A DNA stretch of 64,000 nt. It comes from an uncultured bacterium (GTDB taxonomy: Bacteria; Verrucomicrobiota; Kiritimatiellia; RFP12; UBA1067). The notes beneath the pieces were generated by a model. That model was not told the origin of the DNA and did no database searches. It saw nothing but the letters and a program-made list of their open reading frames with translations. Both the position numbers and the translations under genes were made by a program. Below are positions 1-64,000 of the stretch, piece after piece (positions within the stretch are counted from its first letter, which is position 1; each line of letters starts with the position of its first letter). The stretch is taken from assembly GCA_942493055.1 (NCBI GenBank), contig OW818680.1:4184529-4248528 (forward strand). The letters run 5' to 3'.

Positions 1-1138
1 CAGGCATGGGCTGTTTATCAATGACGTGAGCCTGAGGAGCAATGTGGTCTCCATCGCCGAAGCCTTCACGGCAGGTGGGTATGACACCGCCTATATCGGG
101 AAGTGGCATGTGGACGGTCAGGGGCGCTCCGCCTATATTCCAAAAGAGCGGCATCAGGGTTTTGATTACTGGAAAGTCTTGGAATGTACGCACGAGTATA
201 ACCAATCCTTTTTTTATGCGCAGGATGACCCGGCAAAGCAGGTATGGAAGGGATACGATGCCTTTGCCCAGACCCAGGATGCGCAGGCCTATATCAGCAG
301 CCGCAAAAAAGAGGACAAGCCCTTTCTGCTGGTCCTGTCGTGGGGCCCCCCTCACAATCCCTACCCCACCGCGCCTGAGGCGTATCAGCTCTTTGATCCA
401 GCAAAGATCATATTGCGTAAGAACGCCAAAGACACGCCGCCCTTTCGCACGGACTTGGCAGGTTATTATGCCCACATTGTTGCGCTCGATAAAGCCCTGG
501 GCGATCTGCTCAAGACCCTCGATGAGCAGAAACTTCGCGACAATACGATCTTTGTCTTCACCTCGGATCATGGCGATATGCTCGGTTCCCAGGGCGAGAC
601 CCGCAAGCAGCGGCCCTGGGATGAGTCCATTCGCGTTCCGTTGCTGATCCGGTATCCTGCGGCGCTCAAAAACGGACGAATCAGCCAACTCTTGATCAAT
701 ACACCCGACCTTATGCCGACGCTGCTGGGGTTGAGCAATGTTGAGGTGCCGTCCACTGTGGAAGGCGAAAACTATGCACCAATTCTGCGTGGCGAGCAGC
801 CGGAACCTGCTGACAGCGCGGCCCTGATCGCCTGCTATGCGCCCTCCGGGGAGTGGACTACTGCTCGGGGTGGGCGAGTCTATCGCGGAGTGCGCACGAC
901 GCGCTATACGTATGTGCGCACACTTAATGGCCCCTGGCTCCTCTATGACAATGTGGTCGATCCCTATCAGCTGGAAAACAAGGTCGCTGATCCGAACTGC
1001 CACGCTGTCCGAGAAAAGCTCGAAAGGGAACTGACGCGTCTGCTCAAGAAGACCCAGGATGATTTCCGCCCCGGCACGGAGTATATTCAGAAATGGGGCT
1101 ACAAGGTTGACAATGCAGGGACAGCGCCGTATAAGTAA
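1..1138 (+). CDS. Sulfatase (arylsulfatase family), 5'-partial; the frame is open to the window edge
   Basis: The frame from nt 2 has no stop before the window edge. It carries the sulfatase C-terminal signature TSDHGDMLGSQGE and WGPPHNPY, with conserved sulfatase-fold blocks. The N-terminal C/SxPxR motif lies outside the window. Confidence 0.85.
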   Translation, partial: RHGLFINDVSLRSNVVSIAEAFTAGGYDTAYIGKWHVDGQGRSAYIPKERHQGFDYWKVLECTHEYNQSFFYAQDDPAKQVWKGYDAFAQTQDAQAYISSRKKEDKPFLLVLSWGPPHNPYPTAPEAYQLFDPAKIILRKNAKDTPPFRTDLAGYYAHIVALDKALGDLLKTLDEQKLRDNTIFVFTSDHGDMLGSQGETRKQRPWDESIRVPLLIRYPAALKNGRISQLLINTPDLMPTLLGLSNVEVPSTVEGENYAPILRGEQPEPADSAALIACYAPSGEWTTARGGRVYRGVRTTRYTYVRTLNGPWLLYDNVVDPYQLENKVADPNCHAVREKLERELTRLLKKTQDDFRPGTEYIQKWGYKVDNAGTAPYK

Positions 1139-1179
1139 GGACGCCGCCCGCCATGTGGGAATGAACTGACGGGCAACTT

Positions 1180-1239
1180 GGAGAAGTGTCAATAAGTCTT
1201 AGAAGTGTCAGTAAGTGTCAGTAAGTTGGGAATCAGAGG
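1180..1239. repeat. 60-bp repeat (GTGTCA-rich), inverted partner of 3504-3563
   Basis: Its reverse complement matches 3504-3563 with about 3 mismatches in 60 (ggagaagtgtcaataagtcttagaagtgtcagtaagtgtcagtaagttgggaatcagagg). The partner forms the tail of the composite repeat at 3311-3586. Confidence 0.8.
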
Positions 1240-1271
1240 CAAGCATCCGAATGACGCGAACCACACTGCGG

Positions 1272-1354
1272 CTCACCGAGACGGTTCGCCCTACCGCCTT
1301 CGGATCAGACAAATGCCTCATGCGAAGCAGGGTAGGGCGAACCGTCTCGGTGAG
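1272..1354. repeat. Large hairpin with a perfect 24-bp stem and a roughly 35-nt loop
   Basis: ctcaccgagacggttcgccctacc at 1272-1295 pairs perfectly with ggtagggcgaaccgtctcggtgag at 1331-1354. There is no T-tract after it. Confidence 0.8.
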
Positions 1355-1464
1355 CCGTTGATTCGTATGGTTCGTGCCATTCGATGCAAAGAAGTTACCC
1401 GCCCGTTTATTTCCTGCCCCTGGCGGCGGGATTACACGCAAATTAAGATTAAAAAGAAGGAAAA

Positions 1465-1965
1465 ATGACGCGTAAAAGATCGTACTGGAAAGTTACCCTT
1501 CTCGTGCTCCTTCTTGCGGTTTGTTGTTATAAACCACAAAGCACGTTTGATCTTTTCTCAAAGTCCGTAAGAACCTGTTCGGGGTTTGTAAAGGCAAAGC
1601 TGGCCTTTGATCCTGTGAAGCGACTTGCACAGGAGGTCGCGCCTCGTCCGCTTCAGCAGCAGCAGTTTGTCGCAGGAACTATGACTTCCGGTTCCGGGAC
1701 GGTCATCCGAATATTGCCGGATGACCAAGCGGGAAGTCGGCATCAGCGGTTTATCATCAGGCTTTCGACGGGACAGACATTGCTGATCGCTCACAACATC
1801 GACATCGCCCCTCGGATTGGAAATCTTAGTATGGGCGATACGGTCGCCTTTTTGGGAGAGTATGAGCCTAATTCGAAGGGCGGCGTGATCCACTGGACCC
1901 ACCGTGATCCCAAAGGCCTCCATGCAGCAGGCTGGCTGAATCATAAGGGTCAGATGTATCAATAG
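1465..1965 (+). CDS. Hypothetical secreted or membrane-anchored protein
   Basis: A 166-aa ORF begins with an RBS-like aagaaggaaaa sequence before the ATG. The N-terminal hydrophobic segment (LLVLLLAVCC) is signal-like. The antisense ORF 1558-1962 is judged spurious. Confidence 0.5.
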   Translation: MTRKRSYWKVTLLVLLLAVCCYKPQSTFDLFSKSVRTCSGFVKAKLAFDPVKRLAQEVAPRPLQQQQFVAGTMTSGSGTVIRILPDDQAGSRHQRFIIRLSTGQTLLIAHNIDIAPRIGNLSMGDTVAFLGEYEPNSKGGVIHWTHRDPKGLHAAGWLNHKGQMYQ

Positions 1966-2177
1966 CCCGCAGTCGGGTTTCTCGGGAGCGGCGCGGCTTC
2001 CCGCGCCGGCCGGAACGCGAAGGCGTTCCGCGGCAGAAGAAAAAAACGGTCAGAGGCGTGACAACGCCGAGGGAACATGCTATGCTAGCACCTGTATTAT
2101 GCTGAATAACGTGCATGTCGGCAGCATGTCACGTGTGGAGGTGTGAAGCATAGCGACAGGAAAATGCGAGGATTCCT

Positions 2178-3293
2178 ATGAGTACTGTAGACTTGGGTTC
2201 GGTAGAGGCGTTCAAAATTCTGGTTGAAGATTTTCCAGACATGATTCATTCCGTTAATTCGGACGGGCAGATCATCTACGTCAATAAGATGGCCTCATGC
2301 CTGCTGGGGTATACGCGTGATGAGCTGATGGCCATGAACATTCGGCAGCTCTATCCGCAGGAGATTCTGGAGGCTGTCGAGGAAGGTTTTAAAGAGGTAA
2401 AGCTGTACGCTGGAGAGAAGCGTATTGAAAGTCAGTTTCTGTCGAAGGACGGAACCCGCATCCCTGTTGAACTGCGCACCCTGGCAATCCGTGATGAGAA
2501 AAAAGTATTTCTCCGGACCTTTACGGTCTCGCGCGATATGCGCAAACTAAAAGAGATGCAGGATCATTTGCTCCATGCGGGCCGCCTGGCAGCGATTGGC
2601 GAACTCGCGGCAGGGGTCGTCCATGACCTGAATAACCCATTGACCGCAATCGTCATGGTGGCTGAGATTATGAAGAAGAGCGCGGGGAACAAAGCGACCA
2701 CGCTGCAGGAGTTTCGTGATCAAGCCAGCCAATATGCGGACGTCATCACGGATTCTGCGGGTTCGATGGGGGCGATCACCACGCGCCTGCGCGATTTTGC
2801 ACGCGGTGTCAAGGAGCAGCATCAGCCCGTTGACCTCTATGAGCCGATCCATGACGCCCTTTTTATTATGGGCCATCGCTTCCGTCGCGCCAACATCAAT
2901 GTAATGCGTAAAATGTCGAAGAACCGTCACTGGGTCATGGGTGACTTCAATCAGATCGAGCAGATCTTCTTGAACCTTTTTGCCAATGCCTGTGATGCCA
3001 TGGATGCGTGCGAGACGCGCACATTGACCGTGGAGATTTCACCCGTGACCCGGGATGATGAGATGTTCTGGTGTTGTATGGTGAGAGATACGGGAGCCGG
3101 AATTCCGCAAGACCAGCAGGAGCATGTCTTTGAGTCGTTCTATACGACCAAACCGCGCGGCAAGGGCACAGGACTCGGCCTCAGCATTGTGGGGACCATC
3201 ATCAAGGAACACAATGGCTCTGTCTGGCTCGAATCCGAAGTCGGCAAAGGCACGACCTTCTTTATCCTGCTTCCGTTCAAGAAGGACGAATAA
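2178..3293 (+). CDS. PAS-domain sensor histidine kinase (cytoplasmic, no transmembrane segment)
   Basis: An RBS (gagga) precedes the ATG. There is an N-terminal PAS region (SVNSDGQIIYVNKMASCLLGYTRDEL), an H-box (AAIGELAAGVVHDLNNPLTAI), and an HATPase N, G1 and G2 set (DTGAGIP...GKGTGLGLSIVG...GKGTTF). No response regulator is adjacent. Confidence 0.9.
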   Translation: MSTVDLGSVEAFKILVEDFPDMIHSVNSDGQIIYVNKMASCLLGYTRDELMAMNIRQLYPQEILEAVEEGFKEVKLYAGEKRIESQFLSKDGTRIPVELRTLAIRDEKKVFLRTFTVSRDMRKLKEMQDHLLHAGRLAAIGELAAGVVHDLNNPLTAIVMVAEIMKKSAGNKATTLQEFRDQASQYADVITDSAGSMGAITTRLRDFARGVKEQHQPVDLYEPIHDALFIMGHRFRRANINVMRKMSKNRHWVMGDFNQIEQIFLNLFANACDAMDACETRTLTVEISPVTRDDEMFWCCMVRDTGAGIPQDQQEHVFESFYTTKPRGKGTGLGLSIVGTIIKEHNGSVWLESEVGKGTTFFILLPFKKDE

Positions 3294-3310
3294 ACGGCCT
3301 GTAGCTTCCC

Positions 3311-3586
3311 TGGAATGTTGGAATATCCACCTACGCCAAGGCTACGGCGGACAGGTGGGAATGTTGGAATGATGGGAAAAGATGAATAGCGGCTATGGGA
3401 GGGGCACGCGCCTGCGTGCCTGTGCCGCAGAGGCCTGCGCCGCTCCCGTTCGTTTGGGGAGGGCGGTCGGATCGACCGCCTGGACGGCGATCCTCCGTCC
3501 CTCCCTCTGATTCCCAACTTGCTGACACGTACTGACACTTCTAAGACTTATTGACACTTCTCCGTGTTCCCCCTCAGTTTATTCCC
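3311..3586. repeat. Composite intergenic repeat: (TGGAATR)n arm, GC-rich two-hairpin core at 3456-3506, tail ending in CAGTTTATTCC
   Basis: It starts right after the histidine kinase stop codon. The core gggagggcggtcggatcgaccgcctggacggcgatcctccgtccctccc is the reverse complement of the cores at 30574, 34119 and 45144. It is a member of a family of at least 8 copies in this window. Confidence 0.85.
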
Positions 3587-4245
3587 GGAAATGCGTTTAT
3601 ACACCTCCGTGTGTCAAGGCCCAGCGCTTCAACGATCCGTTGCTCAAGCGCTTGCCCGCACGTGATGAAGGCTGCGCAGGACGCGCTCTCTGTGCGTATC
3701 AGTTGCCACACCCGCTCCGTCATGCCGTGACCGAGCTGGTCAACCCAGTGGTCCTCCCCGCCGATCAGGCTATACCAGGGGATCTGAAAGCAGGCGTGCA
3801 AAATCCGGCCTTGATGGGCGAGCAGGGGGGTTGAAATTAAAATCGCCTCCGGCTTCTCCCCGAGTTGGTCAAGCGCGTCAAAGAGTTCGGCATCCAGGCG
3901 CGGATCGTATTGACCGCTAAGCGTCGCCAGCGTCATCTCAGCGCCCTGCGAGGGATCGCTGGTCTTCGCCAGGCGTGCGACGCGTGAGAGCAGCCAGGGA
4001 TGGTCCAGCAGCGCGTTGATGCTGTCCGGGAGCTTTTGCAGGAGCGGCCAGGCCGTGCCCAGCCACATGCGGACCGCGCCGTAATAGACCGGAGATCGCT
4101 CCTGCTCGGCAAGCGGAAGATAGACCGGTAACGAGCGCACAATATGGCCTGCCTTTGAAAAGCCATCCAGCAACTGATGATCTCTCAAACAGTTTTCACA
4201 TTGGAACCCGTTCGCGGTCCCGGGGCGTAGCCAAACAATGCGCAT
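3574..4245 (-). CDS. Hypothetical protein; the 3' end runs into the composite repeat and may be truncated
   Basis: A 223-aa ORF lies 6 bp downstream of the 4251-5336 gene, which suggests an operon. Its last 4-5 codons and the stop codon are encoded by repeat sequence. No confident family assignment was made. Confidence 0.45.
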   Translation of the reverse strand: MRIVWLRPGTANGFQCENCLRDHQLLDGFSKAGHIVRSLPVYLPLAEQERSPVYYGAVRMWLGTAWPLLQKLPDSINALLDHPWLLSRVARLAKTSDPSQGAEMTLATLSGQYDPRLDAELFDALDQLGEKPEAILISTPLLAHQGRILHACFQIPWYSLIGGEDHWVDQLGHGMTERVWQLIRTESASCAAFITCGQALEQRIVEALGLDTRRCINAFPGIN

Positions 4246-4250
4246 AGGTG

Positions 4251-5336
4251 TTACTCGACAACAATATCGAAGGCAGCTTTGTAATCAACGCCCGGCATAT
4301 CCGAGGTGACCGAGAGCCGCCAATAGTATTTGGTGTTGCCCATCTCTCGGGTCGGATGTGCGCCCTGGGATGCGACAGGAAGTTCGAAATGGAAGGAGAC
4401 GTGTGTCTGCTCTGAGCCTGCAGGTGAACCGCCGCTGATCAGCTCCGAACTCCACAGGACGTCATGATGCGTGGAGCGATGCTTGCCAGAGCCGGTCGTG
4501 TATTGGTGCGTGCAGGCGAGCACGCCCTTGAACTCGCCCTCCACCATCTTGGGAATCATCACAGTCGCGTGCAGGCGGTCGCCGAGCCTGACAATGGAGG
4601 AGGAGAGCATGAGTTCGCTCACGCCGAATTTGGAGAAGCGCATCCAGAAATAGACACCGCAGGCCGTCAGTATGACTCCCGGGAGTACACATAACCAGAG
4701 ATACCAGGGTATCGCTGCGAGGCCGACGAGTGTGACGACCTTCCACAGCAGCCAGCCCGCGACGCCATCTGCTATGATGCCGCCGAGGAGTAGCGAACGG
4801 TGAATGCCGGAGCTGCGCATCCGGATGTTGCCGTTCGCTAAACGCTTCGAGTCGCCGGAACTCAGTGTCCCCAGTAAGACGGCTATTGCTGCGCCCCCAA
4901 ACGCAAACACGAAGATCAGTTGGAATCCTATCATCTCCGGACGCAGGTCGCGAATCAGCACGACCTCTTCCGGATTAGCAGGGTTCACCCAGCAGGGGAA
5001 ACTCTTTTTGCTGAGGCGCGCGGTATCCAGTTTGTGAAACGTATTCTGGTGAAAGCGTCCGATATTGTCCGTGCCGGAATAAAACGACACCTTGTTGGAG
5101 TTGTACTTTTTGGAGTCCACGGTATATGTGTAGTCCGCGTCCACACGATAGGTGTAGCCGCCTTTGCTGCCCCGGTTGCGATGTAAGACGCAGGAGGTGA
5201 TCTCGGCCTTTGCTTCATTCCATGACCGCGCCGCCTCAACCCGGTTCACCGCTTGGACGGTCATGAACCCCATCCAGACGGCAACGCCCAGGAAGGGAAG
5301 CATAAACAGGGCAATAAAAATTTTAGATCCGCTCAT
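4251..5336 (-). CDS. Polytopic membrane protein with DUF3592-like modules
   Basis: A 361-aa ORF with an N-terminal transmembrane segment (IFIALFMLPFLGVAVWMGF), a soluble module, 3-4 central transmembrane segments, then a second soluble module. It belongs to the same operon as the ubiE-like and ubiA-like genes. Confidence 0.6.
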   Translation of the reverse strand: MSGSKIFIALFMLPFLGVAVWMGFMTVQAVNRVEAARSWNEAKAEITSCVLHRNRGSKGGYTYRVDADYTYTVDSKKYNSNKVSFYSGTDNIGRFHQNTFHKLDTARLSKKSFPCWVNPANPEEVVLIRDLRPEMIGFQLIFVFAFGGAAIAVLLGTLSSGDSKRLANGNIRMRSSGIHRSLLLGGIIADGVAGWLLWKVVTLVGLAAIPWYLWLCVLPGVILTACGVYFWMRFSKFGVSELMLSSSIVRLGDRLHATVMIPKMVEGEFKGVLACTHQYTTGSGKHRSTHHDVLWSSELISGGSPAGSEQTHVSFHFELPVASQGAHPTREMGNTKYYWRLSVTSDMPGVDYKAAFDIVVE

Positions 5337-5399
5337 GGATGTTCCTCATTACTTTTCACCAAAGTATAATCTCCTCTTTTTCTGATTGCAAAACAAATC

Positions 5400-6116
5400 T
5401 TATTTCCGGGTCGCGTGATAACAGACGCACATGTCAAAGACAAAGCCAGTCTTGCGGACGGCGCTGAAGCCTGCGGCCGCGAGCAGGGCCTCCAGTTCGG
5501 TCGAAGACGGCATGGACTGCATGGAGCGCATGAGATAGCTGTAGGCGCCCGGATGACCAGTCAGCCAGCCCACAAGCGGCGCCACACTCTTCTGGTAGGC
5601 ATTGAATAATCCCTGCTTCAGCCGTGTCCCCGGCCGTGTCGCCTCCAGGATGATCAGACAGCCGTCTGGCTTAAGCACACGGGCCATCTCCGATAATGCC
5701 TTGGGCATATCCACGAAATTCCGCAGACCGAAACCCACGGTCACCGCATCAAAACGTCCTGCGTCAAAGGGCAACGCCATCACATCCCCGTGCACAAAGA
5801 CCGCTTTGTCCACTTTTCTGCGCGCAAGCGTCAGCATCTCTTCCGAAAAATCAAGGCCGATGACCCTGCTGGTCGGGCTCGCCTTCAACACAGCAATTAA
5901 AAAATCGCCAGTACCGCACGCCACATCCAGCACCTGTTGCGGCCGCTCTTCTGAAAAAGATGCAACGGCCTGTTTCCGCCAGTGTGCGGCAAGGCCGAAG
6001 GAGAGCAACGCATTGCCTCGGTCATATTCAGGCGCAAGGTCATCAAAGGTCCGTCGCAGTTGCGTCGCCTTCTCCTCGCTGGAGGCCGGGTCAGGTTTTA
6101 TCGAATCAAGGTTCAT
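5400..6116 (-). CDS. ubiE: Class I SAM-dependent methyltransferase, UbiE/MenG family (demethylmenaquinone / ubiquinone C-methyltransferase)
   Basis: SAM-binding motif I (LDVACGTGDF), post-I (IGLDFSEEML) and conserved UbiE/MenG blocks (ALPFDAGRFDAVTVGFGLRN, LKPDGCLIILE). Its start overlaps the upstream ubiA-like gene by 4 bp. Confidence 0.85.
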   Translation of the reverse strand: MNLDSIKPDPASSEEKATQLRRTFDDLAPEYDRGNALLSFGLAAHWRKQAVASFSEERPQQVLDVACGTGDFLIAVLKASPTSRVIGLDFSEEMLTLARRKVDKAVFVHGDVMALPFDAGRFDAVTVGFGLRNFVDMPKALSEMARVLKPDGCLIILEATRPGTRLKQGLFNAYQKSVAPLVGWLTGHPGAYSYLMRSMQSMPSSTELEALLAAAGFSAVRKTGFVFDMCVCYHATRK

Positions 6117-7024
6117 GTCGATTGCCCAAAGACAAGCAGGCTGACAATCATCAGCGCACAGAAGAGAAAATGAAAGCCGGCTGAACGCTCCTCCAACGTC
6201 TCCACCCGCTTGCGTTGCAATGCGTCACGGGAGAGCGCAAGGCCCAAGGGCAATGCTAAGAAAGGAGGCAGGAAGGCGTAGAATGGCACATACAAACTCA
6301 TCAGGATGCACAGCAGGACAAACGGTGCCATGTTCAAGACGACATAGAGCCCGAAAGCGAAACGTTCACCGGTCAGGAGCGAGAAGGTCTTGATCTTGGC
6401 CGCGCGGTCAGAGGCGATGTCGCGCAGGTCATTGCCATGGAGAATGGCGGCGACGAGGCAGCCGACAGGCAGGGAGAGCAAGGCCGCTTTCAGGGAGAGG
6501 GTTTGCGTCTGTGCAAAAAAGGACGCGAGAACCTCCAGCGGTCCCATCAACAGGAAAACGCCCGGCACCCCGAGTCCGGCATATTTGAAGAAGCGGGTGG
6601 TATAGCAGGCGGCGCCCAGCACCCCGGCGGCAGCGAAGAAGAGCAGCTTCCAGGTCGAGAGCGCGACAATCACTGCCGCCAATACGATGCTGAGCAGGAG
6701 CAGTGCAGTGCCTGCGCGGCGGACAATCGGCAAGGGTATGGGACACGGCGGCTTGTCCTTGTCCACACCTGAAACGCCATCCCCGTAAGTGTTCAGCAAG
6801 TTAGTGGCCAGTTGCAGGCACCAGCCGCACGCCAGCATCAGACCCACGAGCAGCCACGAGAAGCAACCAGCCTGGTGCGCCAGCACAGCCCCTAAAGCGA
6901 TGGGCATAGTTGTCGCAGTCAGCGACCAGATCCGCATTGTCATCAGCCATGTTTTCATACGTGCGAACAGCATACACGAATCCCTGTTTCCGGCGCAAGC
7001 GCAGAAAATTTCAGAAAATTGCAC
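6113..7024 (-). CDS. UbiA-family aromatic polyprenyltransferase (MenA-like)
   Basis: About 8 transmembrane helices and two Asp-rich motifs (NLLNTYGDGVSGVDKD and HGNDLRDIASDRAAKIKT) typical of the UbiA/MenA superfamily. The true start is probably internal, near MKTWLM. Confidence 0.75.
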   Translation of the reverse strand: MQFSEIFCACAGNRDSCMLFARMKTWLMTMRIWSLTATTMPIALGAVLAHQAGCFSWLLVGLMLACGWCLQLATNLLNTYGDGVSGVDKDKPPCPIPLPIVRRAGTALLLLSIVLAAVIVALSTWKLLFFAAAGVLGAACYTTRFFKYAGLGVPGVFLLMGPLEVLASFFAQTQTLSLKAALLSLPVGCLVAAILHGNDLRDIASDRAAKIKTFSLLTGERFAFGLYVVLNMAPFVLLCILMSLYVPFYAFLPPFLALPLGLALSRDALQRKRVETLEERSAGFHFLFCALMIVSLLVFGQST

Positions 7025-7063
7025 TTGCCTATAAACGACATTCTTTGTTAGTGTTCAAAACAT

Positions 7064-8860
7064 ATGAGAAACTTTATGATCACGTTACATCAGATTCTCT
7101 TCGTTGCAACGACAGCGGCCAGCCTTGCCTTTGCAGGCTCGGTTGTCACGGTCGAGGGCCAGGCGGGTGCCTATCAGCTCGTCAAGGACAGCAAGCCCTA
7201 CTTTGTCAGGGGCGCTGGCGGAGGCGGGCCCAAGGACCTCTTGAAGGCGCTCGGCGGCAACTCCTTCCGCACCTGGGGCAGCGATGATGCGGCGCAACAA
7301 TTGGACGAAGCGCAAAAGCAGGGGCTCACCGTCACGATCGGCCATTGGCTGGGACACCAGGCGCATGGCTTCAATTACGGCGATGCCGCCGCGCTTGCGC
7401 GCCAGAAAGAGGATGTGCGGAAGACGGTGCTGAAACACAAGGACCATCCTGCGCTGCTGATGTGGGCGCTGGGCAATGAGATGGAGATGAATTGCTCGCA
7501 TGAGGAGTCGATGTGGAACCATATCAACGACTTGGCGCTGATGGTCAAGTCGTTGGACCCGCACCACCCTGTGATGACCGTCATTGCGGAAATTCCCGAT
7601 GCAAAGGTCCAGTCCCTTCATCGTCTCTGCCCCGCAATCGATGTCGTGGGCATCAACACGTATGGCGGCGCAGCCTCCATACCCGAGCGCTGGCGCAAGG
7701 CTGGCGGCACCAAGCCCTACATCATCACGGAGTTCGGTCCGCCCGGCCAGTGGGAGGTGAAGAAGAACGCCTTTGGCTGTCCCCCAGAACTGACCAGCAC
7801 GGAAAAGGGGAAATTCTATGGCGAGGTTTATCGCAAGGTCACAGCAGCGGACAAAGGAAAGCTCTGCCTCGGCCTCTATGCGTTCACCTGGGGATACAAG
7901 GTCGAGGCCACGCCGACCTGGTATGGCCTGCTGCTGCCCGACAACTCCAAGCTCGCCGCAACCGAGGCGATGCAGGAGTGCTGGGGCGAGTCGAAGGTCG
8001 GCAATCGCGTCCCGCACATTGAAAAGCTGGAGGTCTCCAAGGATGTCCTGACCAGCGAAGGCGAAACATTCACGGCATCAACCTCGGCCTCTGATCCTGA
8101 AAACGATCCGCTGACCTGGAAGTGGATCTTGATGCAGGAGTCCGCGCATTATGATGTGACGGGTGTGGGCGAGCCGACACCTCCTGGATTCGCCGATGCG
8201 ATCATCTCAGGCCAAGGCACGCCGAAGGTCATTGTGAAGCCTCCGGCTGGCGGCAAGTATCGCCTCTATGCATACGTGTTCGACGGAAAGAAAAATGCCG
8301 CGTATGCCAATTGCGCGATACAGGGTGCAGGCGCTGAGTTTAAGGCGAAGCCTGCTCAGGTCAAGCTGCCGTGCGCCGTCTTTGCTTCAGGCGAGCCGGA
8401 GCGCTGGGCAGCCTCAGGCTACATGGGCAACCATGGCGCGATCAAGATGGAGCTGGGCTGCACGGAGAAACCGCATAGCGGCGCAACCTGCATCAAGGTC
8501 TCCTATAACGCCTCGGACAACTGGGCGGGCGTGATGTGGCAGCATCCGGCCAACGACTGGGGCAAGCAAGCAGGCGGCTTCAATCTCGAAGGCGCGACCA
8601 TGTTGGTCTTCTGGGCGCGCGGCGAGACAGGCGGTGAAAAGGTCAGCTTCGCGATTGGCGGACTCACGAATACGGAGTTTTCAGATAGCGCCCAGGCGGA
8701 ACTCAAAGACGTCGTACTCAAGAATGTCTGGACGCGCTATCGCATTCCGCTGGACGGACGTGACATGCAATGCATCAAGACAGGCTTCAAGTGGGTCATT
8801 GCGAATCCTGGCAAGCCGCTCACCTTTTACCTGGATGATATCTATTACACGCAGGACTAA
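7064..8860 (+). CDS. Secreted glycoside hydrolase with a GH2-type (clan GH-A) catalytic TIM barrel and a C-terminal beta-sandwich or CBM-like domain
   Basis: Signal peptide present. The acid/base motif HPALLMWALGNEME and the nucleophile motif YIITEFGP resemble GH2 (GusB-like WSIANE and ITEYG). The barrel starts directly after the signal peptide, with no GH2 N-terminal sugar-binding domain. Confidence 0.75.
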   Translation: MRNFMITLHQILFVATTAASLAFAGSVVTVEGQAGAYQLVKDSKPYFVRGAGGGGPKDLLKALGGNSFRTWGSDDAAQQLDEAQKQGLTVTIGHWLGHQAHGFNYGDAAALARQKEDVRKTVLKHKDHPALLMWALGNEMEMNCSHEESMWNHINDLALMVKSLDPHHPVMTVIAEIPDAKVQSLHRLCPAIDVVGINTYGGAASIPERWRKAGGTKPYIITEFGPPGQWEVKKNAFGCPPELTSTEKGKFYGEVYRKVTAADKGKLCLGLYAFTWGYKVEATPTWYGLLLPDNSKLAATEAMQECWGESKVGNRVPHIEKLEVSKDVLTSEGETFTASTSASDPENDPLTWKWILMQESAHYDVTGVGEPTPPGFADAIISGQGTPKVIVKPPAGGKYRLYAYVFDGKKNAAYANCAIQGAGAEFKAKPAQVKLPCAVFASGEPERWAASGYMGNHGAIKMELGCTEKPHSGATCIKVSYNASDNWAGVMWQHPANDWGKQAGGFNLEGATMLVFWARGETGGEKVSFAIGGLTNTEFSDSAQAELKDVVLKNVWTRYRIPLDGRDMQCIKTGFKWVIANPGKPLTFYLDDIYYTQD

Positions 8861-8869
8861 ATAAGCGTC

Positions 8870-9706
8870 TTACTTCTTCTGAAAGACACGGACGTAGTCG
8901 ATTTCATACTGCGTCGGGAAGGGTGTCTTTGAGGGATCGCCGCCGGAGTTGCCGCCGATCGCCAGGTTCAGTAAGAGATAATGCGGTTGCTGGAAGGGAT
9001 TCTTTGGCCCCTGATCCGTCGGGTTGATCGTCTGGGAGAGGTCAATCGTGTTCAGCAGCAGATCATCGACATAAATCTTGATCGCTTCGCTGTCCCAGTC
9101 CATGCGCCAGATATGGAACTTGGTGTCCCACGCCGGATCATTGAAGGACTCCATCGGTTTCTTGCTGTTGTCCCACTTTGCCTCCCACCGTTTCTCCGTG
9201 CCCCAACAGGCATTCGCGAGGATGCTGTGTCCATAGTACTCCATGATATCGATCTCGCCGCAGCTCGGCCATTGGCCTTTGATGCCCAGCAGCCAGATCG
9301 CAGGCCAGAGACCCTTCTGGGTTTTGAATCTGGCTTTGATCTCAAAGCGTCCGTACTGCCAGCTGTGAAGTCCGCGTGTCTTGAGGCTGGAGGACGTATA
9401 CTCGATGGTCGGCCGTTTGTCGCCCCAGTATTTGGCATCCTGCTTGTATTTCGGATTGGGCTTCTGTTCCCGGCGTCCCTCGATGATGAGCTTGCCGCCC
9501 TTGCAGATTGCGTTGTCCGGCTGATACCACTGAAGCTCCTGGTTGCGTTCAAAGCCCTGCTCAAAAATCCAGTTCTTGGGATTCGGCGGACCCTCCACAT
9601 CAAACTCATCCGCCCACACCAATTGATATCCATTAGTCGCTGCTCCCGCCGCCACGCAGAGCGACATCACCCCCGCCATTATTCCCCATACGATTCCATG
9701 CTTCAT
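8870..9706 (-). CDS. GH16 family beta-glucanase (laminarinase-like)
   Basis: Signal peptide present. The GH16 catalytic ExDxxE motif GEIDIMEYYG and the GH16-typical WPAIWLLG block are both present. Confidence 0.9.
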   Translation of the reverse strand: MKHGIVWGIMAGVMSLCVAAGAATNGYQLVWADEFDVEGPPNPKNWIFEQGFERNQELQWYQPDNAICKGGKLIIEGRREQKPNPKYKQDAKYWGDKRPTIEYTSSSLKTRGLHSWQYGRFEIKARFKTQKGLWPAIWLLGIKGQWPSCGEIDIMEYYGHSILANACWGTEKRWEAKWDNSKKPMESFNDPAWDTKFHIWRMDWDSEAIKIYVDDLLLNTIDLSQTINPTDQGPKNPFQQPHYLLLNLAIGGNSGGDPSKTPFPTQYEIDYVRVFQKK

Positions 9707-9715
9707 CTTTTTTCC

Positions 9716-10171
9716 TTATTTTTTTCTCGATGTTAAATCCAAGAGACTCTGTGGATAGCCTTTGCCGTAGACAATGAGAGGGGCGAGAAAGAGTGAGACC
9801 ACAATAAGAAACGTTAAGTAGTCGTGATAGGATACTTGCCCCCTGTTAGAAATATCGACAGCCATATTCGCGATTGTCCCGATGAGAAGAGTTGAAAAAA
9901 TCGTGGCATACATGAAACGTGCTGGACGTGAAATAGACCTCCAGCAAAAGCTCATGAGGGATGATACGCATGCGGTTATGCCTAACAGAAGGCCGAGTCC
10001 CTGAAGACGTGCGATGAGCGGGAGGCTGACTGCATGGGCATGATTCTTTGCAGGCTCGGCCATTTCGGGAATGGTGCGAGGAATGATCGAGAGAGCCGCA
10101 AGGGTGATGAGACCGATGAGCAGAACGTTCCAGATGTATTTAAGAGTCGTCTTCAAAGCGTTTGTGGTCAT
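9716..10171 (-). CDS. Hypothetical integral membrane protein (4 transmembrane segments)
   Basis: A 151-aa ORF made mostly of hydrophobic segments, at the start of a lower-GC stretch. Confidence 0.5.
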   Translation of the reverse strand: MTTNALKTTLKYIWNVLLIGLITLAALSIIPRTIPEMAEPAKNHAHAVSLPLIARLQGLGLLLGITACVSSLMSFCWRSISRPARFMYATIFSTLLIGTIANMAVDISNRGQVSYHDYLTFLIVVSLFLAPLIVYGKGYPQSLLDLTSRKK

Positions 10172-10179
10172 TTCGAAAA

Positions 10180-10595
10180 GCTTCTCAATCGCTTGCGGTT
10201 AATCAAGCCAATGAAATTGCTATGATTGCTTTTTATCCTGTAAAAATCAAGCGAAACTTCTGAATTGATCCGCGGTTGGAAAACTCTTTCCCCACGGAAC
10301 ACACGGAATGTCACGGAAAAAGAACCAAATCATTTCTTCTGTGTTCTTCCTGTGCGTATGACAAGGCTTACCTATAGCTTCAGTTTTTACCGCAAAGAAC
10401 ACAAAGATCTCAAAGATGAACTTCTGTATGCACTGTTTTGTAATTTGGGTTAACCTGTTTTCTCTGTGTTCTATGCGTTCTTCCTGACCGCCGTAGCCTT
10501 GGCGTAGGCTGGTTGTGGTTAAAAAATCTCAATCCGCGTCAATCCGCGCAATCCGTAGCTAAAAGTTATCCCTCCGTTTATTTGTGTGGTCTTTG
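10180..10595. repeat. Cluster of dispersed repeat modules (taaaaatcaagcgaaactt; tttaccgcaaagaacacaaagatctcaaagat; ccgccgtagccttggcgtagg)
   Basis: 10383-10590 is a near-duplicate of 48615-48775. 10232-10250 matches 13179-13197. 10487-10506 matches the reverse complement of 3335-3354. The small ORF 10265-10453 is repeat-encoded. Confidence 0.75.
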
Positions 10596-10598
10596 CTG

Positions 10599-11180
10599 TC
10601 AGAGGTTTTTCCACTCAAATGACTCAGCGATGAGATCGTAGCCAGGACGGTTGATGCGCTCGTCTTCATCATATCGCATTTCAATGATGACGACGGTTGC
10701 TTGGGGATTGCCCAGGCCAAAGACTCGGATACTTGCTATTCCGACAGCAAGAAAACCTCGCAGGTGTATTCCGTATCCCTTTTGTTTTCCCCACGTTTCA
10801 AAAGGCGTTTCAGTTCTGTTCAGCAGGAGTTTCTTCATCTTCTCCGCAATGGCATCAGCGCCCTCTTGCGGGGTGATCTGCGGATCAAAGAATTGTACGA
10901 TGACTGAACCTTGAGCAGGAGCATCGATGCCGAAATAGGTGTCTAGATCATAATCCGGATCAGTCGTATCGACCTTCCAGTTGCCAGGGTATTTGAAGGT
11001 GAAATATCGGCTGGAGATTTCTCTCGGATGCTGGATGTCAGCAGGCCTCGCCCTCTCAAATATTCCAACAGCAATCTCGCGTAAGGCGTGCGGCCCGAGC
11101 CAGCAGCCCAGAGCGATGAGTGCCGACAGCGCACTCAACCAGATGCACCCCAATACAATAAATATCGTTCGCTTCTTCAT
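10599..11180 (-). CDS. Hypothetical exported protein
   Basis: A 193-aa ORF with an N-terminal transmembrane or signal segment (IFIVLGCIWLSALSALIALGC), in the lower-GC island. Confidence 0.5.
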   Translation of the reverse strand: MKKRTIFIVLGCIWLSALSALIALGCWLGPHALREIAVGIFERARPADIQHPREISSRYFTFKYPGNWKVDTTDPDYDLDTYFGIDAPAQGSVIVQFFDPQITPQEGADAIAEKMKKLLLNRTETPFETWGKQKGYGIHLRGFLAVGIASIRVFGLGNPQATVVIIEMRYDEDERINRPGYDLIAESFEWKNL

Positions 11181-11259
11181 GGTTTCTTTAGTTACAGGCC
11201 TTGGGCGGTAATAATTAAAAAATAGGTTCCTATTCTATCCTGAATATTGAAACAGTGAC

Positions 11260-12327
11260 TTAACGTGACAGATTGGACAGTTTTTTAGGGTTGTTCGTTA
11301 TTGGTTTATTCTCTTTCTTCTGAAGAAACGACTTTAAGGTTCCAGCTTTCTTTTGCCTGATCCACTCCTCAATGCAGATAACTTCTTCCGTCATGTGTAG
11401 TTTGCGAAGTTGATCATAAGTAGAGATTACTTGGAGCGCTCCTTCGTATGCATGGTCCAGTTTATGTCCACCTCTGAGTTGGGGCTCGATATTGCCAGCT
11501 ATATAAGCGGCCAAGAGCACGTGCCCCTGTTTGTATTCGCGGTCACCTATCCAGGGGCAGCTCTGGGCATCAATATTTACAATTACATCTTCAGACTCCT
11601 GCGCAAAGTTCACGATGAGTCTCATGATTGCAAGTACCTGCTCGCTCGATGGATCCTTTTGAAATAGCTCGATTGCTTTCAGAATGGATTGGGATGTTGA
11701 GCCTTTACTTCCTGCCCCGGCGTTTTTTAACATCTGGGATAGATCTGCGACGAGGTGCTCAGAGGTCTTGCGGCCATCTTCGATATCCTTCTTTGCGTAA
11801 GACAAGCGCGCTTTGACGAATCTGCCAGCAAACCCTGTGATGAAAGTTTCAGAGATCAGTTTTACACCATCAGTTGCATCTTTAACGTGAACAAATTCAA
11901 ATTTGACCCATCTGAACTGAAATGGTCCTGTGGCTGGACGCACTCCCTGGTCTGTTTGTGTGAGATTCTTATAGTCGCCTCGCTCCTGCATAAGCTCTAA
12001 AACTTTTTTAACGGATTGTGCCTCCTCTGTTACGAGCTTACTGTTATGACCTTTAGGAATATCGGCGACCTGCTTGTCGTAAACATAGATATCTGCCTTA
12101 GTTAAATCCTTGCCTTCATAACGCAAGGAGTACCCGAGGCCGGGTTCATCATAACTATGTGTTTTGTAAAACGTTAACCCGCCCAGCGTTTGCGGGAATG
12201 TCAAGCCCGTATCAGGGTCTCTATAGGCTGGCGTGGCTCCCTCTTGGGCAATGATGTAGCTTGTAATCGTTGCTAGCAGTATAGCTGCGAGAGGTCCTGT
12301 TATTTTCATCATCATCTCCGATCTCAA
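11260..12327 (-). CDS. Hypothetical secreted protein
   Basis: A 355-aa ORF with a signal peptide (KITGPLAAILLATITSYIIAQE) and AT-rich codon usage unlike its neighbours. No recognisable motifs. Confidence 0.55.
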   Translation of the reverse strand: MRSEMMMKITGPLAAILLATITSYIIAQEGATPAYRDPDTGLTFPQTLGGLTFYKTHSYDEPGLGYSLRYEGKDLTKADIYVYDKQVADIPKGHNSKLVTEEAQSVKKVLELMQERGDYKNLTQTDQGVRPATGPFQFRWVKFEFVHVKDATDGVKLISETFITGFAGRFVKARLSYAKKDIEDGRKTSEHLVADLSQMLKNAGAGSKGSTSQSILKAIELFQKDPSSEQVLAIMRLIVNFAQESEDVIVNIDAQSCPWIGDREYKQGHVLLAAYIAGNIEPQLRGGHKLDHAYEGALQVISTYDQLRKLHMTEEVICIEEWIRQKKAGTLKSFLQKKENKPITNNPKKLSNLSR

Positions 12328-12348
12328 AACGTGTTGAGTTAGTAGTGT

Positions 12349-12906
12349 TTATCTCTCGGGTTGTGGGTCATTTGCATGTTCCAGAGTGCAGGGCGTAACG
12401 ACATAATCAATCCCTTTGTGATTACTTTTCTCTCGGGTTCCAACGAGATAAATCGGTGACAACCCCAGGTTCTTAAGTTTGTTGATCAGGTTTGTTCGAG
12501 ATGTGTCGGAAACACGTGCATCGGCCCAGATCAGACAGGAAAAATTTTCATATTTGGCAATGCGATTTTTAAGAATAGTGTCCAAAATTGATTCAGGCAT
12601 TCCCGCGTTATGGATGGAGAATCGTCCCTTGGCATCTAACTCAATCGACAGGTCTGCTGGAGTGTCGTTTTCAATGACGAGTCCGTTTTTCATGACAGGG
12701 AGTACAATGCCAGTATTTCGATCAGCGAGTTTTACATAACGATTGAGCGCGTTATCAGAATCCCAATAATCAACCCAACGGCTATAAATATTAAAACGTA
12801 GTTCTTCTTGTGTGAGCCTGGACGGAAAAAAAACAAAGAAGCATACAGCGATTAAAGCGAACAGTGAAATGGCCACTGCATATTTTATTCGTGTTTGTTT
12901 TTTCAT
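12349..12906 (-). CDS. Hypothetical membrane-anchored protein
   Basis: A 185-aa ORF with an N-terminal transmembrane segment. Its start overlaps the downstream 71-aa ORF by 4 bp, which suggests an operon. Confidence 0.5.
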   Translation of the reverse strand: MKKQTRIKYAVAISLFALIAVCFFVFFPSRLTQEELRFNIYSRWVDYWDSDNALNRYVKLADRNTGIVLPVMKNGLVIENDTPADLSIELDAKGRFSIHNAGMPESILDTILKNRIAKYENFSCLIWADARVSDTSRTNLINKLKNLGLSPIYLVGTREKSNHKGIDYVVTPCTLEHANDPQPER

Positions 12907-13118
12907 TTCTTTTCAAGCACAACCGTAATCCATCCCCTTACGCAGAGGCCGTCGGAGTTGCCGCCAAAGCTGTGCAGGTTGGTGATGGTCCAGCCTTCTG
13001 CTAGGAAATCCTTAAGATGTTCCTCGACAAGGCCGTGCTTGTCACCGTATGACCCTACAAGCATCCTGCCTTGACCATAGGCCGAATTATCTAAATAGAT
13101 CGTTACAAGTTTCTGCAT
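12903..13118 (-). CDS. Small DUF4177-like protein
   Basis: A 71-aa ORF whose AEGWTITNLHSFGGNSDG block resembles the DUF4177 pattern (...EGWELVS...). It is translationally coupled to the upstream gene. Confidence 0.5.
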   Translation of the reverse strand: MQKLVTIYLDNSAYGQGRMLVGSYGDKHGLVEEHLKDFLAEGWTITNLHSFGGNSDGLCVRGWITVVLEKK

Positions 13119-13169
13119 ACGTACATTCTCCTGCTGGCAACCTTGCCAGTCGTGCGCTTATCATTTCGC

Positions 13170-13456
13170 TTTATGCCGTAAAAATCAAGCGAAACTTGCC
13201 TATAACTTGTTTTGTTTTAACCGCAAAAACCGCAAAGAGATTGCGCGGCTATCTCATCCGCCTCACCCGTGGATACACGGACGGCGGAATGGATAGCCGC
13301 GCAGATGAATACTGATTCCATATCCATCAGTGAAAAACAAGTCTTTCGCTGATGGATATTTGATGCTATTCCGCGCAAATGTTCGCTCCGCCGTCCATGT
13401 ATTCATGGGCGAGGCGGGCGTGACATTTGCGCTCTTGTAGCGGTTTTTGCGGTACG
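13170..13456 (+). repeat. Structured dispersed repeat of about 250-280 bp, copy A (+ orientation)
   Basis: It is about 95% identical to the reverse complement of 16925-17165. Its modules are ccgcaaaaaccgcaaag, the inverted repeat gcgcggctatc...gatagccgcgc, the hairpin ccatcagtgaaaaacaagtctttcgctgatgg, and a conserved terminal module cgcaaatgttcgctccgccgtccatgtattcatgggcgaggcgggcgtgacatttgcg. Confidence 0.85.
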
Positions 13457-13490
13457 AATTAAGATGTGTTTACCCTGATGTGTAAAGCTA

Positions 13491-16400
13491 CTATTGGGGT
13501 TCGCAGAAGAAACGCACTTCGTCGAGGCCGATATAATTGTCGCGTCCAGGATACTTGGAGGTCACGTAGATCTGGAGGTAGCGCGTCTTGACGGGCTTGG
13601 AAAAGAAGAGGGATGAGCCTTTGTAGTCTTCCGTCCCTGTGGGTTGCGGGAAGGTCAGGGCATCCACAAGCGTGCCCCACAGCTTGCCCATTTCTGCATA
13701 CTCCGCTCCGTTGGGAGGCAGACGTGTGCCGGCATAGATCTGCGCACTCTGGATGTTGCGATGGCGCTCCGTGGTGGCGTGGTTGTAGCCCCAGTAATGC
13801 AGGCCGCGTACAGTAACCACTTCGCCCAGGTCAAAGGTGATCCAGGTGTTGGTCGCGTCATAGTTCAGCCAGACATCGTTCCCGTCGCTCCACATCGCCG
13901 TGGAGACCGTGGAGTTGGTGGTGACCTCTCCAGCAGGGGAACATCCCGAACCGTTGAGGGTGTTGCGCGCAGATGAACCTCTTTTTGAATAGGTGCTTTG
14001 CGCTGTTGCAGCGACAGGTGCTCGGAAGAGTTTGTTAATGACTTTCTTCACCTCGTTACTAAAGATTACTGGGGCAATAATATTGCCATTTTCATCGCGT
14101 GGCAGACGGCTCTCGACCGTCGGAAATTCGTCCTGACGATAGGCGCGGTTGATGAGCGGTGCGGTCCGCGTGCGAGGACGATAGGGGGACTGCGCATAGA
14201 CGTCCTGCACGGTTTCAGGATCGCGCGGCGGATAGTTGGATTGGCTAAATAGCGGATCTTCCGGATCAGGATCATCCATGGTGCGCACCTCCTGTTCGCC
14301 ACGGTAGGGACAGAGCGTATCGACCCAGAGGATCAGTTTGAACAGGCTGTTTTCATCGACCTTGACCTCGTGATGTTTGCCGCTGCTGGCGATGGCGATG
14401 AGGCGGCTGTTGGCCGAGAGTTTGGTCATGGCCGGCAAGGTACGATAATCTTCAGGCCTCCAAGGATGCGCCTCGGCCAGGATCGTATCCGCAATGCCGC
14501 CCTCGCATACGCCTGGGAAGGCGCCAATCTGGCGCTTCTTTCCCAGTGTCAATGTCAGATAGGGCTCCGGGAAGGTGCCCCCGTCTACGCTCCTGCGCAA
14601 GGTCAGGTCCAGCTTCTCTTTCCCTTTGCCGTTCCCTTGATGGCATTTGCCGCAGTAGGTGTCCAGAATAGGTTGGATGTCGCGTTCATATCCGAGCGAG
14701 TAACTTGCTCCCATCGGATAGGGTTTCAGTTTGGCCGGCGGCTTTTGCAAGGCGTCTCCCTTTGCGACCACGGAGCCTGCGCTGCCTGCCTCGTGACAGC
14801 CTGTACAGCCGCGATTCTCACCGGGCATCAGGTTCGTGAAGGAGCGCATCGTGTGGAGGGCGCGATGATTTTCATCCAGGACTTGGAAGTGAAGGGTCAC
14901 GCACGGCGGTGCCTCAAAGAAGACCGAGCCGTCCGCCTCGATCGGGACTGTGCCTAAGACGCGTTTGACCCCGTCGTTGTGCGTCACGGACATTACAGGC
15001 CCTGAGTGCATGTGCGCGGGATGACCTGGATGATCCACGTCCTGTAATTTTTTTCCGAGCGTGAAGGTGATATGATCAATCGTGAGCACGCGAAGGAATT
15101 TGCCCTTCTGACGCAGGTTGGCGGCCGCGCCTTGAAAGATGTCCGCACTGTAGAAGGTCCCGCTCTTGACAGGTGCCTTGTCCTTCTGCGCGCCTGCCCA
15201 TTGAATCTGGTCAGGGATGATCGGTGGCTTCTGCCGTGGAATCACGGGCATGGGGTAGAGCAGATTGTAGGTGCCGGAGTAGATAAGTTCGCGGTTGCCA
15301 TAGATGTCCATCAGGTAAATGCAGAAGGGCGTGCTGGCGGGATGCGCATTCTCTCCCCACACGGTACGATACCGCTGACGGGCAGAGACGAGGAAGAGTT
15401 CCTTGCTCAGCGGATAAGGCGACTTATAGCCGCCAAACTTTCCTTCAACATGATAAAGCGGCGTCTCCTGGCGTTCAGCTGGCCCGTTGCCCACCTCCGC
15501 CCACGGGGTGTCCCAGGTGACCTTGGTCAGTCCGTCCGGATAGTTGAGCCCTTTCGTGCGGTCAACAATACCGATGCTGGCGTTATAGACCAGATGGTGT
15601 CCGTGTCCTGCGAACATGACGCGATGGTCTCCGGGAATCGGATGCGCCTCCATCAGCATATCCGGCCAGTAACTCTGATTGCCCCAGTAGACGCTGGTGC
15701 CTGTGCCATCGGGATTGACGGTCCACAGACTTTGAATGCGCATCAGCTCCTTGTCCGTGTACTCCCAGCGCGTATAGAGGATGCGTCCGTCCTGCAGCAG
15801 GGTCGGTGTATATTCCGGTTCATTGCCGCCGCTCAGGATATAGATGTTCTTGCCGTCTGCATCGCAACGCGCGACCAAGGTGCTGGGGTGTCCCACGGTG
15901 CACCGCGCATAACTGTTGCCCCGGTTGGTCAGGAAGACAATCTTTCCGTCCGGCAGATAGATGGGGTCCATGTCGTCATAACTGCCTGACGTGAGCTGAC
16001 GCAGTCCTGTGCCATCCACATTGATTTCATACAGGTGGAAAACGCGTTCACCTTTGGGACGGAAACAGAAGAGAATATTCTTTGCGTCAAACGATACTTC
16101 CGGCCGCCAGAACCAGCCTGATCCTGTCTCGGGCGCGACACGTGTGAGCTTGCCTCCGGGATTCAGTCCGTCCAGCATCAGCAGGCGTCCGCAGTTCAGT
16201 TGCGCCTGCGGGTAGACACGGTGCATGGATTCGTGCGGGTAGCGTTCAGGCACATCGATGAAGAGCAGCTTTGAAAAGTTGATAACCGGATCTTTGAACA
16301 TGATCTGACGTTTGAGCGTCCGGATCTTCAGATAGAGGTCAGTCAGTTGGTTGGTCGTTGCAGTTGTTGAAAGCGCAGCGAGCTCTTTTTCCAAATTGTT

Positions 16401-16691
16401 CAGACGTTCAGTATCAGCCTTCAAGAGCTGCGGGTCCATGCGCGCGCTGTAACGCTCGATCATCTGGCGTGTCCAGGTGATCTCTTCCGTGGCGCGTGTC
16501 AATGGAGCTACGTTTTCCATGCGGAAGAGCCAGTCCGCGCGCAAGAGGTCATCAGCCTCCTTTTCGTTCAGCGTCCGCGTCACAGGCTCTTTCGGTCCGT
16601 TGTCCTGATAGGGGAACTCAGTTGTCTGCGCAAAGCAGAAACATCCGCTAGCGCACAGGATCAGCGCCATCAATGGTCCGTTCATCTTCAT
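13491..16691 (-). CDS. Large secreted protein: coiled-coil N-terminus, TolB/PD40-like beta-propeller repeats, PSCyt1-type cytochrome c motifs (2 CxxCH), C-terminal discoidin-like domain
   Basis: The start was chosen at MKMNGPLMALIL (nt 16691), which has a good RBS (aagggggaaatacc); the longer ORF runs to 16763. PD40-like repeats (DGKIVFLTNRGNSY, DGRILYTRWEY). Heme motifs CTGCH and YERDIQPILDTYCGKCHQGNGKGKEKLDL, the latter following the PSCyt1 pattern V.PIL...C..CH. It is paralogous to 30734-34033 and 61094-end. Confidence 0.8.
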   Translation of the reverse strand: MKMNGPLMALILCASGCFCFAQTTEFPYQDNGPKEPVTRTLNEKEADDLLRADWLFRMENVAPLTRATEEITWTRQMIERYSARMDPQLLKADTERLNNLEKELAALSTTATTNQLTDLYLKIRTLKRQIMFKDPVINFSKLLFIDVPERYPHESMHRVYPQAQLNCGRLLMLDGLNPGGKLTRVAPETGSGWFWRPEVSFDAKNILFCFRPKGERVFHLYEINVDGTGLRQLTSGSYDDMDPIYLPDGKIVFLTNRGNSYARCTVGHPSTLVARCDADGKNIYILSGGNEPEYTPTLLQDGRILYTRWEYTDKELMRIQSLWTVNPDGTGTSVYWGNQSYWPDMLMEAHPIPGDHRVMFAGHGHHLVYNASIGIVDRTKGLNYPDGLTKVTWDTPWAEVGNGPAERQETPLYHVEGKFGGYKSPYPLSKELFLVSARQRYRTVWGENAHPASTPFCIYLMDIYGNRELIYSGTYNLLYPMPVIPRQKPPIIPDQIQWAGAQKDKAPVKSGTFYSADIFQGAAANLRQKGKFLRVLTIDHITFTLGKKLQDVDHPGHPAHMHSGPVMSVTHNDGVKRVLGTVPIEADGSVFFEAPPCVTLHFQVLDENHRALHTMRSFTNLMPGENRGCTGCHEAGSAGSVVAKGDALQKPPAKLKPYPMGASYSLGYERDIQPILDTYCGKCHQGNGKGKEKLDLTLRRSVDGGTFPEPYLTLTLGKKRQIGAFPGVCEGGIADTILAEAHPWRPEDYRTLPAMTKLSANSRLIAIASSGKHHEVKVDENSLFKLILWVDTLCPYRGEQEVRTMDDPDPEDPLFSQSNYPPRDPETVQDVYAQSPYRPRTRTAPLINRAYRQDEFPTVESRLPRDENGNIIAPVIFSNEVKKVINKLFRAPVAATAQSTYSKRGSSARNTLNGSGCSPAGEVTTNSTVSTAMWSDGNDVWLNYDATNTWITFDLGEVVTVRGLHYWGYNHATTERHRNIQSAQIYAGTRLPPNGAEYAEMGKLWGTLVDALTFPQPTGTEDYKGSSLFFSKPVKTRYLQIYVTSKYPGRDNYIGLDEVRFFCEPQ

Positions 16692-16924
16692 GGTATTTCC
16701 CCCTTCATCGAGACAGTGATCATCCATTAAACTGGCAACTTCCCGTAACATATTGAAGACCATTTAACCACACATGTGAAAGAAGATGCAATGCCGATTT
16801 TATTCAGTGTTGAAGATTGGTATTTTCGCACGCGCTTCAAGCAGATTGCTTGGGCATTGGATCCACTGGGATAATTGAATTTAAAACTGTCCATAGGTGA
16901 TAAGCTAAGAAGGAAATACTTTTT

Positions 16925-17165
16925 TCGCAAAAGCCGCGAAGAAGAGCGCAAATGTCACGCCCGCCTCACCCATGAATACATGGACGGCGGAGCGAACATT
17001 TGCGCGGGGCAATCTCAAATATCCATCAGCGAAAAACTTGTTTTTCGCTGATGGATATGAAATCAGTATTCATCTGCGCGGCTATCCATTCCGCCGTCCG
17101 TGTATCCACGGGTGAGGCGGATGAGATAGCCGCGCAATCTTTTTGCGGTTTTTGCGGTAAAATGA
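16925..17165 (-). repeat. Structured dispersed repeat of about 250 bp, copy B (inverted relative to copy A)
   Basis: Its reverse complement aligns to 13205-13456 with only a few mismatches. With copy A it forms inverted repeats bracketing the 13491-16691 gene. The conserved module end faces the gene start. Confidence 0.85.
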
Positions 17166-17214
17166 TTTTAGAGCGAAGTTTTGCAAATTGCCATCTTCTG
17201 GGGCGTGGCAATGT

Positions 17215-18342
17215 TTATTTCAGCTCTGCCGTCGCACCTGGCTTGAGCACGGAGCGCAGGGCTTTGAGAAATTGGCCGTCGGGATCGCCTTGGGTGGGTG
17301 CGATATATCCGCCTTCGCCAAATTCGTTCCAGGCATAGATCAGCACGATCCGCTCGGCAGTGGTCTGCTCGGGATGCTTGTCCATCCACTCGATCGCCTT
17401 GCGCATGAACTCCGCCAGTTGTTCCGGCTTGCGGTCCGGATAGAACCAGCCGGGTTTCTGATCCAGGCCGTCCGGGCCTTCCCACGGACGCTTGTCCCAG
17501 CCTGCTGTGATGATCGGCATGTAGGGCTGCTCGGGCGTGCCGCGCCACTGGGCCACGTTTCCGGCGATCAACTCTGTGTACGTGTGTTGCTCAGAGCCTG
17601 CCGTGTATCCCATGTTGATGTTGTAATGCGTGCGGTGGGTGTAGAGTTCCGGCGATCCGCCTGAGCATCCGGCAAGGGCCAGACCCGACAGGCCGGCTTT
17701 CTTTGCGCTCTCCTGCATGGCGGCAAAACCGTCCTTGTCGCTCCCCTTGGCATTGAAGATGACGATCAGCGGCTTCCCTCCGACGGTGACGTGCTGTTTG
17801 TGCTTGAGATAGGGCATCCAGAACTCGCCGGCCTGCTTCCAGTTCTCCGTGCCTGTGATCTCATGCCCCTGATGGTTGGCGACCAAAAGAGCGAATTTCA
17901 TGCGGTGGTTGTTCTTTGCCTTGAGGAAGAGGTCGAGGCAGGTGTGCTTGGAGTCCTCCATGATCCGCTGGGTGTTGATCGGTTTCTTGTCGTCGCTCCA
18001 GTACCAGCAGAAGAGGAAGAAGTCGATGCCATTGTCCGCTGCAAGGTCGATCTGCTTCTCCATGATTTCCAGTGAATCATCGCGCCAGCCCCAGATCGGT
18101 TCGCGCTCGCTGAACTCCTGGAGCATCCGCTTGGTCAAGTGGCTCGGCGCATTTTTGGCCCATGGCTGCTCGGGGTCATTGGCAAAGCGGTTCTTCCCAG
18201 CCCAGCCATCGAAATAATAGGCGCCCACCATGGCTTTCGCCTTCGGTTCTTCCCTGCTGGCATCTGCCGCACTCACCGCAAGCGACAGCAGTGATATCCC
18301 GATGACAGCGACTGTTTTAATCTCATTTCCAATGTTTCTCAT
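17215..18342 (-). CDS. Secreted glycoside-hydrolase-like TIM-barrel protein (GH71/GH99/GHL-type; family uncertain)
   Basis: Signal peptide present. Motifs AYYFDGW, IDFFLFCWYW and AWNEFGEGGYIAP (a possible catalytic NEF/E) resemble GH71/GH99-like or GH-like families. Not assignable by eye. Confidence 0.55.
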   Translation of the reverse strand: MRNIGNEIKTVAVIGISLLSLAVSAADASREEPKAKAMVGAYYFDGWAGKNRFANDPEQPWAKNAPSHLTKRMLQEFSEREPIWGWRDDSLEIMEKQIDLAADNGIDFFLFCWYWSDDKKPINTQRIMEDSKHTCLDLFLKAKNNHRMKFALLVANHQGHEITGTENWKQAGEFWMPYLKHKQHVTVGGKPLIVIFNAKGSDKDGFAAMQESAKKAGLSGLALAGCSGGSPELYTHRTHYNINMGYTAGSEQHTYTELIAGNVAQWRGTPEQPYMPIITAGWDKRPWEGPDGLDQKPGWFYPDRKPEQLAEFMRKAIEWMDKHPEQTTAERIVLIYAWNEFGEGGYIAPTQGDPDGQFLKALRSVLKPGATAELK

Positions 18343-18419
18343 GTTGTGTTCCCTTCATTCTAAAACGAATAGTCGTATTTAACCACAAAGAGCACATAGA
18401 GCGCAAAGATAAAACAATG

Positions 18420-18660
18420 CCACGGGGAGTATAGGACGCATCTACGATTTGTTTCAACCCATGGGTGTATAGGTGCCTCGCCTGCACATTCTCCTGGGCG
18501 TATAGGCGTCCCCGCCTGTACACTTTAAGCCAAAACCGTTGCTGGAGGCGTCCGGCAGCGGCCGGACCGCCAGTGCACAGGCGGGGACGCCTATGCGCCC
18601 AGGGGGCCTGCTGCTGCATAGGCGAGCCTATACGCCCAGCCTCCCCGCCCAGTCAACAGG
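18420..18660. repeat. Intergenic block with repeated CCTATACGCC-type motifs and a roughly 28-bp inverted repeat
   Basis: gggcgtataggcgtccccgcctgtacac (about 18497-18524) pairs with gtgcacaggcggggacgcctatgcgccc (about 18571-18598). gtatagg/cctatac units occur at least 6 times. A related motif recurs at 51990-52075. Confidence 0.7.
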
Positions 18661-18740
18661 TCAATGAATCGCAGATGCACCTGCTTAACCCTTCAGCTGG
18701 ATGCTTGACTTATGCATCAGTATATGTCATATTGTGATGC

Positions 18741-18935
18741 ATGAGAACAACGCTCAATATAGATGACAGGCTGCTCAAGGACGCATCCCGGCTTACCGGA
18801 GTACGGGAGAAGACCGCTCTGGTCCGAATCGGACTGGAGACGCTCATTGCCCGCCAGAGCGCGCAACGTTTGGCGGTGCTCGGTGGAACAGAACCGCAGG
18901 CTCGACAGGTCCCCCGGCGGAGACCGCCACTGTGA
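18741..18935 (+). CDS. vapB: Type II antitoxin VapB (ribbon-helix-helix/COG4423-like)
   Basis: A 64-aa ORF: MRTTLNIDDRLLKDASRLTGVREKTALVRIGLETLI matches the VapB antitoxin consensus. Its stop overlaps the vapC start by 4 bp (gtga). An operator-like inverted repeat, tgcatca-N16-tgatgca, spans the start at 18713-18742. Confidence 0.85.
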   Translation: MRTTLNIDDRLLKDASRLTGVREKTALVRIGLETLIARQSAQRLAVLGGTEPQARQVPRRRPPL

Positions 18936-19309
18936 TCCTCGTTGATTCTTCAATCTGGATGGATCACTTTCGCAAGCAGAACTCGCATTTAATTTCGCTG
19001 CTGGAGAGGGATGAAGCGTGTATCCACCCGTTCGTGATCGGTGAAGTGGCCTGTGGCAACCTGAAGAACAGAAAAGAGATCATAGCCCTCCTTCATGCGC
19101 TTCCAGATGTTCAGAAAGCTGACGATGACGAAATCCTTTTCTTCATTGAGCGACATCAGCTGAATGGACGCGGAGTCGGTTTGATCGATATTCACCTGCT
19201 TGCCGCATGCCTCATGGCGAGATGCCGCCTCTGGACAGGCGATAAGCGGTTGCAAGAGGTTGCTCGGGAGATGCATATTGAACATAGCACCCTATCTTCT
19301 GCTGGCTAG
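18932..19309 (+). CDS. vapC: PIN-domain toxin VapC
   Basis: A 125-aa ORF with the PIN signature MILVDSSIW...D and conserved acidic residues (EVA, LIDIHLLA). It is translationally coupled to vapB. Confidence 0.85.
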   Translation: MILVDSSIWMDHFRKQNSHLISLLERDEACIHPFVIGEVACGNLKNRKEIIALLHALPDVQKADDDEILFFIERHQLNGRGVGLIDIHLLAACLMARCRLWTGDKRLQEVAREMHIEHSTLSSAG

Positions 19310-19345
19310 CGTTCAAAGTCGCATGTCCCACGTCCTCTGTCAGGG

Positions 19346-20182
19346 CTACTGGCTGACCTTGTTGGTGATCACGATATCCGTATTGTGCCACGTGATCGGT
19401 TCTCCCTTCACGACCGGCTTCTTGATGTGATGCCCAAAGAGAACGGTGCACTGGTCTTCAATGACAAAGTCCTTTGTCTGCAGTTGAGATTGCGTGAACT
19501 GCCTGGCGCCCAAATTGTCATACCCTAATACAACCCCTGCCACGAGATTTGTTTTTGCGACCACGACCTCAACGGTGCGCGCGTCCTCGTACGATCGCCC
19601 GCCAATCCGTGAAAGATAAACAATGAAGCCCATCAAGAAGATGAGGAATATGCTGAATACGACGCTCGGCACCGCAAGGATGACGATCAGCTTCCGGAAT
19701 GATGAGGCTATGGATGAATTGGTGTCTTCATGATTCATGGTGTTGTTCTCCGTGATGGGCAGATGGGTCTGGTTGGCGATCTCATTTTTGTTTTTGCTGG
19801 AAGGCTCTTTGTTTAATACCGATCGGAACTTTAAATACATGAGCCCCATCTGCGTATATAGGAAGCCAAAACATAAAAGAAATCCAACTAAAATGCAACG
19901 TGAGTGCTTGGGTATAGTCGGATGAGTATCAAGCATTCTTAATGCCCTTAAAACATTTACATTGTTCTGAGGAATGTCGGTGTCAAGTTTCACGTGTTTG
20001 ATACAGCGCTGAGCTCTATATTCTATGTCGTCTAGGATCGGCCTCGAGTATAAATAGAATAGAAGAGCGGTGGTCATTAAGGCGCAACCCAAAAAAATAC
20101 AAAACCAACCATTAAACTTTGCCTTTTTACCTCTGAGCTGGTCATCATCTAAACTAAACAATCTTAGAATCCATTTCTTCAT
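19346..20182 (-). CDS. Membrane protein with a C-terminal SAF domain (CpaB/FlgA-like)
   Basis: A 278-aa ORF with several N-terminal transmembrane segments. The C-terminal TVEVVVAKTNLVAGVVLGYDNLGARQF...VVKGEPI region resembles a SAF domain. It lies in a low-GC island, and its last 13 codons plus 3' flank duplicate those of 20912-21190. Confidence 0.55.
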   Translation of the reverse strand: MKKWILRLFSLDDDQLRGKKAKFNGWFCIFLGCALMTTALLFYLYSRPILDDIEYRAQRCIKHVKLDTDIPQNNVNVLRALRMLDTHPTIPKHSRCILVGFLLCFGFLYTQMGLMYLKFRSVLNKEPSSKNKNEIANQTHLPITENNTMNHEDTNSSIASSFRKLIVILAVPSVVFSIFLIFLMGFIVYLSRIGGRSYEDARTVEVVVAKTNLVAGVVLGYDNLGARQFTQSQLQTKDFVIEDQCTVLFGHHIKKPVVKGEPITWHNTDIVITNKVSQ

Positions 20183-20473
20183 GTTTTTCTCTGTTTTGGG
20201 TTGAATGGTGGTTCCCGGTGGGTTTCTATAGCAACCAAGAGTGTGTTCATTTTGTCGCTTGCGGGTAAATAAAGCAAGGCGAAAAGATTGGATTGCGTGA
20301 ATATAACTTGGGTTCAGGATGGCCCATAAAGGGATGCGCCGTTTTGAAGTAATTTTGTGGGCTAAAAATATACTTTTTCATCTTGCCTTATCCGAAGAAA
20401 ACCGAGATCATGTTGCAAATCGGGTCGTTATTAGAGTCAACATCGAAGCGTCTAAAAAGATGTCTTTGCAAAT

Positions 20474-20842
20474 ATGAAAGGTCGTATGACAGGCACACAT
20501 ATTGGTATGTTTCTTTTGTGTTTAGTTGGAGGTTTGGCTGCTCTTTCTGTTCAGGCGGTCTTTCTTCTTCTGGCTGCAACATTACTGAAGATTGAAAATC
20601 GGTCGTTTCTTCGTGCGCTGGGCACGACCGTTCTTGGGTGCATTGCCGCTTTGATCTTCGGGTTGGGGATGGAAATATTTAGTGTCTGTTGCTTCTTTTT
20701 CTTTGGTGCGTTGATCATGGTTCCGTTCTTTAACACCACATATCTCAAGGCGTTTGGTGCAATGCTGATCGCGTGTGTGATTGGGTTTGTTTTCGGGGTA
20801 GCCATTTTTATACTCTTTCTTAAGTTAGTTGTGGGGCTGTAG
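20474..20842 (+). CDS. Hypothetical small integral membrane protein
   Basis: A 122-aa ORF that is almost entirely hydrophobic (4 transmembrane segments) in the low-GC island. It partly overlaps an antisense ORF, so the call is weak. Confidence 0.35.
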   Translation: MKGRMTGTHIGMFLLCLVGGLAALSVQAVFLLLAATLLKIENRSFLRALGTTVLGCIAALIFGLGMEIFSVCCFFFFGALIMVPFFNTTYLKAFGAMLIACVIGFVFGVAIFILFLKLVVGL

Positions 20843-20911
20843 TTTTTAAACACAGAGGTCGCCACCTGTGCTGCACGTCCCAAGGCGCACGTCCCATGTC
20901 CCCTATTCTGA

Positions 20912-21190
20912 CTACCGGCTGACCTTGTTGGTGATCACGATATCCGTGTTGTGCAACAGAATAGCCAATGCTGAAGCGTTTTGACCAGCCAGAAACGCCT
21001 GTTCGCGTGCACCTTCCAGTTGCTTCATGTTTGCAATGCAGGCAGTCATCGACGACACTTTCCGAGATTTCAGGAAGCTTATGGCAATTACAGCCAATAG
21101 GAAAATAATTACGACAAGGCTCAACATCCTAAAGAGTATGTCAGTTTTTCCATTCATTATGACGGTCTTTCTCTTAGTTGCTAAGGCCAC
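20912..21190 (-). CDS. Small pilin/pseudopilin-like membrane protein (DUF1559-like N-terminal region)
   Basis: A 92-aa ORF with a hydrophobic segment (LSLVVIIFLLAVIAISFL) followed by CIANMKQLEGAREQAFLAGQNASA, which resembles the C..NLKQ...A..Y motif of PVC-type pilin-like proteins. There is no canonical G/F cleavage site. Its C-terminus (HNTDIVITNKVSR) duplicates that of 19346-20182. Confidence 0.5.
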   Translation of the reverse strand: MALATKRKTVIMNGKTDILFRMLSLVVIIFLLAVIAISFLKSRKVSSMTACIANMKQLEGAREQAFLAGQNASALAILLHNTDIVITNKVSR

Positions 21191-21252
21191 TGGAATGCCG
21201 TCCTTCCCTGAACCCTGAGACCTTGGGTCTCCCAGTTTCGAGTTTCAATCGC

Positions 21253-24200
21253 CTACCGCTTGCTCATCACAAAGTCGTAGGCGTTCTGGAAGAGGCGCAG
21301 CCAGGGCCCTGCTTCGCCCGTGAAGAGGTCATCCGGACGATAGGAGAGCTGCACGGAGCGGAAGCCGCGTTCAGGATGCGGCATCAGGATCGTGGCGCGT
21401 CCGTCTTCGGAGGTGAAGCCTGTCAGCCCAGCCTTGGAGCCGTTCGGATTCCAAGGATAACGCTCGGTCGGCTGACCGCGTCCATCCACAAAGCGCAGGG
21501 ATGCGATGGCATTCTTTTCGTCCTGTGCATTCTCGAAGACTGCGAGTCCTTCGCCATGCGCGACTGCGATGGGCAGTCGTGAACCCGCCATACCCTTGAG
21601 CAGCACAGACGGGGAGTCCATGACTTCCAGCGTTGCGTAACGCGCCTCGAACTGTTCGGAGATGTTTCGACGGAAGGCTGGCCAGTGCTGCGCACCCGGG
21701 ATGATGCCCTTGAGCTGCGACACCATCTGGCAGCCGTTGCAGACGCCAAGCGTGATCGTGTCAGGCCGTTCAAAGAAGGTCTTGAACATGGCAAGAAGCT
21801 TGTCGTTGTAAAGTACGCTGCGCGCCCAGCCGGAGCCTGCGCCGAGCACATCGCCGTAAGAGAAGCCGCCACAGGCCACGAGGCCGTTGAAATCCTTCAG
21901 ATCCACACGTCCGCTCAGGAGGTCGGTCATGTGTACGTCCACGGATTCAAAGCCCGAAAACGCAAAGGCCGCGCCCATTTCAACATGTCCGTTTACGCCC
22001 TGTTCGCGTAGGATCGCGACGCGAGGTTTGGAAGGGGCTTGGTGCACCAAGCCCTTACTGTCAGGATCAAAGGTCACCTTGAAGGTCATGCCCGGGTCTT
22101 GTTCATCGAGACCGTTGTCGTATTCCTGTTTCGCGCAGTCGGGGTTGTCGCGTAAGGACTGCATGTGGTAGGTGAGTTCCGACCAGGTGCGGCGCAATTG
22201 GCGCAGGGTCATGTCGATGACCACGCTGTTGCCGACCTTGATCTTCAGCACGCGGTCATTCGTCGGCTGTCCGATCAAGGTGCAGAACGGCGCTTTTGCA
22301 AGTCCATGCTTCGCGAGCACCTGCATGACCGCATCAAGCTTGTCCTGCGCGACTTGCAGCACGGCTCCCAGTTCTTCGTTGAAGAGCGATGCAAGGACCG
22401 GGAGGGGCGCAGGCTCTGCGCCCGCGGACGGCGATCCGCCGTCCCTCCCTAATTCCACATTCATGCCGCGTCCGCCGGAGATGGCCATCTCTGTGAGCGT
22501 CACCGCGAGTCCGCCGTCTGAACGGTCGTGGTACGCGAGCAACAGTTTCTGCGAGACGAGTTCCTGGATGGCTTCGAAGAAGGACTTGAGGAGCGCGGGA
22601 TCATCCGCATCCGCAGGCTGTTCGCCGACCTGGTTGTAGACCTGCGCCAGCGCGCTGGCGCCGAGGCGGTTCTTGCCCTGGCCCAGATCAATCAGGAGCA
22701 GTGAGCTGCTGCCGGGCTTCAGGTCAGGGGTGAGGGTCTTGCGCACATCCTGGACCGGCGCGAAGGCGGTGACGATCAGGCTGAGCGGCGCGACTTGGCG
22801 ATGCGAGGCGCCCTTGGCATCCTGCCACACGGTGCGCATGGAGAGCGAGTCCTTGCCGACAGGAATGGAGACGCCGACCTGCGGACAGAAGTCAATGCCC
22901 ACAGCCTTGACCGTGTCAAAGAGCTTGGCGTCTTCGCCCTGTTCGCCGCAGGCGCACATCCAGTTTGCTGAAAGTTTGATGTTGCCGATCGCGCCCACAT
23001 CTGTTGCCGCGAGGTTGGTCAGCGATTCCGCGACAGCCATGCGTCCAGCAGCCGGGGCGTCGAGCAGCGCGATTGGGGTGCGCTCGCCTGTGGCCATGGA
23101 TTCGCCTGCTGTTGTCTTATAGCCAGCAGTGGTCACGGCGCAGTCGGCCATGGGAAGCTGATAGCGACCGACCATCTGATCGCGGTGCACCATGCCAGTC
23201 ACGGAGCGGTCGGCGATGGTGACGAGGAAGGTCTTGTCCGCAACAGCCGGCAGACGCAACACGCGCAGGAGCGCATCAGCAGGGGTGACGCCGGAGAAGT
23301 CCAGCTTGCGGGAGGCTTCAGTGGTGTGCTTCACATCGCGCAGCATGCGGGGCGGCTTGCCGAGCAGCACGCGGATGTCCATGTCAATGGGGTTGTCGCT
23401 GAAGTGTTCGTCGTGGAGCACGAGCCGCTCATCATCACGCGCCACGCCGATGAAGGCGACCGGGCAGCGTTCGCGTTCGCAGAGCGCGGCGAAGCGTTCG
23501 CGGTCTTCCGGACGGATGGCCAGCACATAACGCTCCTGCGCTTCGCAGCACCAGACCTCCATGGGGCTCATGGACTTCTCTTCGTTGTGCACGTTGCGGA
23601 GTTCGAAGGTGGCGCCGGTCTTCTCGACCAGTTCGGGACAGCCGTTGGAGAGTCCGCCTGCGCCGATGTCATGGATGCTCAAAATGGGATTGTCATCGCT
23701 GAGCGCGATGCAGGCGTCGATGACCTCCTGGCAGCGGCGTTCGACTTCGGCATTGCCGCGTTGCACCGAGTCAAAGTCAAGGGCTTCGTCATTGCTGCCG
23801 GTCGTCATGGAGGAGGCTGCGCCACCGCCGAGGCCGATGCGCATGGCGGGTCCGCCGAGCTGCACGATGATGGAGCCGGGGGGCACGTCCTTCTTGTAGA
23901 CCTGACTGCGGCGGATGTTGCCCATGCCGCCTGCGAGCATGATGGGCTTGTGGTAGCCGCGGAGGCGACCTGCGACGTCCTCTTCGTAGGTGCGGAAGAA
24001 GCCGCAGAGTTGGGGACGGCCGAATTCATTGCCAAAGGCTGCGCCGCCGATCGGACCTTCGATCATGATGGAGAGGGGCGTTGCCAGGCGTTTGGGAAAT
24101 TCCGCATACTCTTTTTCCCAGGGCATCTGATAGCCCGGCACATTCAAGTTCGAAACCATGAAGCCTGCGAGACCGGCCTTGGTCTTGGAGCCGATGCCGG

Positions 24201-25152
24201 TCGCTGCCTCGTCGCGGATTTCACCGCCCACGCCCGTGGCTGCGCCAGGGTAGGGGGAGATGGCAGTCGGGTGGTTATGCGTCTCGACCTTCATGAGCAT
24301 ATCAACCTGGTCAGGCTCAAAGCGGTAGGTCTTGGTGGCCGTGTCGATGAAGAAGGCCTCAGTCTCGACGCCTTCCACGACGCCTGAATTGTCCTTGTAA
24401 GCGACCAGCGTGCCTTCAGGATGGCAGGCGTGGGTATGCTTGATCATCTGGAAAAGCGACTGGGCCTTCTCTTCGCCGTCGATAATCCAGTTCGCATTGA
24501 AAATCTTGTGGCGGCAGTGTTCCGAGTTCACTTGGCCGAACATCACTAGTTCCGTGTCTGTGGGATTGCGTCCGGCCTTGGTGTAGCTCTCGAAGAGGTA
24601 GCTGATCTCCTCCTCGCTCAAGGCGAGCCCCATGGTGGTGTTCGCCTCCTGCAAGGCGGCGATGCCGCGTCCCAGCACATCGAACGACTTGCCGCGTGCC
24701 GGCGGGCGATGTGCGAAGAAGTCCGACAGATCCACATACACGCCCTCGGTCATGCGGTCATGCAGGGCATTCAGCACCGGACGCAGCGCTTCAACCGAGA
24801 CAGGCTTGCCATCCACGGAGACGCAGAAGTGAACGCCACGTTCCACGCGCGTCACCGAGGCGATGCCGCAGTTATTAAAGATGTCAGTCGCCTTGGAAGA
24901 CCAGGGGGAGATGGTTCCCTTGCGCGGGGTGACGAAAAAGCCCTCGGCCAGGTTCGCATGACCCGAGGCGCCGAGCAGGGAGCAGGCGCGCGATAAGGTC
25001 TCGCCGTCCAGGTCCTTCTCGATCTCCAGCAGGTAGACAAACCACGCCTCAAGAGTAGTGGTTCCCTGGATGGTTTCGGATATTTTTTCAACCAACGTGT
25101 CGAGTCGGAATTTTGAAAAAGCCTGCACACCTTGCAACATCAACATCTTCAT
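21253..25152 (-). CDS. purL: Phosphoribosylformylglycinamidine synthase, single-chain large form
   Basis: A 1299-aa ORF colinear with single-chain FGAM synthase. It has the N-terminal PurS-like region, AIRS and AIRS_C domains, and a C-terminal class I glutamine amidotransferase domain ([12 protein letters not shown]). Confidence 0.95.
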
Positions 25153-25390
25153 AAGCGTAATATCTCCCTACGGCTAAAATTGAAGGTATATAGATTACCG
25201 TTTTAAACCCCTCCAGTCGAGCCACAAAGGCTGTCGGGTGTGATTTTTCTACCTCTAACTCGCACCTGCGCCCGATTTGCTGATCCCGCTTGACTCTGTT
25301 CTTGTAATTTTGCATAAAACGTCTTATCCTCAAAGCTTCATTTTTAATGCTTCGAGTCTGGAGGACTCTAAAAAAACGGGGAAATAAGCC

Positions 25391-26323
25391 ATGAAGTCGA
25401 TGTTGAGTATCGTAGGGGTCTTGTTAGCTGTCGGTTGTGTTGCACAGGAGAAGTCTGAATCATTTATGAAGGGGCGGCGTTTTGCTGTTGGCGATTATTC
25501 AGGCAGCAAGGTTGCGATTGTCGAGGCGGACGGCACCATGAGTTGGAGTTTCCCTGCGCCCAATTGTAATGACGTGTGGATTCTCCCGGGCGACTCGCTC
25601 CTCTTTGTGGCCGGTACAGCGGTCCGCGAAGTGTCGATCGCGGATAAGAAGGTCAAATTCGAGTACACCAGCAAATCAACGATCTATGGTACGCAACGGC
25701 TCGCCAACGGCAACACCTTCGTTGCAGAGTGCACAGGCGCGAAATTGTTGGAAGTCGCCCCGGATGGCAAGGTCGTCAAGACCTTGGCGTTGGCACCGAA
25801 GGACAATGAAAAGGGCAAGGACACGCCGGGCAACGGAGCCTATATGCGAAATGCGCGCGCGCTGCCGAATGGCCATTACCTCGTCGGACACTATGCCGGA
25901 AACCGCGCAGCGGAATATGATGCGGACGGTAAAGAGGTGTGGACAGCCAAGCTCCCCACGGGCGTCCACAGCGTGGTGCGGCTTCCGAACGGCAACACCA
26001 TGCTGGCCGGGACGGACAAGGGGCCCACGGGCTTGCGCGAATTTAATCCGGCAGGCGAGGTTGTGTGGAGCCTGACGAACGAGGATTTGGCGGATAAGCC
26101 GCTGAAGTTCACGACTGGCTTTCAGATCCTGCCCAATGGAAACATCCTGCTCACAAACTGGGTCGGCCATGGACAATTCGGCAAAGCGCCGCATATCCTG
26201 GAGGTCACCCGCGACAAGAAGGTCGTCTGGACCTTCAACGACCATGTGAATTTCAAGACGATTGCCTCTGTTCAGGTCTTCCCGAAAGAGGGAGAGAAAC
26301 TGGAAATCATGAATGTGCATTAA
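25391..26323 (+). CDS. Secreted or lipoprotein beta-propeller protein (function unknown)
   Basis: Lipoprotein-like signal (LLAVGCVAQ) and repeated blade-like units (LANGNTFVAE, LPNGHYLVGH, LPNGNTMLAG, LPNGNILLTN). It is divergent from purL. Confidence 0.6.
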   Translation: MKSMLSIVGVLLAVGCVAQEKSESFMKGRRFAVGDYSGSKVAIVEADGTMSWSFPAPNCNDVWILPGDSLLFVAGTAVREVSIADKKVKFEYTSKSTIYGTQRLANGNTFVAECTGAKLLEVAPDGKVVKTLALAPKDNEKGKDTPGNGAYMRNARALPNGHYLVGHYAGNRAAEYDADGKEVWTAKLPTGVHSVVRLPNGNTMLAGTDKGPTGLREFNPAGEVVWSLTNEDLADKPLKFTTGFQILPNGNILLTNWVGHGQFGKAPHILEVTRDKKVVWTFNDHVNFKTIASVQVFPKEGEKLEIMNVH

Positions 26324-26325
26324 GA

Positions 26326-26567
26326 GTGGAGTGGAATACTGGAATAGTGGAATGTTGGAATGTTGGAATGCTGGAATGTCGGAATACTGGAATCTTGGAA
26401 TAATGGGAGAGAAAACCACTGGTCATTGGGAGCGGCGCAGGCCTCTGCGCTACAGGGAGGGACGGCGGATCGCCGTCTAAGCGGGCGATCCGCCCGCTCT
26501 CCCAGAACCAGCATCCAGTTGTGTTCCCCAACATTCCAAAATTCCCATATTCCCATATTCCATTGAA
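26326..26567. repeat. Composite intergenic repeat (TGGAATR arm, two-hairpin GC core at 26455-26503, inverted ATTCC arm)
   Basis: It starts 3 bp after the stop of 25391-26323. In the core gggagggacggcggatcgccgtctaagcgggcgatccgcccgctctccc, the second hairpin carries compensatory substitutions relative to other copies (agcgggcg/cgcccgct versus ggcggtcg/cgaccgcc). Confidence 0.85.
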
Positions 26568-26587
26568 GTTTACGAAGGAGTTGAAAG

Positions 26588-28765
26588 ATGAAGCACGAAC
26601 GGTTTGTAGTAGCGTTTGGATTGATCGCCTGCTCGTTACAGGCGGCAGTGAAGGTGCCGGCGATTTTCGGCGAGAACATGGTGTTGCAGCAGCAGCAACC
26701 CGTGCCGGTCTGGGGATGGGCCGATGCGAATGAGCAGGTCACAGTCGAATTTGCAGGACAGAAGAAGTCAGCGACCGCAGGTGCCAATGGCAAGTGGATG
26801 TTGAAGCTCGATGCCTTGAAAGCCTCTGCAACGCCAGCTGTCTTTAAGGTCAGCGCCTCGAATGTCATTACGCTGAACAATGTCGTGGTGGGTGAAGTCT
26901 GGTTTGCCTCCGGACAGTCCAACATGGAGTGGCCTGTGCAGGCGAGTAATAATTTTGACCAGGAGAAGGCCAGTGCGAATTGGCCGCTGATCCGCCACTT
27001 CAAGGCGCCCAAGAATTTTAAGCCTTCGCCACAGGACGACATCAGCGCCAAGTGGGAGGTGACCACGCCGGAGTCGATCGGAGGACAGTCCGCGCTGGCC
27101 TACTTCTTCGGGCGCCGTCTTCATGAAGCATTGAAGGTCCCTGTCGGCATGATCAACAGCTCATGGGGCGGAACCCGCATTGAGCCCTGGACCCCTGCGT
27201 GCGGTTTTGAAGGCCTGTCGGCGCTCGAAGGCATTAAGAGCCGTGTCGATATGGCCACGCCCTCCACGCCTGTTCACAAGAAGGCCTTGAACGAGTATAT
27301 CGCTGCCTTGAACGTATGGATGGACGATGCCAAGAAGCGCGAGGCAGCGGGTCAGGCGATCGAAACACCCGCCCCGGAGTTCCCGCAAAACTTGATCTTC
27401 CCGACGGGGAACGGTAAACATCAGGAGCCGACCGTGCTCTATAACGGCATGATGGCCGGCCTGGTTCCCTTTGCGATCAAGGGCGCGATCTGGTATCAAG
27501 GCTGCTCGAACAATGGCGAAGGCATGCTTTATCTTGAGAAGACTAAGGCCTTGGTCAATGGCTGGCGCGCAGTCTGGGGCCAGGGCGACTTCCCATATTA
27601 TCTCGTGCAACTCGCGCCCTACAATTATGGAGCTGGCGCTGAGGCGCGCCTGCCGGGTATCTGGGAGGCGCAGGCAGCAGTGCCTGCCGCGATTCCGAAT
27701 ACGGGCTATACCGTCATCAATGACATCGGCAACCCCAAAGACATCCATCCGCGTAACAAGCAGGACGTGGGCCTGCGCATGGCCAACCAGGCGCTCAATC
27801 GCACATACGGCATGAAGGAGATTGCATGGTCCGGCCCTGTCTACAAGTCGTTTGCCATCGAAGGCGCAAAGATGCGCATTGCTTTTGATTGCGCCGACGG
27901 ACTCAAGACCCGCGATGGCAAAGCCCCTGACTGGTTTGAGATGGCTGGACAGGATGGCCAGTATAAAACCGCGGATGCCGTGATTGAAGGCTCTGCCGTC
28001 GTTCTTTCGAATGCCTCCATCGATAAGCCCCTGGCTGCGCGCTTTGCCTGGAACCAAATCGCCGAGCCCAACCTGGTCAATGGTCTTGGCCTGCCGACCA
28101 GCGCCTTCCGTTGCGGTGAGATGCCGAAGCTCGATGGCGCGCTCGCGATGACCGAGTTGAACGGTTTTCGCAAGGTCTATGAGCTCGACCTTCCTGCGAA
28201 TCCCAAGTTTGCACAGCAGGCGCCTGCCTACTCCACCGACAACAGCGCATGTGCGGGAGAGTTTTCAAAGGTCGCGTATGTATTGCAACTGGAAGACAAC
28301 AGCGGCAGCATTCGCTATGTGGCCACGTTCATGGATGCTTTTACAAAGGATGTGAAGAAGTTAACCATCCCTTATGCCGGGAGCAACATCAAGCACCAGA
28401 TGAAGGTCAATAATCTGACGGTGCGCTCCAATGTGGAAACGCTTCCGACACTGACCGACAGCGATGGCGGCAACATCGAATTTTGGGGCGCGAACTATGG
28501 TCCCGGAACCGTATTGCGCTTGGACGGCGCCAGCCAGCAAAAATATGATTTCGATGATCAGCCTGCTGCGGATGGCACGTATGGCTCTATGCAGGTCCAT
28601 GCCTGGAAAAACAAGATCGTACTCTTCGCCTTCAATAATTTCAATGGCGGCGGGACGTGCGACATCGGCATCGGCAACAACACCAAGGGCGAACAACAGG
28701 ATTACACCTTCATGAGCAATGGCGGCGACTATAAGACGCGGCGCTTGACGGTATTGGTAAAGTAA
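26588..28765 (+). CDS. Sialate O-acetylesterase-like SGNH hydrolase (carbohydrate acetylesterase) with extra C-terminal domains
   Basis: Signal peptide present. The block VVGEVWFASGQSNMEWPV is characteristic of the sialic acid-specific 9-O-acetylesterase (DUF303) family, and the SGNH-like GDFPYYLVQL block follows. 725 aa. Confidence 0.85.
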   Translation: MKHERFVVAFGLIACSLQAAVKVPAIFGENMVLQQQQPVPVWGWADANEQVTVEFAGQKKSATAGANGKWMLKLDALKASATPAVFKVSASNVITLNNVVVGEVWFASGQSNMEWPVQASNNFDQEKASANWPLIRHFKAPKNFKPSPQDDISAKWEVTTPESIGGQSALAYFFGRRLHEALKVPVGMINSSWGGTRIEPWTPACGFEGLSALEGIKSRVDMATPSTPVHKKALNEYIAALNVWMDDAKKREAAGQAIETPAPEFPQNLIFPTGNGKHQEPTVLYNGMMAGLVPFAIKGAIWYQGCSNNGEGMLYLEKTKALVNGWRAVWGQGDFPYYLVQLAPYNYGAGAEARLPGIWEAQAAVPAAIPNTGYTVINDIGNPKDIHPRNKQDVGLRMANQALNRTYGMKEIAWSGPVYKSFAIEGAKMRIAFDCADGLKTRDGKAPDWFEMAGQDGQYKTADAVIEGSAVVLSNASIDKPLAARFAWNQIAEPNLVNGLGLPTSAFRCGEMPKLDGALAMTELNGFRKVYELDLPANPKFAQQAPAYSTDNSACAGEFSKVAYVLQLEDNSGSIRYVATFMDAFTKDVKKLTIPYAGSNIKHQMKVNNLTVRSNVETLPTLTDSDGGNIEFWGANYGPGTVLRLDGASQQKYDFDDQPAADGTYGSMQVHAWKNKIVLFAFNNFNGGGTCDIGIGNNTKGEQQDYTFMSNGGDYKTRRLTVLVK

Positions 28766-28770
28766 GAGAT

Positions 28771-28895
28771 TGGAATGTTGGAATATTGGAATACTGGAGT
28801 GTGGGAACTAGAAGCTTTCCGGGGTACTGCTAACTGCTACTGCCAACTGCTACTCTCCCCATTATTCCACCATTCCATTGTTCCATCATTCCACT
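28771..28895. repeat. Composite intergenic repeat, coreless variant (TGGAATR arm, short spacer, inverted ATTCC arm)
   Basis: gattggaatgttggaatattggaatactgg...ccattattccaccattccattgttccatcattccactg. The spacer tgctaactgctactgccaactgctact replaces the GC core. Confidence 0.75.
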
Positions 28896-28915
28896 GAAAT
28901 TAAAGGAGCACAGAC

Positions 28916-30451
28916 ATGGCATACTACTTAGGCATTGATAGCAGCACACAGAGTTTGAAGGGATTGGTCATCGATCCTTCAGCAGGAAAAATCATCGGCA
29001 GCGCGAATGTGAATTTCAAGGCGGACCTGCCGCAGTTCAACTGTCCGGATGGCGTGCTGGCGCATCCCGATCCCTTGGTCAAGCACTCCGACCCGATGAT
29101 GTGGATGGCGGCGCTGGATCTGATGCTGACGCGCTTGCAGGCGAGCGGAATTGCCATGAGCGAAATCGCGGCCATCGGCGGCGACGGACAGCAGCATGGC
29201 TCTGTTTACCTCAACAGCACCTTTGCGAAGGTCGCTGCGAATTTAAATCCGGCGTTGACGCTGGCTGAACAGCTCAAGAGCACGCTTTCGCGTCCGACCG
29301 CGCCGATCTGGATGGACAGCTCGACATCCGTGGAGTGCCGCGAATTGGACAAGGCCTTTGGCGCGCGTCTGCAGACCGATACGGGTTCTCCCGCGATTGA
29401 ACGTTTTACAGGTCCGCAAATCCGCAAGTTTGCGAAGCACGAGCCGGAACGCTATGTGCAGACCGCGCGCATTCATCTGGTCAGCTCCTTCCTCTGCTCC
29501 GTGCTGATCGGCAAGGACGCGCCCATTGACCGCGGCGACGGCGCGGGCATGAATCTCTTGAATCTCAAGACCAACACCTGGGATCCGCAGATCACGGAAT
29601 TCACGGCGCCTGGCTTGCAGCAGAAGTTGCCTCCTGTCGCCGGCGGTGTCGCAGGCCACTTGCACGCCTACTTTGCGAAGTACGGCTTGAAGGCCGGAAT
29701 TCCTGTGGCTGTCTGGACCGGCGACAATCCTGCGAGTTTGGTCGGCACGGGCGCCTGGAGCGCCGGCGTGGCGGTCATCAGTCTGGGCACGAGCGATACC
29801 TTCTTCTCCTCGCTGGAGAGTTTCAGGACTGATCCTGAAGGCTGCGGACACGTGCTGGGCAATCCGGCTGGCGGCTGTATGTGCCTGGCCTGCTTCAAGA
29901 ACGGCTCGCTCGCTCGCGACCGCGTGCGCAAAGAGGCTGGCGCGGAATGGTCCTTCTTTGACAAGACCGCCTTCGAACTGACTCCTGCAGGCAATAACGG
30001 CCAGTTGGCATTGCCGTGGTTTGAAGCGGAGATCACGCCGCCGGTATTGACGCCTGGCATGCGCGCGAATTTTGATTTTGCTGCTGCGAAACCCGAAGTG
30101 CGTATCCGTGCGACAGTGGAGGGCCAGGCACTGGCTCTGCGCAGCCATGCGGCCTGGATCGGCAGCTTCAAGAGTATCCGCGTCACCGGCGGCGCTTCGA
30201 AGAGTCCTGGCATCCGCCAGACGCTCGCGAACGTCTTCCAGGCGCGTGTGGAGAGCATTGCCGTGGCGGATTCCGCTGCCCTGGGCGGCGCGATGATGGC
30301 TGCGCATGCGGACGGCGTGCCGCTGGCGAAGATGACCGAGGCCTTCTCGCCGGTCAGCGACGTCTGCCTGCCTCAGCCCGAGACCGCGGCTGTCTACGAC
30401 AAGCTCCTGCCGCTCATCCGCGAGTTGGAGAAAGCAGCACCGATTAGCTGA
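28916..30451 (+). CDS. FGGY-family carbohydrate kinase (xylulokinase/ribulokinase-like)
   Basis: N-terminal MAYYLGIDSSTQSLKGLVID (FGGY motif 1), the central GTSDT block, and the C-terminal GGASKSPGIRQ ATP-binding motif. 511 aa. Confidence 0.8.
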   Translation: MAYYLGIDSSTQSLKGLVIDPSAGKIIGSANVNFKADLPQFNCPDGVLAHPDPLVKHSDPMMWMAALDLMLTRLQASGIAMSEIAAIGGDGQQHGSVYLNSTFAKVAANLNPALTLAEQLKSTLSRPTAPIWMDSSTSVECRELDKAFGARLQTDTGSPAIERFTGPQIRKFAKHEPERYVQTARIHLVSSFLCSVLIGKDAPIDRGDGAGMNLLNLKTNTWDPQITEFTAPGLQQKLPPVAGGVAGHLHAYFAKYGLKAGIPVAVWTGDNPASLVGTGAWSAGVAVISLGTSDTFFSSLESFRTDPEGCGHVLGNPAGGCMCLACFKNGSLARDRVRKEAGAEWSFFDKTAFELTPAGNNGQLALPWFEAEITPPVLTPGMRANFDFAAAKPEVRIRATVEGQALALRSHAAWIGSFKSIRVTGGASKSPGIRQTLANVFQARVESIAVADSAALGGAMMAAHADGVPLAKMTEAFSPVSDVCLPQPETAAVYDKLLPLIRELEKAAPIS

Positions 30452-30481
30452 TTCGTTTAGGTGTGTGTCTGTAACTTCAAC

Positions 30482-30688
30482 TGGAATGTTGGAATACGGG
30501 AATGTTGGAATCTCCTCCTACGCGGATACGGCTCCGGCGGACAGGATGGGGGGGGAGACGGGATACCGGCTCTGGGAGGGACGGCGGATCGCCGTCCGGC
30601 GGTCGACCCGACCGCCCTCCCAAGATAGTCTTCTTCCAATATTCCAAGATTCCATTATTCCTTTCCAAGATACCTCTCCGTTTATTCC
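30482..30688. repeat. Composite intergenic repeat (TGGAATR arm, GC core at 30574-30622, ATTCC arm, CGTTTATTCC tail)
   Basis: It starts about 30 bp after the kinase stop. The core gggagggacggcggatcgccgtccggcggtcgacccgaccgccctccc has an outer 7-bp stem gggaggg/ccctccc enclosing two hairpins. Confidence 0.85.
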
Positions 30689-30733
30689 CGTCCGGCAGCC
30701 GCCGGACCGAGGCGGCGGGCGTGAGAAGGGGAG

Positions 30734-33700
30734 ATGAGCGTGAGAAAAGCAAGAAGAAATATGTTGGGCGTCTTAATCGGGATTGTGCTTTCATTGAGAT
30801 GCGCTTCAGCATGTGCGGATATCCAGCTCTCTCCCTGGCAGGCGATCGGCCCCTTTAAGAATGCCCAGTTTGGGAGCCTTGTGCCCAGTTCGAAAGAGGT
30901 CTATGCGCCTGAAGCGGACGTGCTGGCAAAAGGGGCGGCGCTGGCGGACCTCTCGAAAAGCTACACCGGCGTCAATGTGGATGCAGAGGGGAAGCCCTTT
31001 CCGATGTACGATGCCTTCACCGTTGCGAAATGGGTGCAGCATCCGGAGTGGGCAGACGGGTATCGCAACCTGTTGCCGCGCGGTCCTGCGCCGTCACGCC
31101 ATGAGACAACCTATCTTTACCGCACGATCACTGCATCCGTAGCGACAAACGTAACGCTGCGCGTCTATGCGGAGGATGCCATACAGGCATGGATCAATGG
31201 CGCACCCAACGGACGTGCGATGCGCGTCTACAGTCCCGAGCATCGGCCGACGGCTCTGGTGGCATCCGTGCCCTTGCAGAAGGGGGCGAATCGTTTGCTC
31301 ATCAAAATCACCTCCCTGTTTGCTAAGCATGGCTTTGCCTTTGCCATCGATGGCGTCACAGTTTCCAGCACGCTCGCGCCAGAGGGCTGGCAGGATGTGT
31401 GCAGGAACGAGAAACAGCCTTATCTACTGGATGCGCAAGGCGTGCCGAAGTCAGGGGTGTTCAGGATGAAGGCCCTGCCGGAGCCGATGTTCGACCCCGC
31501 GCAGTTGACCCTGGAGGAGGCGCGCAAATCCATCCCGCTCACCGAAGGGGGCGCTGCGTATGAGCGCTCCATCCGGGCAGTCAATCCGCTAGACCGGCAG
31601 ACGATTCTCGCGCATTGGCAGGGACAGCTCAAGCGGACGGGTCCTATTCTCTTCATGACCTATCCAACCTATTCAATCAATGCCATCGCCCCCCATTCAT
31701 CTCAAGGGGCGTGCCCGGCCTCCATCTGTCTCTTTGATCCGGCCGACCCGAAGGAGTCCCCGAAAGTGATCTTTGCTGAAGAGGAACTCAAGCTCTTCGA
31801 CATGAATCTCTCCTACGACGGCAAGACGATCTTCTTTTCCGCCAAACGAAAAGAGGACGGCCCCTTTTGGCAGATCTATGAGATCGGCACGGACGGGAAG
31901 AATCTGAAGAAAATCATCGGGGGTCAGTGCCAGAACATCAGTCCTGCCCTCCTGCCGGACGGACGGCTCATCTTCATCTCTGACCGCGCCACAACGTATG
32001 TGCAGTGCCAGGCCCAGACCTCGCCCCTTCTCTATTCATGTGCGCGCGACGGTTCAGACATCCGGAAGCTCTCAGCCAATATCGACAGCGACCATACGCC
32101 CCAAGTCATGAACGACGGCAAGATCCTCTTCACGCGCTGGGACTATGGCATTGATAAGAATGTGGACAACCGCCAGGCGCTCTGGACCATGAATCCGGAC
32201 GGGACCGCCATGAAGCTCTTCTTTGGCAACACCATTGAAGATCCGAGCGGTTTCTGGGCTGCGCGGCCTGTGCCCGGACGGCCTGAAGTGCTTTGCGTGC
32301 TGGGTCCGCACCACAACAACCATACGGGCATGGCTGGGCTTGTCTGGAATCTGAAAGGACCAGAAGCGCCGCGCGGCGAGGGCTTCCGCTTCCTGACCCT
32401 CCAGCGTCCCTACGTGGGCGATACAGGACTCCCCTGGCTCTGGCAGGATCTCTATCCCGTCAATGAGAAGCTCTTTCTCGCGAGCTACGGAGGCGACGGC
32501 GGACTCAAAAACCGCCTCTACCTGCTGGATGACCGCGGCAACCGGTTCTGCTTCTATGAGTCTGCGACCAACCTGGGCTGTTTCAATCCCATGCCCCTTG
32601 CGCCCCGTCCTGTACCGCCAGAGGTTGCGCAGGGCTGCACGCCGGTCCCCTTTGTGTTTGAGGACCCTGAACAGCTGAACCAGGCGCCCCGCACCAATGA
32701 CGTCGCTACCTTGATGGTATATGATGTCTATCTGGGCGTCGAACCGCATATCAAGCGCGGCGAAGTCAAATGGATTCAGGTGATGGAGCAGGTGTTGAAG
32801 TCACGGCGCATGGATGGCGGCGAAGCGTGGGGCCACACGCCCATCATCGGACGCGGCACTGTCCATGTGCGCCGCGAGATCGGAAGGGTCCCGGTGAACG
32901 CGGACGGTTCCGCCCATTTCACGGTGCCTGCCCTGCGCAACATCTCCATGAACCTGCTCAACGCGGAAGGCCAGGTCATCATGCGCATGGGCTCTGACAT
33001 GCACACCATGCCCGGCGAGAAGCAGAACTGCATCGGCTGCCACGAGAATCGCAAAGGGGGCGTGCCGCCCTCTGTGACCAAGCAGCCGTTGGCGAGCAGC
33101 CAGCCGCCGGTCGCGCCCCAACAGGCCAACTGGGGGACTCAGGGCGTCATCGACTATCAGCGCGTCGTGCAGCCTGTCTGGAACCGCTATTGCGTCAGCT
33201 GCCACAGCGGGCCGAGGCCCGTAGCGCACCTCGATTTAAGCGGCGACCGTACGCGCTTCTTCTGCGTCTCCTACGACAACCTTGTGGAGCGCGCCCTGGT
33301 CGAATGGCATCAGCCTTTCGCCAACGACTACGACGACAACTTCCCGAAGACCGTCGGAGCCGTTGTCAGCAAGATCCAGACGAAAGTGCTCGACTCCAAA
33401 CATTGCGGGAAGACCATTCCTCCGGACATGCGCTACCGGGTCTGGTGCTGGATCGATGCCAACGTGCCCTATTACGGGACGTACGACTACACCAAGGTGA
33501 AAGACGAGAAGGGGCGCGAGATCGTCCGCGGCGCTGGCGCACGCGATGCGTGGCAGGCAGACGGCATCTGGTCGCAAGCGAACTGGTCCAAGCACTATCC
33601 CAGCACGCCGAACCTCATTTACGACGGCATCAAGCCTGTCTTTGACAGACGCTGCATGAGCTGCCATGAGACGCCGGTGTACAACGGCGGCACCTGGGGC

Positions 33701-34033
33701 TTTGGCGGCGGCTCCATGGACGCCCCCTTCCCGGTCAGCAGCAAGCTCTGGCAGGATCGCGGACTCTGTGCGCACATGGCCATACCGCGTTACGGCTCGA
33801 GCCTCATCTACGGACCGGAACTGCGCATCAACCTCACGAATCCTCAAAACAGCTCCATGCTGCAGGCCCCGCTCTCAAAGGAGGCAGGCGGCTGGGGCGT
33901 GTGCAAAAAACCCGATGGCAAGCCGCTCTTTGAGTCCACGGCTGATCCGGACTACCAGACCATGTTGAAAGCCATCAAGGCCGCCTCCGACCGCCTCCGC
34001 GCCGCGCCCCGTAAAGACATGGCGGGGGAGTAG
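30734..34033 (+). CDS. Large secreted protein: N-terminal beta-sandwich (PA14/lectin-like), TolB/PD40 beta-propeller repeats, three PSCyt1-type CxxCH heme motifs
   Basis: Signal peptide present. PD40-like repeats (DGKTIFFSAKRKEDGPFWQIYEIGTDGKN, PDGRLIFISDR, DGKILFTRWDYG). Heme motifs CIGCH, YQRVVQPVWNRYCVSCHSGPRPVAHLDLSG and CMSCHETP. It is paralogous to 13491-16691 and 61094-end. Confidence 0.8.
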   Translation: MSVRKARRNMLGVLIGIVLSLRCASACADIQLSPWQAIGPFKNAQFGSLVPSSKEVYAPEADVLAKGAALADLSKSYTGVNVDAEGKPFPMYDAFTVAKWVQHPEWADGYRNLLPRGPAPSRHETTYLYRTITASVATNVTLRVYAEDAIQAWINGAPNGRAMRVYSPEHRPTALVASVPLQKGANRLLIKITSLFAKHGFAFAIDGVTVSSTLAPEGWQDVCRNEKQPYLLDAQGVPKSGVFRMKALPEPMFDPAQLTLEEARKSIPLTEGGAAYERSIRAVNPLDRQTILAHWQGQLKRTGPILFMTYPTYSINAIAPHSSQGACPASICLFDPADPKESPKVIFAEEELKLFDMNLSYDGKTIFFSAKRKEDGPFWQIYEIGTDGKNLKKIIGGQCQNISPALLPDGRLIFISDRATTYVQCQAQTSPLLYSCARDGSDIRKLSANIDSDHTPQVMNDGKILFTRWDYGIDKNVDNRQALWTMNPDGTAMKLFFGNTIEDPSGFWAARPVPGRPEVLCVLGPHHNNHTGMAGLVWNLKGPEAPRGEGFRFLTLQRPYVGDTGLPWLWQDLYPVNEKLFLASYGGDGGLKNRLYLLDDRGNRFCFYESATNLGCFNPMPLAPRPVPPEVAQGCTPVPFVFEDPEQLNQAPRTNDVATLMVYDVYLGVEPHIKRGEVKWIQVMEQVLKSRRMDGGEAWGHTPIIGRGTVHVRREIGRVPVNADGSAHFTVPALRNISMNLLNAEGQVIMRMGSDMHTMPGEKQNCIGCHENRKGGVPPSVTKQPLASSQPPVAPQQANWGTQGVIDYQRVVQPVWNRYCVSCHSGPRPVAHLDLSGDRTRFFCVSYDNLVERALVEWHQPFANDYDDNFPKTVGAVVSKIQTKVLDSKHCGKTIPPDMRYRVWCWIDANVPYYGTYDYTKVKDEKGREIVRGAGARDAWQADGIWSQANWSKHYPSTPNLIYDGIKPVFDRRCMSCHETPVYNGGTWGFGGGSMDAPFPVSSKLWQDRGLCAHMAIPRYGSSLIYGPELRINLTNPQNSSMLQAPLSKEAGGWGVCKKPDGKPLFESTADPDYQTMLKAIKAASDRLRAAPRKDMAGE

Positions 34034-34069
34034 CGTTGTTTGTGTCTGTGGCCCTGTTTATAACTTCAT

Positions 34070-34235
34070 TGGAATGTTGGAATACAGGAATGTTGGGGGA
34101 AGACGGGATACCGTCTCTGGGAGGGACGGCGGATCGCCGTCCGACGGTCGATCCGACCGCCCTCCCGATCTCTGTCAACCTTCTTCAGCTAACACATTAA
34201 CACACTTCTCCAAGATACTCCCCTCAGTTTATTCC
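34070..34235. repeat. Composite intergenic repeat (TGGAATR arm, GC core at 34119-34166, tail ending in CAGTTTATTCC)
   Basis: It starts about 35 bp after the stop of 30734-34033. The core gggagggacggcggatcgccgtccgacggtcgatccgaccgccctccc and the tail acacttctcc...ccctcagtttattcc match the 3311-3586 copy. Confidence 0.85.
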
Positions 34236-34287
34236 AGCTTTGCTGGCGGGGGTGCGCTTGTCATTCCGTGAAGTCATCTTGCTCTAT

Positions 34288-34328
34288 ACTCAACGCATTG
34301 AGTAAAATTACTCAATGCGTTGAGTAAT
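34288..34328. promoter_or_regulatory. Perfect 41-bp palindrome (operator-like) upstream of the DUF4143 ATPase gene
   Basis: tactcaacgcattgagtaa-aat-tactcaatgcgttgagtaa. Each half-site is itself near-palindromic. It lies 64 bp upstream of the ATG at 34392 in an AT-rich promoter-like region. Confidence 0.6.
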
Positions 34329-34391
34329 TTTTATTGCAAGCGTTTGGCTAGTATGATAAATTGCCCCTATTTATCAGGGAGATAAGTATTT

Positions 34392-35579
34392 ATGGCTTAT
34401 AAAAGAAAGATCGTTGAGGAAGTCAAGAAAGGGCTTGAAAAGGCCCCTGGACTGATTCATGTCGTTGTGGGCCCGCGTCAGGTGGGTAAAACTACGGCGA
34501 TGCGGGACCTTTGCGAATCAGGTCTGATGCCCCATTACTGGGTTGCAGCAGACATGGCTCTTCCTGTCGGTGCTGAGTGGCTGGAGAGCCACTGGCAGAT
34601 GGCCGAAGCCGAAGCCCGTCAGAGGCCAGGTCCTTTTCTGCTGGTCGTGGATGAAGTTCAAAAAGTGAGAGGCTGGAGCGAGACCGTCAAACGGCTTTGG
34701 GACCGTTCGCGGGCTGAAAAGAGTCTCCTGCGTGTGGTGTTGCTGGGGTCATCCGCTTTACTGGTCCAAGCCGGGTTGACGGAGAGTCTCCATGGCCGCT
34801 TTTTCCTCCACCGGTGCATGCATTGGAGTTTCTCTGAAATGCAGGAGTCCTTTGGCTGGGATTTGAACAAGTGGCTCTACTTTGGTGGTTATCCAGGGGC
34901 TGCTGTTTTTTCAGATGATGAGCGGCAATGGCGGCAATATGTGGCGGATGCCATGGTGGAGACGGTTTTGGCGCGGGATGTCTTTCAACTCGCGACGATC
35001 AGTAAGCCCATTCTCATGCGGCACCTCTTCAGTCTGGCGGCTCGCTTCCCGGCCCAGATTCTTTCCTACAACAAGATGCTGGGGCAGCTCCTGGATGCGG
35101 GGAACACGACGACGCTGGCGCATTACCTTAAATTGCTGGAGGCCGCCTTTCTTGTTTCCGGATTGGAACTCTACTCGGCAGGGCATCTGCGGCGTCGCGG
35201 GAGCAGTCCAAAGCTTATCTTCTGGAATGATGCCTTGATACATGCGCTCTCCGGTTACACCTATTTACAGATGCAGACGGACACGGCGTGGTATGGGCGT
35301 GTCCTGGAAAATGCGGTTGGCGCGCATTTGCTGAATCATTTGCCGACGCCCGAGTGGTCTGTCACCTATTGGCGGGATGGAATAAAGGAGATGGATTTTG
35401 TGGTCACCCATGGACATCAAACGTGGGGCATCGAAGTGAAGAGCGGAATACCGCGAAACATGTCCGGTCTTGTCGCGTTCCGTAAAGCCTATCCAGACGC
35501 CAGGGTACTTGTCATTGGCGCTGAAGGCATTGACCCGGAGCGGTTTTTCTCTTGCTCGCCGGAACTGCTTCTCTGCTAG
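34392..35579 (+). CDS. AAA+ ATPase of the DUF4143 family (AAA_14 + DUF4143; COG1373-like)
   Basis: Walker A (VVGPRQVGKTT), Walker B (LLVVDEVQ), and a C-terminal DUF4143-type region (GIEVKSG...). 395 aa. Confidence 0.85.
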   Translation: MAYKRKIVEEVKKGLEKAPGLIHVVVGPRQVGKTTAMRDLCESGLMPHYWVAADMALPVGAEWLESHWQMAEAEARQRPGPFLLVVDEVQKVRGWSETVKRLWDRSRAEKSLLRVVLLGSSALLVQAGLTESLHGRFFLHRCMHWSFSEMQESFGWDLNKWLYFGGYPGAAVFSDDERQWRQYVADAMVETVLARDVFQLATISKPILMRHLFSLAARFPAQILSYNKMLGQLLDAGNTTTLAHYLKLLEAAFLVSGLELYSAGHLRRRGSSPKLIFWNDALIHALSGYTYLQMQTDTAWYGRVLENAVGAHLLNHLPTPEWSVTYWRDGIKEMDFVVTHGHQTWGIEVKSGIPRNMSGLVAFRKAYPDARVLVIGAEGIDPERFFSCSPELLLC

Positions 35580-35594
35580 AACGGTAAAAAATCA

Positions 35595-35963
35595 TTATTC
35601 CGCTTTCGTTTTTCGTTCAGCGCGTACCGCTTTGATCTCAGCGTCCACATCGCTCATGGTCAGACGGTTGTCTCGCTTCACATCACGCCGGATCTCCGAA
35701 ACAGCCAATTGTGCCTGTTCTAGAGCGCTTCCAAAATGTTTTACGAAGAGCGCCTCGGCCTTTTGGATGCCTTCCTCGGTCATGTGGACAGACTTAGCTT
35801 TGCCTTTGGGATCCATGATAAGCCCCTTCTCATGCAGACGGTCCATTGTGTCCCAGTCGAATGATTTCCAGGCCCGGCCGCCAAATCCTTTGACTCGCTC
35901 GCAGATCACGAGATAGAGAAGCGCTAATGTCATATCATCTACTTTGTCTTTATCGAAGTCCAT
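35595..35963 (-). CDS. DUF6429-like small protein
   Basis: A 122-aa ORF: MDFDKDKVDDMTLALLYLVICE...FDWDTMDRLHEKGLIMDPKGKAKSVHMTEEG matches the conserved DUF6429 N-terminal block as I recall it. The C-terminal half is a charged coiled coil. Confidence 0.6.
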   Translation of the reverse strand: MDFDKDKVDDMTLALLYLVICERVKGFGGRAWKSFDWDTMDRLHEKGLIMDPKGKAKSVHMTEEGIQKAEALFVKHFGSALEQAQLAVSEIRRDVKRDNRLTMSDVDAEIKAVRAERKTKAE

Positions 35964-36026
35964 GGTTAATCTCCTATTGTTGAATTATAGCCCACGGAAA
36001 ACACGGAACAGCACGGAAAGAAAACG

Positions 36027-36311
36027 TTATCTGAGTTGAAAAAACCATTTTATGGTTTGACTAAAGAGAGCCCCTGTTAATATAAGGGAAAAGACTCCCA
36101 AAACTTTAATGGCAGGAGTCCCCCGCTTGGTGATGCGTATGCCCCCGATGAATATGGGCACGAAGAGAAGTAATCCGACTAAATTCAGAACCCCGACAAG
36201 GGCACTTGCAGGATGCGCTGTCATCGCGCCGCATGCTGAGGCTATGAAGAGGAGCCCGGTCATACCAAGCAGTTCTTTCAAGTCTCTCTTTTCAGCAGCT
36301 ATAAAATCCAT
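36027..36311 (-). CDS. Hypothetical small membrane protein (3 transmembrane segments)
   Basis: A 94-aa hydrophobic ORF in the low-GC island. Confidence 0.45.
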   Translation of the reverse strand: MDFIAAEKRDLKELLGMTGLLFIASACGAMTAHPASALVGVLNLVGLLLFVPIFIGGIRITKRGTPAIKVLGVFSLILTGALFSQTIKWFFQLR

Positions 36312-36446
36312 TTCCGCTTCCCTTTCTTTCGCAACCGATTGAGGGATGACAGGGGGACAGACAAGGTGTTGCTCTGATCGGTTGCAAATTCAGCACACGA
36401 CAGGTGCTAAATCTTCCACGGCAAAGATTCAGCACCCATTGGGTGC

Positions 36447-38288
36447 TCAAACTGTGTCCTCTTCTGCTTGAGATTCTGTCACATCAGATAAAGTTAATCG
36501 AAGCGAATCTAAACGCAACTCACGATCCGCGAGCTTTTCTTGTCGTGCAAGCCACCTCTGGAACTTTTCTGGATCGCTTTCAATGTCGAGGCTCTCTCGA
36601 TACTGAGTTGCCTCAGCAGTCTCCGTCCAATGGGCAACTGTGAGTGGCTCGGACTGGCTAAGCCGATCCACTTCCTCGCGAACATTTTTGAGAGAGACAC
36701 GAAAGAATTCTTTGCGTGAGTTGACTTTGTTAATTTGCATAGCTAGAAAGCGTTTTTGGAGTTTGTGTTCAAGCACTGGAGCGTTATCACTCTTGATCCA
36801 AGCGTGAACATCGAAGTCAAAAGGTACGCTAGCGTCGCCGAGTTCGTCAATACGTTCTTGTGGGTTGGGACGACGCGTTTGGCCGATCTTGTAGATACCT
36901 TCTCCTAATGTGCCAACGTTTGAGATAATGTAAACAGTTCCAGTTTTGGTTTGCTGGGCGATCGTGAGTTTCTTCTCTGTGGCAGCAGCTAGGTCTAGTC
37001 GAAGAGTGTCGTTAGATTGCTGCATTTCGGCAATTTTGCGTTCCCACATTTCCTTGTCTTGTGCTGTCGCTTGCTCGAATGCAAGCCGTGCAGCAGCGAG
37101 TTCACGTTCTTTCTCTTCGAGTGCCTTCTTTGTGAGTTCCTCTTCCTTTGCCGCTTGACGAATCTGCTGTTCGTACTCCCTGCGCGCTTTCTCTTCATCG
37201 CGCATGCGTGCCTTGATCTCGCGCTGCTCTTCAAGTTGTCTGCGGACGAGTTCCTGAACGACGACAGCCCATTTCAATTCTTCAAGTCTAGCATTTAGAT
37301 AGGTATCATGAATACGGGCCTCTCGAAATGCTTTGCCGTTAAAATTGACGAGGCTGAAGGAGTCGCGAATCTCTTGCTCCAAAATCCCATAGTTGTCGCG
37401 TTTCACTCTTGTGAGTATGGCATCGACTCGGCCATTGAACGCATCAATAACAAAGCGGATGGCGGTCTCTCTACGGTTCGCCTCAACGTACTCACAGGTT
37501 GCAGCTTCGCCTTGCTCTACCATTCGGCGGGATTGCGCCCTGGCTGACTTGAGGGATTCGCCAGCTGAGGTGTAGCCAAACTCAACGGCCAAATTGTCGA
37601 GTAGACTATGCGTAGGAATAATGTATCTGTCGCCGTAACCTTCGATGATGTTACGCATGGCCTCAGTAGCACGTTCAAGAAGCTGCTTGTCGCGCAGTGA
37701 ATCATAAGCCTCTCCAGCAATCTCTCTTGCCCGTTTTTCTGCATCTTCGACGATTAAGCCAGCATCGCGCGTAGCTTGGTTGAGGCGTGCATCTGCCTGT
37801 TCATAGATCGTCTTCGCTGTCTCAGTTGCCTTAACACGTTCGGTCTCAGCGGCTGATCGAGTCTGCTCAAGGAGAGTCCTTGCTTGTGCACGTAATGCAG
37901 TTGCTTCCGATATGGCGGTATCGAGTGCCTGTCTAACCTCGACTTCAGCATTGCGAAGGGAAGCGAAATGGCTTAAGGCGTTTAGCTCTGCCATAGCCTT
38001 GGTAAGTTGGGTCTGTGAGTCTTCAACAATTCGGCGCGCTTCAGTTTCGTAATGTTGGCGGATTCGTTCTGCTTCGACGCGCATATCAGCGATTTGCTGG
38101 GCAATTAGTTTTTGCGCCTCGTCGAGGGACTGCGAGGTTTCTGACCTTATACGAACGGTTTCTTGCTTAGCCACGGCTACTTCTTTTTGGCGCTGGTCAG
38201 CAAGGTTTTTGAGGGTCTTTGTTTTTAAAAAGAAGACAACAAGGGCTATCAAAAGACCTATGCAGGCAATGGCGAGGAATATAGTCAT
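36447..38288 (-). CDS. DUF4041 + T5orf172 (GIY-YIG-like/MUG113) domain protein with an N-terminal transmembrane anchor and a long coiled coil
   Basis: A 613-aa ORF with N-terminal MTIFLAIACIGLLIALVVFFL and an extended Ala/Glu/Arg/Gln-rich coiled coil. The C-terminal GTVYIISNVGTLGEGIYKIGQTRR...RIDELGDASVPFDFDVHAWI...LEHKLQKRF...NSRKEFFRV matches the T5orf172/GIY-YIG core (YIGxT, R, E, N). Confidence 0.8.
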   Translation of the reverse strand: MTIFLAIACIGLLIALVVFFLKTKTLKNLADQRQKEVAVAKQETVRIRSETSQSLDEAQKLIAQQIADMRVEAERIRQHYETEARRIVEDSQTQLTKAMAELNALSHFASLRNAEVEVRQALDTAISEATALRAQARTLLEQTRSAAETERVKATETAKTIYEQADARLNQATRDAGLIVEDAEKRAREIAGEAYDSLRDKQLLERATEAMRNIIEGYGDRYIIPTHSLLDNLAVEFGYTSAGESLKSARAQSRRMVEQGEAATCEYVEANRRETAIRFVIDAFNGRVDAILTRVKRDNYGILEQEIRDSFSLVNFNGKAFREARIHDTYLNARLEELKWAVVVQELVRRQLEEQREIKARMRDEEKARREYEQQIRQAAKEEELTKKALEEKERELAAARLAFEQATAQDKEMWERKIAEMQQSNDTLRLDLAAATEKKLTIAQQTKTGTVYIISNVGTLGEGIYKIGQTRRPNPQERIDELGDASVPFDFDVHAWIKSDNAPVLEHKLQKRFLAMQINKVNSRKEFFRVSLKNVREEVDRLSQSEPLTVAHWTETAEATQYRESLDIESDPEKFQRWLARQEKLADRELRLDSLRLTLSDVTESQAEEDTV

Positions 38289-38315
38289 AAAACAATCTCC
38301 AGGGGATTACAAGGG

Positions 38316-39389
38316 TTAGGTAAGTTCTGGGTTCAATGCTGCACATTGAGTTGTAAGCTCTGCTCTAAGCCGTTGTGCCGTTTCGAGGGTTGCGTTGAAG
38401 TCTCTGTTGACGAATGCATCCTGTGGGGTGAGATCCGCGACCGTCAAAGGCGTGATGAGCTCGAAATCGCCAGTTTTTCGGGATGTTCTGAGGTCTCCAC
38501 GATGTGGCATACTCATAATTGAGTCTGACGGGTCGATCATATTGAAGTTAATAGAGTTGATGATATTTCGAGAAATTACGACAGAAAGGAACGGCCGCTC
38601 GACAGTCTGCCCAGTAGTTGTGTCCAAAGTCTCCGCCGAGGAGGAGATCAGCAGAGTCTCAATTGGAAGGAGTGCGAAAAGTTCACGGGCCGCTCGCAAA
38701 ACGCAACTACATATATAGTCCTGATAGATTTCTGCGAAACGGGATTTCGGGATGGCCTTGACGGAAACTTTTCCTGATGCAGTAAGAAGCTTCTGCTCCG
38801 CTGGAATTGCTTGTCGTCCATGAGTACTGAGCATGACCTCGACAAGGCGCGGATTGTGACTGGTGAAGTGAAAAGAGGAACCAATACCGTCGAGTTCAGA
38901 GAATGGGTTGATTTTTTCTACTGCCTCAATATAGGCATCTTGATCGCTGTTGAGAATTCGTCGGGCAAGACTCGCCATGTTTGACCATTCTGCGTAATCT
39001 GCGGCATAGGATTGAAGGGATTCCTCATAATCGCGTTCATCCTGCTGTTTTGCGAGTTCAATGGCAACATCTTTATTTTTGGCCGTTGGCAGGAGGGCGA
39101 GGCTCTGACGGGCTTTGAGTTCGTTATACTTCTGGCGACAAGGATGGATTGGAGGCAGGGCTACAGCGATGGCAAGCCAGTCTATCGCATCGGTTTGTTC
39201 CTTATGGAGAGAAAGTAGTACGTCTAGGGAGTTTTCATAAGCTTCGACCTCTAATCGTGACTGTTCGAGAGTTGTAAGCTTTTCAGCCTCCTTTATTTGG
39301 CGATCTAATTCACGTTGCCGGTTCTTGGCTTCGCGCGTCTGTACCCGGCCAGTGGCTCTTCTTGTGCGTATAGTAGTGTTTTGTGTCAT
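38316..39389 (-). CDS. Hypothetical protein (uncharacterised; partner of the DUF4041/T5orf172 gene)
   Basis: A 357-aa ORF ending 27 bp upstream of the DUF4041 gene start on the same strand. The N-terminus is a basic coiled coil (RRATGRVQTREAKNRQRELDRQIKEAEK). No recognisable catalytic motifs. Low GC. Confidence 0.6.
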   Translation of the reverse strand: MTQNTTIRTRRATGRVQTREAKNRQRELDRQIKEAEKLTTLEQSRLEVEAYENSLDVLLSLHKEQTDAIDWLAIAVALPPIHPCRQKYNELKARQSLALLPTAKNKDVAIELAKQQDERDYEESLQSYAADYAEWSNMASLARRILNSDQDAYIEAVEKINPFSELDGIGSSFHFTSHNPRLVEVMLSTHGRQAIPAEQKLLTASGKVSVKAIPKSRFAEIYQDYICSCVLRAARELFALLPIETLLISSSAETLDTTTGQTVERPFLSVVISRNIINSINFNMIDPSDSIMSMPHRGDLRTSRKTGDFELITPLTVADLTPQDAFVNRDFNATLETAQRLRAELTTQCAALNPELT

Positions 39390-39710
39390 ACCAATATCTC
39401 AAGCCTACCAAGATTACCGAAAGTGTCGGTTTGAAGTCCAACTAAACAAATATGTTGTCAGTGTTGCGGTTTTCCCCGCACAATTCAAGTCAAAAAAAAT
39501 AATAGTTTCTGGCCAGAGTCAAAATCAAATTTTGCTTAATTGCCCTGATGGAGCACAAAATGAGGTAAGAGTACATCAACAAACCACTGCACCGTAAGTA
39601 GAATGGGCTTGTTTGGGGTGTTAGACTTTTGATAAGGTAACCCCATATTGAAAATGTGAGGTGATAAGTAAACGATAATCACTGAATGACTCCAGTCCCA
39701 CAGGTGTAAA

Positions 39711-40529
39711 ATGGTAAACAAGAAGAAAGTTTATGAAATTATTGGGCTAAACGGGAAAAACAAGTGGAGTAGGTTCTTTAACCTTGCCATGATGTTTTTG
39801 ATTCTAATTAACATTATCATCCTTTTTATCTCAACGCTTGACGTTCAAGAGAAAGGCCAACATTGGTTAAACACGGCAGAAACAATTATTGGTATAATTT
39901 TTACAGTGGAGTATGTTTTGCGTTTCTGGACGGCGAATTATCTATATCCTGAACGATCATGGTTAGAAGCGCGTTTCTGTTATATTAGTTCGCCGATGGC
40001 AGTGATTGATTTGCTTTCCATATTGCCTATTTATTTGCCTTTCCTGCTACCTGTAAACTTCGCAAGTATTCGTGCGCTTAGGATCATTAGGATCTTTCGG
40101 ATTATTAAATTGAATCGATATACGGATGCTTTTGTGTCAGTAGCAAATGTTTTTAAACTTAAAGCCAAGCAATTATTAGTCTCCTTCCTGCTCGTCGGCT
40201 TGTTAATGTTGATTTCTTCTTTGTTAATATACGGTGCTGAACATGAGATGCAGCCGGATAAGTTTGCAAATGCTTTTTCCGGGCTTTGGTGGGCAGTGGC
40301 CACGTTGACTACAGTAGGATATGGCGATATTTATCCTGTTACGGCTCTTGGAAAAATACTATCATCAATCATTGCAATGTTAGGTATTGGGATGGTTGCT
40401 GTGCCGACAGGCATTATTAGTGCTGGATTTATGGAGGCAATGGCCAATAAGGAAAAAGAAAAAAAGCAGGATGTCTTCAAGTATTGTCCTCATTGTGGGG
40501 AAAAACTGTTTGCGCATGTGGAGAAGTAG
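39711..40529 (+). CDS. Voltage-gated-type potassium channel (6TM Ion_trans/Kv-like)
   Basis: The K+ selectivity filter [12 protein letters not shown] is present. The S4 segment has Arg at every third position ([17 protein letters not shown]). S1-S6 can be assigned by hydropathy. There is a C-terminal CPHCGEK zinc-ribbon-like tail. Confidence 0.85.
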
Positions 40530-40530
40530 T

Positions 40531-41104
40531 TATGAAAAAACAAGTGAACAAGACACGAGTGGCAGAGCTGACGCGTCAGCTCCTGATTGAGCTGGGCGAA
40601 GATCCTGACCGCGAAGGGTTGAAGGGGACGCCGAAGCGCGTGGCGGAGTCGCTCGCCTTTCTGACCGGCGGCTATCGGCAGACGACGAAGCGGGTCGTCA
40701 ACAATGCGGTCTTCCAGTCGCATACGAACCACATGATCATCGTTCGCGACATCGAAATCTACAGCTTGTGCGAACACCACATGCTGCCCTTCTACGGCCG
40801 CTGCCATGTGGGCTACATCGCCAAGGACAAGGTGATCGGCGTGAGCAAGATCGCACGCATCGTGGATTGTTTCGCGCGCCGGCTCCAGATTCAGGAGCGC
40901 CTGACGGAGCAGATCGCTGACTCGATCATGGAGGAGGTGGATGCCGAGGGCGTCGGCGTGGTCATGGAGTGCCGCCACCTCTGCATGATGATGCGCGGCG
41001 TGGAGAAGCAGAACTCGGTCATGACCACCTCGGCCGTGCTCGGCTCCTTCCGGACCGAAGGCGCCACGCGCCAGGAGTTCTTGTCATTGATTAGGGCGCA
41101 TTAA
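40531..41104 (+). CDS. folE: GTP cyclohydrolase I
   Basis: An RBS (ggagaag) precedes the ATG at 40531. The FolE active-site blocks [11 protein letters not shown] and [13 protein letters not shown] are present. It starts 2 bp after the channel gene stop. Confidence 0.9.
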
Positions 41105-41340
41105 GAAGTTCTAAAGTTCTAAAATGCTAAAGTTCCTGACGGGGATGCGCGTTTAGGGATCGTGAGGCTGGTGGCTGGCAGGTGATCGGCCACGACCCGC
41201 CTTCGAAAATCTACGGCTTGGCAGGCAGCGCGTGGCCCTCCCGTGCGTTTGATTTCCCCTTGAATATTGGATATTCCGTGTTGGATATTGGATATTCCGT
41301 CAACTTTAGAACTCTCGAACTTTAGAACTTCTCGCTCGAT
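41105..41340. repeat. Short inverted AACTTTAGAAC-type repeats flanking a GC-rich segment, with tandem TGGATATTCCG units
   Basis: gttctaaagttctaaaatgctaaagttcc (41105-41133) pairs with aactttagaactctcgaactttagaac (41303-41330). ttggatattccg occurs 3 times at 41263-41300. Confidence 0.6.
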
Positions 41341-41455
41341 CTCTTCGAATGTCTTTCAAGACGCACGAGGCAGGTTCAGGCGTATGTAACCTGTCTGGCA
41401 GCCTCACGTCTCAAAGGCCCTGCGCAGCGAAACGTTCTTCAAGCGTGGGCTGCCT

Positions 41456-43687
41456 TCATTTCACATTCCCTTCGACCGTCAGCCACCTCCTGCATACCGT
41501 CGGAGGCGTTCCGGTCTTCTGATCGGCTGCAGCCGTGGCTCTGAGTACACATGCGCCGGCCGCGTCGGGGACCGTCAGTGGGAGCTCATAACTCGTATCC
41601 GCGCCCGCCTTGAGCTCGAAACGCTGTTCGGTGCAGACGAGTTCTTTGCCCCTGCCGTTGACGAGTGCGAGGCGGAGCGTGCCGCTCAGCGGGATCGGCT
41701 CGTCGTTGACCAGCATGATCTTGAAGGCGCGCGTCTCGCCCGCCTTCAGTGTGGGTTGAAAGAAGTTGACGTAGACGCCCAGCGGCTTGAACGCCTCGCC
41801 CATGTAGTCGGCAAAGGCCGGATCCAGCTTGAGCCGGGGCACATCCGCGAAGTGGTCGGCCGTGTAGACGCCGGGATAACTGCACGTCAGGTAGACGAAG
41901 TGAACGATGCCGGCGTACTGGCGGTGCGCGCGCCAGAACTCGGTCTTGCCGGCCAGCAGATACGAGTAGAGGTCGAGCCGCTGCCGCGCCGTGCTGTTCG
42001 TTCCGCAGAGTTGCGCGTATACGTTCTCGGTGAGCAGCGTCGGCGTGCCGTCTCGGTTGAGCCAGAGCCAGCCGTATTCGTTGATGAGCTTCGGGTTCGT
42101 GGCAGAGGGCAGCTTGCCCCGCGGTTTGCCGTCCATCGACTCGAGGTCGCTCATCTTGAATTTCATCGGCCCGTGCCAGCCGCCGATCATGAGGTACGGG
42201 TGATCTTCCACCGGATCGTCCGGAGCAGCCGGCGTGTTGTAGCTGTTCTCCCAGGGCCGGTTCGACAAGTCGAGCGGGCGAACGGCCGGAATGATCGTGT
42301 CGCCGAAAGCTGCGTCCTTGGTCTCGTTGTTCGCGTCCCAGACCGCCACGCTGGGATGATTCCAGTTGTCACGCATCCAGTCCTTGTATTGCCGGATCAT
42401 CTCGGCGTTGTCATGCGTGCGCGAATAGCCCTTGCCCCAGCCCGGAGCGCCCGTCCAAACAAAGAACTCGTTCTGGATCAGCAGCCCGACCTCGTCGCAG
42501 ATTTCGAACCAGCGGTCCGGCACCGGGCCGATGCAGAACCGGAAATAGTTCCAGTGCATGTTCTTCGGGACATCGCCGAGAAGTTTGCGCACCCACTTCT
42601 CATTCCACGGCAGCGCCTTGCACAGCGGGTCTTCGAAGAACCGGTGCAGGGTGATGTTCGAGCCGCGCAGAAAGTAGATTTTGCCGTTGAGGAGGGCGCG
42701 ACCGGTGACGGCATCGAAGCGGAACTCGCGCATGCCGAAGCGCGTCTCAACCGAGTCGCCGCCCGTGCGCGTCTCGACGACGTACAGGAACGGATCCTCC
42801 GGCGACCAGAGGTGCGCATCGGGAATCTTGACCGTCTGCGTCAATACCTTCTCCTCGCCCGGCTGCAGCGCGACGGCGATTGCGTCGCCCGCAGCGACCG
42901 ACTTCCCCCGCTTCCATGTTTTGACGGCGTGGGTCACGGAGGCGCTGAGCGGCGCGGCAGAGTAATTCTTCACGCGGGTCTGCACCAACGCCTCGCCCGC
43001 GGCAATGCGCGGCGCGACTTGAAGGGTTTCAATCACGGGGTTGTCGCAGAAACGCACCGACACGCTGTCGTAGATGCCCGGCGACCAGGTGTTCTTCTCG
43101 AAATCCGAGCCGGTCGGAAAGGTGTCCGGCAGCACGGCCGGGTGCGCGCCGATGCGGATCACAACCGTGTTTTCCGCATTCCAGCGGATCGCCTTGCCGA
43201 GCGCGAAGAAGCTGGCTGTGAAGCAGCCGGGGTACTCGCCCAGCTTCTGGCCGTTGAGCCAGACGGCTGTGCCGAACTGCGCCTTGCTGATCTTGAGCAG
43301 CGCCACGGCCCGCTCCTTCGGGGCGCGGAAGGTCTTGCGGTACCAGAAGTAGTCGCGGCCCTGATCCACCTTGCCCACCCAGTACTTCTCCAGCCAGTCA
43401 TCGGGCGCGCGTTTGTAGGTGATACGGCGGGAGAGATTCTCGCGGCTGATGAATTGGTCTACGTCCTTAAAAGCCGGCCTCGCCAAGTTGGCCAGCCCCG
43501 GCACCGGCACGGTGTGCGCGAAATCCGATGGTATCGCATCCGGTACTTTCCCCTCGGCGATCTCCCATTCGCCGTCCAGCGAAAGCGTCTGACGCTCGGC
43601 CGCCGGACTCTCCCGAGACAGAAATAGCAAAACGCTTAACGTCCACAAAAACAGTGTGCGATACGATTTATGTTTCATCCTTTTCAT
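41456..43687 (-). CDS. Glycoside hydrolase family 2 (beta-mannosidase/beta-galactosidase-like), secreted
   Basis: Signal peptide present. GH2 sugar-binding domain (AVWLNGQKLGEYPGCFTASFFALGKAI). TIM-barrel acid/base motif NHPSVAVWDANNETKD and nucleophile motif LINEYGW. 743 aa. Confidence 0.8.
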   Translation of the reverse strand: MKRMKHKSYRTLFLWTLSVLLFLSRESPAAERQTLSLDGEWEIAEGKVPDAIPSDFAHTVPVPGLANLARPAFKDVDQFISRENLSRRITYKRAPDDWLEKYWVGKVDQGRDYFWYRKTFRAPKERAVALLKISKAQFGTAVWLNGQKLGEYPGCFTASFFALGKAIRWNAENTVVIRIGAHPAVLPDTFPTGSDFEKNTWSPGIYDSVSVRFCDNPVIETLQVAPRIAAGEALVQTRVKNYSAAPLSASVTHAVKTWKRGKSVAAGDAIAVALQPGEEKVLTQTVKIPDAHLWSPEDPFLYVVETRTGGDSVETRFGMREFRFDAVTGRALLNGKIYFLRGSNITLHRFFEDPLCKALPWNEKWVRKLLGDVPKNMHWNYFRFCIGPVPDRWFEICDEVGLLIQNEFFVWTGAPGWGKGYSRTHDNAEMIRQYKDWMRDNWNHPSVAVWDANNETKDAAFGDTIIPAVRPLDLSNRPWENSYNTPAAPDDPVEDHPYLMIGGWHGPMKFKMSDLESMDGKPRGKLPSATNPKLINEYGWLWLNRDGTPTLLTENVYAQLCGTNSTARQRLDLYSYLLAGKTEFWRAHRQYAGIVHFVYLTCSYPGVYTADHFADVPRLKLDPAFADYMGEAFKPLGVYVNFFQPTLKAGETRAFKIMLVNDEPIPLSGTLRLALVNGRGKELVCTEQRFELKAGADTSYELPLTVPDAAGACVLRATAAADQKTGTPPTVCRRWLTVEGNVK

Positions 43688-43749
43688 CCCTTTCTGTTAG
43701 CGGTTTATCCGCAAGATACAGCACAAGACAGCTTCCATCAGCAAGCCGA

Positions 43750-45060
43750 TTATCCATCAGTCCTCTTCCAATACTGTTCAATCTCTTCGAGCGTCCGCCC
43801 TTTCGTCTCAGGGATCCAGCGCCAGACGAAGAAGAAGGAGAAGATGCAGAGTGCGCCATAGACCCAGAAGGGGAAGGCGTAGTGGAAGGTCTTGACGAGG
43901 AAGGCGTTGTCATTGAGCATCGGGAAGGTCTGCGAGACGAGGTAGTTTGAAATCCATAACGCAAAGGTCGCCACCGACATGGCGCGCCCCCGTATGTTGT
44001 TCGGAAACATTTCTGAGAGCACCACCCACACCACGGGGCCCATCGCGATGGAGAAGCTGGCGATGTAGAGGATGATCAGGAGGAGTCCGATCACACCCGC
44101 CATCTGCATGTAGGCGACGTAGCTGAAGGCGAAGAGCGAGAAGGCCATGCCTGCGCTGGCCCAGAGGAGCAGGGGGCGGCGCCCCCACTTATCAACCCAG
44201 GTGACCGCGACTAACGTGAAGAGCACCATCGCCCCACCAATGATGGTGGTGTTGATCAGTGAGACATCGCCTTTGACGCCGAGCGACTGAAAGATTTTCG
44301 GCGCATAATAGAGAATCACATTGATGCCCGTCACTTGTTGGATGGCAGCCAGGATCACGCCGATCACGAGTAATCGACGCATCTTCGGAGAGAGTACGGT
44401 CTTCCAGGTGGAGTGCTCGTCTTTGTGCAACCCCTTTAGCCAGCGCGGACTCTCCGGCACGAAGAAGAGCAGGACAAGAAAGAGGACGCAGGGCAAGGCC
44501 TCTGCGCCAAACATCCAGCGCCAGCCGCGCGCGACATTCCAGGCCTCTGTTTTGCCGACAGCAATGAAGGTGTTGATAAAATAGGCCATGAGCATGCCTG
44601 AGGCGATGGCGATCTGGTTGACCGAGACCAGTCGCCCGCGCAGATGAGCAGGGGCAATTTCAGCGATGTACATGGGCGAGACCATGGAGGCGATGCCCAC
44701 GCCGATGCCCCCCAGCGCACGGTAAAGGACAAACTCTGTGAGCGAACGGGGAATCGCCGAGCCAATGGCGGAGATCAGAAACAAGATGGCCGCAACGATC
44801 AGGGTCGTCCTGCGCCCGAATTTGTCGCTAAACCATCCGGTGACGCAGACGCCGAGGACGCATCCGAGCAAGGCCGAGGAGGCCGCCCAGCCTTCCTGGG
44901 TTGCGTTGAGCGAAAAGAACTGCTTCAAAAAACCGATGCCGCCTGAGATGACAGCGGTATCGTATCCGAAGAGCAAGCCACCGAGGGTGGCGACCAGGCA
45001 GGGCAAGAGGAAGTGCTTGGGGGTGACAAGGGCCTCTTCAGGATTCAGTGATACACGCAT
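43750..45060 (-). CDS. MFS sugar porter family transporter (sugar:H+ symporter)
   Basis: Twelve transmembrane segments. The sugar-porter signatures GRR-type (GRRTTL), PESPRWL and PETKGRTLEEIE are present. Confidence 0.9.
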   Translation of the reverse strand: MRVSLNPEEALVTPKHFLLPCLVATLGGLLFGYDTAVISGGIGFLKQFFSLNATQEGWAASSALLGCVLGVCVTGWFSDKFGRRTTLIVAAILFLISAIGSAIPRSLTEFVLYRALGGIGVGIASMVSPMYIAEIAPAHLRGRLVSVNQIAIASGMLMAYFINTFIAVGKTEAWNVARGWRWMFGAEALPCVLFLVLLFFVPESPRWLKGLHKDEHSTWKTVLSPKMRRLLVIGVILAAIQQVTGINVILYYAPKIFQSLGVKGDVSLINTTIIGGAMVLFTLVAVTWVDKWGRRPLLLWASAGMAFSLFAFSYVAYMQMAGVIGLLLIILYIASFSIAMGPVVWVVLSEMFPNNIRGRAMSVATFALWISNYLVSQTFPMLNDNAFLVKTFHYAFPFWVYGALCIFSFFFVWRWIPETKGRTLEEIEQYWKRTDG

Positions 45061-45086
45061 TGTGAACCTCTTTCGTTATAACGCCA

Positions 45087-45268
45087 ATGGAATGGTGGAA
45101 TATTGGAATGTTGGAATAATGAGGGAGACGGAATGTCGCTTCTGGGAGGGACGGCGGATCGCCGTCCGGCGGTCGATCCGACCGCCCTCCCGATCTCTGC
45201 CAGAAAGTCTTCCAGTATTCCAAGATTCCATCATTCCATTATTTCTTGTGTTACAAGTCAGTTTATTC
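45087..45268. repeat. Composite intergenic repeat (TGGAATR arm, GC core at 45144-45191, ATTCC arm, CAGTTTATTC tail)
   Basis: It lies between the stop of 45290-47143 and the start of the MFS gene. The core gggagggacggcggatcgccgtccggcggtcgatccgaccgccctccc is present. Confidence 0.85.
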
Positions 45269-45289
45269 TCGGTAGTCCGCACGACAGGC

Positions 45290-47143
45290 CTACCAGACCT
45301 TGACATCTGTTCCAGCCGGAACTGGTTTCTCAAACGGACCGGGGAACGGGTTCGTGGCATCGCGTTTCTTGCCGAAGTAATCGGTGTCGATCTTAAACGG
45401 CGAACCGTCCGGATTCTCAAACGGCAGGTCGGGGATCACTGCTTTGCCGAGCATCTCGGAGGTGACCAGCTTGCGCGGCTGTTCAGTCGCCCATGCAGGA
45501 TCGCAGGCGAGGGTGAGATACCAGCCGTCCGTCTTTTGCGTCAGCGTGATGCCAGGGTTGAAGTCGGCCTTGATTAACGCTTCCTTGTCGAACTTCGACG
45601 GTTTTGCGCCTTGGGTGAAAACATTTCCCGTTGCCGTAACCGGCAGGACCGCGCTGTCATACGCATTCAGATTGCACGTTCCCGCCAACAGGTTGTTGTG
45701 CCAGCGGACATCGCCGATCGGGCAGTCACGCCTGCCGGCCAGTTCCGTACTGTGCGCTTTGTGGTAGGGGGTTTGACGACCGTCGCGCTGAATACGAAGC
45801 TTGCCCAGAACCAGATTGTGCGCGTAGGAGCCTCCCTGGGAATTGGAGAGATAGCCGCCTGGCGAAAGCAGGATGTTGTTGGCGATGAGAAACGGCCCGT
45901 GATTCACTTCCGTGAAGATGTCGTTGCCCGCATTGTCATGGAACAGGTTGCCAATGACCTGTGTCCCCTGCGCCATCCAATCCAGCCACAGCCCGCCGTG
46001 CGTGCCACACTTATAGATGTGGTTGCCCTTGATGACAACGTCGAGCGCGGCATGGAACTTGATCCCGGCCATTTCCGCTCCTCCCCAGCCCTGATTGAGG
46101 TTGATGTCGTGTATTTCATTGTTCTCGATCCGGCTGAAGGCGCAGCCGAGGCTGCCTACGATGCCCGTCTGGCCGCAGTGATGGATATGGTTGCTCCGGA
46201 CAACGTGGCTGCCGATCTTCTCCTTGAACCAGCCGCCTGATTTCAATGCATCGGCGATGGTTCCGTCGTAACCTTCCTTGTTGCCGCGCTTGTTGTCGTA
46301 TTCGTCGGAATACTTGCCGAGTGCAATGCCGCAGCAGCGGGAATTGCTGATCTCGTTGTTCTCGATGAGCCACCCCTTGCACCAATACGCCGTGACCAGA
46401 CCCTGCTGGCCCGAAGTCGGCGCGGCCCAGTTGGAGGCGGCATTGCGCAGGTCGAAGCCCCGCACGGTGAGGTAATCGATATTCGTCTTTTCCGGCGTGA
46501 AGACCGTGGGGCGGACATTGATTTCGACCGCGCTTTCGTTCGGGTTGACACCGGGGAATTGGGCGTAGATGACCGTGCTGCCCGCAGGGACAGCGGGGGT
46601 CTCTACCAAACCATCCACTGTGGCAAACCACAGCGGCTTGGCGCCGGCGGGTTTCATGACAACCTCCCTGTCGGGCGCCTCCGCAAGCGACTCGTTTCCG
46701 AGATAGACACAGCCGCGGTGGTGCACGCGACCTTGCGGGCTAAACCAGTCACCATGAACCTTCTCGGCGTAGGGATTGAAGGCGCCGAAGAACGTGTTCG
46801 GGATCGTCACGCTCCAGGTGTCATTCGTGACCTTGGCCCACCCCTTGACCGGCTCGGAGCCAGTGATGACGACCTTCTCGCCGGGGGCGGCCTGATAGAC
46901 GATCCGCTGGGCGTCAGACACGCCGCCCCGGGGCGGATTGATGCGCTCGCGGTAGATGCCCTCGTGCACGGTGATGACGTCGCCGGGTTGCGCGAGATCC
47001 GCACCACGCTGGATCGTGCGTAAAGGGGCGCTCTGCGTCCCGGCATTGGCATCCTTGCCCGTGAGCGCCACATGAAACTCCGTGGCATGTAAGGTGGAAA
47101 CCAGCGCGACTAAACTTAATAATGTGACTCTTTCTTGCCTCAT
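45290..47143 (-). CDS. Secreted right-handed parallel beta-helix repeat protein (pectin-lyase fold; probable polysaccharide lyase or hydrolase)
   Basis: Signal peptide present. There are multiple parallel-beta-helix repeat signatures (NNEISNSRCCGIALG, SNHIHHCGQTGIVG, IENNEIHDIN, IKGNHIYKCGTHGGLWLDW, IGNLFHDNAGNDIF). 617 aa. Confidence 0.7.
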   Translation of the reverse strand: MRQERVTLLSLVALVSTLHATEFHVALTGKDANAGTQSAPLRTIQRGADLAQPGDVITVHEGIYRERINPPRGGVSDAQRIVYQAAPGEKVVITGSEPVKGWAKVTNDTWSVTIPNTFFGAFNPYAEKVHGDWFSPQGRVHHRGCVYLGNESLAEAPDREVVMKPAGAKPLWFATVDGLVETPAVPAGSTVIYAQFPGVNPNESAVEINVRPTVFTPEKTNIDYLTVRGFDLRNAASNWAAPTSGQQGLVTAYWCKGWLIENNEISNSRCCGIALGKYSDEYDNKRGNKEGYDGTIADALKSGGWFKEKIGSHVVRSNHIHHCGQTGIVGSLGCAFSRIENNEIHDINLNQGWGGAEMAGIKFHAALDVVIKGNHIYKCGTHGGLWLDWMAQGTQVIGNLFHDNAGNDIFTEVNHGPFLIANNILLSPGGYLSNSQGGSYAHNLVLGKLRIQRDGRQTPYHKAHSTELAGRRDCPIGDVRWHNNLLAGTCNLNAYDSAVLPVTATGNVFTQGAKPSKFDKEALIKADFNPGITLTQKTDGWYLTLACDPAWATEQPRKLVTSEMLGKAVIPDLPFENPDGSPFKIDTDYFGKKRDATNPFPGPFEKPVPAGTDVKVW

Positions 47144-47169
47144 GCTTCTGTTCCTTTCAAAACTTTATT

Positions 47170-47330
47170 GGAATGATGGAATGCAGGAATACTGGAATGA
47201 TGGGAAGTACATGTCTTTGGAGGGCCACGCTCTGTCGTGGCCGGACGCGACAGAGCGCGTCCCTCCAGTATGCTGTCCATGTTTTCTCGCATGATTCCTC
47301 TATTCCACCATTCCCATATTCCATTATTCC
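47170..47330. repeat. Composite intergenic repeat variant (TGGAATR arm, alternative hairpin core with the same GGAGGG/CCCTCC outer stem, ATTCC arm)
   Basis: In the core tggagggccacgctctgtcgtggccggacgcgacagagcgcgtccctcca, the inner hairpin differs (acgctctgtcg/cgacagagcg) while the outer stem is conserved. Confidence 0.75.
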
Positions 47331-47332
47331 TC

Positions 47333-48586
47333 TTACGAATTGCCTTTGATCGCCTTGAACATGGCCAGCATATTTTCGACGGGCGTGGTGGCCTGGACGT
47401 TATGGATCGCGTCAAAGACAAAGCCACCTCCGTCGCCGAAGATCTCAATGCGCTCGCAGCATTCGCGATAGACCTCCTCCGGGGTGCCGAATGCAAGTGT
47501 CTGCTGCGTATTGGCTGCGGCGCCCCAGAAGGTGATCTCCTGTCCGAACTCGCATTTTAATCTGTTGGCATCCATGCCCTCTGCTGAACATTGTACGGGG
47601 TTCAGGATGTCGAAGCCAGCATCAATGAAATCAGGGATCAATTCACTGACCGCGCCGCAGGAGTGGATAAAGGTCTTCCACGTCGAGTGTGCATGAATGA
47701 ATTTGTTGATGGCGATGTGGTAAGGCTTGAACATCTCGCGATAAGCATCGGGACTGATAAAGAGTCCGCGCTGCGTTCCGAAGTCCGTGCCAGTGAGGAA
47801 GACAGCCTGAACGGTATGGCCTAAAAGGTCAATGAGCGTTTTCAAGTTCTTCAATCCGATCTCGCACTGCTTTTCGAAGATCGCATGGACATACTCCTTG
47901 CGAATAGCCGTTGAAATATACCACTCCTCGATGTCGCGGATGCCCTTGGGATATTTCATCCAGGGGGCAGGGACGAGCGCGATATCCCCGAAGGCTGTGC
48001 CCGGCATGGTCATCACGACGCCCTTGCCTGAAGCATCCAACGCCGCCTTCCGTTGGCGATACCAAGCGATGTCCTCTGAGCTCAGCAAGCCAAACTCTTC
48101 GGTGTTGTCCGCAGGATTCAGGTGGTCGTCATCCACAGGCGGCTGCCGGATAAGTGAGTCAAAGAAGTGAAACCCTTTTGGCATGCGGCCGCTGGGCGGG
48201 GCAGAGCGGTCACCTTCCGGATAAATGAGCAGGTCGCCATTCGCGTCCGTTGTCGTGTTAAAGTTCTCGGGCACCAGCACAGGTGTCCCGTCAAAGAGGG
48301 TGAAGGGTTTCCAGTCTCTGTTTTCAAACCCGAAAAGATTCTTGCGTGTTAGCAAACCTTCGACATCGATGCCGAGTTTTTCGGCCAACTCCGCGTCGAC
48401 CTCGCCCAGCATCTGATAGGGCTCGATCACCTTCACGCGATAGGCCGGATCCGGGAGCAGCGCCTGGCGCAGGCGATGGACGGCTGCTACATGGATGCCG
48501 GTCACGGCTGTGCTTCCGAAGTCAACAGCCACGCGGTCGGGCTGCTGATGGTTCAACGTCATCTGCAAACGTTCTCTATGCGTCAT
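47333..48586 (-). CDS. Uroporphyrinogen-decarboxylase-like (URO-D superfamily; MtaA/CmuA-type methyltransferase family) protein
   Basis: The start was chosen at MTHRERLQ (nt 48586), which has a strong RBS (aaggagg); the longer ORF runs to 48652. A URO-D family fold is suggested by the conserved C-terminal HSCGAV...FDILNPVQ region. It lies in the sugar-utilisation cluster. Confidence 0.7.
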   Translation of the reverse strand: MTHRERLQMTLNHQQPDRVAVDFGSTAVTGIHVAAVHRLRQALLPDPAYRVKVIEPYQMLGEVDAELAEKLGIDVEGLLTRKNLFGFENRDWKPFTLFDGTPVLVPENFNTTTDANGDLLIYPEGDRSAPPSGRMPKGFHFFDSLIRQPPVDDDHLNPADNTEEFGLLSSEDIAWYRQRKAALDASGKGVVMTMPGTAFGDIALVPAPWMKYPKGIRDIEEWYISTAIRKEYVHAIFEKQCEIGLKNLKTLIDLLGHTVQAVFLTGTDFGTQRGLFISPDAYREMFKPYHIAINKFIHAHSTWKTFIHSCGAVSELIPDFIDAGFDILNPVQCSAEGMDANRLKCEFGQEITFWGAAANTQQTLAFGTPEEVYRECCERIEIFGDGGGFVFDAIHNVQATTPVENMLAMFKAIKGNS

Positions 48587-48609
48587 ACAAACCTCCTTGG
48601 CTATAACTT

Positions 48610-48775
48610 GATTTCTTTTTACCGCAAAGAACACAAAGATCTCAAAGATCAACTTCTAAATGTTTTGTCTTGTACTCAGGGTTAATCTGTTTTCTCTGTG
48701 TTCTTTGTGGTAAAAAGTTCTCAAACCGCGCAATCCATAGCTAAATTTTACTCCTTCGTTCGCTCCTGCCCAGAA
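48610..48775. repeat. Dispersed repeat module (tttaccgcaaagaacacaaagatctcaaagat...), second copy
   Basis: A near-duplicate of 10383-10590, including the internal inverted segment ctgttttctctgtgttct. The ORF 48476-48685 is repeat-encoded. Confidence 0.75.
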
Positions 48776-48938
48776 GAGGCTGGGCACATCACGAGACTCG
48801 AATGTTATTATATTCGCACAAAGGCTGTAATAATGGAATGCCTTAAATTTCAAAAAACATATCTTAGATTACAAATATTCAAAAAAGCATGACGAGATAT
48901 GCCTTGCATATAGAGGGGTAATTTGTTGAAATAAGCCA

Positions 48939-49766
48939 ATGAAAAAAGGAGATATCGCCTACGATGGGGAAAAAGTGGAGTGGAATCAGCGGCATATCCA
49001 TTCCGCCAATTCGACCTTTGGCCACGTCAGCTACAATCCCGGGGGATACTGCGGACCGCGCGTCCAGCGTGACTTCGAATTGGTGATGCTCTCTTCAGGT
49101 TCATGTTCGATGACGATTGACCAGGCGACCTTCCCCTTGCAGATCGACAAGGTCTATCTCTTTACACCGGGCCATCACGAACGGTTTGTTTTTTCTGAGA
49201 CCCAGAAAACGCGCCATTTTTGGTGTAGCGTGGAGCCCTCCTCTTTGTCCCGTGAGATGAGACATGCTTTACTAGCTGCTACAGAAAAGGCGCTTACGCC
49301 CTCGGAGTGCTTCCACCGAATCATCTCCTCTGCGTTCATGCTCAGTATCACGGATTCGCCTGATGCTCAACAGGTGGTGGACCTTCTGGCCAAGGCGCTA
49401 TTTGCAGAATTCCTGCATCTTGCAAAGCATGAAAAGAATCAGCCGGATCTCTTGATACGTCGGATCCTCCGCCACATGGAAGACCACTTTGCGGACGAAG
49501 CCTGCCTGCGTGAAGCGAAGCGTCTGTCCGGATACTCAGAAACGGCATTTATCTATAAAATCAAATACGTAACAGGTCAAACCCCCTCACGTTACCTGTG
49601 GCAGTTGCGTACCGAGAAGGGCATCCAGCTCCTCTCGGAGACAGGTCTTTCGATCTCGGAGATTGCTTATCGGTGCGGGTTTAAGAACCCTTTTCATTTT
49701 TCACGCAGTGTCCGCCGAATTCAGGGTGTCTCGCCCCGCGCGATCCGGCAGTCCGCGTGGAAATAA
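48939..49766 (+). CDS. AraC/XylS family transcriptional regulator (cupin-like N-terminus, C-terminal double HTH)
   Basis: The C-terminal ISEIAYRCGFKNPFHFSRSVRRIQGVSPRAIR is a typical AraC HTH. The N-terminal half resembles an AraC ligand-binding cupin. Confidence 0.85.
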   Translation: MKKGDIAYDGEKVEWNQRHIHSANSTFGHVSYNPGGYCGPRVQRDFELVMLSSGSCSMTIDQATFPLQIDKVYLFTPGHHERFVFSETQKTRHFWCSVEPSSLSREMRHALLAATEKALTPSECFHRIISSAFMLSITDSPDAQQVVDLLAKALFAEFLHLAKHEKNQPDLLIRRILRHMEDHFADEACLREAKRLSGYSETAFIYKIKYVTGQTPSRYLWQLRTEKGIQLLSETGLSISEIAYRCGFKNPFHFSRSVRRIQGVSPRAIRQSAWK

Positions 49767-49782
49767 TGGTTTCGTGTTTTAG

Positions 49783-50010
49783 CGCAAAAACCGCAATAAG
49801 AAGGGCGGTTATCTCGTCTGCCTCACGCTGAATACAGCACGGCAGAACGGATAACCGCCCAGATAAAACGAATTTCATTTTCATCAGCAAAAAACAAGTT
49901 TTTTGCTGATGAAAATTGAGTTGATTCCGCGCAAATGTTCGCTCCGCCGTCCATGTATTCATGGGTGAGGCGGGCGTGACATTTGCGCTATCCTTTGCGG
50001 CTTTTGCGAT
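49783..50010 (+). repeat. Structured dispersed repeat of about 230 bp, copy C (diverged first half, conserved terminal module)
   Basis: Its terminal module ttccgcgcaaatgttcgctccgccgtccatgtattcatgggtgaggcgggcgtgacatttgcgct is about 97% identical to copy A. In its inverted repeat gcggttatc...gataaccgc and hairpin tcatcagcaaaaaacaagttttttgctgatga, pairing is preserved by compensatory changes relative to copies A and B. It ends 97 bp upstream of the Gfo/Idh/MocA gene. Confidence 0.8.
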
Positions 50011-50106
50011 AGAATCTTAAAAAACCGTGAAGAACCCAAAAAAGTTTTGTTTTTTCAAGGCATTATGATATGTTAATTAAAACTAACCAAGGGAGGAGTT
50101 TCTCAA

Positions 50107-51447
50107 ATGATTCTCAATCGTCGAAACATGTTGAAGGGACTTGCGTGCGCGGGTGCGCCGCTGATTTTGCCGTCAAGCGTCTGGGCTCAGGGAGCTAAGG
50201 CAAATGCGAAGATCCGTGTCGGATGCGTGGGCATGGGGACGCAGATGCGTGGCGTCATGGGCGGCTTCCGCTCAAATGACGGTGTTGAAGTCGTCGCGGT
50301 CTGCGACGTGGACACCACGCGCCGCACAGCCGCACTCGAATCCTTGAAGGCAGCCTATAAGAATGGCGGGCCTGAAGTCAAGGCCTACAATGATTATCGT
50401 GAATTGCTGGCGGACAAGTCGATTGATGTCGTCATTGTCGCGACGCCGGATCACTGGCATGCCATTGTCACCATCGAAGCCTTGAAGGCCGGCAAGGATG
50501 TCTATTGCGAGAAGCCGCTGACCCATAACATCAAAGAGGCGATCGCTGTCATGGATGCGGTGAAGAAATACAACCGCGTGTTGCAGACGGGTTCGATGCA
50601 GCGTTCCGCCAATCCGGAATTCCGAGTCGCAAGCGAATTGGTTCGGAACGATGTGCTCGGCAAGATCAAGACCATCGAGATTAACATCGGCGCTCCTGCG
50701 ATTCCGTATGATTTGAAGGAAGAGACTATGGAGCCGGGACTTGACTGGGACAAGTGGTGCGGGCCAGCACCGTTGGTCGCGTATCATTCTCAGCTCTCGC
50801 CGCGCGGCGTGCACAAAGGATTCCCGAATTGGCGTCGTTATCGCGAATTTGCCACAGGCATGATCGGTGACTGGGGTGCGCATCACATTGACATCGCCCA
50901 CTGGGGCATGGGCATGGATGACAGCGGTCCTGTTGAAATCCTGCCTTCCACAAATCCGAACAATACGGATGGCGTGTCGATGAAATATGCCAGCGGCGTG
51001 GTGCTCACACACATCGCCAAGGGCAACGGCCTGAAGTTCGTCGGTGAAAACGGCGAAGTGTATGCTGCCCGCGGCAAATTCCACCTCAAGCTGGACGGCA
51101 AGGATTTTGTCCGTTTCATTGACAAGGAGCAGGACAAGACGATCTCTTGCGAAGGTGCCTATACCAAGGCGAGCAAGACCTTCCTGAAGGATGCCAAGGT
51201 CAAGCTGGAAGTCAGCAAGAACCATGTCCGCAACTTCCTGGACTGTGTCAGGGATCGCAAGGCAAAGCCCATCACCAGCGAATTGGTCGGCGGCCATACG
51301 GCCATCGCCTGCCACTTGATGAGCCAGGCGTATTACAACAAGCAGCGCATGTGCTGGGATCCCAAGGCCTTCGCCTTCACGAACGGCACGGGCAACCCGG
51401 ACTGGCTGACGCGCGCGTATCGCGGGGCTGTCCTCCCGACCGTATAA
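50107..51447 (+). CDS. Gfo/Idh/MocA-family NAD(P)-dependent oxidoreductase with a twin-arginine signal (GH109-like architecture)
   Basis: Tat-like N-terminus (RRNMLKGLACAGAPLILPSSVWAQ). Rossmann motif GCVGMGTQMRG. Gfo/Idh/MocA blocks VVIVATPDHWHA and EKPL. Confidence 0.85.
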   Translation: MILNRRNMLKGLACAGAPLILPSSVWAQGAKANAKIRVGCVGMGTQMRGVMGGFRSNDGVEVVAVCDVDTTRRTAALESLKAAYKNGGPEVKAYNDYRELLADKSIDVVIVATPDHWHAIVTIEALKAGKDVYCEKPLTHNIKEAIAVMDAVKKYNRVLQTGSMQRSANPEFRVASELVRNDVLGKIKTIEINIGAPAIPYDLKEETMEPGLDWDKWCGPAPLVAYHSQLSPRGVHKGFPNWRRYREFATGMIGDWGAHHIDIAHWGMGMDDSGPVEILPSTNPNNTDGVSMKYASGVVLTHIAKGNGLKFVGENGEVYAARGKFHLKLDGKDFVRFIDKEQDKTISCEGAYTKASKTFLKDAKVKLEVSKNHVRNFLDCVRDRKAKPITSELVGGHTAIACHLMSQAYYNKQRMCWDPKAFAFTNGTGNPDWLTRAYRGAVLPTV

Positions 51448-51472
51448 TGTTTAGGTCACTACAACGAAAAAA

Positions 51473-51501
51473 GGCGCGCCCGTGCGGGTGCGCCTTTTTT
51501 T
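51473..51501 (+). terminator. Rho-independent terminator after the Gfo/Idh/MocA gene
   Basis: The GC hairpin ggcgcgcccg-tg-cgggtgcgcc (with one G-U pair) is followed by TTTTTTT, 26 bp after the stop codon. Confidence 0.7.
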
Positions 51502-51842
51502 ATGTACGATGTCGATAATTCTACCGCAAAAACCGCGAAAGATTGCACGGCTATAGGGGCCCGGCGGATCCGCACGGGTTCCATTAATCCGCCTCACCCG
51601 TGATCCGCCAAGGCTACGGCGGCCAGGCGTCGGCGTTCCCAGAGGATAAGGTGGCGGAGCCGTCCCGGCTCCGGCGGGCAAGATGCCCGCGCTCCTTTGA
51701 GGGCAGCAATAGAAAGGAGCGTGGGCGCCTGCCTCGCCGTAGCCTCAGCGTAGGCGGGTCCCGCCCGCATGAAAGAGGAGGGGCATTCTTGGCGACAGGG
51801 GGACAGACAAGAATGGCGCTAAGATAAGCGACGGCTCGCCAA

Positions 51843-52075
51843 AGTCTCGCCCTCCAACTTGCGGAGCTGTATTAAAGTGGAGGGCGAAGCTGTGCTGAGC
51901 CGCAAAAATACGGCCCGAACGTGCTTATCTTGGAGCCATTCCTATCTGTCCACCAGTTGCCCGTCTACCATGTTGCCGATATGAAAAGTTAGTGGCATTG
52001 GGCGAGGACGCCTATACGCCCAGGAGTTGCAATGAATCAAAACGCACCCGTTGTATAGGGTCTCGGTATTTTCCT
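51843..52075. repeat. Upstream region of the giant helicase carrying copies of two dispersed motifs (gtctcgccctccaac...ggagggcgaagctgtgc; gacgcctatacgcccagg)
   Basis: 51843-51915 is related to the tandem units at 60722-60870 (ctggagggtgaggctgtgccgaaccgtgcaaa). 52007-52025 matches the CCTATACGCC family at 18420-18660. gacagggggacagacaag (51793-51810) also occurs at 36349-36366. Confidence 0.65.
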
Positions 52076-52167
52076 GTAGCGCGGGATTTTTCAGTTGCGC
52101 TTTGTTTTCATCGATAGTAAAATCATCCCAATCTGCAACAGTTCAAATGATAAGGAAGGATTTAGGC

Positions 52168-55100
52168 ATGTCTGCTGATTTACAGCCAATGAATGGGACA
52201 GTCAAAATAGACCTGGACTATTGCAACAAGATTAATCTGTCCGCCTATCAGAAGCGAATTCTGATTGTCCGCTCTCTGCGTCTCACCAATGCGACTGAGC
52301 AGGTTTTGGAGGGCGTGGTCTGTGTCATCTCCGCAGCACCGGCGATGATCTGTGCAAAGAAAGTCTTTATCGAACAGCTCCCGGCGGGGGCGGAATATGT
52401 TGTCCAGCAGGTGGATGTCGAGGCGGATTATGCCTTTATCACGCAGCTCTCGGATAAAGTGGTCGGGCAGGTGACGGTCTCTGTCTATCAAGGTGACGTA
52501 CTCCTGGCGGAAAGCGCCTACCCCATGGAGGCTTATGCAGCAGACCAGTGGCTCGGCGCCTCTCTTTATCCGGAGTTGCTGTGCTCCTTCGTAACGCCGA
52601 ACCTGGAGGTCATCTCGGGCTTAATGGGGGAGGTCGCCGTTGAGCTGGAGCGGTTGACAGCGTCGTCTGCGATTAACGGGTATCAGAGCCAGGACAAGAA
52701 GAGAGCCTACGCGATATGCACAGCGGCGTATCGAGCCGTCCTAAACTGGCAAATCAACTATGCCAATCCGCCTGCCTCCTTTGAAGGGCAGCGCATCCGT
52801 TTTGCGGATGCGATTTATAAATTCAGGCTGGGAACCTGCCTGGATACGACACTGCTTTTAGCCTCCGTAGTGGAGCAATGCGGGCTCCATCCTGTCATCA
52901 TGCTCACGAAAGGGCACGCCTATTTAGGGTGCCACCTGAAAGACTTCTATTTTTCAGAACCCGTGGTGGCTGACTTACAAACCATTCGTAAGCTGGTGGG
53001 ACTGGATGACTTCGTGGTCTTTGAGACGACCTGCGTGACGAAGGGCACCTCTTTTGAGAGCGCGGAAGCAGAGGCGAGGAGGGCTCACCTGAATGACGAT
53101 GACGCGTTTGTCTTTGCTCTTGATGTGATGTGCGCCCGCAAATGTGGAATATTGCCCCTGCCATTGAAACGCAGCACAGACGGGATTGAGTTTAATCCGC
53201 CGGAGACGCAGAAGCGAAATACAGGCAAGGAGACCATCAGGGAACTGGAAACCGCGATTGAAGTGGAGGAACAGTCTGTCGCTGGCAATCGCATCATGCG
53301 CTGGCGGCAGAAGCTGCTTGACCTCTCCTTGCGTAACAGGCTGCTGAATGCGAAGGAGAACAACAAACAGTTCGTGCGGCTGCTGTGCCATGATATTTCG
53401 GCGCTTGAGGATAATCTCGCCTCGCGCCAGTCTTTTCAGATCTTGCCGTTTGGAAACCTCGTTCATTCGGATGAGCAGGAACTGCGGAACATGAGCCTGT
53501 TGAGCAAGCTGCAGATCACAGACGATATAAAAGCGCGAATTGAAAGTGAAATGAAGCAAGGCCGGCTCTTATCCCCCTTGTCGGAAGAGGTTCTCAAGGC
53601 CCGGCTCAAGGAGTTGTATCGTCAGGGCATAGCAGATATCGAAGAGGGCGGTGTGAATACCCTTTTTCTGGCGGCAGGTTTTTTGTCGCATCCCAATCCG
53701 AATCAACCGACCTCCTGCATCGCACCCATCATCCTCATTCCGATCCGACTTGAGCGGCCCTCCGGCAATCAGGCGGTGACCCTTTCACGGATGGACGATG
53801 AAGCGGTGATCAATGTGACGCTTCTTGAGTTGCTGCGCAAGGAGTTTAAGGTGAGCATCCCCGGCGTGGATCCCCTGCCGACCGATGACATGGGTGTCGA
53901 TGTGAAGAAGGTGATGCAGATCTTCCGGCAGGCCCTGTGCGATGTGAAGGGGTGCGAAGTGCTTGAAGAGATTGCACTCGGGCGATTTTCCTTCAACAAG
54001 TTCATCATGTGGAATGACCTGACGGCACGCGAGGAAATCCTGAAAAACAATGAAATCGTAAGGCATCTCGTATCCGGCGAAGCCATGTTTGACGATGGCG
54101 TGGAGGTCTTTGACCCGAAAGATGTTGATTCCAATCTGGTGTATTCGGATCTCTTTTGCCCTGTCAGCGCAGACTCCTCGCAAGTCGCGGCCGTCATATA
54201 CTCGGGCATGGACAAGAATTTTGTGCTCCATGGTCCGCCCGGGACAGGGAAGTCGCAAACGATCACCAACATCATCGCCCATAACCTCGCCAGGGGTAAG
54301 AAAGTCCTTTTTGTCTCAGAAAAGAAGGCGGCGCTTGACGTGGTCTATCGTCGGCTCAGCCAGATCGGGCTGCAGCCGTTCTGCCTTGAATTGCACTCCA
54401 ACAAGACGGGCAAGGCGGATGTGCTGAAGCAGTTTTCCGAAGTCCTTGAGCTGCCGGAGATGGGTGCGCCCCAGGGATGGGACGCGACAGTCACGGAACT
54501 GGCAAAACTTCGGCAGGCGCTTCATTTATATACGACAGACCTGCATCACGTTTATCCGAACAGGTTGTCGGCATACGACTGCTTTGCCAGGGTCATGAGC
54601 TGCGCGCAGGGAGCGTGGATTGACGGATGGTTTTCGTGTGACCTGCTAACCGACACGACCGAGCAGTATGAAGAGAGAAAAGCATTTGCTGCGGATCTGG
54701 GGCAGGCCTACCGGTATGTGTCCGAAGCGGCTCAGCAGGCCTTTTCGGGGCTTGCCACCTTTGAGTGGAACCCGCAAGTCGAGCGGGAATTCAAGATGCG
54801 TGCAGAAGGGCTCCGGGATTGTGCGAGAGCGCTGGCAAAGGTCTTTCAGCCCCATGCGACCACGCTTGGACTTCCAGCGGAGGAGACGGGGTTAAAGAGG
54901 GTTTATGAGGTCGCTGCTCTTTTTGAGGTGCTGAAAGACTCAGAAGCGATCCCGTCGGATTTCATATCACAGGACTTTGCCTCAAACAGGGTGGAACTGG
55001 AGCGAGCCATTGGCAATGCCCTCCAGTTTGTAAAGGCGAGGGATGAGCTGGCTCCCTACAATCTGGATGCACTGGCCGCTGTGGACTGGGATTCGGTCCT

Positions 55101-57993
55101 GTCGCGCATCACAAAAAATGGCCAGGCCTCATTCCTCGTGAGGTTCATGAGGAACTGGCAGCTGGTTCGGGAACTGAAGCATATCAAGAAGCTGGGGGCT
55201 GATAAACTCTCGCTCACAGAGCTGAAGGCGAAGGCGGTCATCTGTAAAGCCTATGTCGGTCATGCCCGGCAATTTAAGGAAGACGCTTCTTATTTGCAGC
55301 GTAAAATGGGCGGGATATGGAAGGGGGAGGGGACGGACTGGAAGCAGGTCAAATCCGTTTTTGACAGGTCGAGCATGTTTTTTGATGCGCTCGCGGCTTG
55401 TTGCGGGAACAGTCAGGCGCAACTGGCCTCCAGCTGTGAGAAGCTTGCCCTCCTGTTGCCGCGTTGCCAGGAACTCTATGGCCCCGGACGGACTGAGCGA
55501 GAAAAGCTCAATCAATTTTTATCCGCCTTCAACCAGTTCGCGGAAGCTTTGGAGTCATTCAATGACCGGTACGGTTGCATTGCAACCATCACGGACGAGC
55601 AGACGCTGGACAAGGTGGAGCTGCGGATGGGCCAACTGCTGCTGCATCTGAACAGCCTTCGGCATTTCTGTATATGGCAAGGGCATAAGGACAAGGCGCT
55701 GAACAGCGGCATGGGTGAGGTTCTTCATAAGTTGCAGACACTCGATGGATTTGCGCAAAAAATGACTGAGCTTTTTGATTATGCCTATTGCCAGAAGATG
55801 CTTGATCAGATCCTGTCGGCAAGCCAGACGCTCAGTCAGTTTGTGGGAGAGACGCGAGACACGCAGGTCAAGCGTTTTGCTGAGGTGGATCACCTCTATG
55901 CGGAGTGCACGAAAAAGATGATTATCGCGCAGCTCTCGCAGCGCCTTCCCAGGCGGATAAACGGTAATATACCGAACACGTCGGAGCTGGGCATCTTGAA
56001 GAGGGAGTGCGCAAAACGCGCGCGACACATGCCTGTGCGCAAGTTGCTGTCACAAATCCCCACGCTGGCCAAGACGCTGAAACCCTGTTTCCTGATGAGC
56101 CCGCTGTCGGTCGCGCAGTACTTGCCGCCGGATATGGAGGGCTTTGACCTCATCGTCTTTGACGAAGCCTCGCAGATACCGGTGTGGGATGCGATTGGTG
56201 TCATTGCCCGAGGGAAGCAGCTCGTCGTTGTGGGCGATCCGAAACAGATGCCACCGACGAACTTTTTCCAGAAGGGAGAGGCTGACGATGAAGCAGGGCA
56301 AGGCGATGAAGAGTTCATGGATGATCTGGAGAGTATCTTGGATGAGTGTATTGCGGCTGATATCCATCCTGTCTATCTGAACTGGCATTATCGCAGCAGA
56401 CATGAATCCCTTATTACGTTTAGTAATAAGCATTACTACGACAATCGCTTGTTTACATTTCCTTCTGCCTCCAATCATCCGCATTTCGGGGTCAAGTTGG
56501 TTCATGTGAAAGATGGCTATTATGATCGGGTCTCGACACGGACCAATCGACGTGAGGCAGAGGAAATTGTCAGCAATATTCTGGAAAGGGCCAGGGATTC
56601 GGTGCTCTGTAAAAAGAGCGTCGGTATTGTGACTTTCAGTATTGTACAGCGCCAGCTTATCGAAGATCTGCTTGATGAGGCAAGAGAGAAGCATCCGGAG
56701 TTGGACACCTTCTTGGAGGAGGCATCAAAGCTCGAACCTTTGTTTGTCAAAAATCTTGAAAACGTTCAGGGTGACGAGCGTGATGTGATCCTCTTTTCAG
56801 TTTGCTATGGTGCTGATCGCCAGGGCAAATTCTTCATGAATTTTGGGCCGTTAAATCGCGAGGGGGGGGAGCGCCGCCTTAATGTTGCGATTACCCGTGC
56901 AAAAGAGCAGGTGATCGTGTTTAGTTCAATACTCAGCAAGGATATTGATTTGGATCGGACCATGGCGATCGGTGCCCAGCATTTGAAGGAGTTCCTGGAG
57001 TACGCGGAGAAAACGACAACTGTCCAAATAGGGAACACCGTTGCAGCCACACAAGAGGATCTGTTTGTGGCCTCCGTTGTCCAGTTCCTTGAACAAGAAG
57101 GGTATCAGGTGCGGCGCAATGTCGGAAACTCCGAATGTCGCATAGCAGCGGCCATTGTTCATCCAGACGATCCTGGCGCTTACCTGCTCGGCATTGAGTG
57201 TGACGGGGCGGGTTATATGAGCCAGCTTACAGCACGGGATCGTGATATCTTACGTCGTGCTGTCCTGCAGGGACTCAACTGGACGATCTATCGGATGTGG
57301 ATTGCCGACTGGTGGCATGACCGCGAGCGAGCACGTCAGAGGCTGTTGGCCGTTGTCAAGGATGCGGAGAAGGGGTTGTTGAAGATGCCTGCCGCTCCTG
57401 TTCTAAAAGAGGCTGACAAACAATCGTTGGAGGTTTCGAAACCGCAGCCGCTGTCTGCCCGAAAATCCTTGGCCAGCGCGTATAAGGTGTGGTCGAAAAA
57501 ACGTAGTCAGCAGCAGGATTTCTTTTATGAGCCCAGGGCGATACCGCTCATCACGCAGCAACTGAGCGAGATTATTGACATCGAGGCTCCGATTTGTGAG
57601 CCCCTTCTGCGAAGGCGTCTGCTCCAGCACTGGGAGTTCGGGAGGGCAGGCGAGCGTATCCAGGCGGTGATTTCCCGGTGTTTGCCTGCTGACGTGACGG
57701 TCACTGCGCTAGGCGACGAGAACGTGTATTGGTCCAGCCGAGTCTCAGCAAACAACTACGTGCAGTATCGCAACCGCGTGGATGAAGACACTGAAAAGCG
57801 TGAGATTGCCGAAATTCCGCCTGAAGAGCTTGCAAATGCGATGCATGAAATATTATTGGAATTGCACTCCTGCCCAGAGGATGCACTCTTTTCAGAAACG
57901 ATCAAAGTGTTTGGATTCCGAATGGTGACAGAAAGTGCGCGCAATCGACTCCAGACGGCCATGGCGTGGTTACGGAAGAGCGGAAGAATTTAG
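52168..57993 (+). CDS. Giant DUF4011 / SF1 (Upf1-like, AAA_11+AAA_12) helicase / PD-(D/E)xK (Vsr/DUF559-like) nuclease / DUF3320 protein with an N-terminal transglutaminase-like domain; HheA-like
   Basis: The start was chosen at MSADLQ (nt 52168), which has an RBS (aaggaagga); the longer ORF runs to 52051. The DUF4011 hallmark WRQKLLDLSLRNRLLN is present. Walker A VLHGPPGTGKSQTITN and downstream helicase motifs (DEASQ, VGDPKQMPPT, and a helicase C-terminal VAITRAKEQVIVF). A Vsr/DUF559-like block (ECRIAAAIVHPDDPGAYLLGIECDGAGYMS). A DUF3320-like tail. An N-terminal papain-like/transglutaminase-like motif (FRLGTCLDTTLL...HAYLGCH). About 1940 aa. Confidence 0.85.
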   Translation: MSADLQPMNGTVKIDLDYCNKINLSAYQKRILIVRSLRLTNATEQVLEGVVCVISAAPAMICAKKVFIEQLPAGAEYVVQQVDVEADYAFITQLSDKVVGQVTVSVYQGDVLLAESAYPMEAYAADQWLGASLYPELLCSFVTPNLEVISGLMGEVAVELERLTASSAINGYQSQDKKRAYAICTAAYRAVLNWQINYANPPASFEGQRIRFADAIYKFRLGTCLDTTLLLASVVEQCGLHPVIMLTKGHAYLGCHLKDFYFSEPVVADLQTIRKLVGLDDFVVFETTCVTKGTSFESAEAEARRAHLNDDDAFVFALDVMCARKCGILPLPLKRSTDGIEFNPPETQKRNTGKETIRELETAIEVEEQSVAGNRIMRWRQKLLDLSLRNRLLNAKENNKQFVRLLCHDISALEDNLASRQSFQILPFGNLVHSDEQELRNMSLLSKLQITDDIKARIESEMKQGRLLSPLSEEVLKARLKELYRQGIADIEEGGVNTLFLAAGFLSHPNPNQPTSCIAPIILIPIRLERPSGNQAVTLSRMDDEAVINVTLLELLRKEFKVSIPGVDPLPTDDMGVDVKKVMQIFRQALCDVKGCEVLEEIALGRFSFNKFIMWNDLTAREEILKNNEIVRHLVSGEAMFDDGVEVFDPKDVDSNLVYSDLFCPVSADSSQVAAVIYSGMDKNFVLHGPPGTGKSQTITNIIAHNLARGKKVLFVSEKKAALDVVYRRLSQIGLQPFCLELHSNKTGKADVLKQFSEVLELPEMGAPQGWDATVTELAKLRQALHLYTTDLHHVYPNRLSAYDCFARVMSCAQGAWIDGWFSCDLLTDTTEQYEERKAFAADLGQAYRYVSEAAQQAFSGLATFEWNPQVEREFKMRAEGLRDCARALAKVFQPHATTLGLPAEETGLKRVYEVAALFEVLKDSEAIPSDFISQDFASNRVELERAIGNALQFVKARDELAPYNLDALAAVDWDSVLSRITKNGQASFLVRFMRNWQLVRELKHIKKLGADKLSLTELKAKAVICKAYVGHARQFKEDASYLQRKMGGIWKGEGTDWKQVKSVFDRSSMFFDALAACCGNSQAQLASSCEKLALLLPRCQELYGPGRTEREKLNQFLSAFNQFAEALESFNDRYGCIATITDEQTLDKVELRMGQLLLHLNSLRHFCIWQGHKDKALNSGMGEVLHKLQTLDGFAQKMTELFDYAYCQKMLDQILSASQTLSQFVGETRDTQVKRFAEVDHLYAECTKKMIIAQLSQRLPRRINGNIPNTSELGILKRECAKRARHMPVRKLLSQIPTLAKTLKPCFLMSPLSVAQYLPPDMEGFDLIVFDEASQIPVWDAIGVIARGKQLVVVGDPKQMPPTNFFQKGEADDEAGQGDEEFMDDLESILDECIAADIHPVYLNWHYRSRHESLITFSNKHYYDNRLFTFPSASNHPHFGVKLVHVKDGYYDRVSTRTNRREAEEIVSNILERARDSVLCKKSVGIVTFSIVQRQLIEDLLDEAREKHPELDTFLEEASKLEPLFVKNLENVQGDERDVILFSVCYGADRQGKFFMNFGPLNREGGERRLNVAITRAKEQVIVFSSILSKDIDLDRTMAIGAQHLKEFLEYAEKTTTVQIGNTVAATQEDLFVASVVQFLEQEGYQVRRNVGNSECRIAAAIVHPDDPGAYLLGIECDGAGYMSQLTARDRDILRRAVLQGLNWTIYRMWIADWWHDRERARQRLLAVVKDAEKGLLKMPAAPVLKEADKQSLEVSKPQPLSARKSLASAYKVWSKKRSQQQDFFYEPRAIPLITQQLSEIIDIEAPICEPLLRRRLLQHWEFGRAGERIQAVISRCLPADVTVTALGDENVYWSSRVSANNYVQYRNRVDEDTEKREIAEIPPEELANAMHEILLELHSCPEDALFSETIKVFGFRMVTESARNRLQTAMAWLRKSGRI

Positions 57994-58002
57994 AGCCTTT
58001 TC

Positions 58003-58620
58003 TTATGCCATCTTGATGATGCCGCGCTGAAGGGCGGTTTTGACAGCTTCGGTGCGGTTGGTGGCGCCGAGTTTCTCAAAGATGATGGTGTTATAGAAGC
58101 GTATCGTCTTTTCGCTGAGGCGAGTCGTGTCGGAGATTTCTTTATTGGAGAGGCCTTTTGCCATCAATGTGAGCACTTCGAGTTGGCGCGAGGAGAGTCC
58201 CTGCTGGTGTTCGCGCCGTTCAATTTGCTGTAGGATGTTTTTAGGGAAGACAGTCTTGCCGCTCTGCACGGCCCGCACCGCCTCGATGATGGTATCAGGC
58301 TGCGCGCTTTTCATGATGTAGCCGGAGGCGCCCAGATGAAAGGCTTGATAGATATCCTCTTCCGTGTCTGACATGGTCAGCATGATCACTTTGATGGACG
58401 GGTATTCCGTGCGCAATAATTTGAGTAGGTCAATGCCAGTGCTATCCGGCATCCGGATGTCGAGCAGGATAATGTCCGGTTTTTCGGTTTTGAGCCGGGC
58501 GAGCGCCTGTTTCTGGTTCTCGGCCTCTGACAGGACAATGATGTCCGGTGTGAGCTGGAAGGCCATACGCAGGCCCATGCGCACGATGTTGTGGTCATCA
58601 ATCAGCATGACATTGATCAT
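58003..58620 (-). CDS. LuxR/NarL-family two-component response regulator
   Basis: A REC domain (MINVMLIDDH...D, a phospho-acceptor DIRMPD, and a conserved K) plus a C-terminal LuxR HTH (LSSRQLEVLTLMAKGLSNKEIS). It is convergent with the helicase, 9 bp apart, and overlaps the histidine kinase gene by 4 bp. Confidence 0.9.
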   Translation of the reverse strand: MINVMLIDDHNIVRMGLRMAFQLTPDIIVLSEAENQKQALARLKTEKPDIILLDIRMPDSTGIDLLKLLRTEYPSIKVIMLTMSDTEEDIYQAFHLGASGYIMKSAQPDTIIEAVRAVQSGKTVFPKNILQQIERREHQQGLSSRQLEVLTLMAKGLSNKEISDTTRLSEKTIRFYNTIIFEKLGATNRTEAVKTALQRGIIKMA

Positions 58621-60704
58621 GACGGCCTCCTGTTTTTCGGGAGCGGGAAGGTCAGGATGACGCGTGTCCCGTGTCCAGGCTCACTCTCGATTTGAAAGAG
58701 GCCGTCAATCCTGCGCATGCGCTCTTTCATGCCGATTAAGCCATAATGGCCTGTGGAGGGAAAAGGAGTCGAGGCGGATTCGAACCCTTTCCCGTTGTCA
58801 TCAATGGTGATTTGAAAGCCCTCCTGCGCAGGCGAGGCGGTGATCACGATTTCGGTTGCCTCAGCATGCTTCACGATGTTGGTGATGGATTCCTTGATGA
58901 CCGCCAGAAGTTGGGTGGAACTGGACTCCGGAATATCTTTGGGCAACAGATCGAGCCTGCAGGTCAAGGTGTGTTCAGGGATACTGGGAGCCAAGGCTGC
59001 AATGGCTTGATCAAGCGAGGTTCCTTTGATGGTTGCTGCGCGGAGGTCCCAGACAGAGGTGCGCAACATGGCATGTGCATCCTCCAGGGCTTGCCGGGTG
59101 ATTTGCAAGAAGCCCGCGACTTTTCCCGGTGCGGCCTCTGTGGCCTTCAAGGCGCTTTGGACTTGAAGGCTGATGCCAGCCAAGTTTTGCTGGAGTGTAT
59201 CATGCAAGTCAGCGGCAATGCGCTTGCGCTCTGCCAGCAGGAGGTCCATGTCATGCTGGCGCTGCTTCTGCTTGCTGATCCGGATGCGAAGTCCGATGAT
59301 GATGCCGATCATCAGCAAGAGCAACAGGGCGGTTGTGATCTGCAGTCCTATTTCACGCTGGCGTGTGAGCCATGGCCCGCCCGGCAAGATCTGGATGTCA
59401 GTGGTGTCACGCAACAAGAGTTTCCAGGACTGAGGAAAGTTCTCGCGCTGATCCACGGTGCGATGAAAGACGAGGATCCCTGTGATCTTGACAGGCTGAC
59501 TTTTGGGAAGCCTTTCTACAAAGGACGGCACATTGTTTCGTTCTTCGAGAAGCGCACTATAAACAGAGCCTTCGGCAAGGAAGAGGATGTTCCTCTGGCC
59601 TTCAACCGGTTCGCCCGCCTGTACGATCTCCCCCCCTATTTGCACGACCCTTCCGTCAAGGTCCAGAGTGGCGGCGCCTGGGCTGGGTTGCTTGCTTGCG
59701 GCAATAATATCGGGCGAGAGGACGAGCGGCTCCGGAGGTGCGCGCGTCCCTGTTTTCCGGATCAGCGCTTCGTTCAATTCTGCGAAACAGTCTCCCATGG
59801 CCGGGAACCCGACAGCATCTATCACGGCCCCTGCCTGAAGCGGCGACTCCTCGTGCGTATTGATTTTGAGCGCATGGTCCCCCTCTTGGATGTAAAGTGC
59901 GCTCCCCGTGGAGTAGGTCACAATGCCGCTGACGCGCCTCCGGTGGCCATCCCTGTAGCCGTCGCTGACGGGGAGCATCTCATTGAGCCGGGTGAGGGGC
60001 CGGCGGAAGGGGTCTTCGGGGGAGGGCTTCAGCACCACGATGTCATTCGTTCCTGAGACATGGAGGCGGATCCCGAGAAATTCAGCCCGCTGGTTGTAAA
60101 AGGGCGAGAGACAGCCGCTGATCATGATTTCCGCGTCGACATACTGTTGCGAAGCTGGCAGGGTGGACGGCATCTGGACTTCCGCAGTAAAGAGGCCATC
60201 GGGAGTCATGATGTTCATCTGGACAAAGTGCGAATGGGTGAGCCCGGAGGTTGCGATTTTAAATGTTTGCGGGACGCCTTGCAGGGAGATGAGCGGATTG
60301 TTCTGGCTGATCGGACGGAGGTCCGCAAGTCGTTTAACCGGAGGGGAGGGAAGCTTCTGATGTCCCATGTGCCGGATCTCGGACGCCTGGACGCCAGGGA
60401 CAAGGCGTCCGGCGGATGTCGTGCCGATAATCTCAAGCACGTCGCCGACGTTGATCGCACGCGGAGGCCGCGCGGAGGGGCGGATAAAAAGAGCCATGTC
60501 CGTTGGGTCATCGAGCGCCGCAAGGGTAAAGGGCGCATCCGCCCAGTCGAAGCGATGCGCAACGATACCGGTCAGCCGGACCGGAAGCCCCTTGCCTGCT
60601 TCGATACGCGACAGTTGCTTGACGGCACGAATCGTCGTGAGGTCTTCCGCCTGAGCAGAACACCAGCCCGTGACCATCACAAAAACCAGCATCAATCTTT
60701 TCAT
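58617..60704 (-). CDS. Sensor histidine kinase (HisKA_3/NarX-type) with a large periplasmic sensor domain
   Basis: The start was chosen at MKRLMLVFVMVTGWCSAQA (signal peptide, nt 60704). The longer ORF to 60926 would read through a repeat. It has a periplasmic region of about 470 aa, a transmembrane segment (LLLLLMIGIIIGL), a HisKA_3 H-box (ADLHDTLQQNLAG), and an HATPase (DDNGKGF...GLIGMKERM...GHGTRV). Confidence 0.85.
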   Translation of the reverse strand: MKRLMLVFVMVTGWCSAQAEDLTTIRAVKQLSRIEAGKGLPVRLTGIVAHRFDWADAPFTLAALDDPTDMALFIRPSARPPRAINVGDVLEIIGTTSAGRLVPGVQASEIRHMGHQKLPSPPVKRLADLRPISQNNPLISLQGVPQTFKIATSGLTHSHFVQMNIMTPDGLFTAEVQMPSTLPASQQYVDAEIMISGCLSPFYNQRAEFLGIRLHVSGTNDIVVLKPSPEDPFRRPLTRLNEMLPVSDGYRDGHRRRVSGIVTYSTGSALYIQEGDHALKINTHEESPLQAGAVIDAVGFPAMGDCFAELNEALIRKTGTRAPPEPLVLSPDIIAASKQPSPGAATLDLDGRVVQIGGEIVQAGEPVEGQRNILFLAEGSVYSALLEERNNVPSFVERLPKSQPVKITGILVFHRTVDQRENFPQSWKLLLRDTTDIQILPGGPWLTRQREIGLQITTALLLLLMIGIIIGLRIRISKQKQRQHDMDLLLAERKRIAADLHDTLQQNLAGISLQVQSALKATEAAPGKVAGFLQITRQALEDAHAMLRTSVWDLRAATIKGTSLDQAIAALAPSIPEHTLTCRLDLLPKDIPESSSTQLLAVIKESITNIVKHAEATEIVITASPAQEGFQITIDDNGKGFESASTPFPSTGHYGLIGMKERMRRIDGLFQIESEPGHGTRVILTFPLPKNRRPS

Positions 60705-60719
60705 CGTTATAGCAAACCC

Positions 60720-60930
60720 AAGAAACTGGAGGGTGAGGCTGTGCCGAACCGTGCAAACGACTGTCACTTTTCCGGCTCGCCACAGTCTCGCCCTCCAACG
60801 TACGCTCGACACACGCCATAGGTCTGGAGGGTGAGGCTGTGCCGAACCGTGCAAATGACTGTCAATGTTTCGGCCCGCCATCCGGCGGCTGCCGGACCCT
60901 CCAGAAACATCATTCCAACATTCCATTCAA
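60720..60930. repeat. Tandem direct repeat of about 48 bp (2 copies, 100-bp period) plus a terminal ATTCC arm
   Basis: ctggagggtgaggctgtgccgaaccgtgcaaaYgactgtca at 60722-60770 and again at 60822-60870. gtctcgccctccaac at 60790 matches 51848. catcattccaacattccattc at 60903-60925 is a GGAAT-arm fragment. Confidence 0.75.
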
Positions 60931-61093
60931 GTTATCAAAACATTTTTTATATTGTCATATTGCCTACCCGAAGGCAACTCTTGATTATCGTATTTCACGA
61001 CAGACAATTCTCCGTATTGCTGGATTGCAAAAAATGAGGTATAGTAAAAACCCAAAGATTTAATTCGATGTTAAGGTAGGGGGGATCACTGTT

Positions 61094-64000
61094 ATGCGCG
61101 GGAGAGTAAAGCAGGGGAATTGCTTTTTCAAAATCGTGTGCTATACGGTACTGGCTTTCGGGTCGGCAACAAGTGATGCGCGCGAGGCGCTGTCTAATAA
61201 TCCTAATCTTTCTCCTGCGGCGCGGAAGGCGATTGAGGCGGATTGGCAGCGGCAGGAGAAGGTGACGCGGCAGGTTGCGGCCACTTCGCCGGCGGCTCTT
61301 GACGGGCTCCTCATGCGTGGTCGGCTGATGTGTACGGATATGGAGGAGCTGGGCGGCAACGCGGCAGTGAAGGCGGCGCGCGAGAAGCTGGAGGAGATCA
61401 ACGCGGCACGCGACAAGCTTGTCGCTGACCATTGTCCGGCAGGGGACGCCTGGCTGAAACCTTATCTGGAATTGCGCTGGGCGCTCCGTGCGCTGGCCTT
61501 CAGTAATCCACGGCTGGACTTCGCCAGCCTGGTGTTTGTCAAGCGGCGCTGGCCGTCGATCAACCACCAGTGCTCGCATCGTGTCGGCGAGGCGCAGGCA
61601 GGCGGGGCGAGCCTCTGCATCCTGACAGGGCTGCATCCTGACGGTTCAGTCAGGGAGCTTCTGGATGCGGACCATGCCCGCGGCGGGGTCGGGCGGCCGG
61701 ATCTCTCGTTTGATGCGAAGCAACTGGTCTTCCCGTATGCCGAACCGCGTATGGGCGGTACTATGAACTACGGCTATGGCCAGCCCGGTGTCCGCGGCGG
61801 TAAATGTCTGATGTATGATATCTGGACAATCAATATCGATGGGACAGGCCTGAAGAATCTCACCCGTGCGCCCGGCTATGAGGACACGGAGCCGTGTTTT
61901 CTTCCGGACGGGCGGATCGCCTTTACGTCGTCCAGGTCCGGTCGCCTTGTGCAGTGCGGCAACTGGGCGCTGGTCTGCGGCATCTACTCTATGAAGGCCG
62001 ACGGATCCGACGTGCGTCAGGTGACGGAGCCTAAGGAGGGCGAATTTTATCCGAGCATGCTGGACGACGGACGGCTCATCTACACCCGGTGGGACTATGT
62101 GATGAAGGGATATAATGTGATCCAGCAGGTGTGGGCTGTGAACCCGGATGGCACGAGATCCCAGCTCTATTACGGCGACTGGTTCTCCTTCTCCAAAGGG
62201 CCCATCGCCTTATTCGAAGCGCGCCAGGTTCCGGGGAGCCGCAAACTCATGGCCACCGGAGCAGCGCATCACAATTCAGGGGTAGGACCGCTGATGCTGG
62301 TCGATCCGGCCAAGAACCGGGGGACGCTCGACTCCATGATCAACGTGACTCCGGAAGTCGCGTATCCGGAAACCGGCGCGCTGGGAAATGAAGTGGAGCA
62401 GCCGGAGCTGACCTACAAGGCGCTGCCCAACACAGGCTGGTATACGTCGCCCTGGCCCCTTTCCGAAAAACATTTCTTATGCGTGTACTCCTTCGACGCG
62501 AACAATACATCGGCGTTTGGCTATGGGATTTACCTGCAGGATATCCATGGGAACAAGGAGCTGATTTACCGGGGAAGCGATTTCTCGTGCTATGCGCCCA
62601 TGCCGCTGAAGCCCAGGCCGCGGCCGAAGGAGTTGCCGGATACGGTGAAGGGGCATGATCCGCAGGCGCCCGGGACGCTGATCGTGACGGATATCTACAA
62701 GGGGCTGATTGGCGTGAAACCGGGCGAGGTTAAATTCCTGCGCGTGCTGGAAACGCACCCCAAGATTATTGAGACCACGCCCCAGCGGGTTGACATGGGT
62801 GTGAACTGCGGGTGGGATGCGCGCGGGGTCCTGGGCACGGTTCCGGTGGAGGAGGATGGCTCAGCCTGTTTCCTGGCGCCCTCGAACCGGCAGCTCTTCT
62901 TTGAAGCGCTTGACAAAGATCATCTGGAAATTCGGCGCATGCGGAATTTCATGAACCTCATGCCCGGCGAGACTGTGGGGTGCGTGGGGTGCCATGAGTC
63001 GTACTCCTCGGCAGCGAACCCTTCTGCGACAGAGGGGCTCATGGCCTTGAAACGCGCGCCTTCGAAGATCACGCCGCCTGCATGGGGCACGGACGGGCTT
63101 GCCTTTCCGAGGGTCGTGCAGCCGGTCCTGGACCGCCTGTGTGTCAAGTGTCATGACGGGGAGAAGGGCAAGGATAAGAGTTTTGATCTGCGGGGCTTGA
63201 AATGGGTGAAGGCTCCGGGGCCCCACGACCCGGACCAGGGGCCTCAGCATCTGGTCAGCGACGCGTTCCTGAAGTTGCTGGACTATGTGTCGTACGTCCG
63301 TGTCGGCGGGTATCACGGGCCGAAGCTTCCGTTGCAGGCGTTCAAGACAGGCTCCCATGAGAGCCGGCTGATGCAGGTCCTGGCCAAGGGGCATCACGGG
63401 TTGACGCTGGCTGCAGACGACTGGCAGGCGCTGGCCTGCTGGATTGACTGCAACGCGCCGTTCTATGGAGACTGGCAAAACATCATTGTGGGGCCAGGGG
63501 CAGGTGCGGAGGTGCTGCGTGAGCTGACGGACGTGGACAAAGCGCTGATCAATACCCGGGTGCGGCAGTTGAACAGCCAGAGCAAGGAGAAGGGACGGCT
63601 GGTCGGGTATCTGGCTGGCGGGTTGCAGGCAAGCTCCGACCTGGATAAGAATATTGTCTTCTCTCAGGTGCAGGGGCAAGGGTGGACGTGTCCAGAAATG
63701 CAGAAGGTGGAGAAGCTGCCGCCGACCCAGCGGGCTCTGGCCTTCAGCAATGTCAGTCTGAAGTTTGAGGTCAAGGGGCTGGATCCGACGAAACGTTATG
63801 TTCTTGGGCTGACCTGGTGGGATTACAACAATGCCCAGCGGATGCAAAGCATTTCGTGCAAGGGCAGAAAAGAGGCAAGAAGCATTAAATTGCTGGATAC
63901 CACCCTGCTGCCGAATTACACGGCTGGACGGCAGTTGCCTGGCACCGTGACACTGGAGATCCCGCAGGAACTTTCGCGGCAGAGCGAGCTTTCGCTGACG
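61094..64000 (+). CDS. Large secreted TolB/PD40 beta-propeller + PSCyt1-type cytochrome c protein, 3'-partial (third paralog)
   Basis: The frame stays open from the ATG at 61094 to the window end; it is not in the supplied ORF track because it lacks a stop. Signal-like N-terminus (FFKIVCYTVLAFGSA). PD40-like repeats (PDGRIAFTSSRSG, DGRLIYTRWDYVMKG). Heme motifs CVGCH and FPRVVQPVLDRLCVKCHDGEKGKDKSFDLRG. It is colinear with the two paralogs. Confidence 0.8.
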   Translation, partial: MRGRVKQGNCFFKIVCYTVLAFGSATSDAREALSNNPNLSPAARKAIEADWQRQEKVTRQVAATSPAALDGLLMRGRLMCTDMEELGGNAAVKAAREKLEEINAARDKLVADHCPAGDAWLKPYLELRWALRALAFSNPRLDFASLVFVKRRWPSINHQCSHRVGEAQAGGASLCILTGLHPDGSVRELLDADHARGGVGRPDLSFDAKQLVFPYAEPRMGGTMNYGYGQPGVRGGKCLMYDIWTINIDGTGLKNLTRAPGYEDTEPCFLPDGRIAFTSSRSGRLVQCGNWALVCGIYSMKADGSDVRQVTEPKEGEFYPSMLDDGRLIYTRWDYVMKGYNVIQQVWAVNPDGTRSQLYYGDWFSFSKGPIALFEARQVPGSRKLMATGAAHHNSGVGPLMLVDPAKNRGTLDSMINVTPEVAYPETGALGNEVEQPELTYKALPNTGWYTSPWPLSEKHFLCVYSFDANNTSAFGYGIYLQDIHGNKELIYRGSDFSCYAPMPLKPRPRPKELPDTVKGHDPQAPGTLIVTDIYKGLIGVKPGEVKFLRVLETHPKIIETTPQRVDMGVNCGWDARGVLGTVPVEEDGSACFLAPSNRQLFFEALDKDHLEIRRMRNFMNLMPGETVGCVGCHESYSSAANPSATEGLMALKRAPSKITPPAWGTDGLAFPRVVQPVLDRLCVKCHDGEKGKDKSFDLRGLKWVKAPGPHDPDQGPQHLVSDAFLKLLDYVSYVRVGGYHGPKLPLQAFKTGSHESRLMQVLAKGHHGLTLAADDWQALACWIDCNAPFYGDWQNIIVGPGAGAEVLRELTDVDKALINTRVRQLNSQSKEKGRLVGYLAGGLQASSDLDKNIVFSQVQGQGWTCPEMQKVEKLPPTQRALAFSNVSLKFEVKGLDPTKRYVLGLTWWDYNNAQRMQSISCKGRKEARSIKLLDTTLLPNYTAGRQLPGTVTLEIPQELSRQSELSLT

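Follow-up and report, generated by a model that had tools for sequence, protein, structure and literature searches.

A SNIPE (PD-lambda-1) homologue encoded with a conserved partner protein in a low-GC islet of an uncultured bacterium

Two adjacent genes in an AT-enriched stretch of a bacterial genome raise the question of whether they form a defence module, whether that module is new, and what the smaller of the two proteins might contribute to it. The genes, here called A (357 aa) and B (613 aa), lie in a 64,000-nucleotide stretch of DNA from an uncultured bacterium (GCA_942493055.1 OW818680.1:4184529-4248528), which is referred to below as the window. An original prediction had described them as a horizontally acquired pair of the defence type, in which a membrane-anchored, nuclease-like protein is accompanied by a partner.

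Composition and setting of the gene pair

The sharp fall in GC content that had been placed at about 35.6 kb is real, with values in 500-nt windows of 0.58-0.65 at 29-34 kb and at 40.5-43 kb, and of 0.47-0.52 across 35.5-39.5 kb and 0.37-0.41 across 39.25-40.5 kb. Its onset lies earlier than proposed, at about 34.0 kb (0.49), so that the low-GC islet extends over about 34.0-40.5 kb and the gene of a DUF4143 ATPase falls inside it. The window as a whole is a mosaic, its 2-kb bins ranging from 0.45 to 0.63 GC, and the proposed backbone of about 60 % is therefore only roughly correct. Within the islet the lowest GC content was found in a K+ channel gene, while the A/B pair stood at about 0.48-0.50.

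Each of the neighbours that had been named was confirmed, namely a DUF4143/AAA_14 ATPase (34392..35579, plus strand; PADLOC candidate PDC-S01, E 3.4e-150), a DUF6429 gene (35595-35963, minus strand; Pfam E 1e-30), an ORF whose translation gives a small membrane protein of 94 aa with three hydrophobic segments (36027-36311, minus strand), and a Kv-like channel. The flanking genes in the window encode an FGGY kinase, a cytochrome-like protein, folE and a GH2 hydrolase. No phage genes or integrase were found among the neighbours, no tRNA nearby and no flanking direct repeats, and a prophage or integrative-element setting was rejected; the pair is thus not part of an intact prophage, and a tblastn search with A returned no relative in 50,697 phage genomes (INPHARED) or in IMG/VR. 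The view of the region as a horizontally acquired islet of the defence type is supported. A scan for promoters and terminators gave counts not above those of shuffled sequence.

Both A (38316..39389) and B (36447..38288) are on the minus strand, co-directional and in the same reading frame, with A upstream and a spacer of 27 nt (38289..38315, minus strand) between them, as had been predicted, and the arrangement looks operonic. In comparisons with two close relatives, dN/dS was 0.13-0.18 for A and 0.11 for B; the two are real genes under purifying selection. The DUF6429 gene, the 94-aa ORF and the DUF4143 gene were considered as further members of the cassette and rejected, since they are not kept beside A/B beyond the closest relative: the ATPase occurs near the pair elsewhere only in the close relative L001, and in tblastn searches DUF6429 appeared only as a 25-residue piece in that same locus, while the 94-aa ORF was without any match. 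These genes, named earlier as flanking cargo, are not part of the conserved unit.

The SNIPE homologue

B matched the PADLOC profile PD-Lambda-1 (PDLC03977) with an E value of 6.8e-85, its residues 134-580 aligning to profile positions 42-482 of 496, and phrog_1847 with an E value of 5e-95. Judged from these matches, from Pfam and from its AF2 model, B is a SNIPE (PD-lambda-1) homologue. PD-lambda-1 of Escherichia coli was reported by Vassallo et al. 2022 (PMC9519451) and was renamed SNIPE when its mechanism was characterised by Saxton et al. 2026 in Nature (PMC13190303); the Pfam family PF13250 (DUF4041) now bears the same name. The proposal of an unnamed and uncharacterised effector does not hold, since the mechanism of the family that B matches has already been published (PMC13190303).

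The domain organisation that had been read from the 613-aa protein, a TM anchor followed by a long helical stalk, DUF4041 and a T5orf172/GIY-YIG domain, was borne out by Pfam, hydropathy and AF2. A single N-terminal TM helix is predicted at residues 3-21 (38226..38282, minus strand), which form the highest 19-residue Kyte-Doolittle window of the protein (mean 3.2) and lie inside an AF2 helix spanning residues 2-106; such an anchor is present in about 66 % of published SNIPE homologues. The core of the DUF4041/SNIPE domain occupies residues 279-334 (37287..37454, minus strand; Pfam E 1.3e-12, above the gathering score), within a block of the clade, at about residues 160-360, that is conserved at a per-20-residue identity of 0.8-0.88 over 80 homologues. 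The nuclease domain lies at residues 450-543 (36660..36941, minus strand; Pfam T5orf172/MUG113, E 8e-14 and 4e-15), and positions at least 95 % identical in the 80 homologues are Y453, K467-I468-G469, R472, R473, R479, E482, H495, N520, N523 and E527. The predicted GIY-YIG catalytic residues of B appear intact, E527 being the putative counterpart of E414 in E. coli SNIPE. The AF2 model (pLDDT 75.8) is elongated and helical, with helices at residues 2-106, 109-191 and 328-446 and a C-terminal alpha/beta domain.

SNIPE is a nuclease of the inner membrane that protects against siphoviruses by cutting the DNA of the phage while it is being injected, and in E. coli it is effective as a single gene (PMC13190303). 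Its own variable N-terminal region serves there as an adapter to the phage entry site by binding ManYZ, self and non-self are told apart by location in the cell, and SNIPE without its TM segment is toxic and damages host DNA, the membrane-bound form being described as auto-inhibited (PMC13190303). A partner gene is neither mentioned in that study nor was one found in a literature search. An abortive-infection module without any name, whose membrane nuclease is triggered by a sensor partner and kills the host, would be consistent with a conserved cassette whose partner is uncharacterised, and the damage done to host DNA by the ΔTM protein makes self-killing chemically possible; but the family of B has both a name and a published characterisation, and E. 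coli cells with SNIPE live through infection and go on growing, so that the defence is direct (PMC13190303). We therefore regard such a module as highly improbable, and the abortive-infection framing as unsuited to a defence that acts at DNA injection and is a single gene in E. coli.

The partner family and its linkage to SNIPE

A had been described as free of recognisable motifs, and accordingly it had no match in Pfam, NCBIfam or PADLOC, nor did any of 84 members of its family scanned singly against Pfam at E<=10. The family, which has no description, comprises 2133 clusters at 50 % identity (E<=1e-3), and no relative of A was found among solved structures (PDB). An exact-sequence look-up of A returned no contig. 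The 357-aa protein has no TM segment, HTH or known antitoxin domain and is predicted to be cytoplasmic. Its AF2 model (pLDDT 88.5) consists of a conserved core at residues 1-320 (38430..39389, minus strand), with a long N-terminal helix, a helical hairpin and an alpha/beta domain, and of a C-terminal region at residues 325-357 (38319..38417, minus strand) in which a helix is modelled at 331-352. Residues kept in at least 90 % of 124 sequences include H62, W71, D117, G170, P196, Q223, D224, C227, R232, E236, S269, D286 and S288. Past residue 320 the alignment has a column occupancy of 0.43-0.61 and an identity of 0.10-0.18; matches extend to residue 345-357 where a SNIPE gene follows (with the exceptions L034, L047 and L057) and elsewhere end at about 296-341, and the C-terminal helix is a candidate SNIPE docking element.

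A SNIPE gene was located directly after A at 49 of 80 genome loci and at 71 of the 72 metagenome loci that had at least 300 nt downstream of A. The A-B gap in other loci was about -4 to 40 nt, and the arrangement reached down to about 41 % identity in A and about 47 % in B. Look-ups that started from B gave the same picture, with a homologue of A of 361-363 aa found in three of three cases, either 2 to 10 nt ahead of the SNIPE gene or sharing 4 nt with it. Flanking genes vary between unrelated A-B loci, and no other gene family recurred in more than 9 of the 80. In an NJ tree, one split parted all 85 SNIPEs that follow A from all 80 A-less ones, so the operon is confined to one SNIPE clade, in which the two genes are inherited together. 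On viral contigs, A was within 4 kb of none of 80 SNIPE homologues (39-49 % identity), and among plasmid records with SNIPE 1 of 196 also carried A. A Fibrella plasmid holds the two genes in reverse order, SNIPE then A, with a gap of 42 nt; in the tree its SNIPE groups with the A-less ones, and the pairing is an independent second association. The original proposal of a two-gene module, examined by the synteny of 357-aa homologues with DUF4041/T5orf172 genes, strongly passed this examination within the clade: A and B form a conserved module, whose effector family is known and whose new element is the conserved, undescribed partner A.

Sequences that could have been taken for natural fusions were set aside. 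P0375 and P0250, which join the N-terminal part of A to the C-terminal part of SNIPE, were read as deletion derivatives or chimeras and not as clean Rosetta-stone evidence, and loci L163 and L167 likewise. The distance matrices of A and B correlate, with a Mantel r of 0.65 that 0 of 999 permutations reached, and we counted this in favour of a unit of the two genes; that the value is well under 1 counts against the explanation favoured below.

The core of A also occurs in Shango, a system made up of the TerB protein SngA, the BrxC/D-type ATPase SngB and the DEAD helicase SngC. In about 9 loci it replaces the TerB_N domain of SngA, and in L039, L040, L056, L061, L063, L067, L069 and L076 it is fused N-terminally to TerB and TerB_C and followed by SngB and SngC, which are bona fide members of their families (E 9e-162 and E 4e-220, respectively). 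A word-indexed protein search with the C-terminus of SngA gave 4 matches. Homology of A to TerB_N was considered and rejected: hhalign of A2 against two canonical SngA proteins gave a probability of 0.3 % and an E value of 0.2, a weak test with a TerB_N profile of 2 sequences, and TerB_N was matched in Pfam at E<=10 by 0 of the 84 family members. The same core is thus common to SNIPE-linked, Shango-fused and stand-alone proteins and, on sequence grounds, is a reusable module.

Stand-alone A-like genes were found at about 20 of the 80 genome loci and on Bacillus and Nostoc plasmids, with no recurrent partner among 101 neighbouring proteins; they also occur in archaea, Chloroflexota and cyanobacteria. 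Since they lack recurrent neighbours, the core may have a self-sufficient function unrelated to SNIPE, and A could be an enzyme or a separate single-gene defence that only accompanies SNIPE on a mobile cassette of two genes. The invariant polar residues H62, D117, K200, Q223, D224, R232, E236, D286, S288 and H296 suggest a catalytic or ligand-binding site, which favours such independence. However, across more than 120 loci the gaps stay between -4 and about 40 nt although all the flanks differ, A carries a SNIPE-specific C-terminal helix, an independent pair in reverse order exists in Fibrella, and a covalent fusion joins the core to another defence protein. These observations point to functional coupling and not to hitch-hiking, and we consider an independent function of A unlikely.

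A further candidate member of the unit is the gene of a Kv-type voltage-gated K+ channel (39711..40529, plus strand; Pfam Ion_trans E 1e-35, with a TTVGYGD filter and S4 Arg repeats), which is divergent from A, with 321 nt between them. At 10 of the 80 genome loci the gene immediately upstream of A encodes a channel, and in no other position did these loci contain one. The channels belong to two subfamilies, 22-30 % identical to each other, and occur beside A of all three kinds, SNIPE-type, Shango-type and stand-alone. In L006, L039 and L069 the channel gene points the same way as A, with gaps of 17-75 nt, and the arrangement of the window is kept in L001 and L002. This distribution would suit a three-part unit in which the channel signals or boosts the depolarisation and K+ leak that come with phage DNA injection, A senses the channel and SNIPE does the cutting. 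Among metagenome A-SNIPE loci with usable upstream sequence, however, a channel was present at 1 of 41, which makes it dispensable for most cassettes; the divergent orientation and different GC content of the channel gene in the window (0.37-0.40 versus 0.48) suggest a separate acquisition, and the tie between injection depolarisation and the channel is itself conjectural. A three-part unit is accordingly improbable, and the channel is a possible recurrent third partner outside the core cassette.

Proposed role of the partner and comparison with known systems

The explanation we favour, at a probability of about 0.6, is a two-gene variant of SNIPE in which B is the effector and A a docked adaptor or sensor subunit, this being the most likely role of A. 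B would be anchored in the inner membrane by its single N-terminal helix, with the helical stalk, DUF4041 and the GIY-YIG nuclease projecting into the cytoplasm. On the model of its E. coli homologue, the DUF4041 region of B would bind DNA and the phage tape-measure/entry complex, its nuclease would cut the phage genome during injection, and membrane tethering together with auto-inhibition would spare the chromosome. A would be an accessory subunit in the cytoplasm, translated from the mRNA that also encodes B and most likely docked onto SNIPE by its C-terminal helix (about residues 325-357), in parallel with the covalent fusion of the core to TerB/TerB_C in SngA. In that position A may decide where and when the nuclease fires, for example by detecting something of host or phage origin at the entry site or by responding to a membrane or ion disturbance, a role that in E. 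coli SNIPE is taken by the ManYZ-binding N-terminal region. The fact that E. coli SNIPE works alone (PMC13190303) indicates that SNIPE chemistry does not as a rule depend on A, and the strong conservation of A, with its many invariant polar residues, is more that of an enzyme or of a binder of a conserved host component than that of a fast-evolving phage sensor.

The tight coupling of the genes, with A first, would also be expected if A were an antitoxin-like safety or immunity subunit that keeps membrane SNIPE inactive until infection frees the nuclease. The toxicity of the TM-less protein and the auto-inhibition ascribed to the membrane-bound form (PMC13190303) agree with this, as does the purifying selection on a conserved A, which is expected of a binder of a conserved partner. 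Nevertheless, phages and plasmids commonly carry A-less SNIPEs built in the same way, with no reported toxicity, the core is fused to TerB in Shango, where no nuclease needs inhibiting, and stand-alone A genes exist, and we think it unlikely that A acts as a safety subunit.

The favoured adaptor or sensor role can be taken a step further, to the doubtful idea that the core is a widespread sensor/adaptor domain for two unrelated membrane-surveillance effectors, coupling a membrane or ion signature of phage entry to their activation: the SNIPE nuclease via the docking helix and the Shango TerB-ATPase-helicase via fusion, with K+ channels as additional neighbours. Were this true, it would offer a first handle on how infection is sensed by Shango, by other TerB systems and by this SNIPE clade. 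Should A be a targeting or sensing subunit, the SNIPE model would gain a trans-acting adapter, two membrane-acting defence systems would be mechanistically linked and a large unannotated protein family would be given a context; the recurring K+ channel neighbour further suggests the testable idea that A-containing systems may sense changes in ions or voltage during injection. In the sampled members a whole SNIPE clade, mostly from Verrucomicrobiota and Lentisphaerota, comes with a second conserved protein, and defence-finder tools would label the locus as a single-gene PD-Lambda-1 and overlook it.

Compared with known systems, B resembles SNIPE in its N-terminal TM helix, helical stalk, DUF4041, linker helix and C-terminal GIY-YIG/T5orf172 nuclease, and its elongated AF2 model fits the published description (PMC13190303). 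It differs in that published SNIPE is a single-gene system, whereas every sampled member of the clade of B has a gene for a protein of 350-370 aa in one operon with it; in being about 100 residues longer than the 509-aa homologue of a Salmonella plasmid, a protein distinct from E. coli SNIPE; and in that the hosts of A-B pairs are mostly Verrucomicrobiota and Lentisphaerota and not enterobacteria. With Shango, the locus shares the core of A (residues 1-320), which is the N-terminal domain of SngA in a subset from Verrucomicrobiota and Acidobacteriota, and both Shango and SNIPE are thought to work at or near the membrane early in infection. Canonical SngA, however, has TerB_N, to which A is not detectably related, where the fused loci have the core, and the A of the window has neither TerB nor TerB_C, no SngB or SngC nearby, and SNIPE as its neighbour. 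The phage/prophage family phrog_38135 aligns with residues 114-310 of A at profile positions 232-430 of 441 (E 4.9e-37), but its N-terminal region is unlike that of A. Finally, DUF4236-domain proteins of Bacillus and Geobacillus plasmids have the same core, with 30-37 % identity over residues 12-315, and differ from A in carrying an extra N-terminal DUF4236 and in standing without a SNIPE neighbour or a conserved context.

Genomic setting of the A-B pair

ORF calling placed the 357-aa partner gene A (38316-39389, minus strand) ahead of the 613-aa SNIPE homologue B (36447-38288, minus strand), 27 nt apart and in a common reading frame. Each neighbour named in the original prediction was found: a DUF4143/AAA_14 ATPase (34392-35579, plus strand; Pfam), a DUF6429 gene (35595-35963), a small membrane ORF of 94 aa with three hydrophobic segments (36027-36311) and an Ion_trans channel (39711-40529, plus strand) with a TTVGYGD K+ filter and an Arg-repeat S4. 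Beyond the islet edges lie an FGGY kinase, an HZS_alpha-domain cytochrome-like protein, folE and a GH2 hydrolase. In 500-nt windows, GC content was 0.58-0.65 in both flanks (29-34 and 40.5-43 kb), about 0.49 at 34.0-34.5 kb, 0.47-0.52 over 35.5-39.5 kb and 0.37-0.41 in a minimum zone at 39.25-40.5 kb. The predicted low-GC island was thus seen as a drop in GC, with its onset about 1.5 kb before the proposed start; the whole window is a compositional mosaic (2-kb bins range from 0.45 to 0.63 GC), so that the A/B islet is one among several low-GC patches. Neither a tRNA gene near the islet nor an att-like repeat at it was found, and the region is a small chromosomal islet and not a prophage.

Further features were recorded in the window. 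The DUF4143/AAA_14 ATPase is a nearly full-length match to the PADLOC single-gene candidate PDC-S01 (E 3.4e-150), and a perfect 19-nt palindrome (34287-34326) lies shortly upstream of its gene. At the right edge of the islet, shortly 3' of folE, a 31-nt inverted repeat (41104-41332; arms 87% complementary, 167 nt apart) is composed of tandem AAGTTCTAAAGTTC-like units. Some 12 kb away from the islet, a second gene of defence type (52051-57993, plus strand) encodes a protein of 1980 aa that combines DUF4011 and DUF3320 with an SF1 helicase (AAA_11/AAA_12) and a restriction-endonuclease-like MTES_1575 domain; it matches the PADLOC candidate PDC-S37 at 1256 bits and Hhe at E 7e-163. Two proteins of about 1,100 aa (13491-16763, minus strand; 30734-34033, plus strand) share a hydrazine-synthase-alpha middle domain (HZS_alpha), to which one adds cytochrome-c-like and beta-propeller matches and the other adds an F5/8 type C domain; as paralogues they are unusual amid otherwise housekeeping genes.

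B as a member of the SNIPE family

PD-lambda-1, which originated in the selection by Vassallo et al. (PMC9519451), was renamed SNIPE by Saxton et al. (Nature 2026; PMC13190303), who describe a single protein with a TM helix at its N-terminus, a cytoplasmic DUF4041, which binds DNA as well as, probably, phage tape-measure proteins, and a GIY-YIG nuclease by which phage DNA is cleaved as it is injected. Protection is by direct defence rather than abortive infection, and the variable N-terminal region of E. coli SNIPE is an adapter with ManYZ as its bound partner (PMC13190303).

HMM searches had been proposed for both proteins, and only B was matched beyond noise by Pfam and PADLOC. Its Pfam matches were DUF4041 (residues 279-334) and T5orf172/MUG113 (450-543), the PADLOC PD-Lambda-1 models covered residues 134-580 (E 6.8e-85), and phrog_1847 matched at E 5e-95. 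Residues 3-21 are strongly hydrophobic, and among 80 B homologues the GIY-YIG residues Y453, K467-G469, R472/R473, R479, E482, H495, N520, N523 and E527 are at least 95% conserved. The AF2 model (pLDDT 75.8) is elongated and helical (helices 2-106, 109-191 and 328-446), with a C-terminal alpha/beta domain at 450-554. The hydrophobic N-terminal segment, the conserved nuclease residues and the elongated model agree with the published description of SNIPE, and precomputed Pfam tables name PF13250 'SNIPE', so that the effector belongs to a family already known and characterised. The original prediction that the pair is not a named system was consequently wrong for B, and its abortive-infection framing is at odds with published SNIPE biology. 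From homology, we hold with high confidence that B would work as SNIPE does, as a membrane-tethered nuclease that would cut incoming phage DNA.

Conservation and distribution of the partner A

A gave nothing above noise against Pfam, NCBIfam and PADLOC, and 84 family members, each scanned against Pfam at E<=10, gave coiled-coil noise only. Its single family match, over residues 114-310, was to phrog_38135 (E 4.9e-37), a family of unknown function. A is nonetheless part of a large family: a word-indexed search returned more than 477 matches, and an exhaustive profile search returned 2,133 representatives at 50% identity with a cutoff of E<=1e-3, or 845 with E<=1e-30. With dN/dS of 0.13-0.18 against two close relatives (0.11 for B), A is a real gene under purifying selection. 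In an alignment of 124 members of the family, the core is conserved up to about residue 320, and H62, W71, D117, K200, Q223, D224, R232, E236, S269, D286, S288 and H296 are retained in at least 80-90%. The confident AF2 model (pLDDT 88.5, pTM 0.74) starts with an N-terminal helix of 57 residues; more helices follow, among them 106-146, then an alpha/beta domain (about 170-310) and, at the C-terminal end, the helix 331-352. Hydropathy analysis revealed no hydrophobic segment. Foldseek against the PDB gave no match at E<=1e-3, viral structures gave one uncharacterised siphovirus protein (E 2.7e-4), and a sequence profile against the PDB came back empty, so that A has no informative structural relative, solved or viral.

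To assess synteny, we started from A in one genome per species and took the best 80 matches, a sample skewed toward close relatives, with genes called as longest ORFs. A SNIPE homologue lay directly 3' of A on the same strand in 49 of the 80 genome loci and, in an independent metagenome sample, in 71 of the 72 loci that extended at least 300 nt downstream, supporting the predicted synteny of the two families. In the genome loci identity went down to about 41% for A and 47% for B, and longest-ORF calls gave gaps mostly between -4 and about 40 nt. Starting from B, three homologues on long contigs (57-62% identity) all had a 361-363-aa A homologue upstream, at 2 to 10 nt or with a 4-nt overlap, flanked by unrelated housekeeping genes. 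Clustering of neighbour genes found no family besides A and B in more than nine loci, so that what moves is the two-gene cassette. Over 78 pairs, A-A distances were correlated with B-B distances (Mantel r 0.65, reached by 0 of 999 permutations). Most hosts belong to Verrucomicrobiota and Lentisphaerota/Victivallales, and some are Planctomycetota and Acidobacteriota MAGs; the taxon labels of several MAGs look unreliable.

In four further cases (fusion proteins P0375 and P0250; loci L163, 3418-5078, and L167, 2575-4235) a truncated A runs straight into the C-terminal part of SNIPE, from DUF4041 onward or the nuclease alone; such sequences probably derive from the cassette by deletion or are chimeras of it created in assembly. 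Two loci elsewhere (L001 and L002, in MAGs with unreliable-looking labels, 'uncultured proteobacterium' and 'Akkermansia muciniphila') have the folE-channel-A-SNIPE order of the window at 34.4-41.1 kb, L001 also carrying DUF4143; folE is 90-96% identical to that of the window and A just 69-80%, A being the fastest-evolving gene of the islet in this comparison.

No relative of A was found by tblastn in 50,697 phage genomes, and none was confirmed by scanning IMG/VR. SNIPE homologues are encoded at 372 IMG/VR loci, and in the best 80 of these (39-49% identity to B) no A lay within 4 kb (tblastn E<=1, hmmsearch). A neighbour-joining tree on BLOSUM distances over the conserved region (B residues 160-570) separated all 85 A-then-B SNIPEs from all 80 viral SNIPEs by a single split. 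Among plasmids, 196 records had SNIPE and 10 had A, with one overlap, the Fibrella plasmid CP155472, in which the order is reversed (SNIPE, 42-nt gap, A) and SNIPE falls on the A-less side of the split, suggesting a second, independent pairing (n=1). A may have an independent function and merely be carried along with SNIPE; the reversed order and tree position in Fibrella, although a single case, are evidence of a type that favours functional coupling over such hitch-hiking.

Reuse of the A core and proposed role

The 31 genome loci without SNIPE comprised Shango fusions, other fusions and stand-alone genes. In about nine (L039, L040, L056, L061, L063, L067, L069, L076, and L060, placed here by protein length alone) the A core is the N-terminus of a 560-1034-aa protein whose remainder is TerB plus TerB_C and matches PADLOC SngA from profile position ~274-314 on; 3' of the fusion lie SngB, a BrxC/D-type ATPase (E 9e-162), and SngC, a DEAD helicase (E 4e-220). 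Canonical SngA of Klebsiella and Methylorubrum has TerB_N where these proteins have the A core, and the loci are Shango systems with the A core in the place of TerB_N. A relation of A to TerB_N was not detectable (hhalign probability 0.3%, a weak test). The eight domain-scanned variants come from MAGs of Verrucomicrobiota and Acidobacteriota; in L076 some 300 aa of repeat-rich sequence are inserted within the A helical region, and some variants carry a K+ channel as a fourth co-directional gene.

L055 and L059 are other fusions, L059 with a hydrophobic C-terminal extension. About 20 stand-alone genes (~330 aa), from archaea, Chloroflexota, cyanobacteria and others, had no recurrent neighbours; versions on Bacillus and Geobacillus plasmids add DUF4236. 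One stand-alone A-like gene (L084, Hymenobacter monticola plasmid NZ_CP094537, 79525-90475) follows co-directional genes for a PP2C phosphatase, an InaA-family kinase, a DUF475 membrane protein (a TerC relative) and a hypothetical protein; in view of the TerB fusions, it may be another link of the A domain to Ter-type proteins.

Alignments to the window's A extend to residue 345-357 if SNIPE follows and otherwise end at ~296-341 (exceptions: L034, L047 and L057), and column occupancy and identity collapse past residue 320, so that the C-terminal helix is the SNIPE-specific portion of A. Its position is where the Shango versions run on into TerB.

A Kv-type channel gene lay directly upstream of A in 10 of the 80 genome loci, and at no other position in those loci, an adjacency far above chance for a gene family with about one member per genome. 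Two subfamilies (22-30% identity to each other) are involved. The window, L001, L002 and the stand-alone Rhodanobacteraceae locus L077 have members of one; members of the other occur in the Lentisphaerota/Victivallales SNIPE-type loci L004-L006 and the Shango-type L039, L040, L069 and L076. In L006, L039 and L069 the channel is co-directional with A (gaps 17-75 nt). Channel, A and SNIPE may form one three-part unit; among the 41 metagenome A-SNIPE loci whose upstream sequence was usable, however, only 1 had a channel, which is an occasional third partner rather than a core component. The window's own channel gene is divergent from A and compositionally distinct. Its GC (0.37-0.40) is the lowest anywhere in the window; the channels have a TVGYGD filter and an Arg-repeat S4, and recur upstream of A whatever the effector (SNIPE, Shango or none).

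We propose, with moderate confidence and from gene context, that A is an accessory targeting or sensing subunit for both SNIPE and Shango. As a cytoplasmic protein docking through its C-terminal helix, it would supply B with the function that E. coli SNIPE has built into its own N-terminus, and its core would do the equivalent job for Shango. Alternatively, A may be a safety or inhibitor subunit; this reading, like independent function and the three-part unit, draws on the strong conservation of A, the occurrence of stand-alone genes and the lack of a structural analogue. The conserved partner, its clade restriction, its reuse in Shango and its channel linkage are absent from the SNIPE paper (PMC13190303) and from the searchable literature. 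The effector B itself was already known.

Follow-up and report, generated by a model that had tools for sequence, protein, structure and literature searches.

Organization of the locus and domain composition

In the window (the whole 64-kb stretch of DNA analysed), a giant helicase-nuclease gene occupies a single open reading frame at 52051..57993 on the plus strand. The ATG at 52168 is preceded by the Shine-Dalgarno-like sequence AAGGAAGGA, giving a product of 1,941 aa plus stop, to which the NCBI protein P0267, nameless in the searched collection, is 100% identical. The features of the gene and its surroundings are as follows.

51791..51961, no strand assigned, nested inverted-repeat element upstream of the ProA gene (outer arms 51791-51829 and 51923-51961; inner 25-mer pair 51832-51856 and 51878-51902)
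52168..57993, plus strand, ProA-family anti-phage gene (open reading frame and ribosome-binding site; NCBIfam NF058533 over its full length; PADLOC PDC-S37)
52201..52533, plus strand, N-terminal beta-sandwich domain (residues ~12-122)
52570..53157, plus strand, transglutaminase/papain-like core (residues ~135-330; putative triad Cys224-His250-Glu286)
53170..53292, plus strand, low-confidence linker between the N-terminal module and DUF4011 (residues ~335-375; pLDDT 41-62)
53311..53835, plus strand, DUF4011 (residues 382-556; Pfam PF13195, 1.5e-37, full length, 1-158 of 158)
54148..56925, plus strand, SF1 Upf1-like helicase (residues ~661-1586; Pfam AAA_11, AAA_12, AAA_19 and AAA_30)
57064..57351, plus strand, Vsr-like PD-(D/E)xK nuclease, REase_MTES_1575 (residues 1633-1728; Pfam PF18741, 6.9e-27)
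57523..57663, plus strand, DUF3320 (residues 1786-1832; Pfam PF11784, 3.3e-11)
58003-58620, minus strand, LuxR/NarL-type response regulator (Pfam)
58617-60704, minus strand, HisKA_3 histidine kinase (Pfam; start re-assigned to ATG 60704; signal-peptide-like N-terminus)
60727..60849, no strand assigned to the region, three 25-mer copies upstream of the corrected kinase start (60727-60751 plus, 60773-60797 minus, 60825-60849 plus)

The order DUF4011, SF1 helicase, Vsr-like nuclease and DUF3320, proposed in the first-pass annotation, was confirmed by Pfam. Within the helicase, AAA_11 was matched from residue 670 (5e-15) and AAA_12 at 1389-1586 (5e-19), and an insertion of ~580 residues splits the domain between Walker A (K695) and Walker B (D1332, E1333). 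Its sequence matches in the PDB were IGHMBP2, Upf1, and Sen1. Residues K695, D1332, E1333, Q1360, Q1534, and R1577 were invariant in 69/69 sequences, as were D1679 and D1691 of the nuclease, with Y1683 kept in 68 of the 69. The nuclease motif is partly variable: E1677 is replaced by L or I in most homologues, and the His of the AAYH motif of Hhe is Met in the window protein. Judged from these sequences, the SF1 helicase motifs and the core residues of the Vsr-like nuclease are intact. DUF3320 has been reported to overlap a winged-helix (wHTH) DNA-binding domain (PMC3710099).

The response regulator and kinase ORFs overlap by 4 bp and form an operon (58003..60704, minus strand); the kinase start given by the ORF caller (60926) was over-extended and was corrected to the ATG at 60704. 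With the response regulator ORF ending at 58003 and the ProA stop at 57993, the two genes are convergent with a gap of 9 bp, as had been annotated. The genes flanking ProA in the window are metabolic or regulatory. PADLOC found no significant match in these flanks except for a weak CARF-model match (1.9e-05) in the HTH region of the response regulator, and the ProA gene lies outside any defence island. Its GC3 (0.64, compared with ~0.68-0.83 in most neighbours) is only mildly atypical. No near match was found between the window locus and plasmids, and a sigma-70 scan of the region upstream of ProA gave no convincing promoter.

The N-terminal transglutaminase-like module

The first-pass annotation had noticed a Cys/His arrangement in the N-terminal part and suggested a protease-like core. 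The two motifs, FRLGTCLDTTLL (residues 219-230) and GHAYLGCH (residues 249-256), belong to an alpha/beta core in which the Cys lies at a helix N-terminus and the His and Asp/Glu lie on the following strands. The suggestion held as far as an N-terminal region of ~370 residues includes a transglutaminase/papain-like fold with conserved Cys and His, but Pfam on residues 1-380 returned no match at E <= 10, including Transglut_core or related models. Similarly, a profile built from the N-terminal alignment found no transglutaminase among PDB sequences. Membership of the transglutaminase/papain-like superfamily is at the fold level only. The domain has no detectable sequence similarity to the bacterial transglutaminase-like cysteine proteases (BDI_1141/3kd4, LapG, PeiW/PeiP, and TglA) or to PNGase. 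It also differs from them in having Glu instead of Asp as the third triad residue, and in being part of a helicase-nuclease instead of secreted or free-standing.

Cys224, His250, and Glu/Asp286 were kept in 67 or 68 of 68 module-bearing homologues from several phyla, together with D226, Q208, R211, and R324. Such retention across phyla at 30-50% identity is what an active site would be expected to show; together with the fold and the positions in the secondary structure, it points to Cys224, His250, and Glu286 as the putative catalytic residues. The beta-sandwich and the core with its intact Cys-His-Glu triad most likely represent a cysteine peptidase or transamidase, that is, a second activity of the protein. 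The transglutaminase-homology domains of Rad4/XPC and menin are non-catalytic binding or sensor modules, and the ProA domain could, in the same way, do no more than gate the helicase-nuclease upon binding damaged DNA or a phage protein. We consider this rather unlikely: inactive domains of this fold typically lose the Cys, which is kept here, the triad is conserved as in an active site, and the closest structural neighbours (3kd4, PNGase, TglA, LapG, and PeiW) are enzymes. A more detailed version of the catalytic reading is offered tentatively, at somewhat less than an even chance. According to it, the action of a cysteine peptidase or transamidase would be tied to the helicase's sensing of nucleic acid. 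Once phage replication is detected, the protein would not only cut DNA but also cleave or cross-link a particular protein of the phage or host, or undergo self-processing at the 335-375 linker. The literature searched yielded no biochemical demonstration of such an effector, only the prediction made in 2013.

The fusion of a transglutaminase-like peptidase, SF-I helicase, Vsr-family REase, and wHTH in one polypeptide was published by Anantharaman, Makarova, Burroughs, Koonin, and Aravind (Anantharaman et al. 2013, Biol Direct 8:15; PMC3710099). A literature search on ProA, PDC-S37, and TGase-DUF4011 yielded this HEPN paper as the only relevant work; publications on serine-recombinase markers and on metagenomic selections contain no mention of ProA, Hhe, or DUF4011. 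Its authors predicted that the MTES_1575-type proteins, which have no modification partner, act in modification-independent defence with a possible additional proteolytic arm (PMC3710099). The window protein shares with these giant proteins the transglutaminase-like peptidase, SF-I helicase, Vsr REase, wHTH/DUF3320, and the missing modification partner. The 2013 examples differ in carrying an additional N-terminal HEPN RNase domain. In the window protein, neither HEPN nor DUF4145 was matched by Pfam, and there is no room for a HEPN domain because the beta-sandwich starts at residue ~12.

The module was found in ~2,930 protein clusters (50% identity) from many phyla, mostly of ~1,900-2,050 aa with the ProA architecture, and in at least 80 species genomes. 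The closest genome representatives belong to Victivallales and Kiritimatiellia (43-50% identity), followed by Bacteroidales (33-40%). Related long variants carry DUF4145, CpXC, or Sel1 as N-terminal add-ons, a variability that is typical of modular immune proteins. The extension had been described as unusual; with this distribution and its publication in 2013 (PMC3710099), it is a hallmark of the whole ProA family. It is not present in all DUF4011 proteins but defines a large curated family.

Family assignment and alternative explanations

The window protein scored 1908.3 bits against NCBIfam NF058533 ("anti-phage protein ProA"; equivalog cutoff 1500 bits), with residues 23-1918 covering model positions 1-1902 of 1903, and 1256 bits (E = 0) against PADLOC PDC-S37. 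The latter model spans only residues 374-1940, so the transglutaminase-like module lies outside it. An enterobacterial protein used as a control reached 2224 bits on the ProA model. On sequence grounds, the window protein is placed in the ProA family, a sister family of Hhe. With its full-length, above-cutoff match including the N-terminal module, the same domain order, a length within ~1,900-2,050 aa, and all predicted active-site residues kept, it differs in nothing from the architecture of ProA (NF058533/PDC-S37). It is a divergent orthologue in a non-defence neighbourhood and is not new: the family has already been catalogued, and the protein is a typical representative of it.

The first-pass annotation had likened the protein to Hhe (HheA), a single-gene system reportedly described by Gao et al. 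in 2020. The two share DUF4011, the split SF1 Upf1-like helicase, the Vsr-like MTES_1575 nuclease, and the C-terminal region, and the relationship stands: the helicase-nuclease core is strongly similar to the Hhe models (PADLOC Hhe 6.6e-163; NCBIfam Hhe 4e-230), and identity to the Klebsiella Hhe is ~37% across residues 466-1718. Membership does not, for on NCBIfam Hhe NF042953 (equivalog cutoff 2000 bits) the protein reached only 767.1 bits in three partial stretches. The bona fide Klebsiella Hhe WP_021314612 scored 2735 bits on that model and 1131 on the ProA model (cutoff 1500), which it matched from position 428 only. A comparison of architectures agrees with this. WP_021314612 opens directly with DUF4011 (from residue ~24, compared with residue 382 in the window protein), without the beta-sandwich and transglutaminase-like module, so that the N-terminal ~370 residues of the window protein are missing from it and the window DUF4011 lines up with the extreme N-terminal end of Hhe. 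It is extremely improbable that the protein is a true Hhe with a lineage-specific domain gain, that is, a novel Hhe variant. This reading is refuted by the curated cutoffs (767 vs 2000), and the module, present in many phyla, is not lineage-specific.

The anti-phage label of ProA rests on NCBI's curated name, and a housekeeping helicase-nuclease for nucleic-acid surveillance or repair was weighed against an immune protein. Such a role would fit the closest solved helicases (Upf1, Sen1, and IGHMBP2) and the lack of a defence island around ProA in the window, as well as the finding that in all P. aeruginosa isolates a defence hotspot is bordered by a DUF4011 gene belonging to the conserved core (PMC10250203). 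It is nevertheless improbable, given that NF058533 is a curated anti-phage equivalog, that the N-terminal add-ons vary, and that the distribution of ProA is patchy and context-independent. ProA was found on plasmids with flanking IS elements, and its neighbourhoods are different in every lineage, some of them with a retron-type RT directly downstream (14 of the 125 pooled flank proteins) or, at one locus, with GmrSD-type genes upstream. The enterobacterial ProA gene had no near match in complete E. coli genomes.

Control of ProA by the adjacent LuxR/histidine-kinase system, or co-regulation with it, through a shared 25-nt inverted-repeat motif was also considered. The regions upstream of ProA and of the kinase do share motifs, as the first-pass annotation had claimed. 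The 25-mer TGGAGGGCGAGGCTGTGCCGAGCCG occurs in exactly five copies in the 64-kb window (none expected by chance), all in the intergenic regions upstream of ProA and of the kinase operon, and ProA and the response regulator are convergent. The common regulation hinted at on this basis is very improbable. Homologues of the response regulator and kinase were found in the flanks of none of 80 homologous ProA loci, and the 25-mer recurred in at least 120 metagenome contigs that are unrelated, as are the sequences on either side of it; of 80 such contigs fetched and tested, none encoded ProA and only one encoded a response-regulator homologue, a weak one. Region 51560-51970 folds with z = -8.7, and no Rfam family was matched in the window at the gathering threshold, including the element upstream of ProA. 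The 25-nt arms, GC-rich hairpins, and ~20-nt loops would resemble REP/MITE elements rather than NarL-type boxes, and the remaining region upstream of ProA consists of other dispersed intergenic repeats. The 25-mer is part of a dispersed hairpin repeat, for which a specific operator role is unlikely. The two-component operon, absent from all 80 loci, was rejected as part of the ProA system and is a neighbour, not a component.

Proposed mechanism and implications

We estimate a probability of about 0.85 that the product of the gene is a ProA-family enzyme (NF058533; PDC-S37) that defends against phages on its own, as a single protein, by the mechanism proposed here. DUF4011, the SF1 Upf1-like ATPase motor, and the C-terminal DUF3320/wHTH would engage invading or aberrant nucleic acid, and, as the gene has no associated methyltransferase, would do so without a modification partner. 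Cutting of the DNA by the Vsr-like PD-(D/E)xK nuclease would follow. By analogy with Hhe, activation would probably depend on phage DNA-metabolism activities rather than on one phage protein, with possible toxicity for the host cell (for the trigger and toxicity of Hhe, see bioRxiv 10.1101/2024.10.10.617714). The transglutaminase-like core could cleave or modify a phage or host protein, or self-process at the flexible linker 335-375. The adjacent two-component system and the repeat common to the two upstream regions are incidental.

In annotations, neither Hhe nor "DUF3320 domain-containing protein" is the appropriate label; the protein should be called a ProA-family anti-phage protein. The locus indicates that ProA reaches bacteria of the PVC group and can sit outside defence islands. 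As one more ortholog, it has no special leverage on the question that concerns the whole family, namely the role of a strictly conserved transglutaminase-like triad in a helicase-nuclease immune protein. If the triad is active as tentatively proposed, ProA would be an immune effector that unites protease and nuclease functions in a single polypeptide.

Family assignment and domain composition

The ORF under study is a genuine gene, and Pfam reproduced the domain order proposed in the first-pass annotation, in which DUF4011 is followed by an SF1 Upf1-like helicase (AAA_11 and AAA_12), a Vsr-like nuclease, and DUF3320:

52051..57993, +, stop-free frame containing ProA (ORF listing)
52168, +, ATG start of ProA, a few bases 3' of AAGGAAGGA; product of 1,941 residues
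residues 382-556, DUF4011 (Pfam, 1.5e-37)
from residue 670, AAA_11 (Pfam)
residues 1389-1586, AAA_12 (Pfam)
residues 1633-1728, REase_MTES_1575, Vsr-like (Pfam, 6.9e-27)
residues 1786-1832, DUF3320 (Pfam, 3.3e-11)

The nearest solved helicases were IGHMBP2, Upf1, and Sen1; a ~580-residue insertion separates Walker A from Walker B. The helicase residues K695, D1332, E1333, Q1360, Q1534, and R1577 were conserved across the ProA alignment, as were D1679 and D1691 of the nuclease, with Y1683 found in 68 of 69 sequences.

The protein matched the NCBIfam equivalog NF058533 ("anti-phage protein ProA") end to end at 1908 bits (cutoff 1500; residues 23-1918, model positions 1-1902 of 1903), whereas its score on the Hhe equivalog NF042953 was 767 bits (cutoff 2000). 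As controls, the PGAP-annotated Klebsiella plasmid Hhe WP_021314612 (1,911 aa) scored 2735 bits on the Hhe model and 1131 bits on the ProA model, matching the latter only from position 428 onward, and a full-architecture protein from a Raoultella plasmid scored 2224 on the ProA model. Since the ProA cutoff was passed, the Hhe cutoff was missed, and the controls behaved as expected, the gene is assigned to ProA, a sister family of Hhe; its anti-phage designation follows the curated NCBI family name, for which a literature search found no underlying paper. PADLOC ranked candidate system PDC-S37 first, with 1256 bits over residues 374-1940, above Hhe with 542 bits. The initial identification as an HheA-like protein thus holds for kinship but not for membership. 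The two families are separated by the N-terminal module, present in ProA and absent from Hhe; comparison with a bona fide Hhe bore this out, as the DUF4011 motif of WP_021314612 lies directly at the start (residue ~24) without a transglutaminase (TGase)-like module.

The N-terminal module and its distribution

Pfam gave no match on residues 1-380, even at E = 10, and no sequence similarity of the N-terminal domain to solved TGase-fold proteins was detected. A word-indexed search retrieved more than 120 homologues of the region, many continuing into DUF4011. In an alignment of 54 sequences, F141, P144, Y198, Q208, R211, C224, D226, E236, H250, and R324 were invariant and E286 was near-invariant. 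Structural matches included PNGase (9.1), TglA (8.9), LapG (8.5), the cysteine protease 3isr (8.3), PeiW (8.1), TG2 (8.0), Rad4 (8.0), XPC (7.9), menin (7.1), and CPR-C4 (6.8); Foldseek recovered these families too, although its E-values were weak (7e-3 or higher). The Cys/His strings noticed initially map to residues 219-230 and 249-256. In the predicted model, helix 224-237 begins at C224, strand 250-256 begins at H250, and E286 immediately follows strand 282-285, a modeled placement that is the canonical papain/transglutaminase arrangement. Across 68 module-bearing aligned sequences (the window ProA, 66 genome loci, and one plasmid ProA), the Cys was found in 67, the His in 68, and the Glu in 67 (Asp in the other one), while D226 and R324 were present in all 68. 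The early guess of a transglutaminase/papain-like fold was therefore right at the fold level; the module likely holds an active site, with C224, H250, and E286 as putative catalytic residues.

The domain had also been regarded as unusual. It is instead the hallmark of a curated, very large family described computationally in 2013. An exhaustive HMMER search of 1.84 billion cluster representatives with residues 11-335 returned 2,930 clusters at E <= 1e-3, of which 684 reached E <= 1e-30. Full-length cluster members were mostly ~1,900-2,050 aa long, with the module at residues ~10-340. Longer variants carried DUF4145, or CpXC (zinc-ribbon) with or without Sel1 repeats, ahead of the same core (proteins P0226, P0135, P0144, P0075, P0077, and P0101 have such extra domains); one of 3,055 aa had the TGase module at residues 1090-1415, and the ~160-residue extension of another (P0161, 2,189 aa) had no Pfam match. 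A one-genome-per-species scan yielded 80 loci with full-length homologues, N-terminus included, with identities of 43-50% in Victivallales, Kiritimatiellia, and Verrucomicrobia and 33-40% in many Bacteroidales. Among plasmid records, 71 of 556 matches spanned >= 80% of the query, and Hhe-type matches started at query residue 466. An 11.4-kb human-faeces contig labelled 'Bacteriophage sp.' (GenBank MT836269.1, match H31) encodes a full-length homologue that matches residues 12-1917 at 38% identity; the contig either bears a copy carried by a phage or satellite or is a mis-binned Bacteroides fragment. An identical protein to that of the window was already present in NCBI as an unnamed entry encoded on a 6.1-Mb contig, and the gene is a routine ProA-family member.

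Genomic context and upstream repeats

ProA is flanked in the window by genes for a GFO/IDH/MocA oxidoreductase, an AraC regulator, a URO-D-like protein, a GH120-like hydrolase, and a two-component system, whose convergent arrangement was confirmed:

58003..58620, -, LuxR-type response regulator, convergent with ProA across a 9-bp gap
4-bp overlap with the response regulator, HisKA_3 histidine kinase (ORF and Pfam)

Mechanical ORF calling placed the kinase start too far upstream, at 60926; translation from the ATG at 60704 yields an N-terminus resembling a signal peptide (MKRLMLVFVMVTGWCSAQA) and leaves 60705-60930 as upstream DNA. Pfam found no domain in the ~480-residue N-terminal sensor region of the kinase. 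PADLOC returned nothing significant for the window flank proteins, save a weak CARF-model match (1.9e-05) in the HTH region of the response regulator.

In Bacteroides, the interval between rpsA and a DUF5686 gene holds ProA and, immediately downstream of it, a convergent reverse-transcriptase gene (1-bp gap in B. finegoldii). Retron-type reverse transcriptases accounted for 14 of 125 pooled flank proteins, 14 cases that are not independent, many loci being from closely related species; the best PADLOC match was retron type III-A (E about 1e-105, 1.7e-107 at best). They were seen at L063:16003-17130 (-), L203:12867-13997 (-), and 12 further Bacteroidales loci. In Bacteroides and Dysgonomonas, ProA and the retron gene may form a defence islet that has become fixed, or may be functionally paired. 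In a Rikenellaceae locus (L010:4923-8851 (+)), two DUF262/GmrSD_N genes directly precede ProA, and a pair of such genes likewise directly precedes the Hhe of a Klebsiella plasmid (L081:1-3181 (+)); GmrSD-type restriction genes and DUF4011 helicase-nucleases may be recurrently associated. On enterobacterial plasmids, IS elements flank ProA. The GC3 of the window gene (0.64) is somewhat under that of most neighbours (0.68-0.83), and this value and the shifting contexts are consistent with a mobile, stand-alone defence cassette. Elsewhere in the window, ORFs 36447-38288 and 38316-39389 have a GC3 of ~0.47 (0.68-0.83 elsewhere), and the GC content at ~10000-14000 is 0.465-0.483, markedly under the rest; the segments 36447-39389 and ~10000-14000 may be horizontally acquired islands.

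Motifs shared between the regions upstream of ProA and the kinase had been noticed correctly. A degenerate 25-mer, TGGAGGG[CT]GA[GA][GA]CT[GT]TG[CG][CT]GA[GA]CCG (consensus TGGAGGGCGAGGCTGTGCCGAGCCG), occurs five times in the window, only in these two regions:

51832-51856 and 51878-51902, upstream of ProA, inverted pair inside a larger inverted repeat (51791-51961)
60727-60751, 60773-60797, and 60825-60849, upstream of the kinase, three copies

The common regulation suggested on this ground is disfavoured, as is a reading of the 25-mer as an operator tying ProA to the two-component system. The scan found the 25-mer in at least 120 metagenome contigs of 44-70% GC with unrelated flanks, usually as two copies that form a hairpin around a ~20-nt loop; among the 80 fetched (L083-L162), none carried ProA and one had a weak response-regulator homologue. 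Moreover, none of the window neighbours, regulator and kinase included, stood beside any of the 80 homologous ProA loci. The most plausible reading of the 25-mer is a dispersed, REP/MITE-like element, or otherwise a small structured-RNA family; no Rfam family matched in the window. Folding of 51560-51970 is far stronger than that of shuffled sequences (z = -8.7). The 720-bp region upstream of ProA (51501-52167) is a mosaic of at least four short repeat families; apart from the 25-mer element, it is built of short repeats whose other window copies are all intergenic (about 3334-3374, 10483-10513, 13220-13271, 13440-13461, 17107-17166, and 18491-18639). Three direct 25-mer copies ~108 nt apart were observed in contig L132 and four copies in L144. 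The outer-arm sequence GAATGGCGCTAAGATAAGC recurs beside the 25-mer in contigs L105, L117, and L130, pointing to a composite element some 170 nt long.

Proposed mode of action

Giant proteins such as MTES_1575, after which the Pfam nuclease family matched by ProA is named, were described by Anantharaman, Makarova, Burroughs, Koonin, and Aravind (Biol Direct 2013, PMC3710099) as combining a transglutaminase-like peptidase, an SF-I helicase, a Vsr-family REase, and wHTH domains overlapping DUF3320; the subgroup treated there has an N-terminal HEPN domain as well. Modification genes are lacking beside them, and direct recognition of invading DNA was proposed, with the transglutaminase domain as a further defence line through protein cleavage (PMC3710099).

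Beyond the established family membership, domain composition, TGase fold, and conservation of helicase, nuclease, and TGase residues, ProA would act as a modification-independent nucleic-acid surveillance motor, with the Vsr-like DNase as the putative effector and a C-terminal region that would bind DNA. By analogy with Hhe, its activation probably answers phage replication activities, because Hhe is triggered by several T7 DNA-metabolism genes, and a single gene of phage Bas63 is toxic to cells only when they carry Hhe (bioRxiv 10.1101/2024.10.10.617714). Given its strictly conserved triad, the TGase domain would most likely be a peptidase or transamidase acting on ProA itself or on a target of phage or host origin; the main alternative is that, like its counterparts in Rad4/XPC, it serves only as a structural element or sensor. 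The residual interest lies in the family-wide role of the TGase domain.
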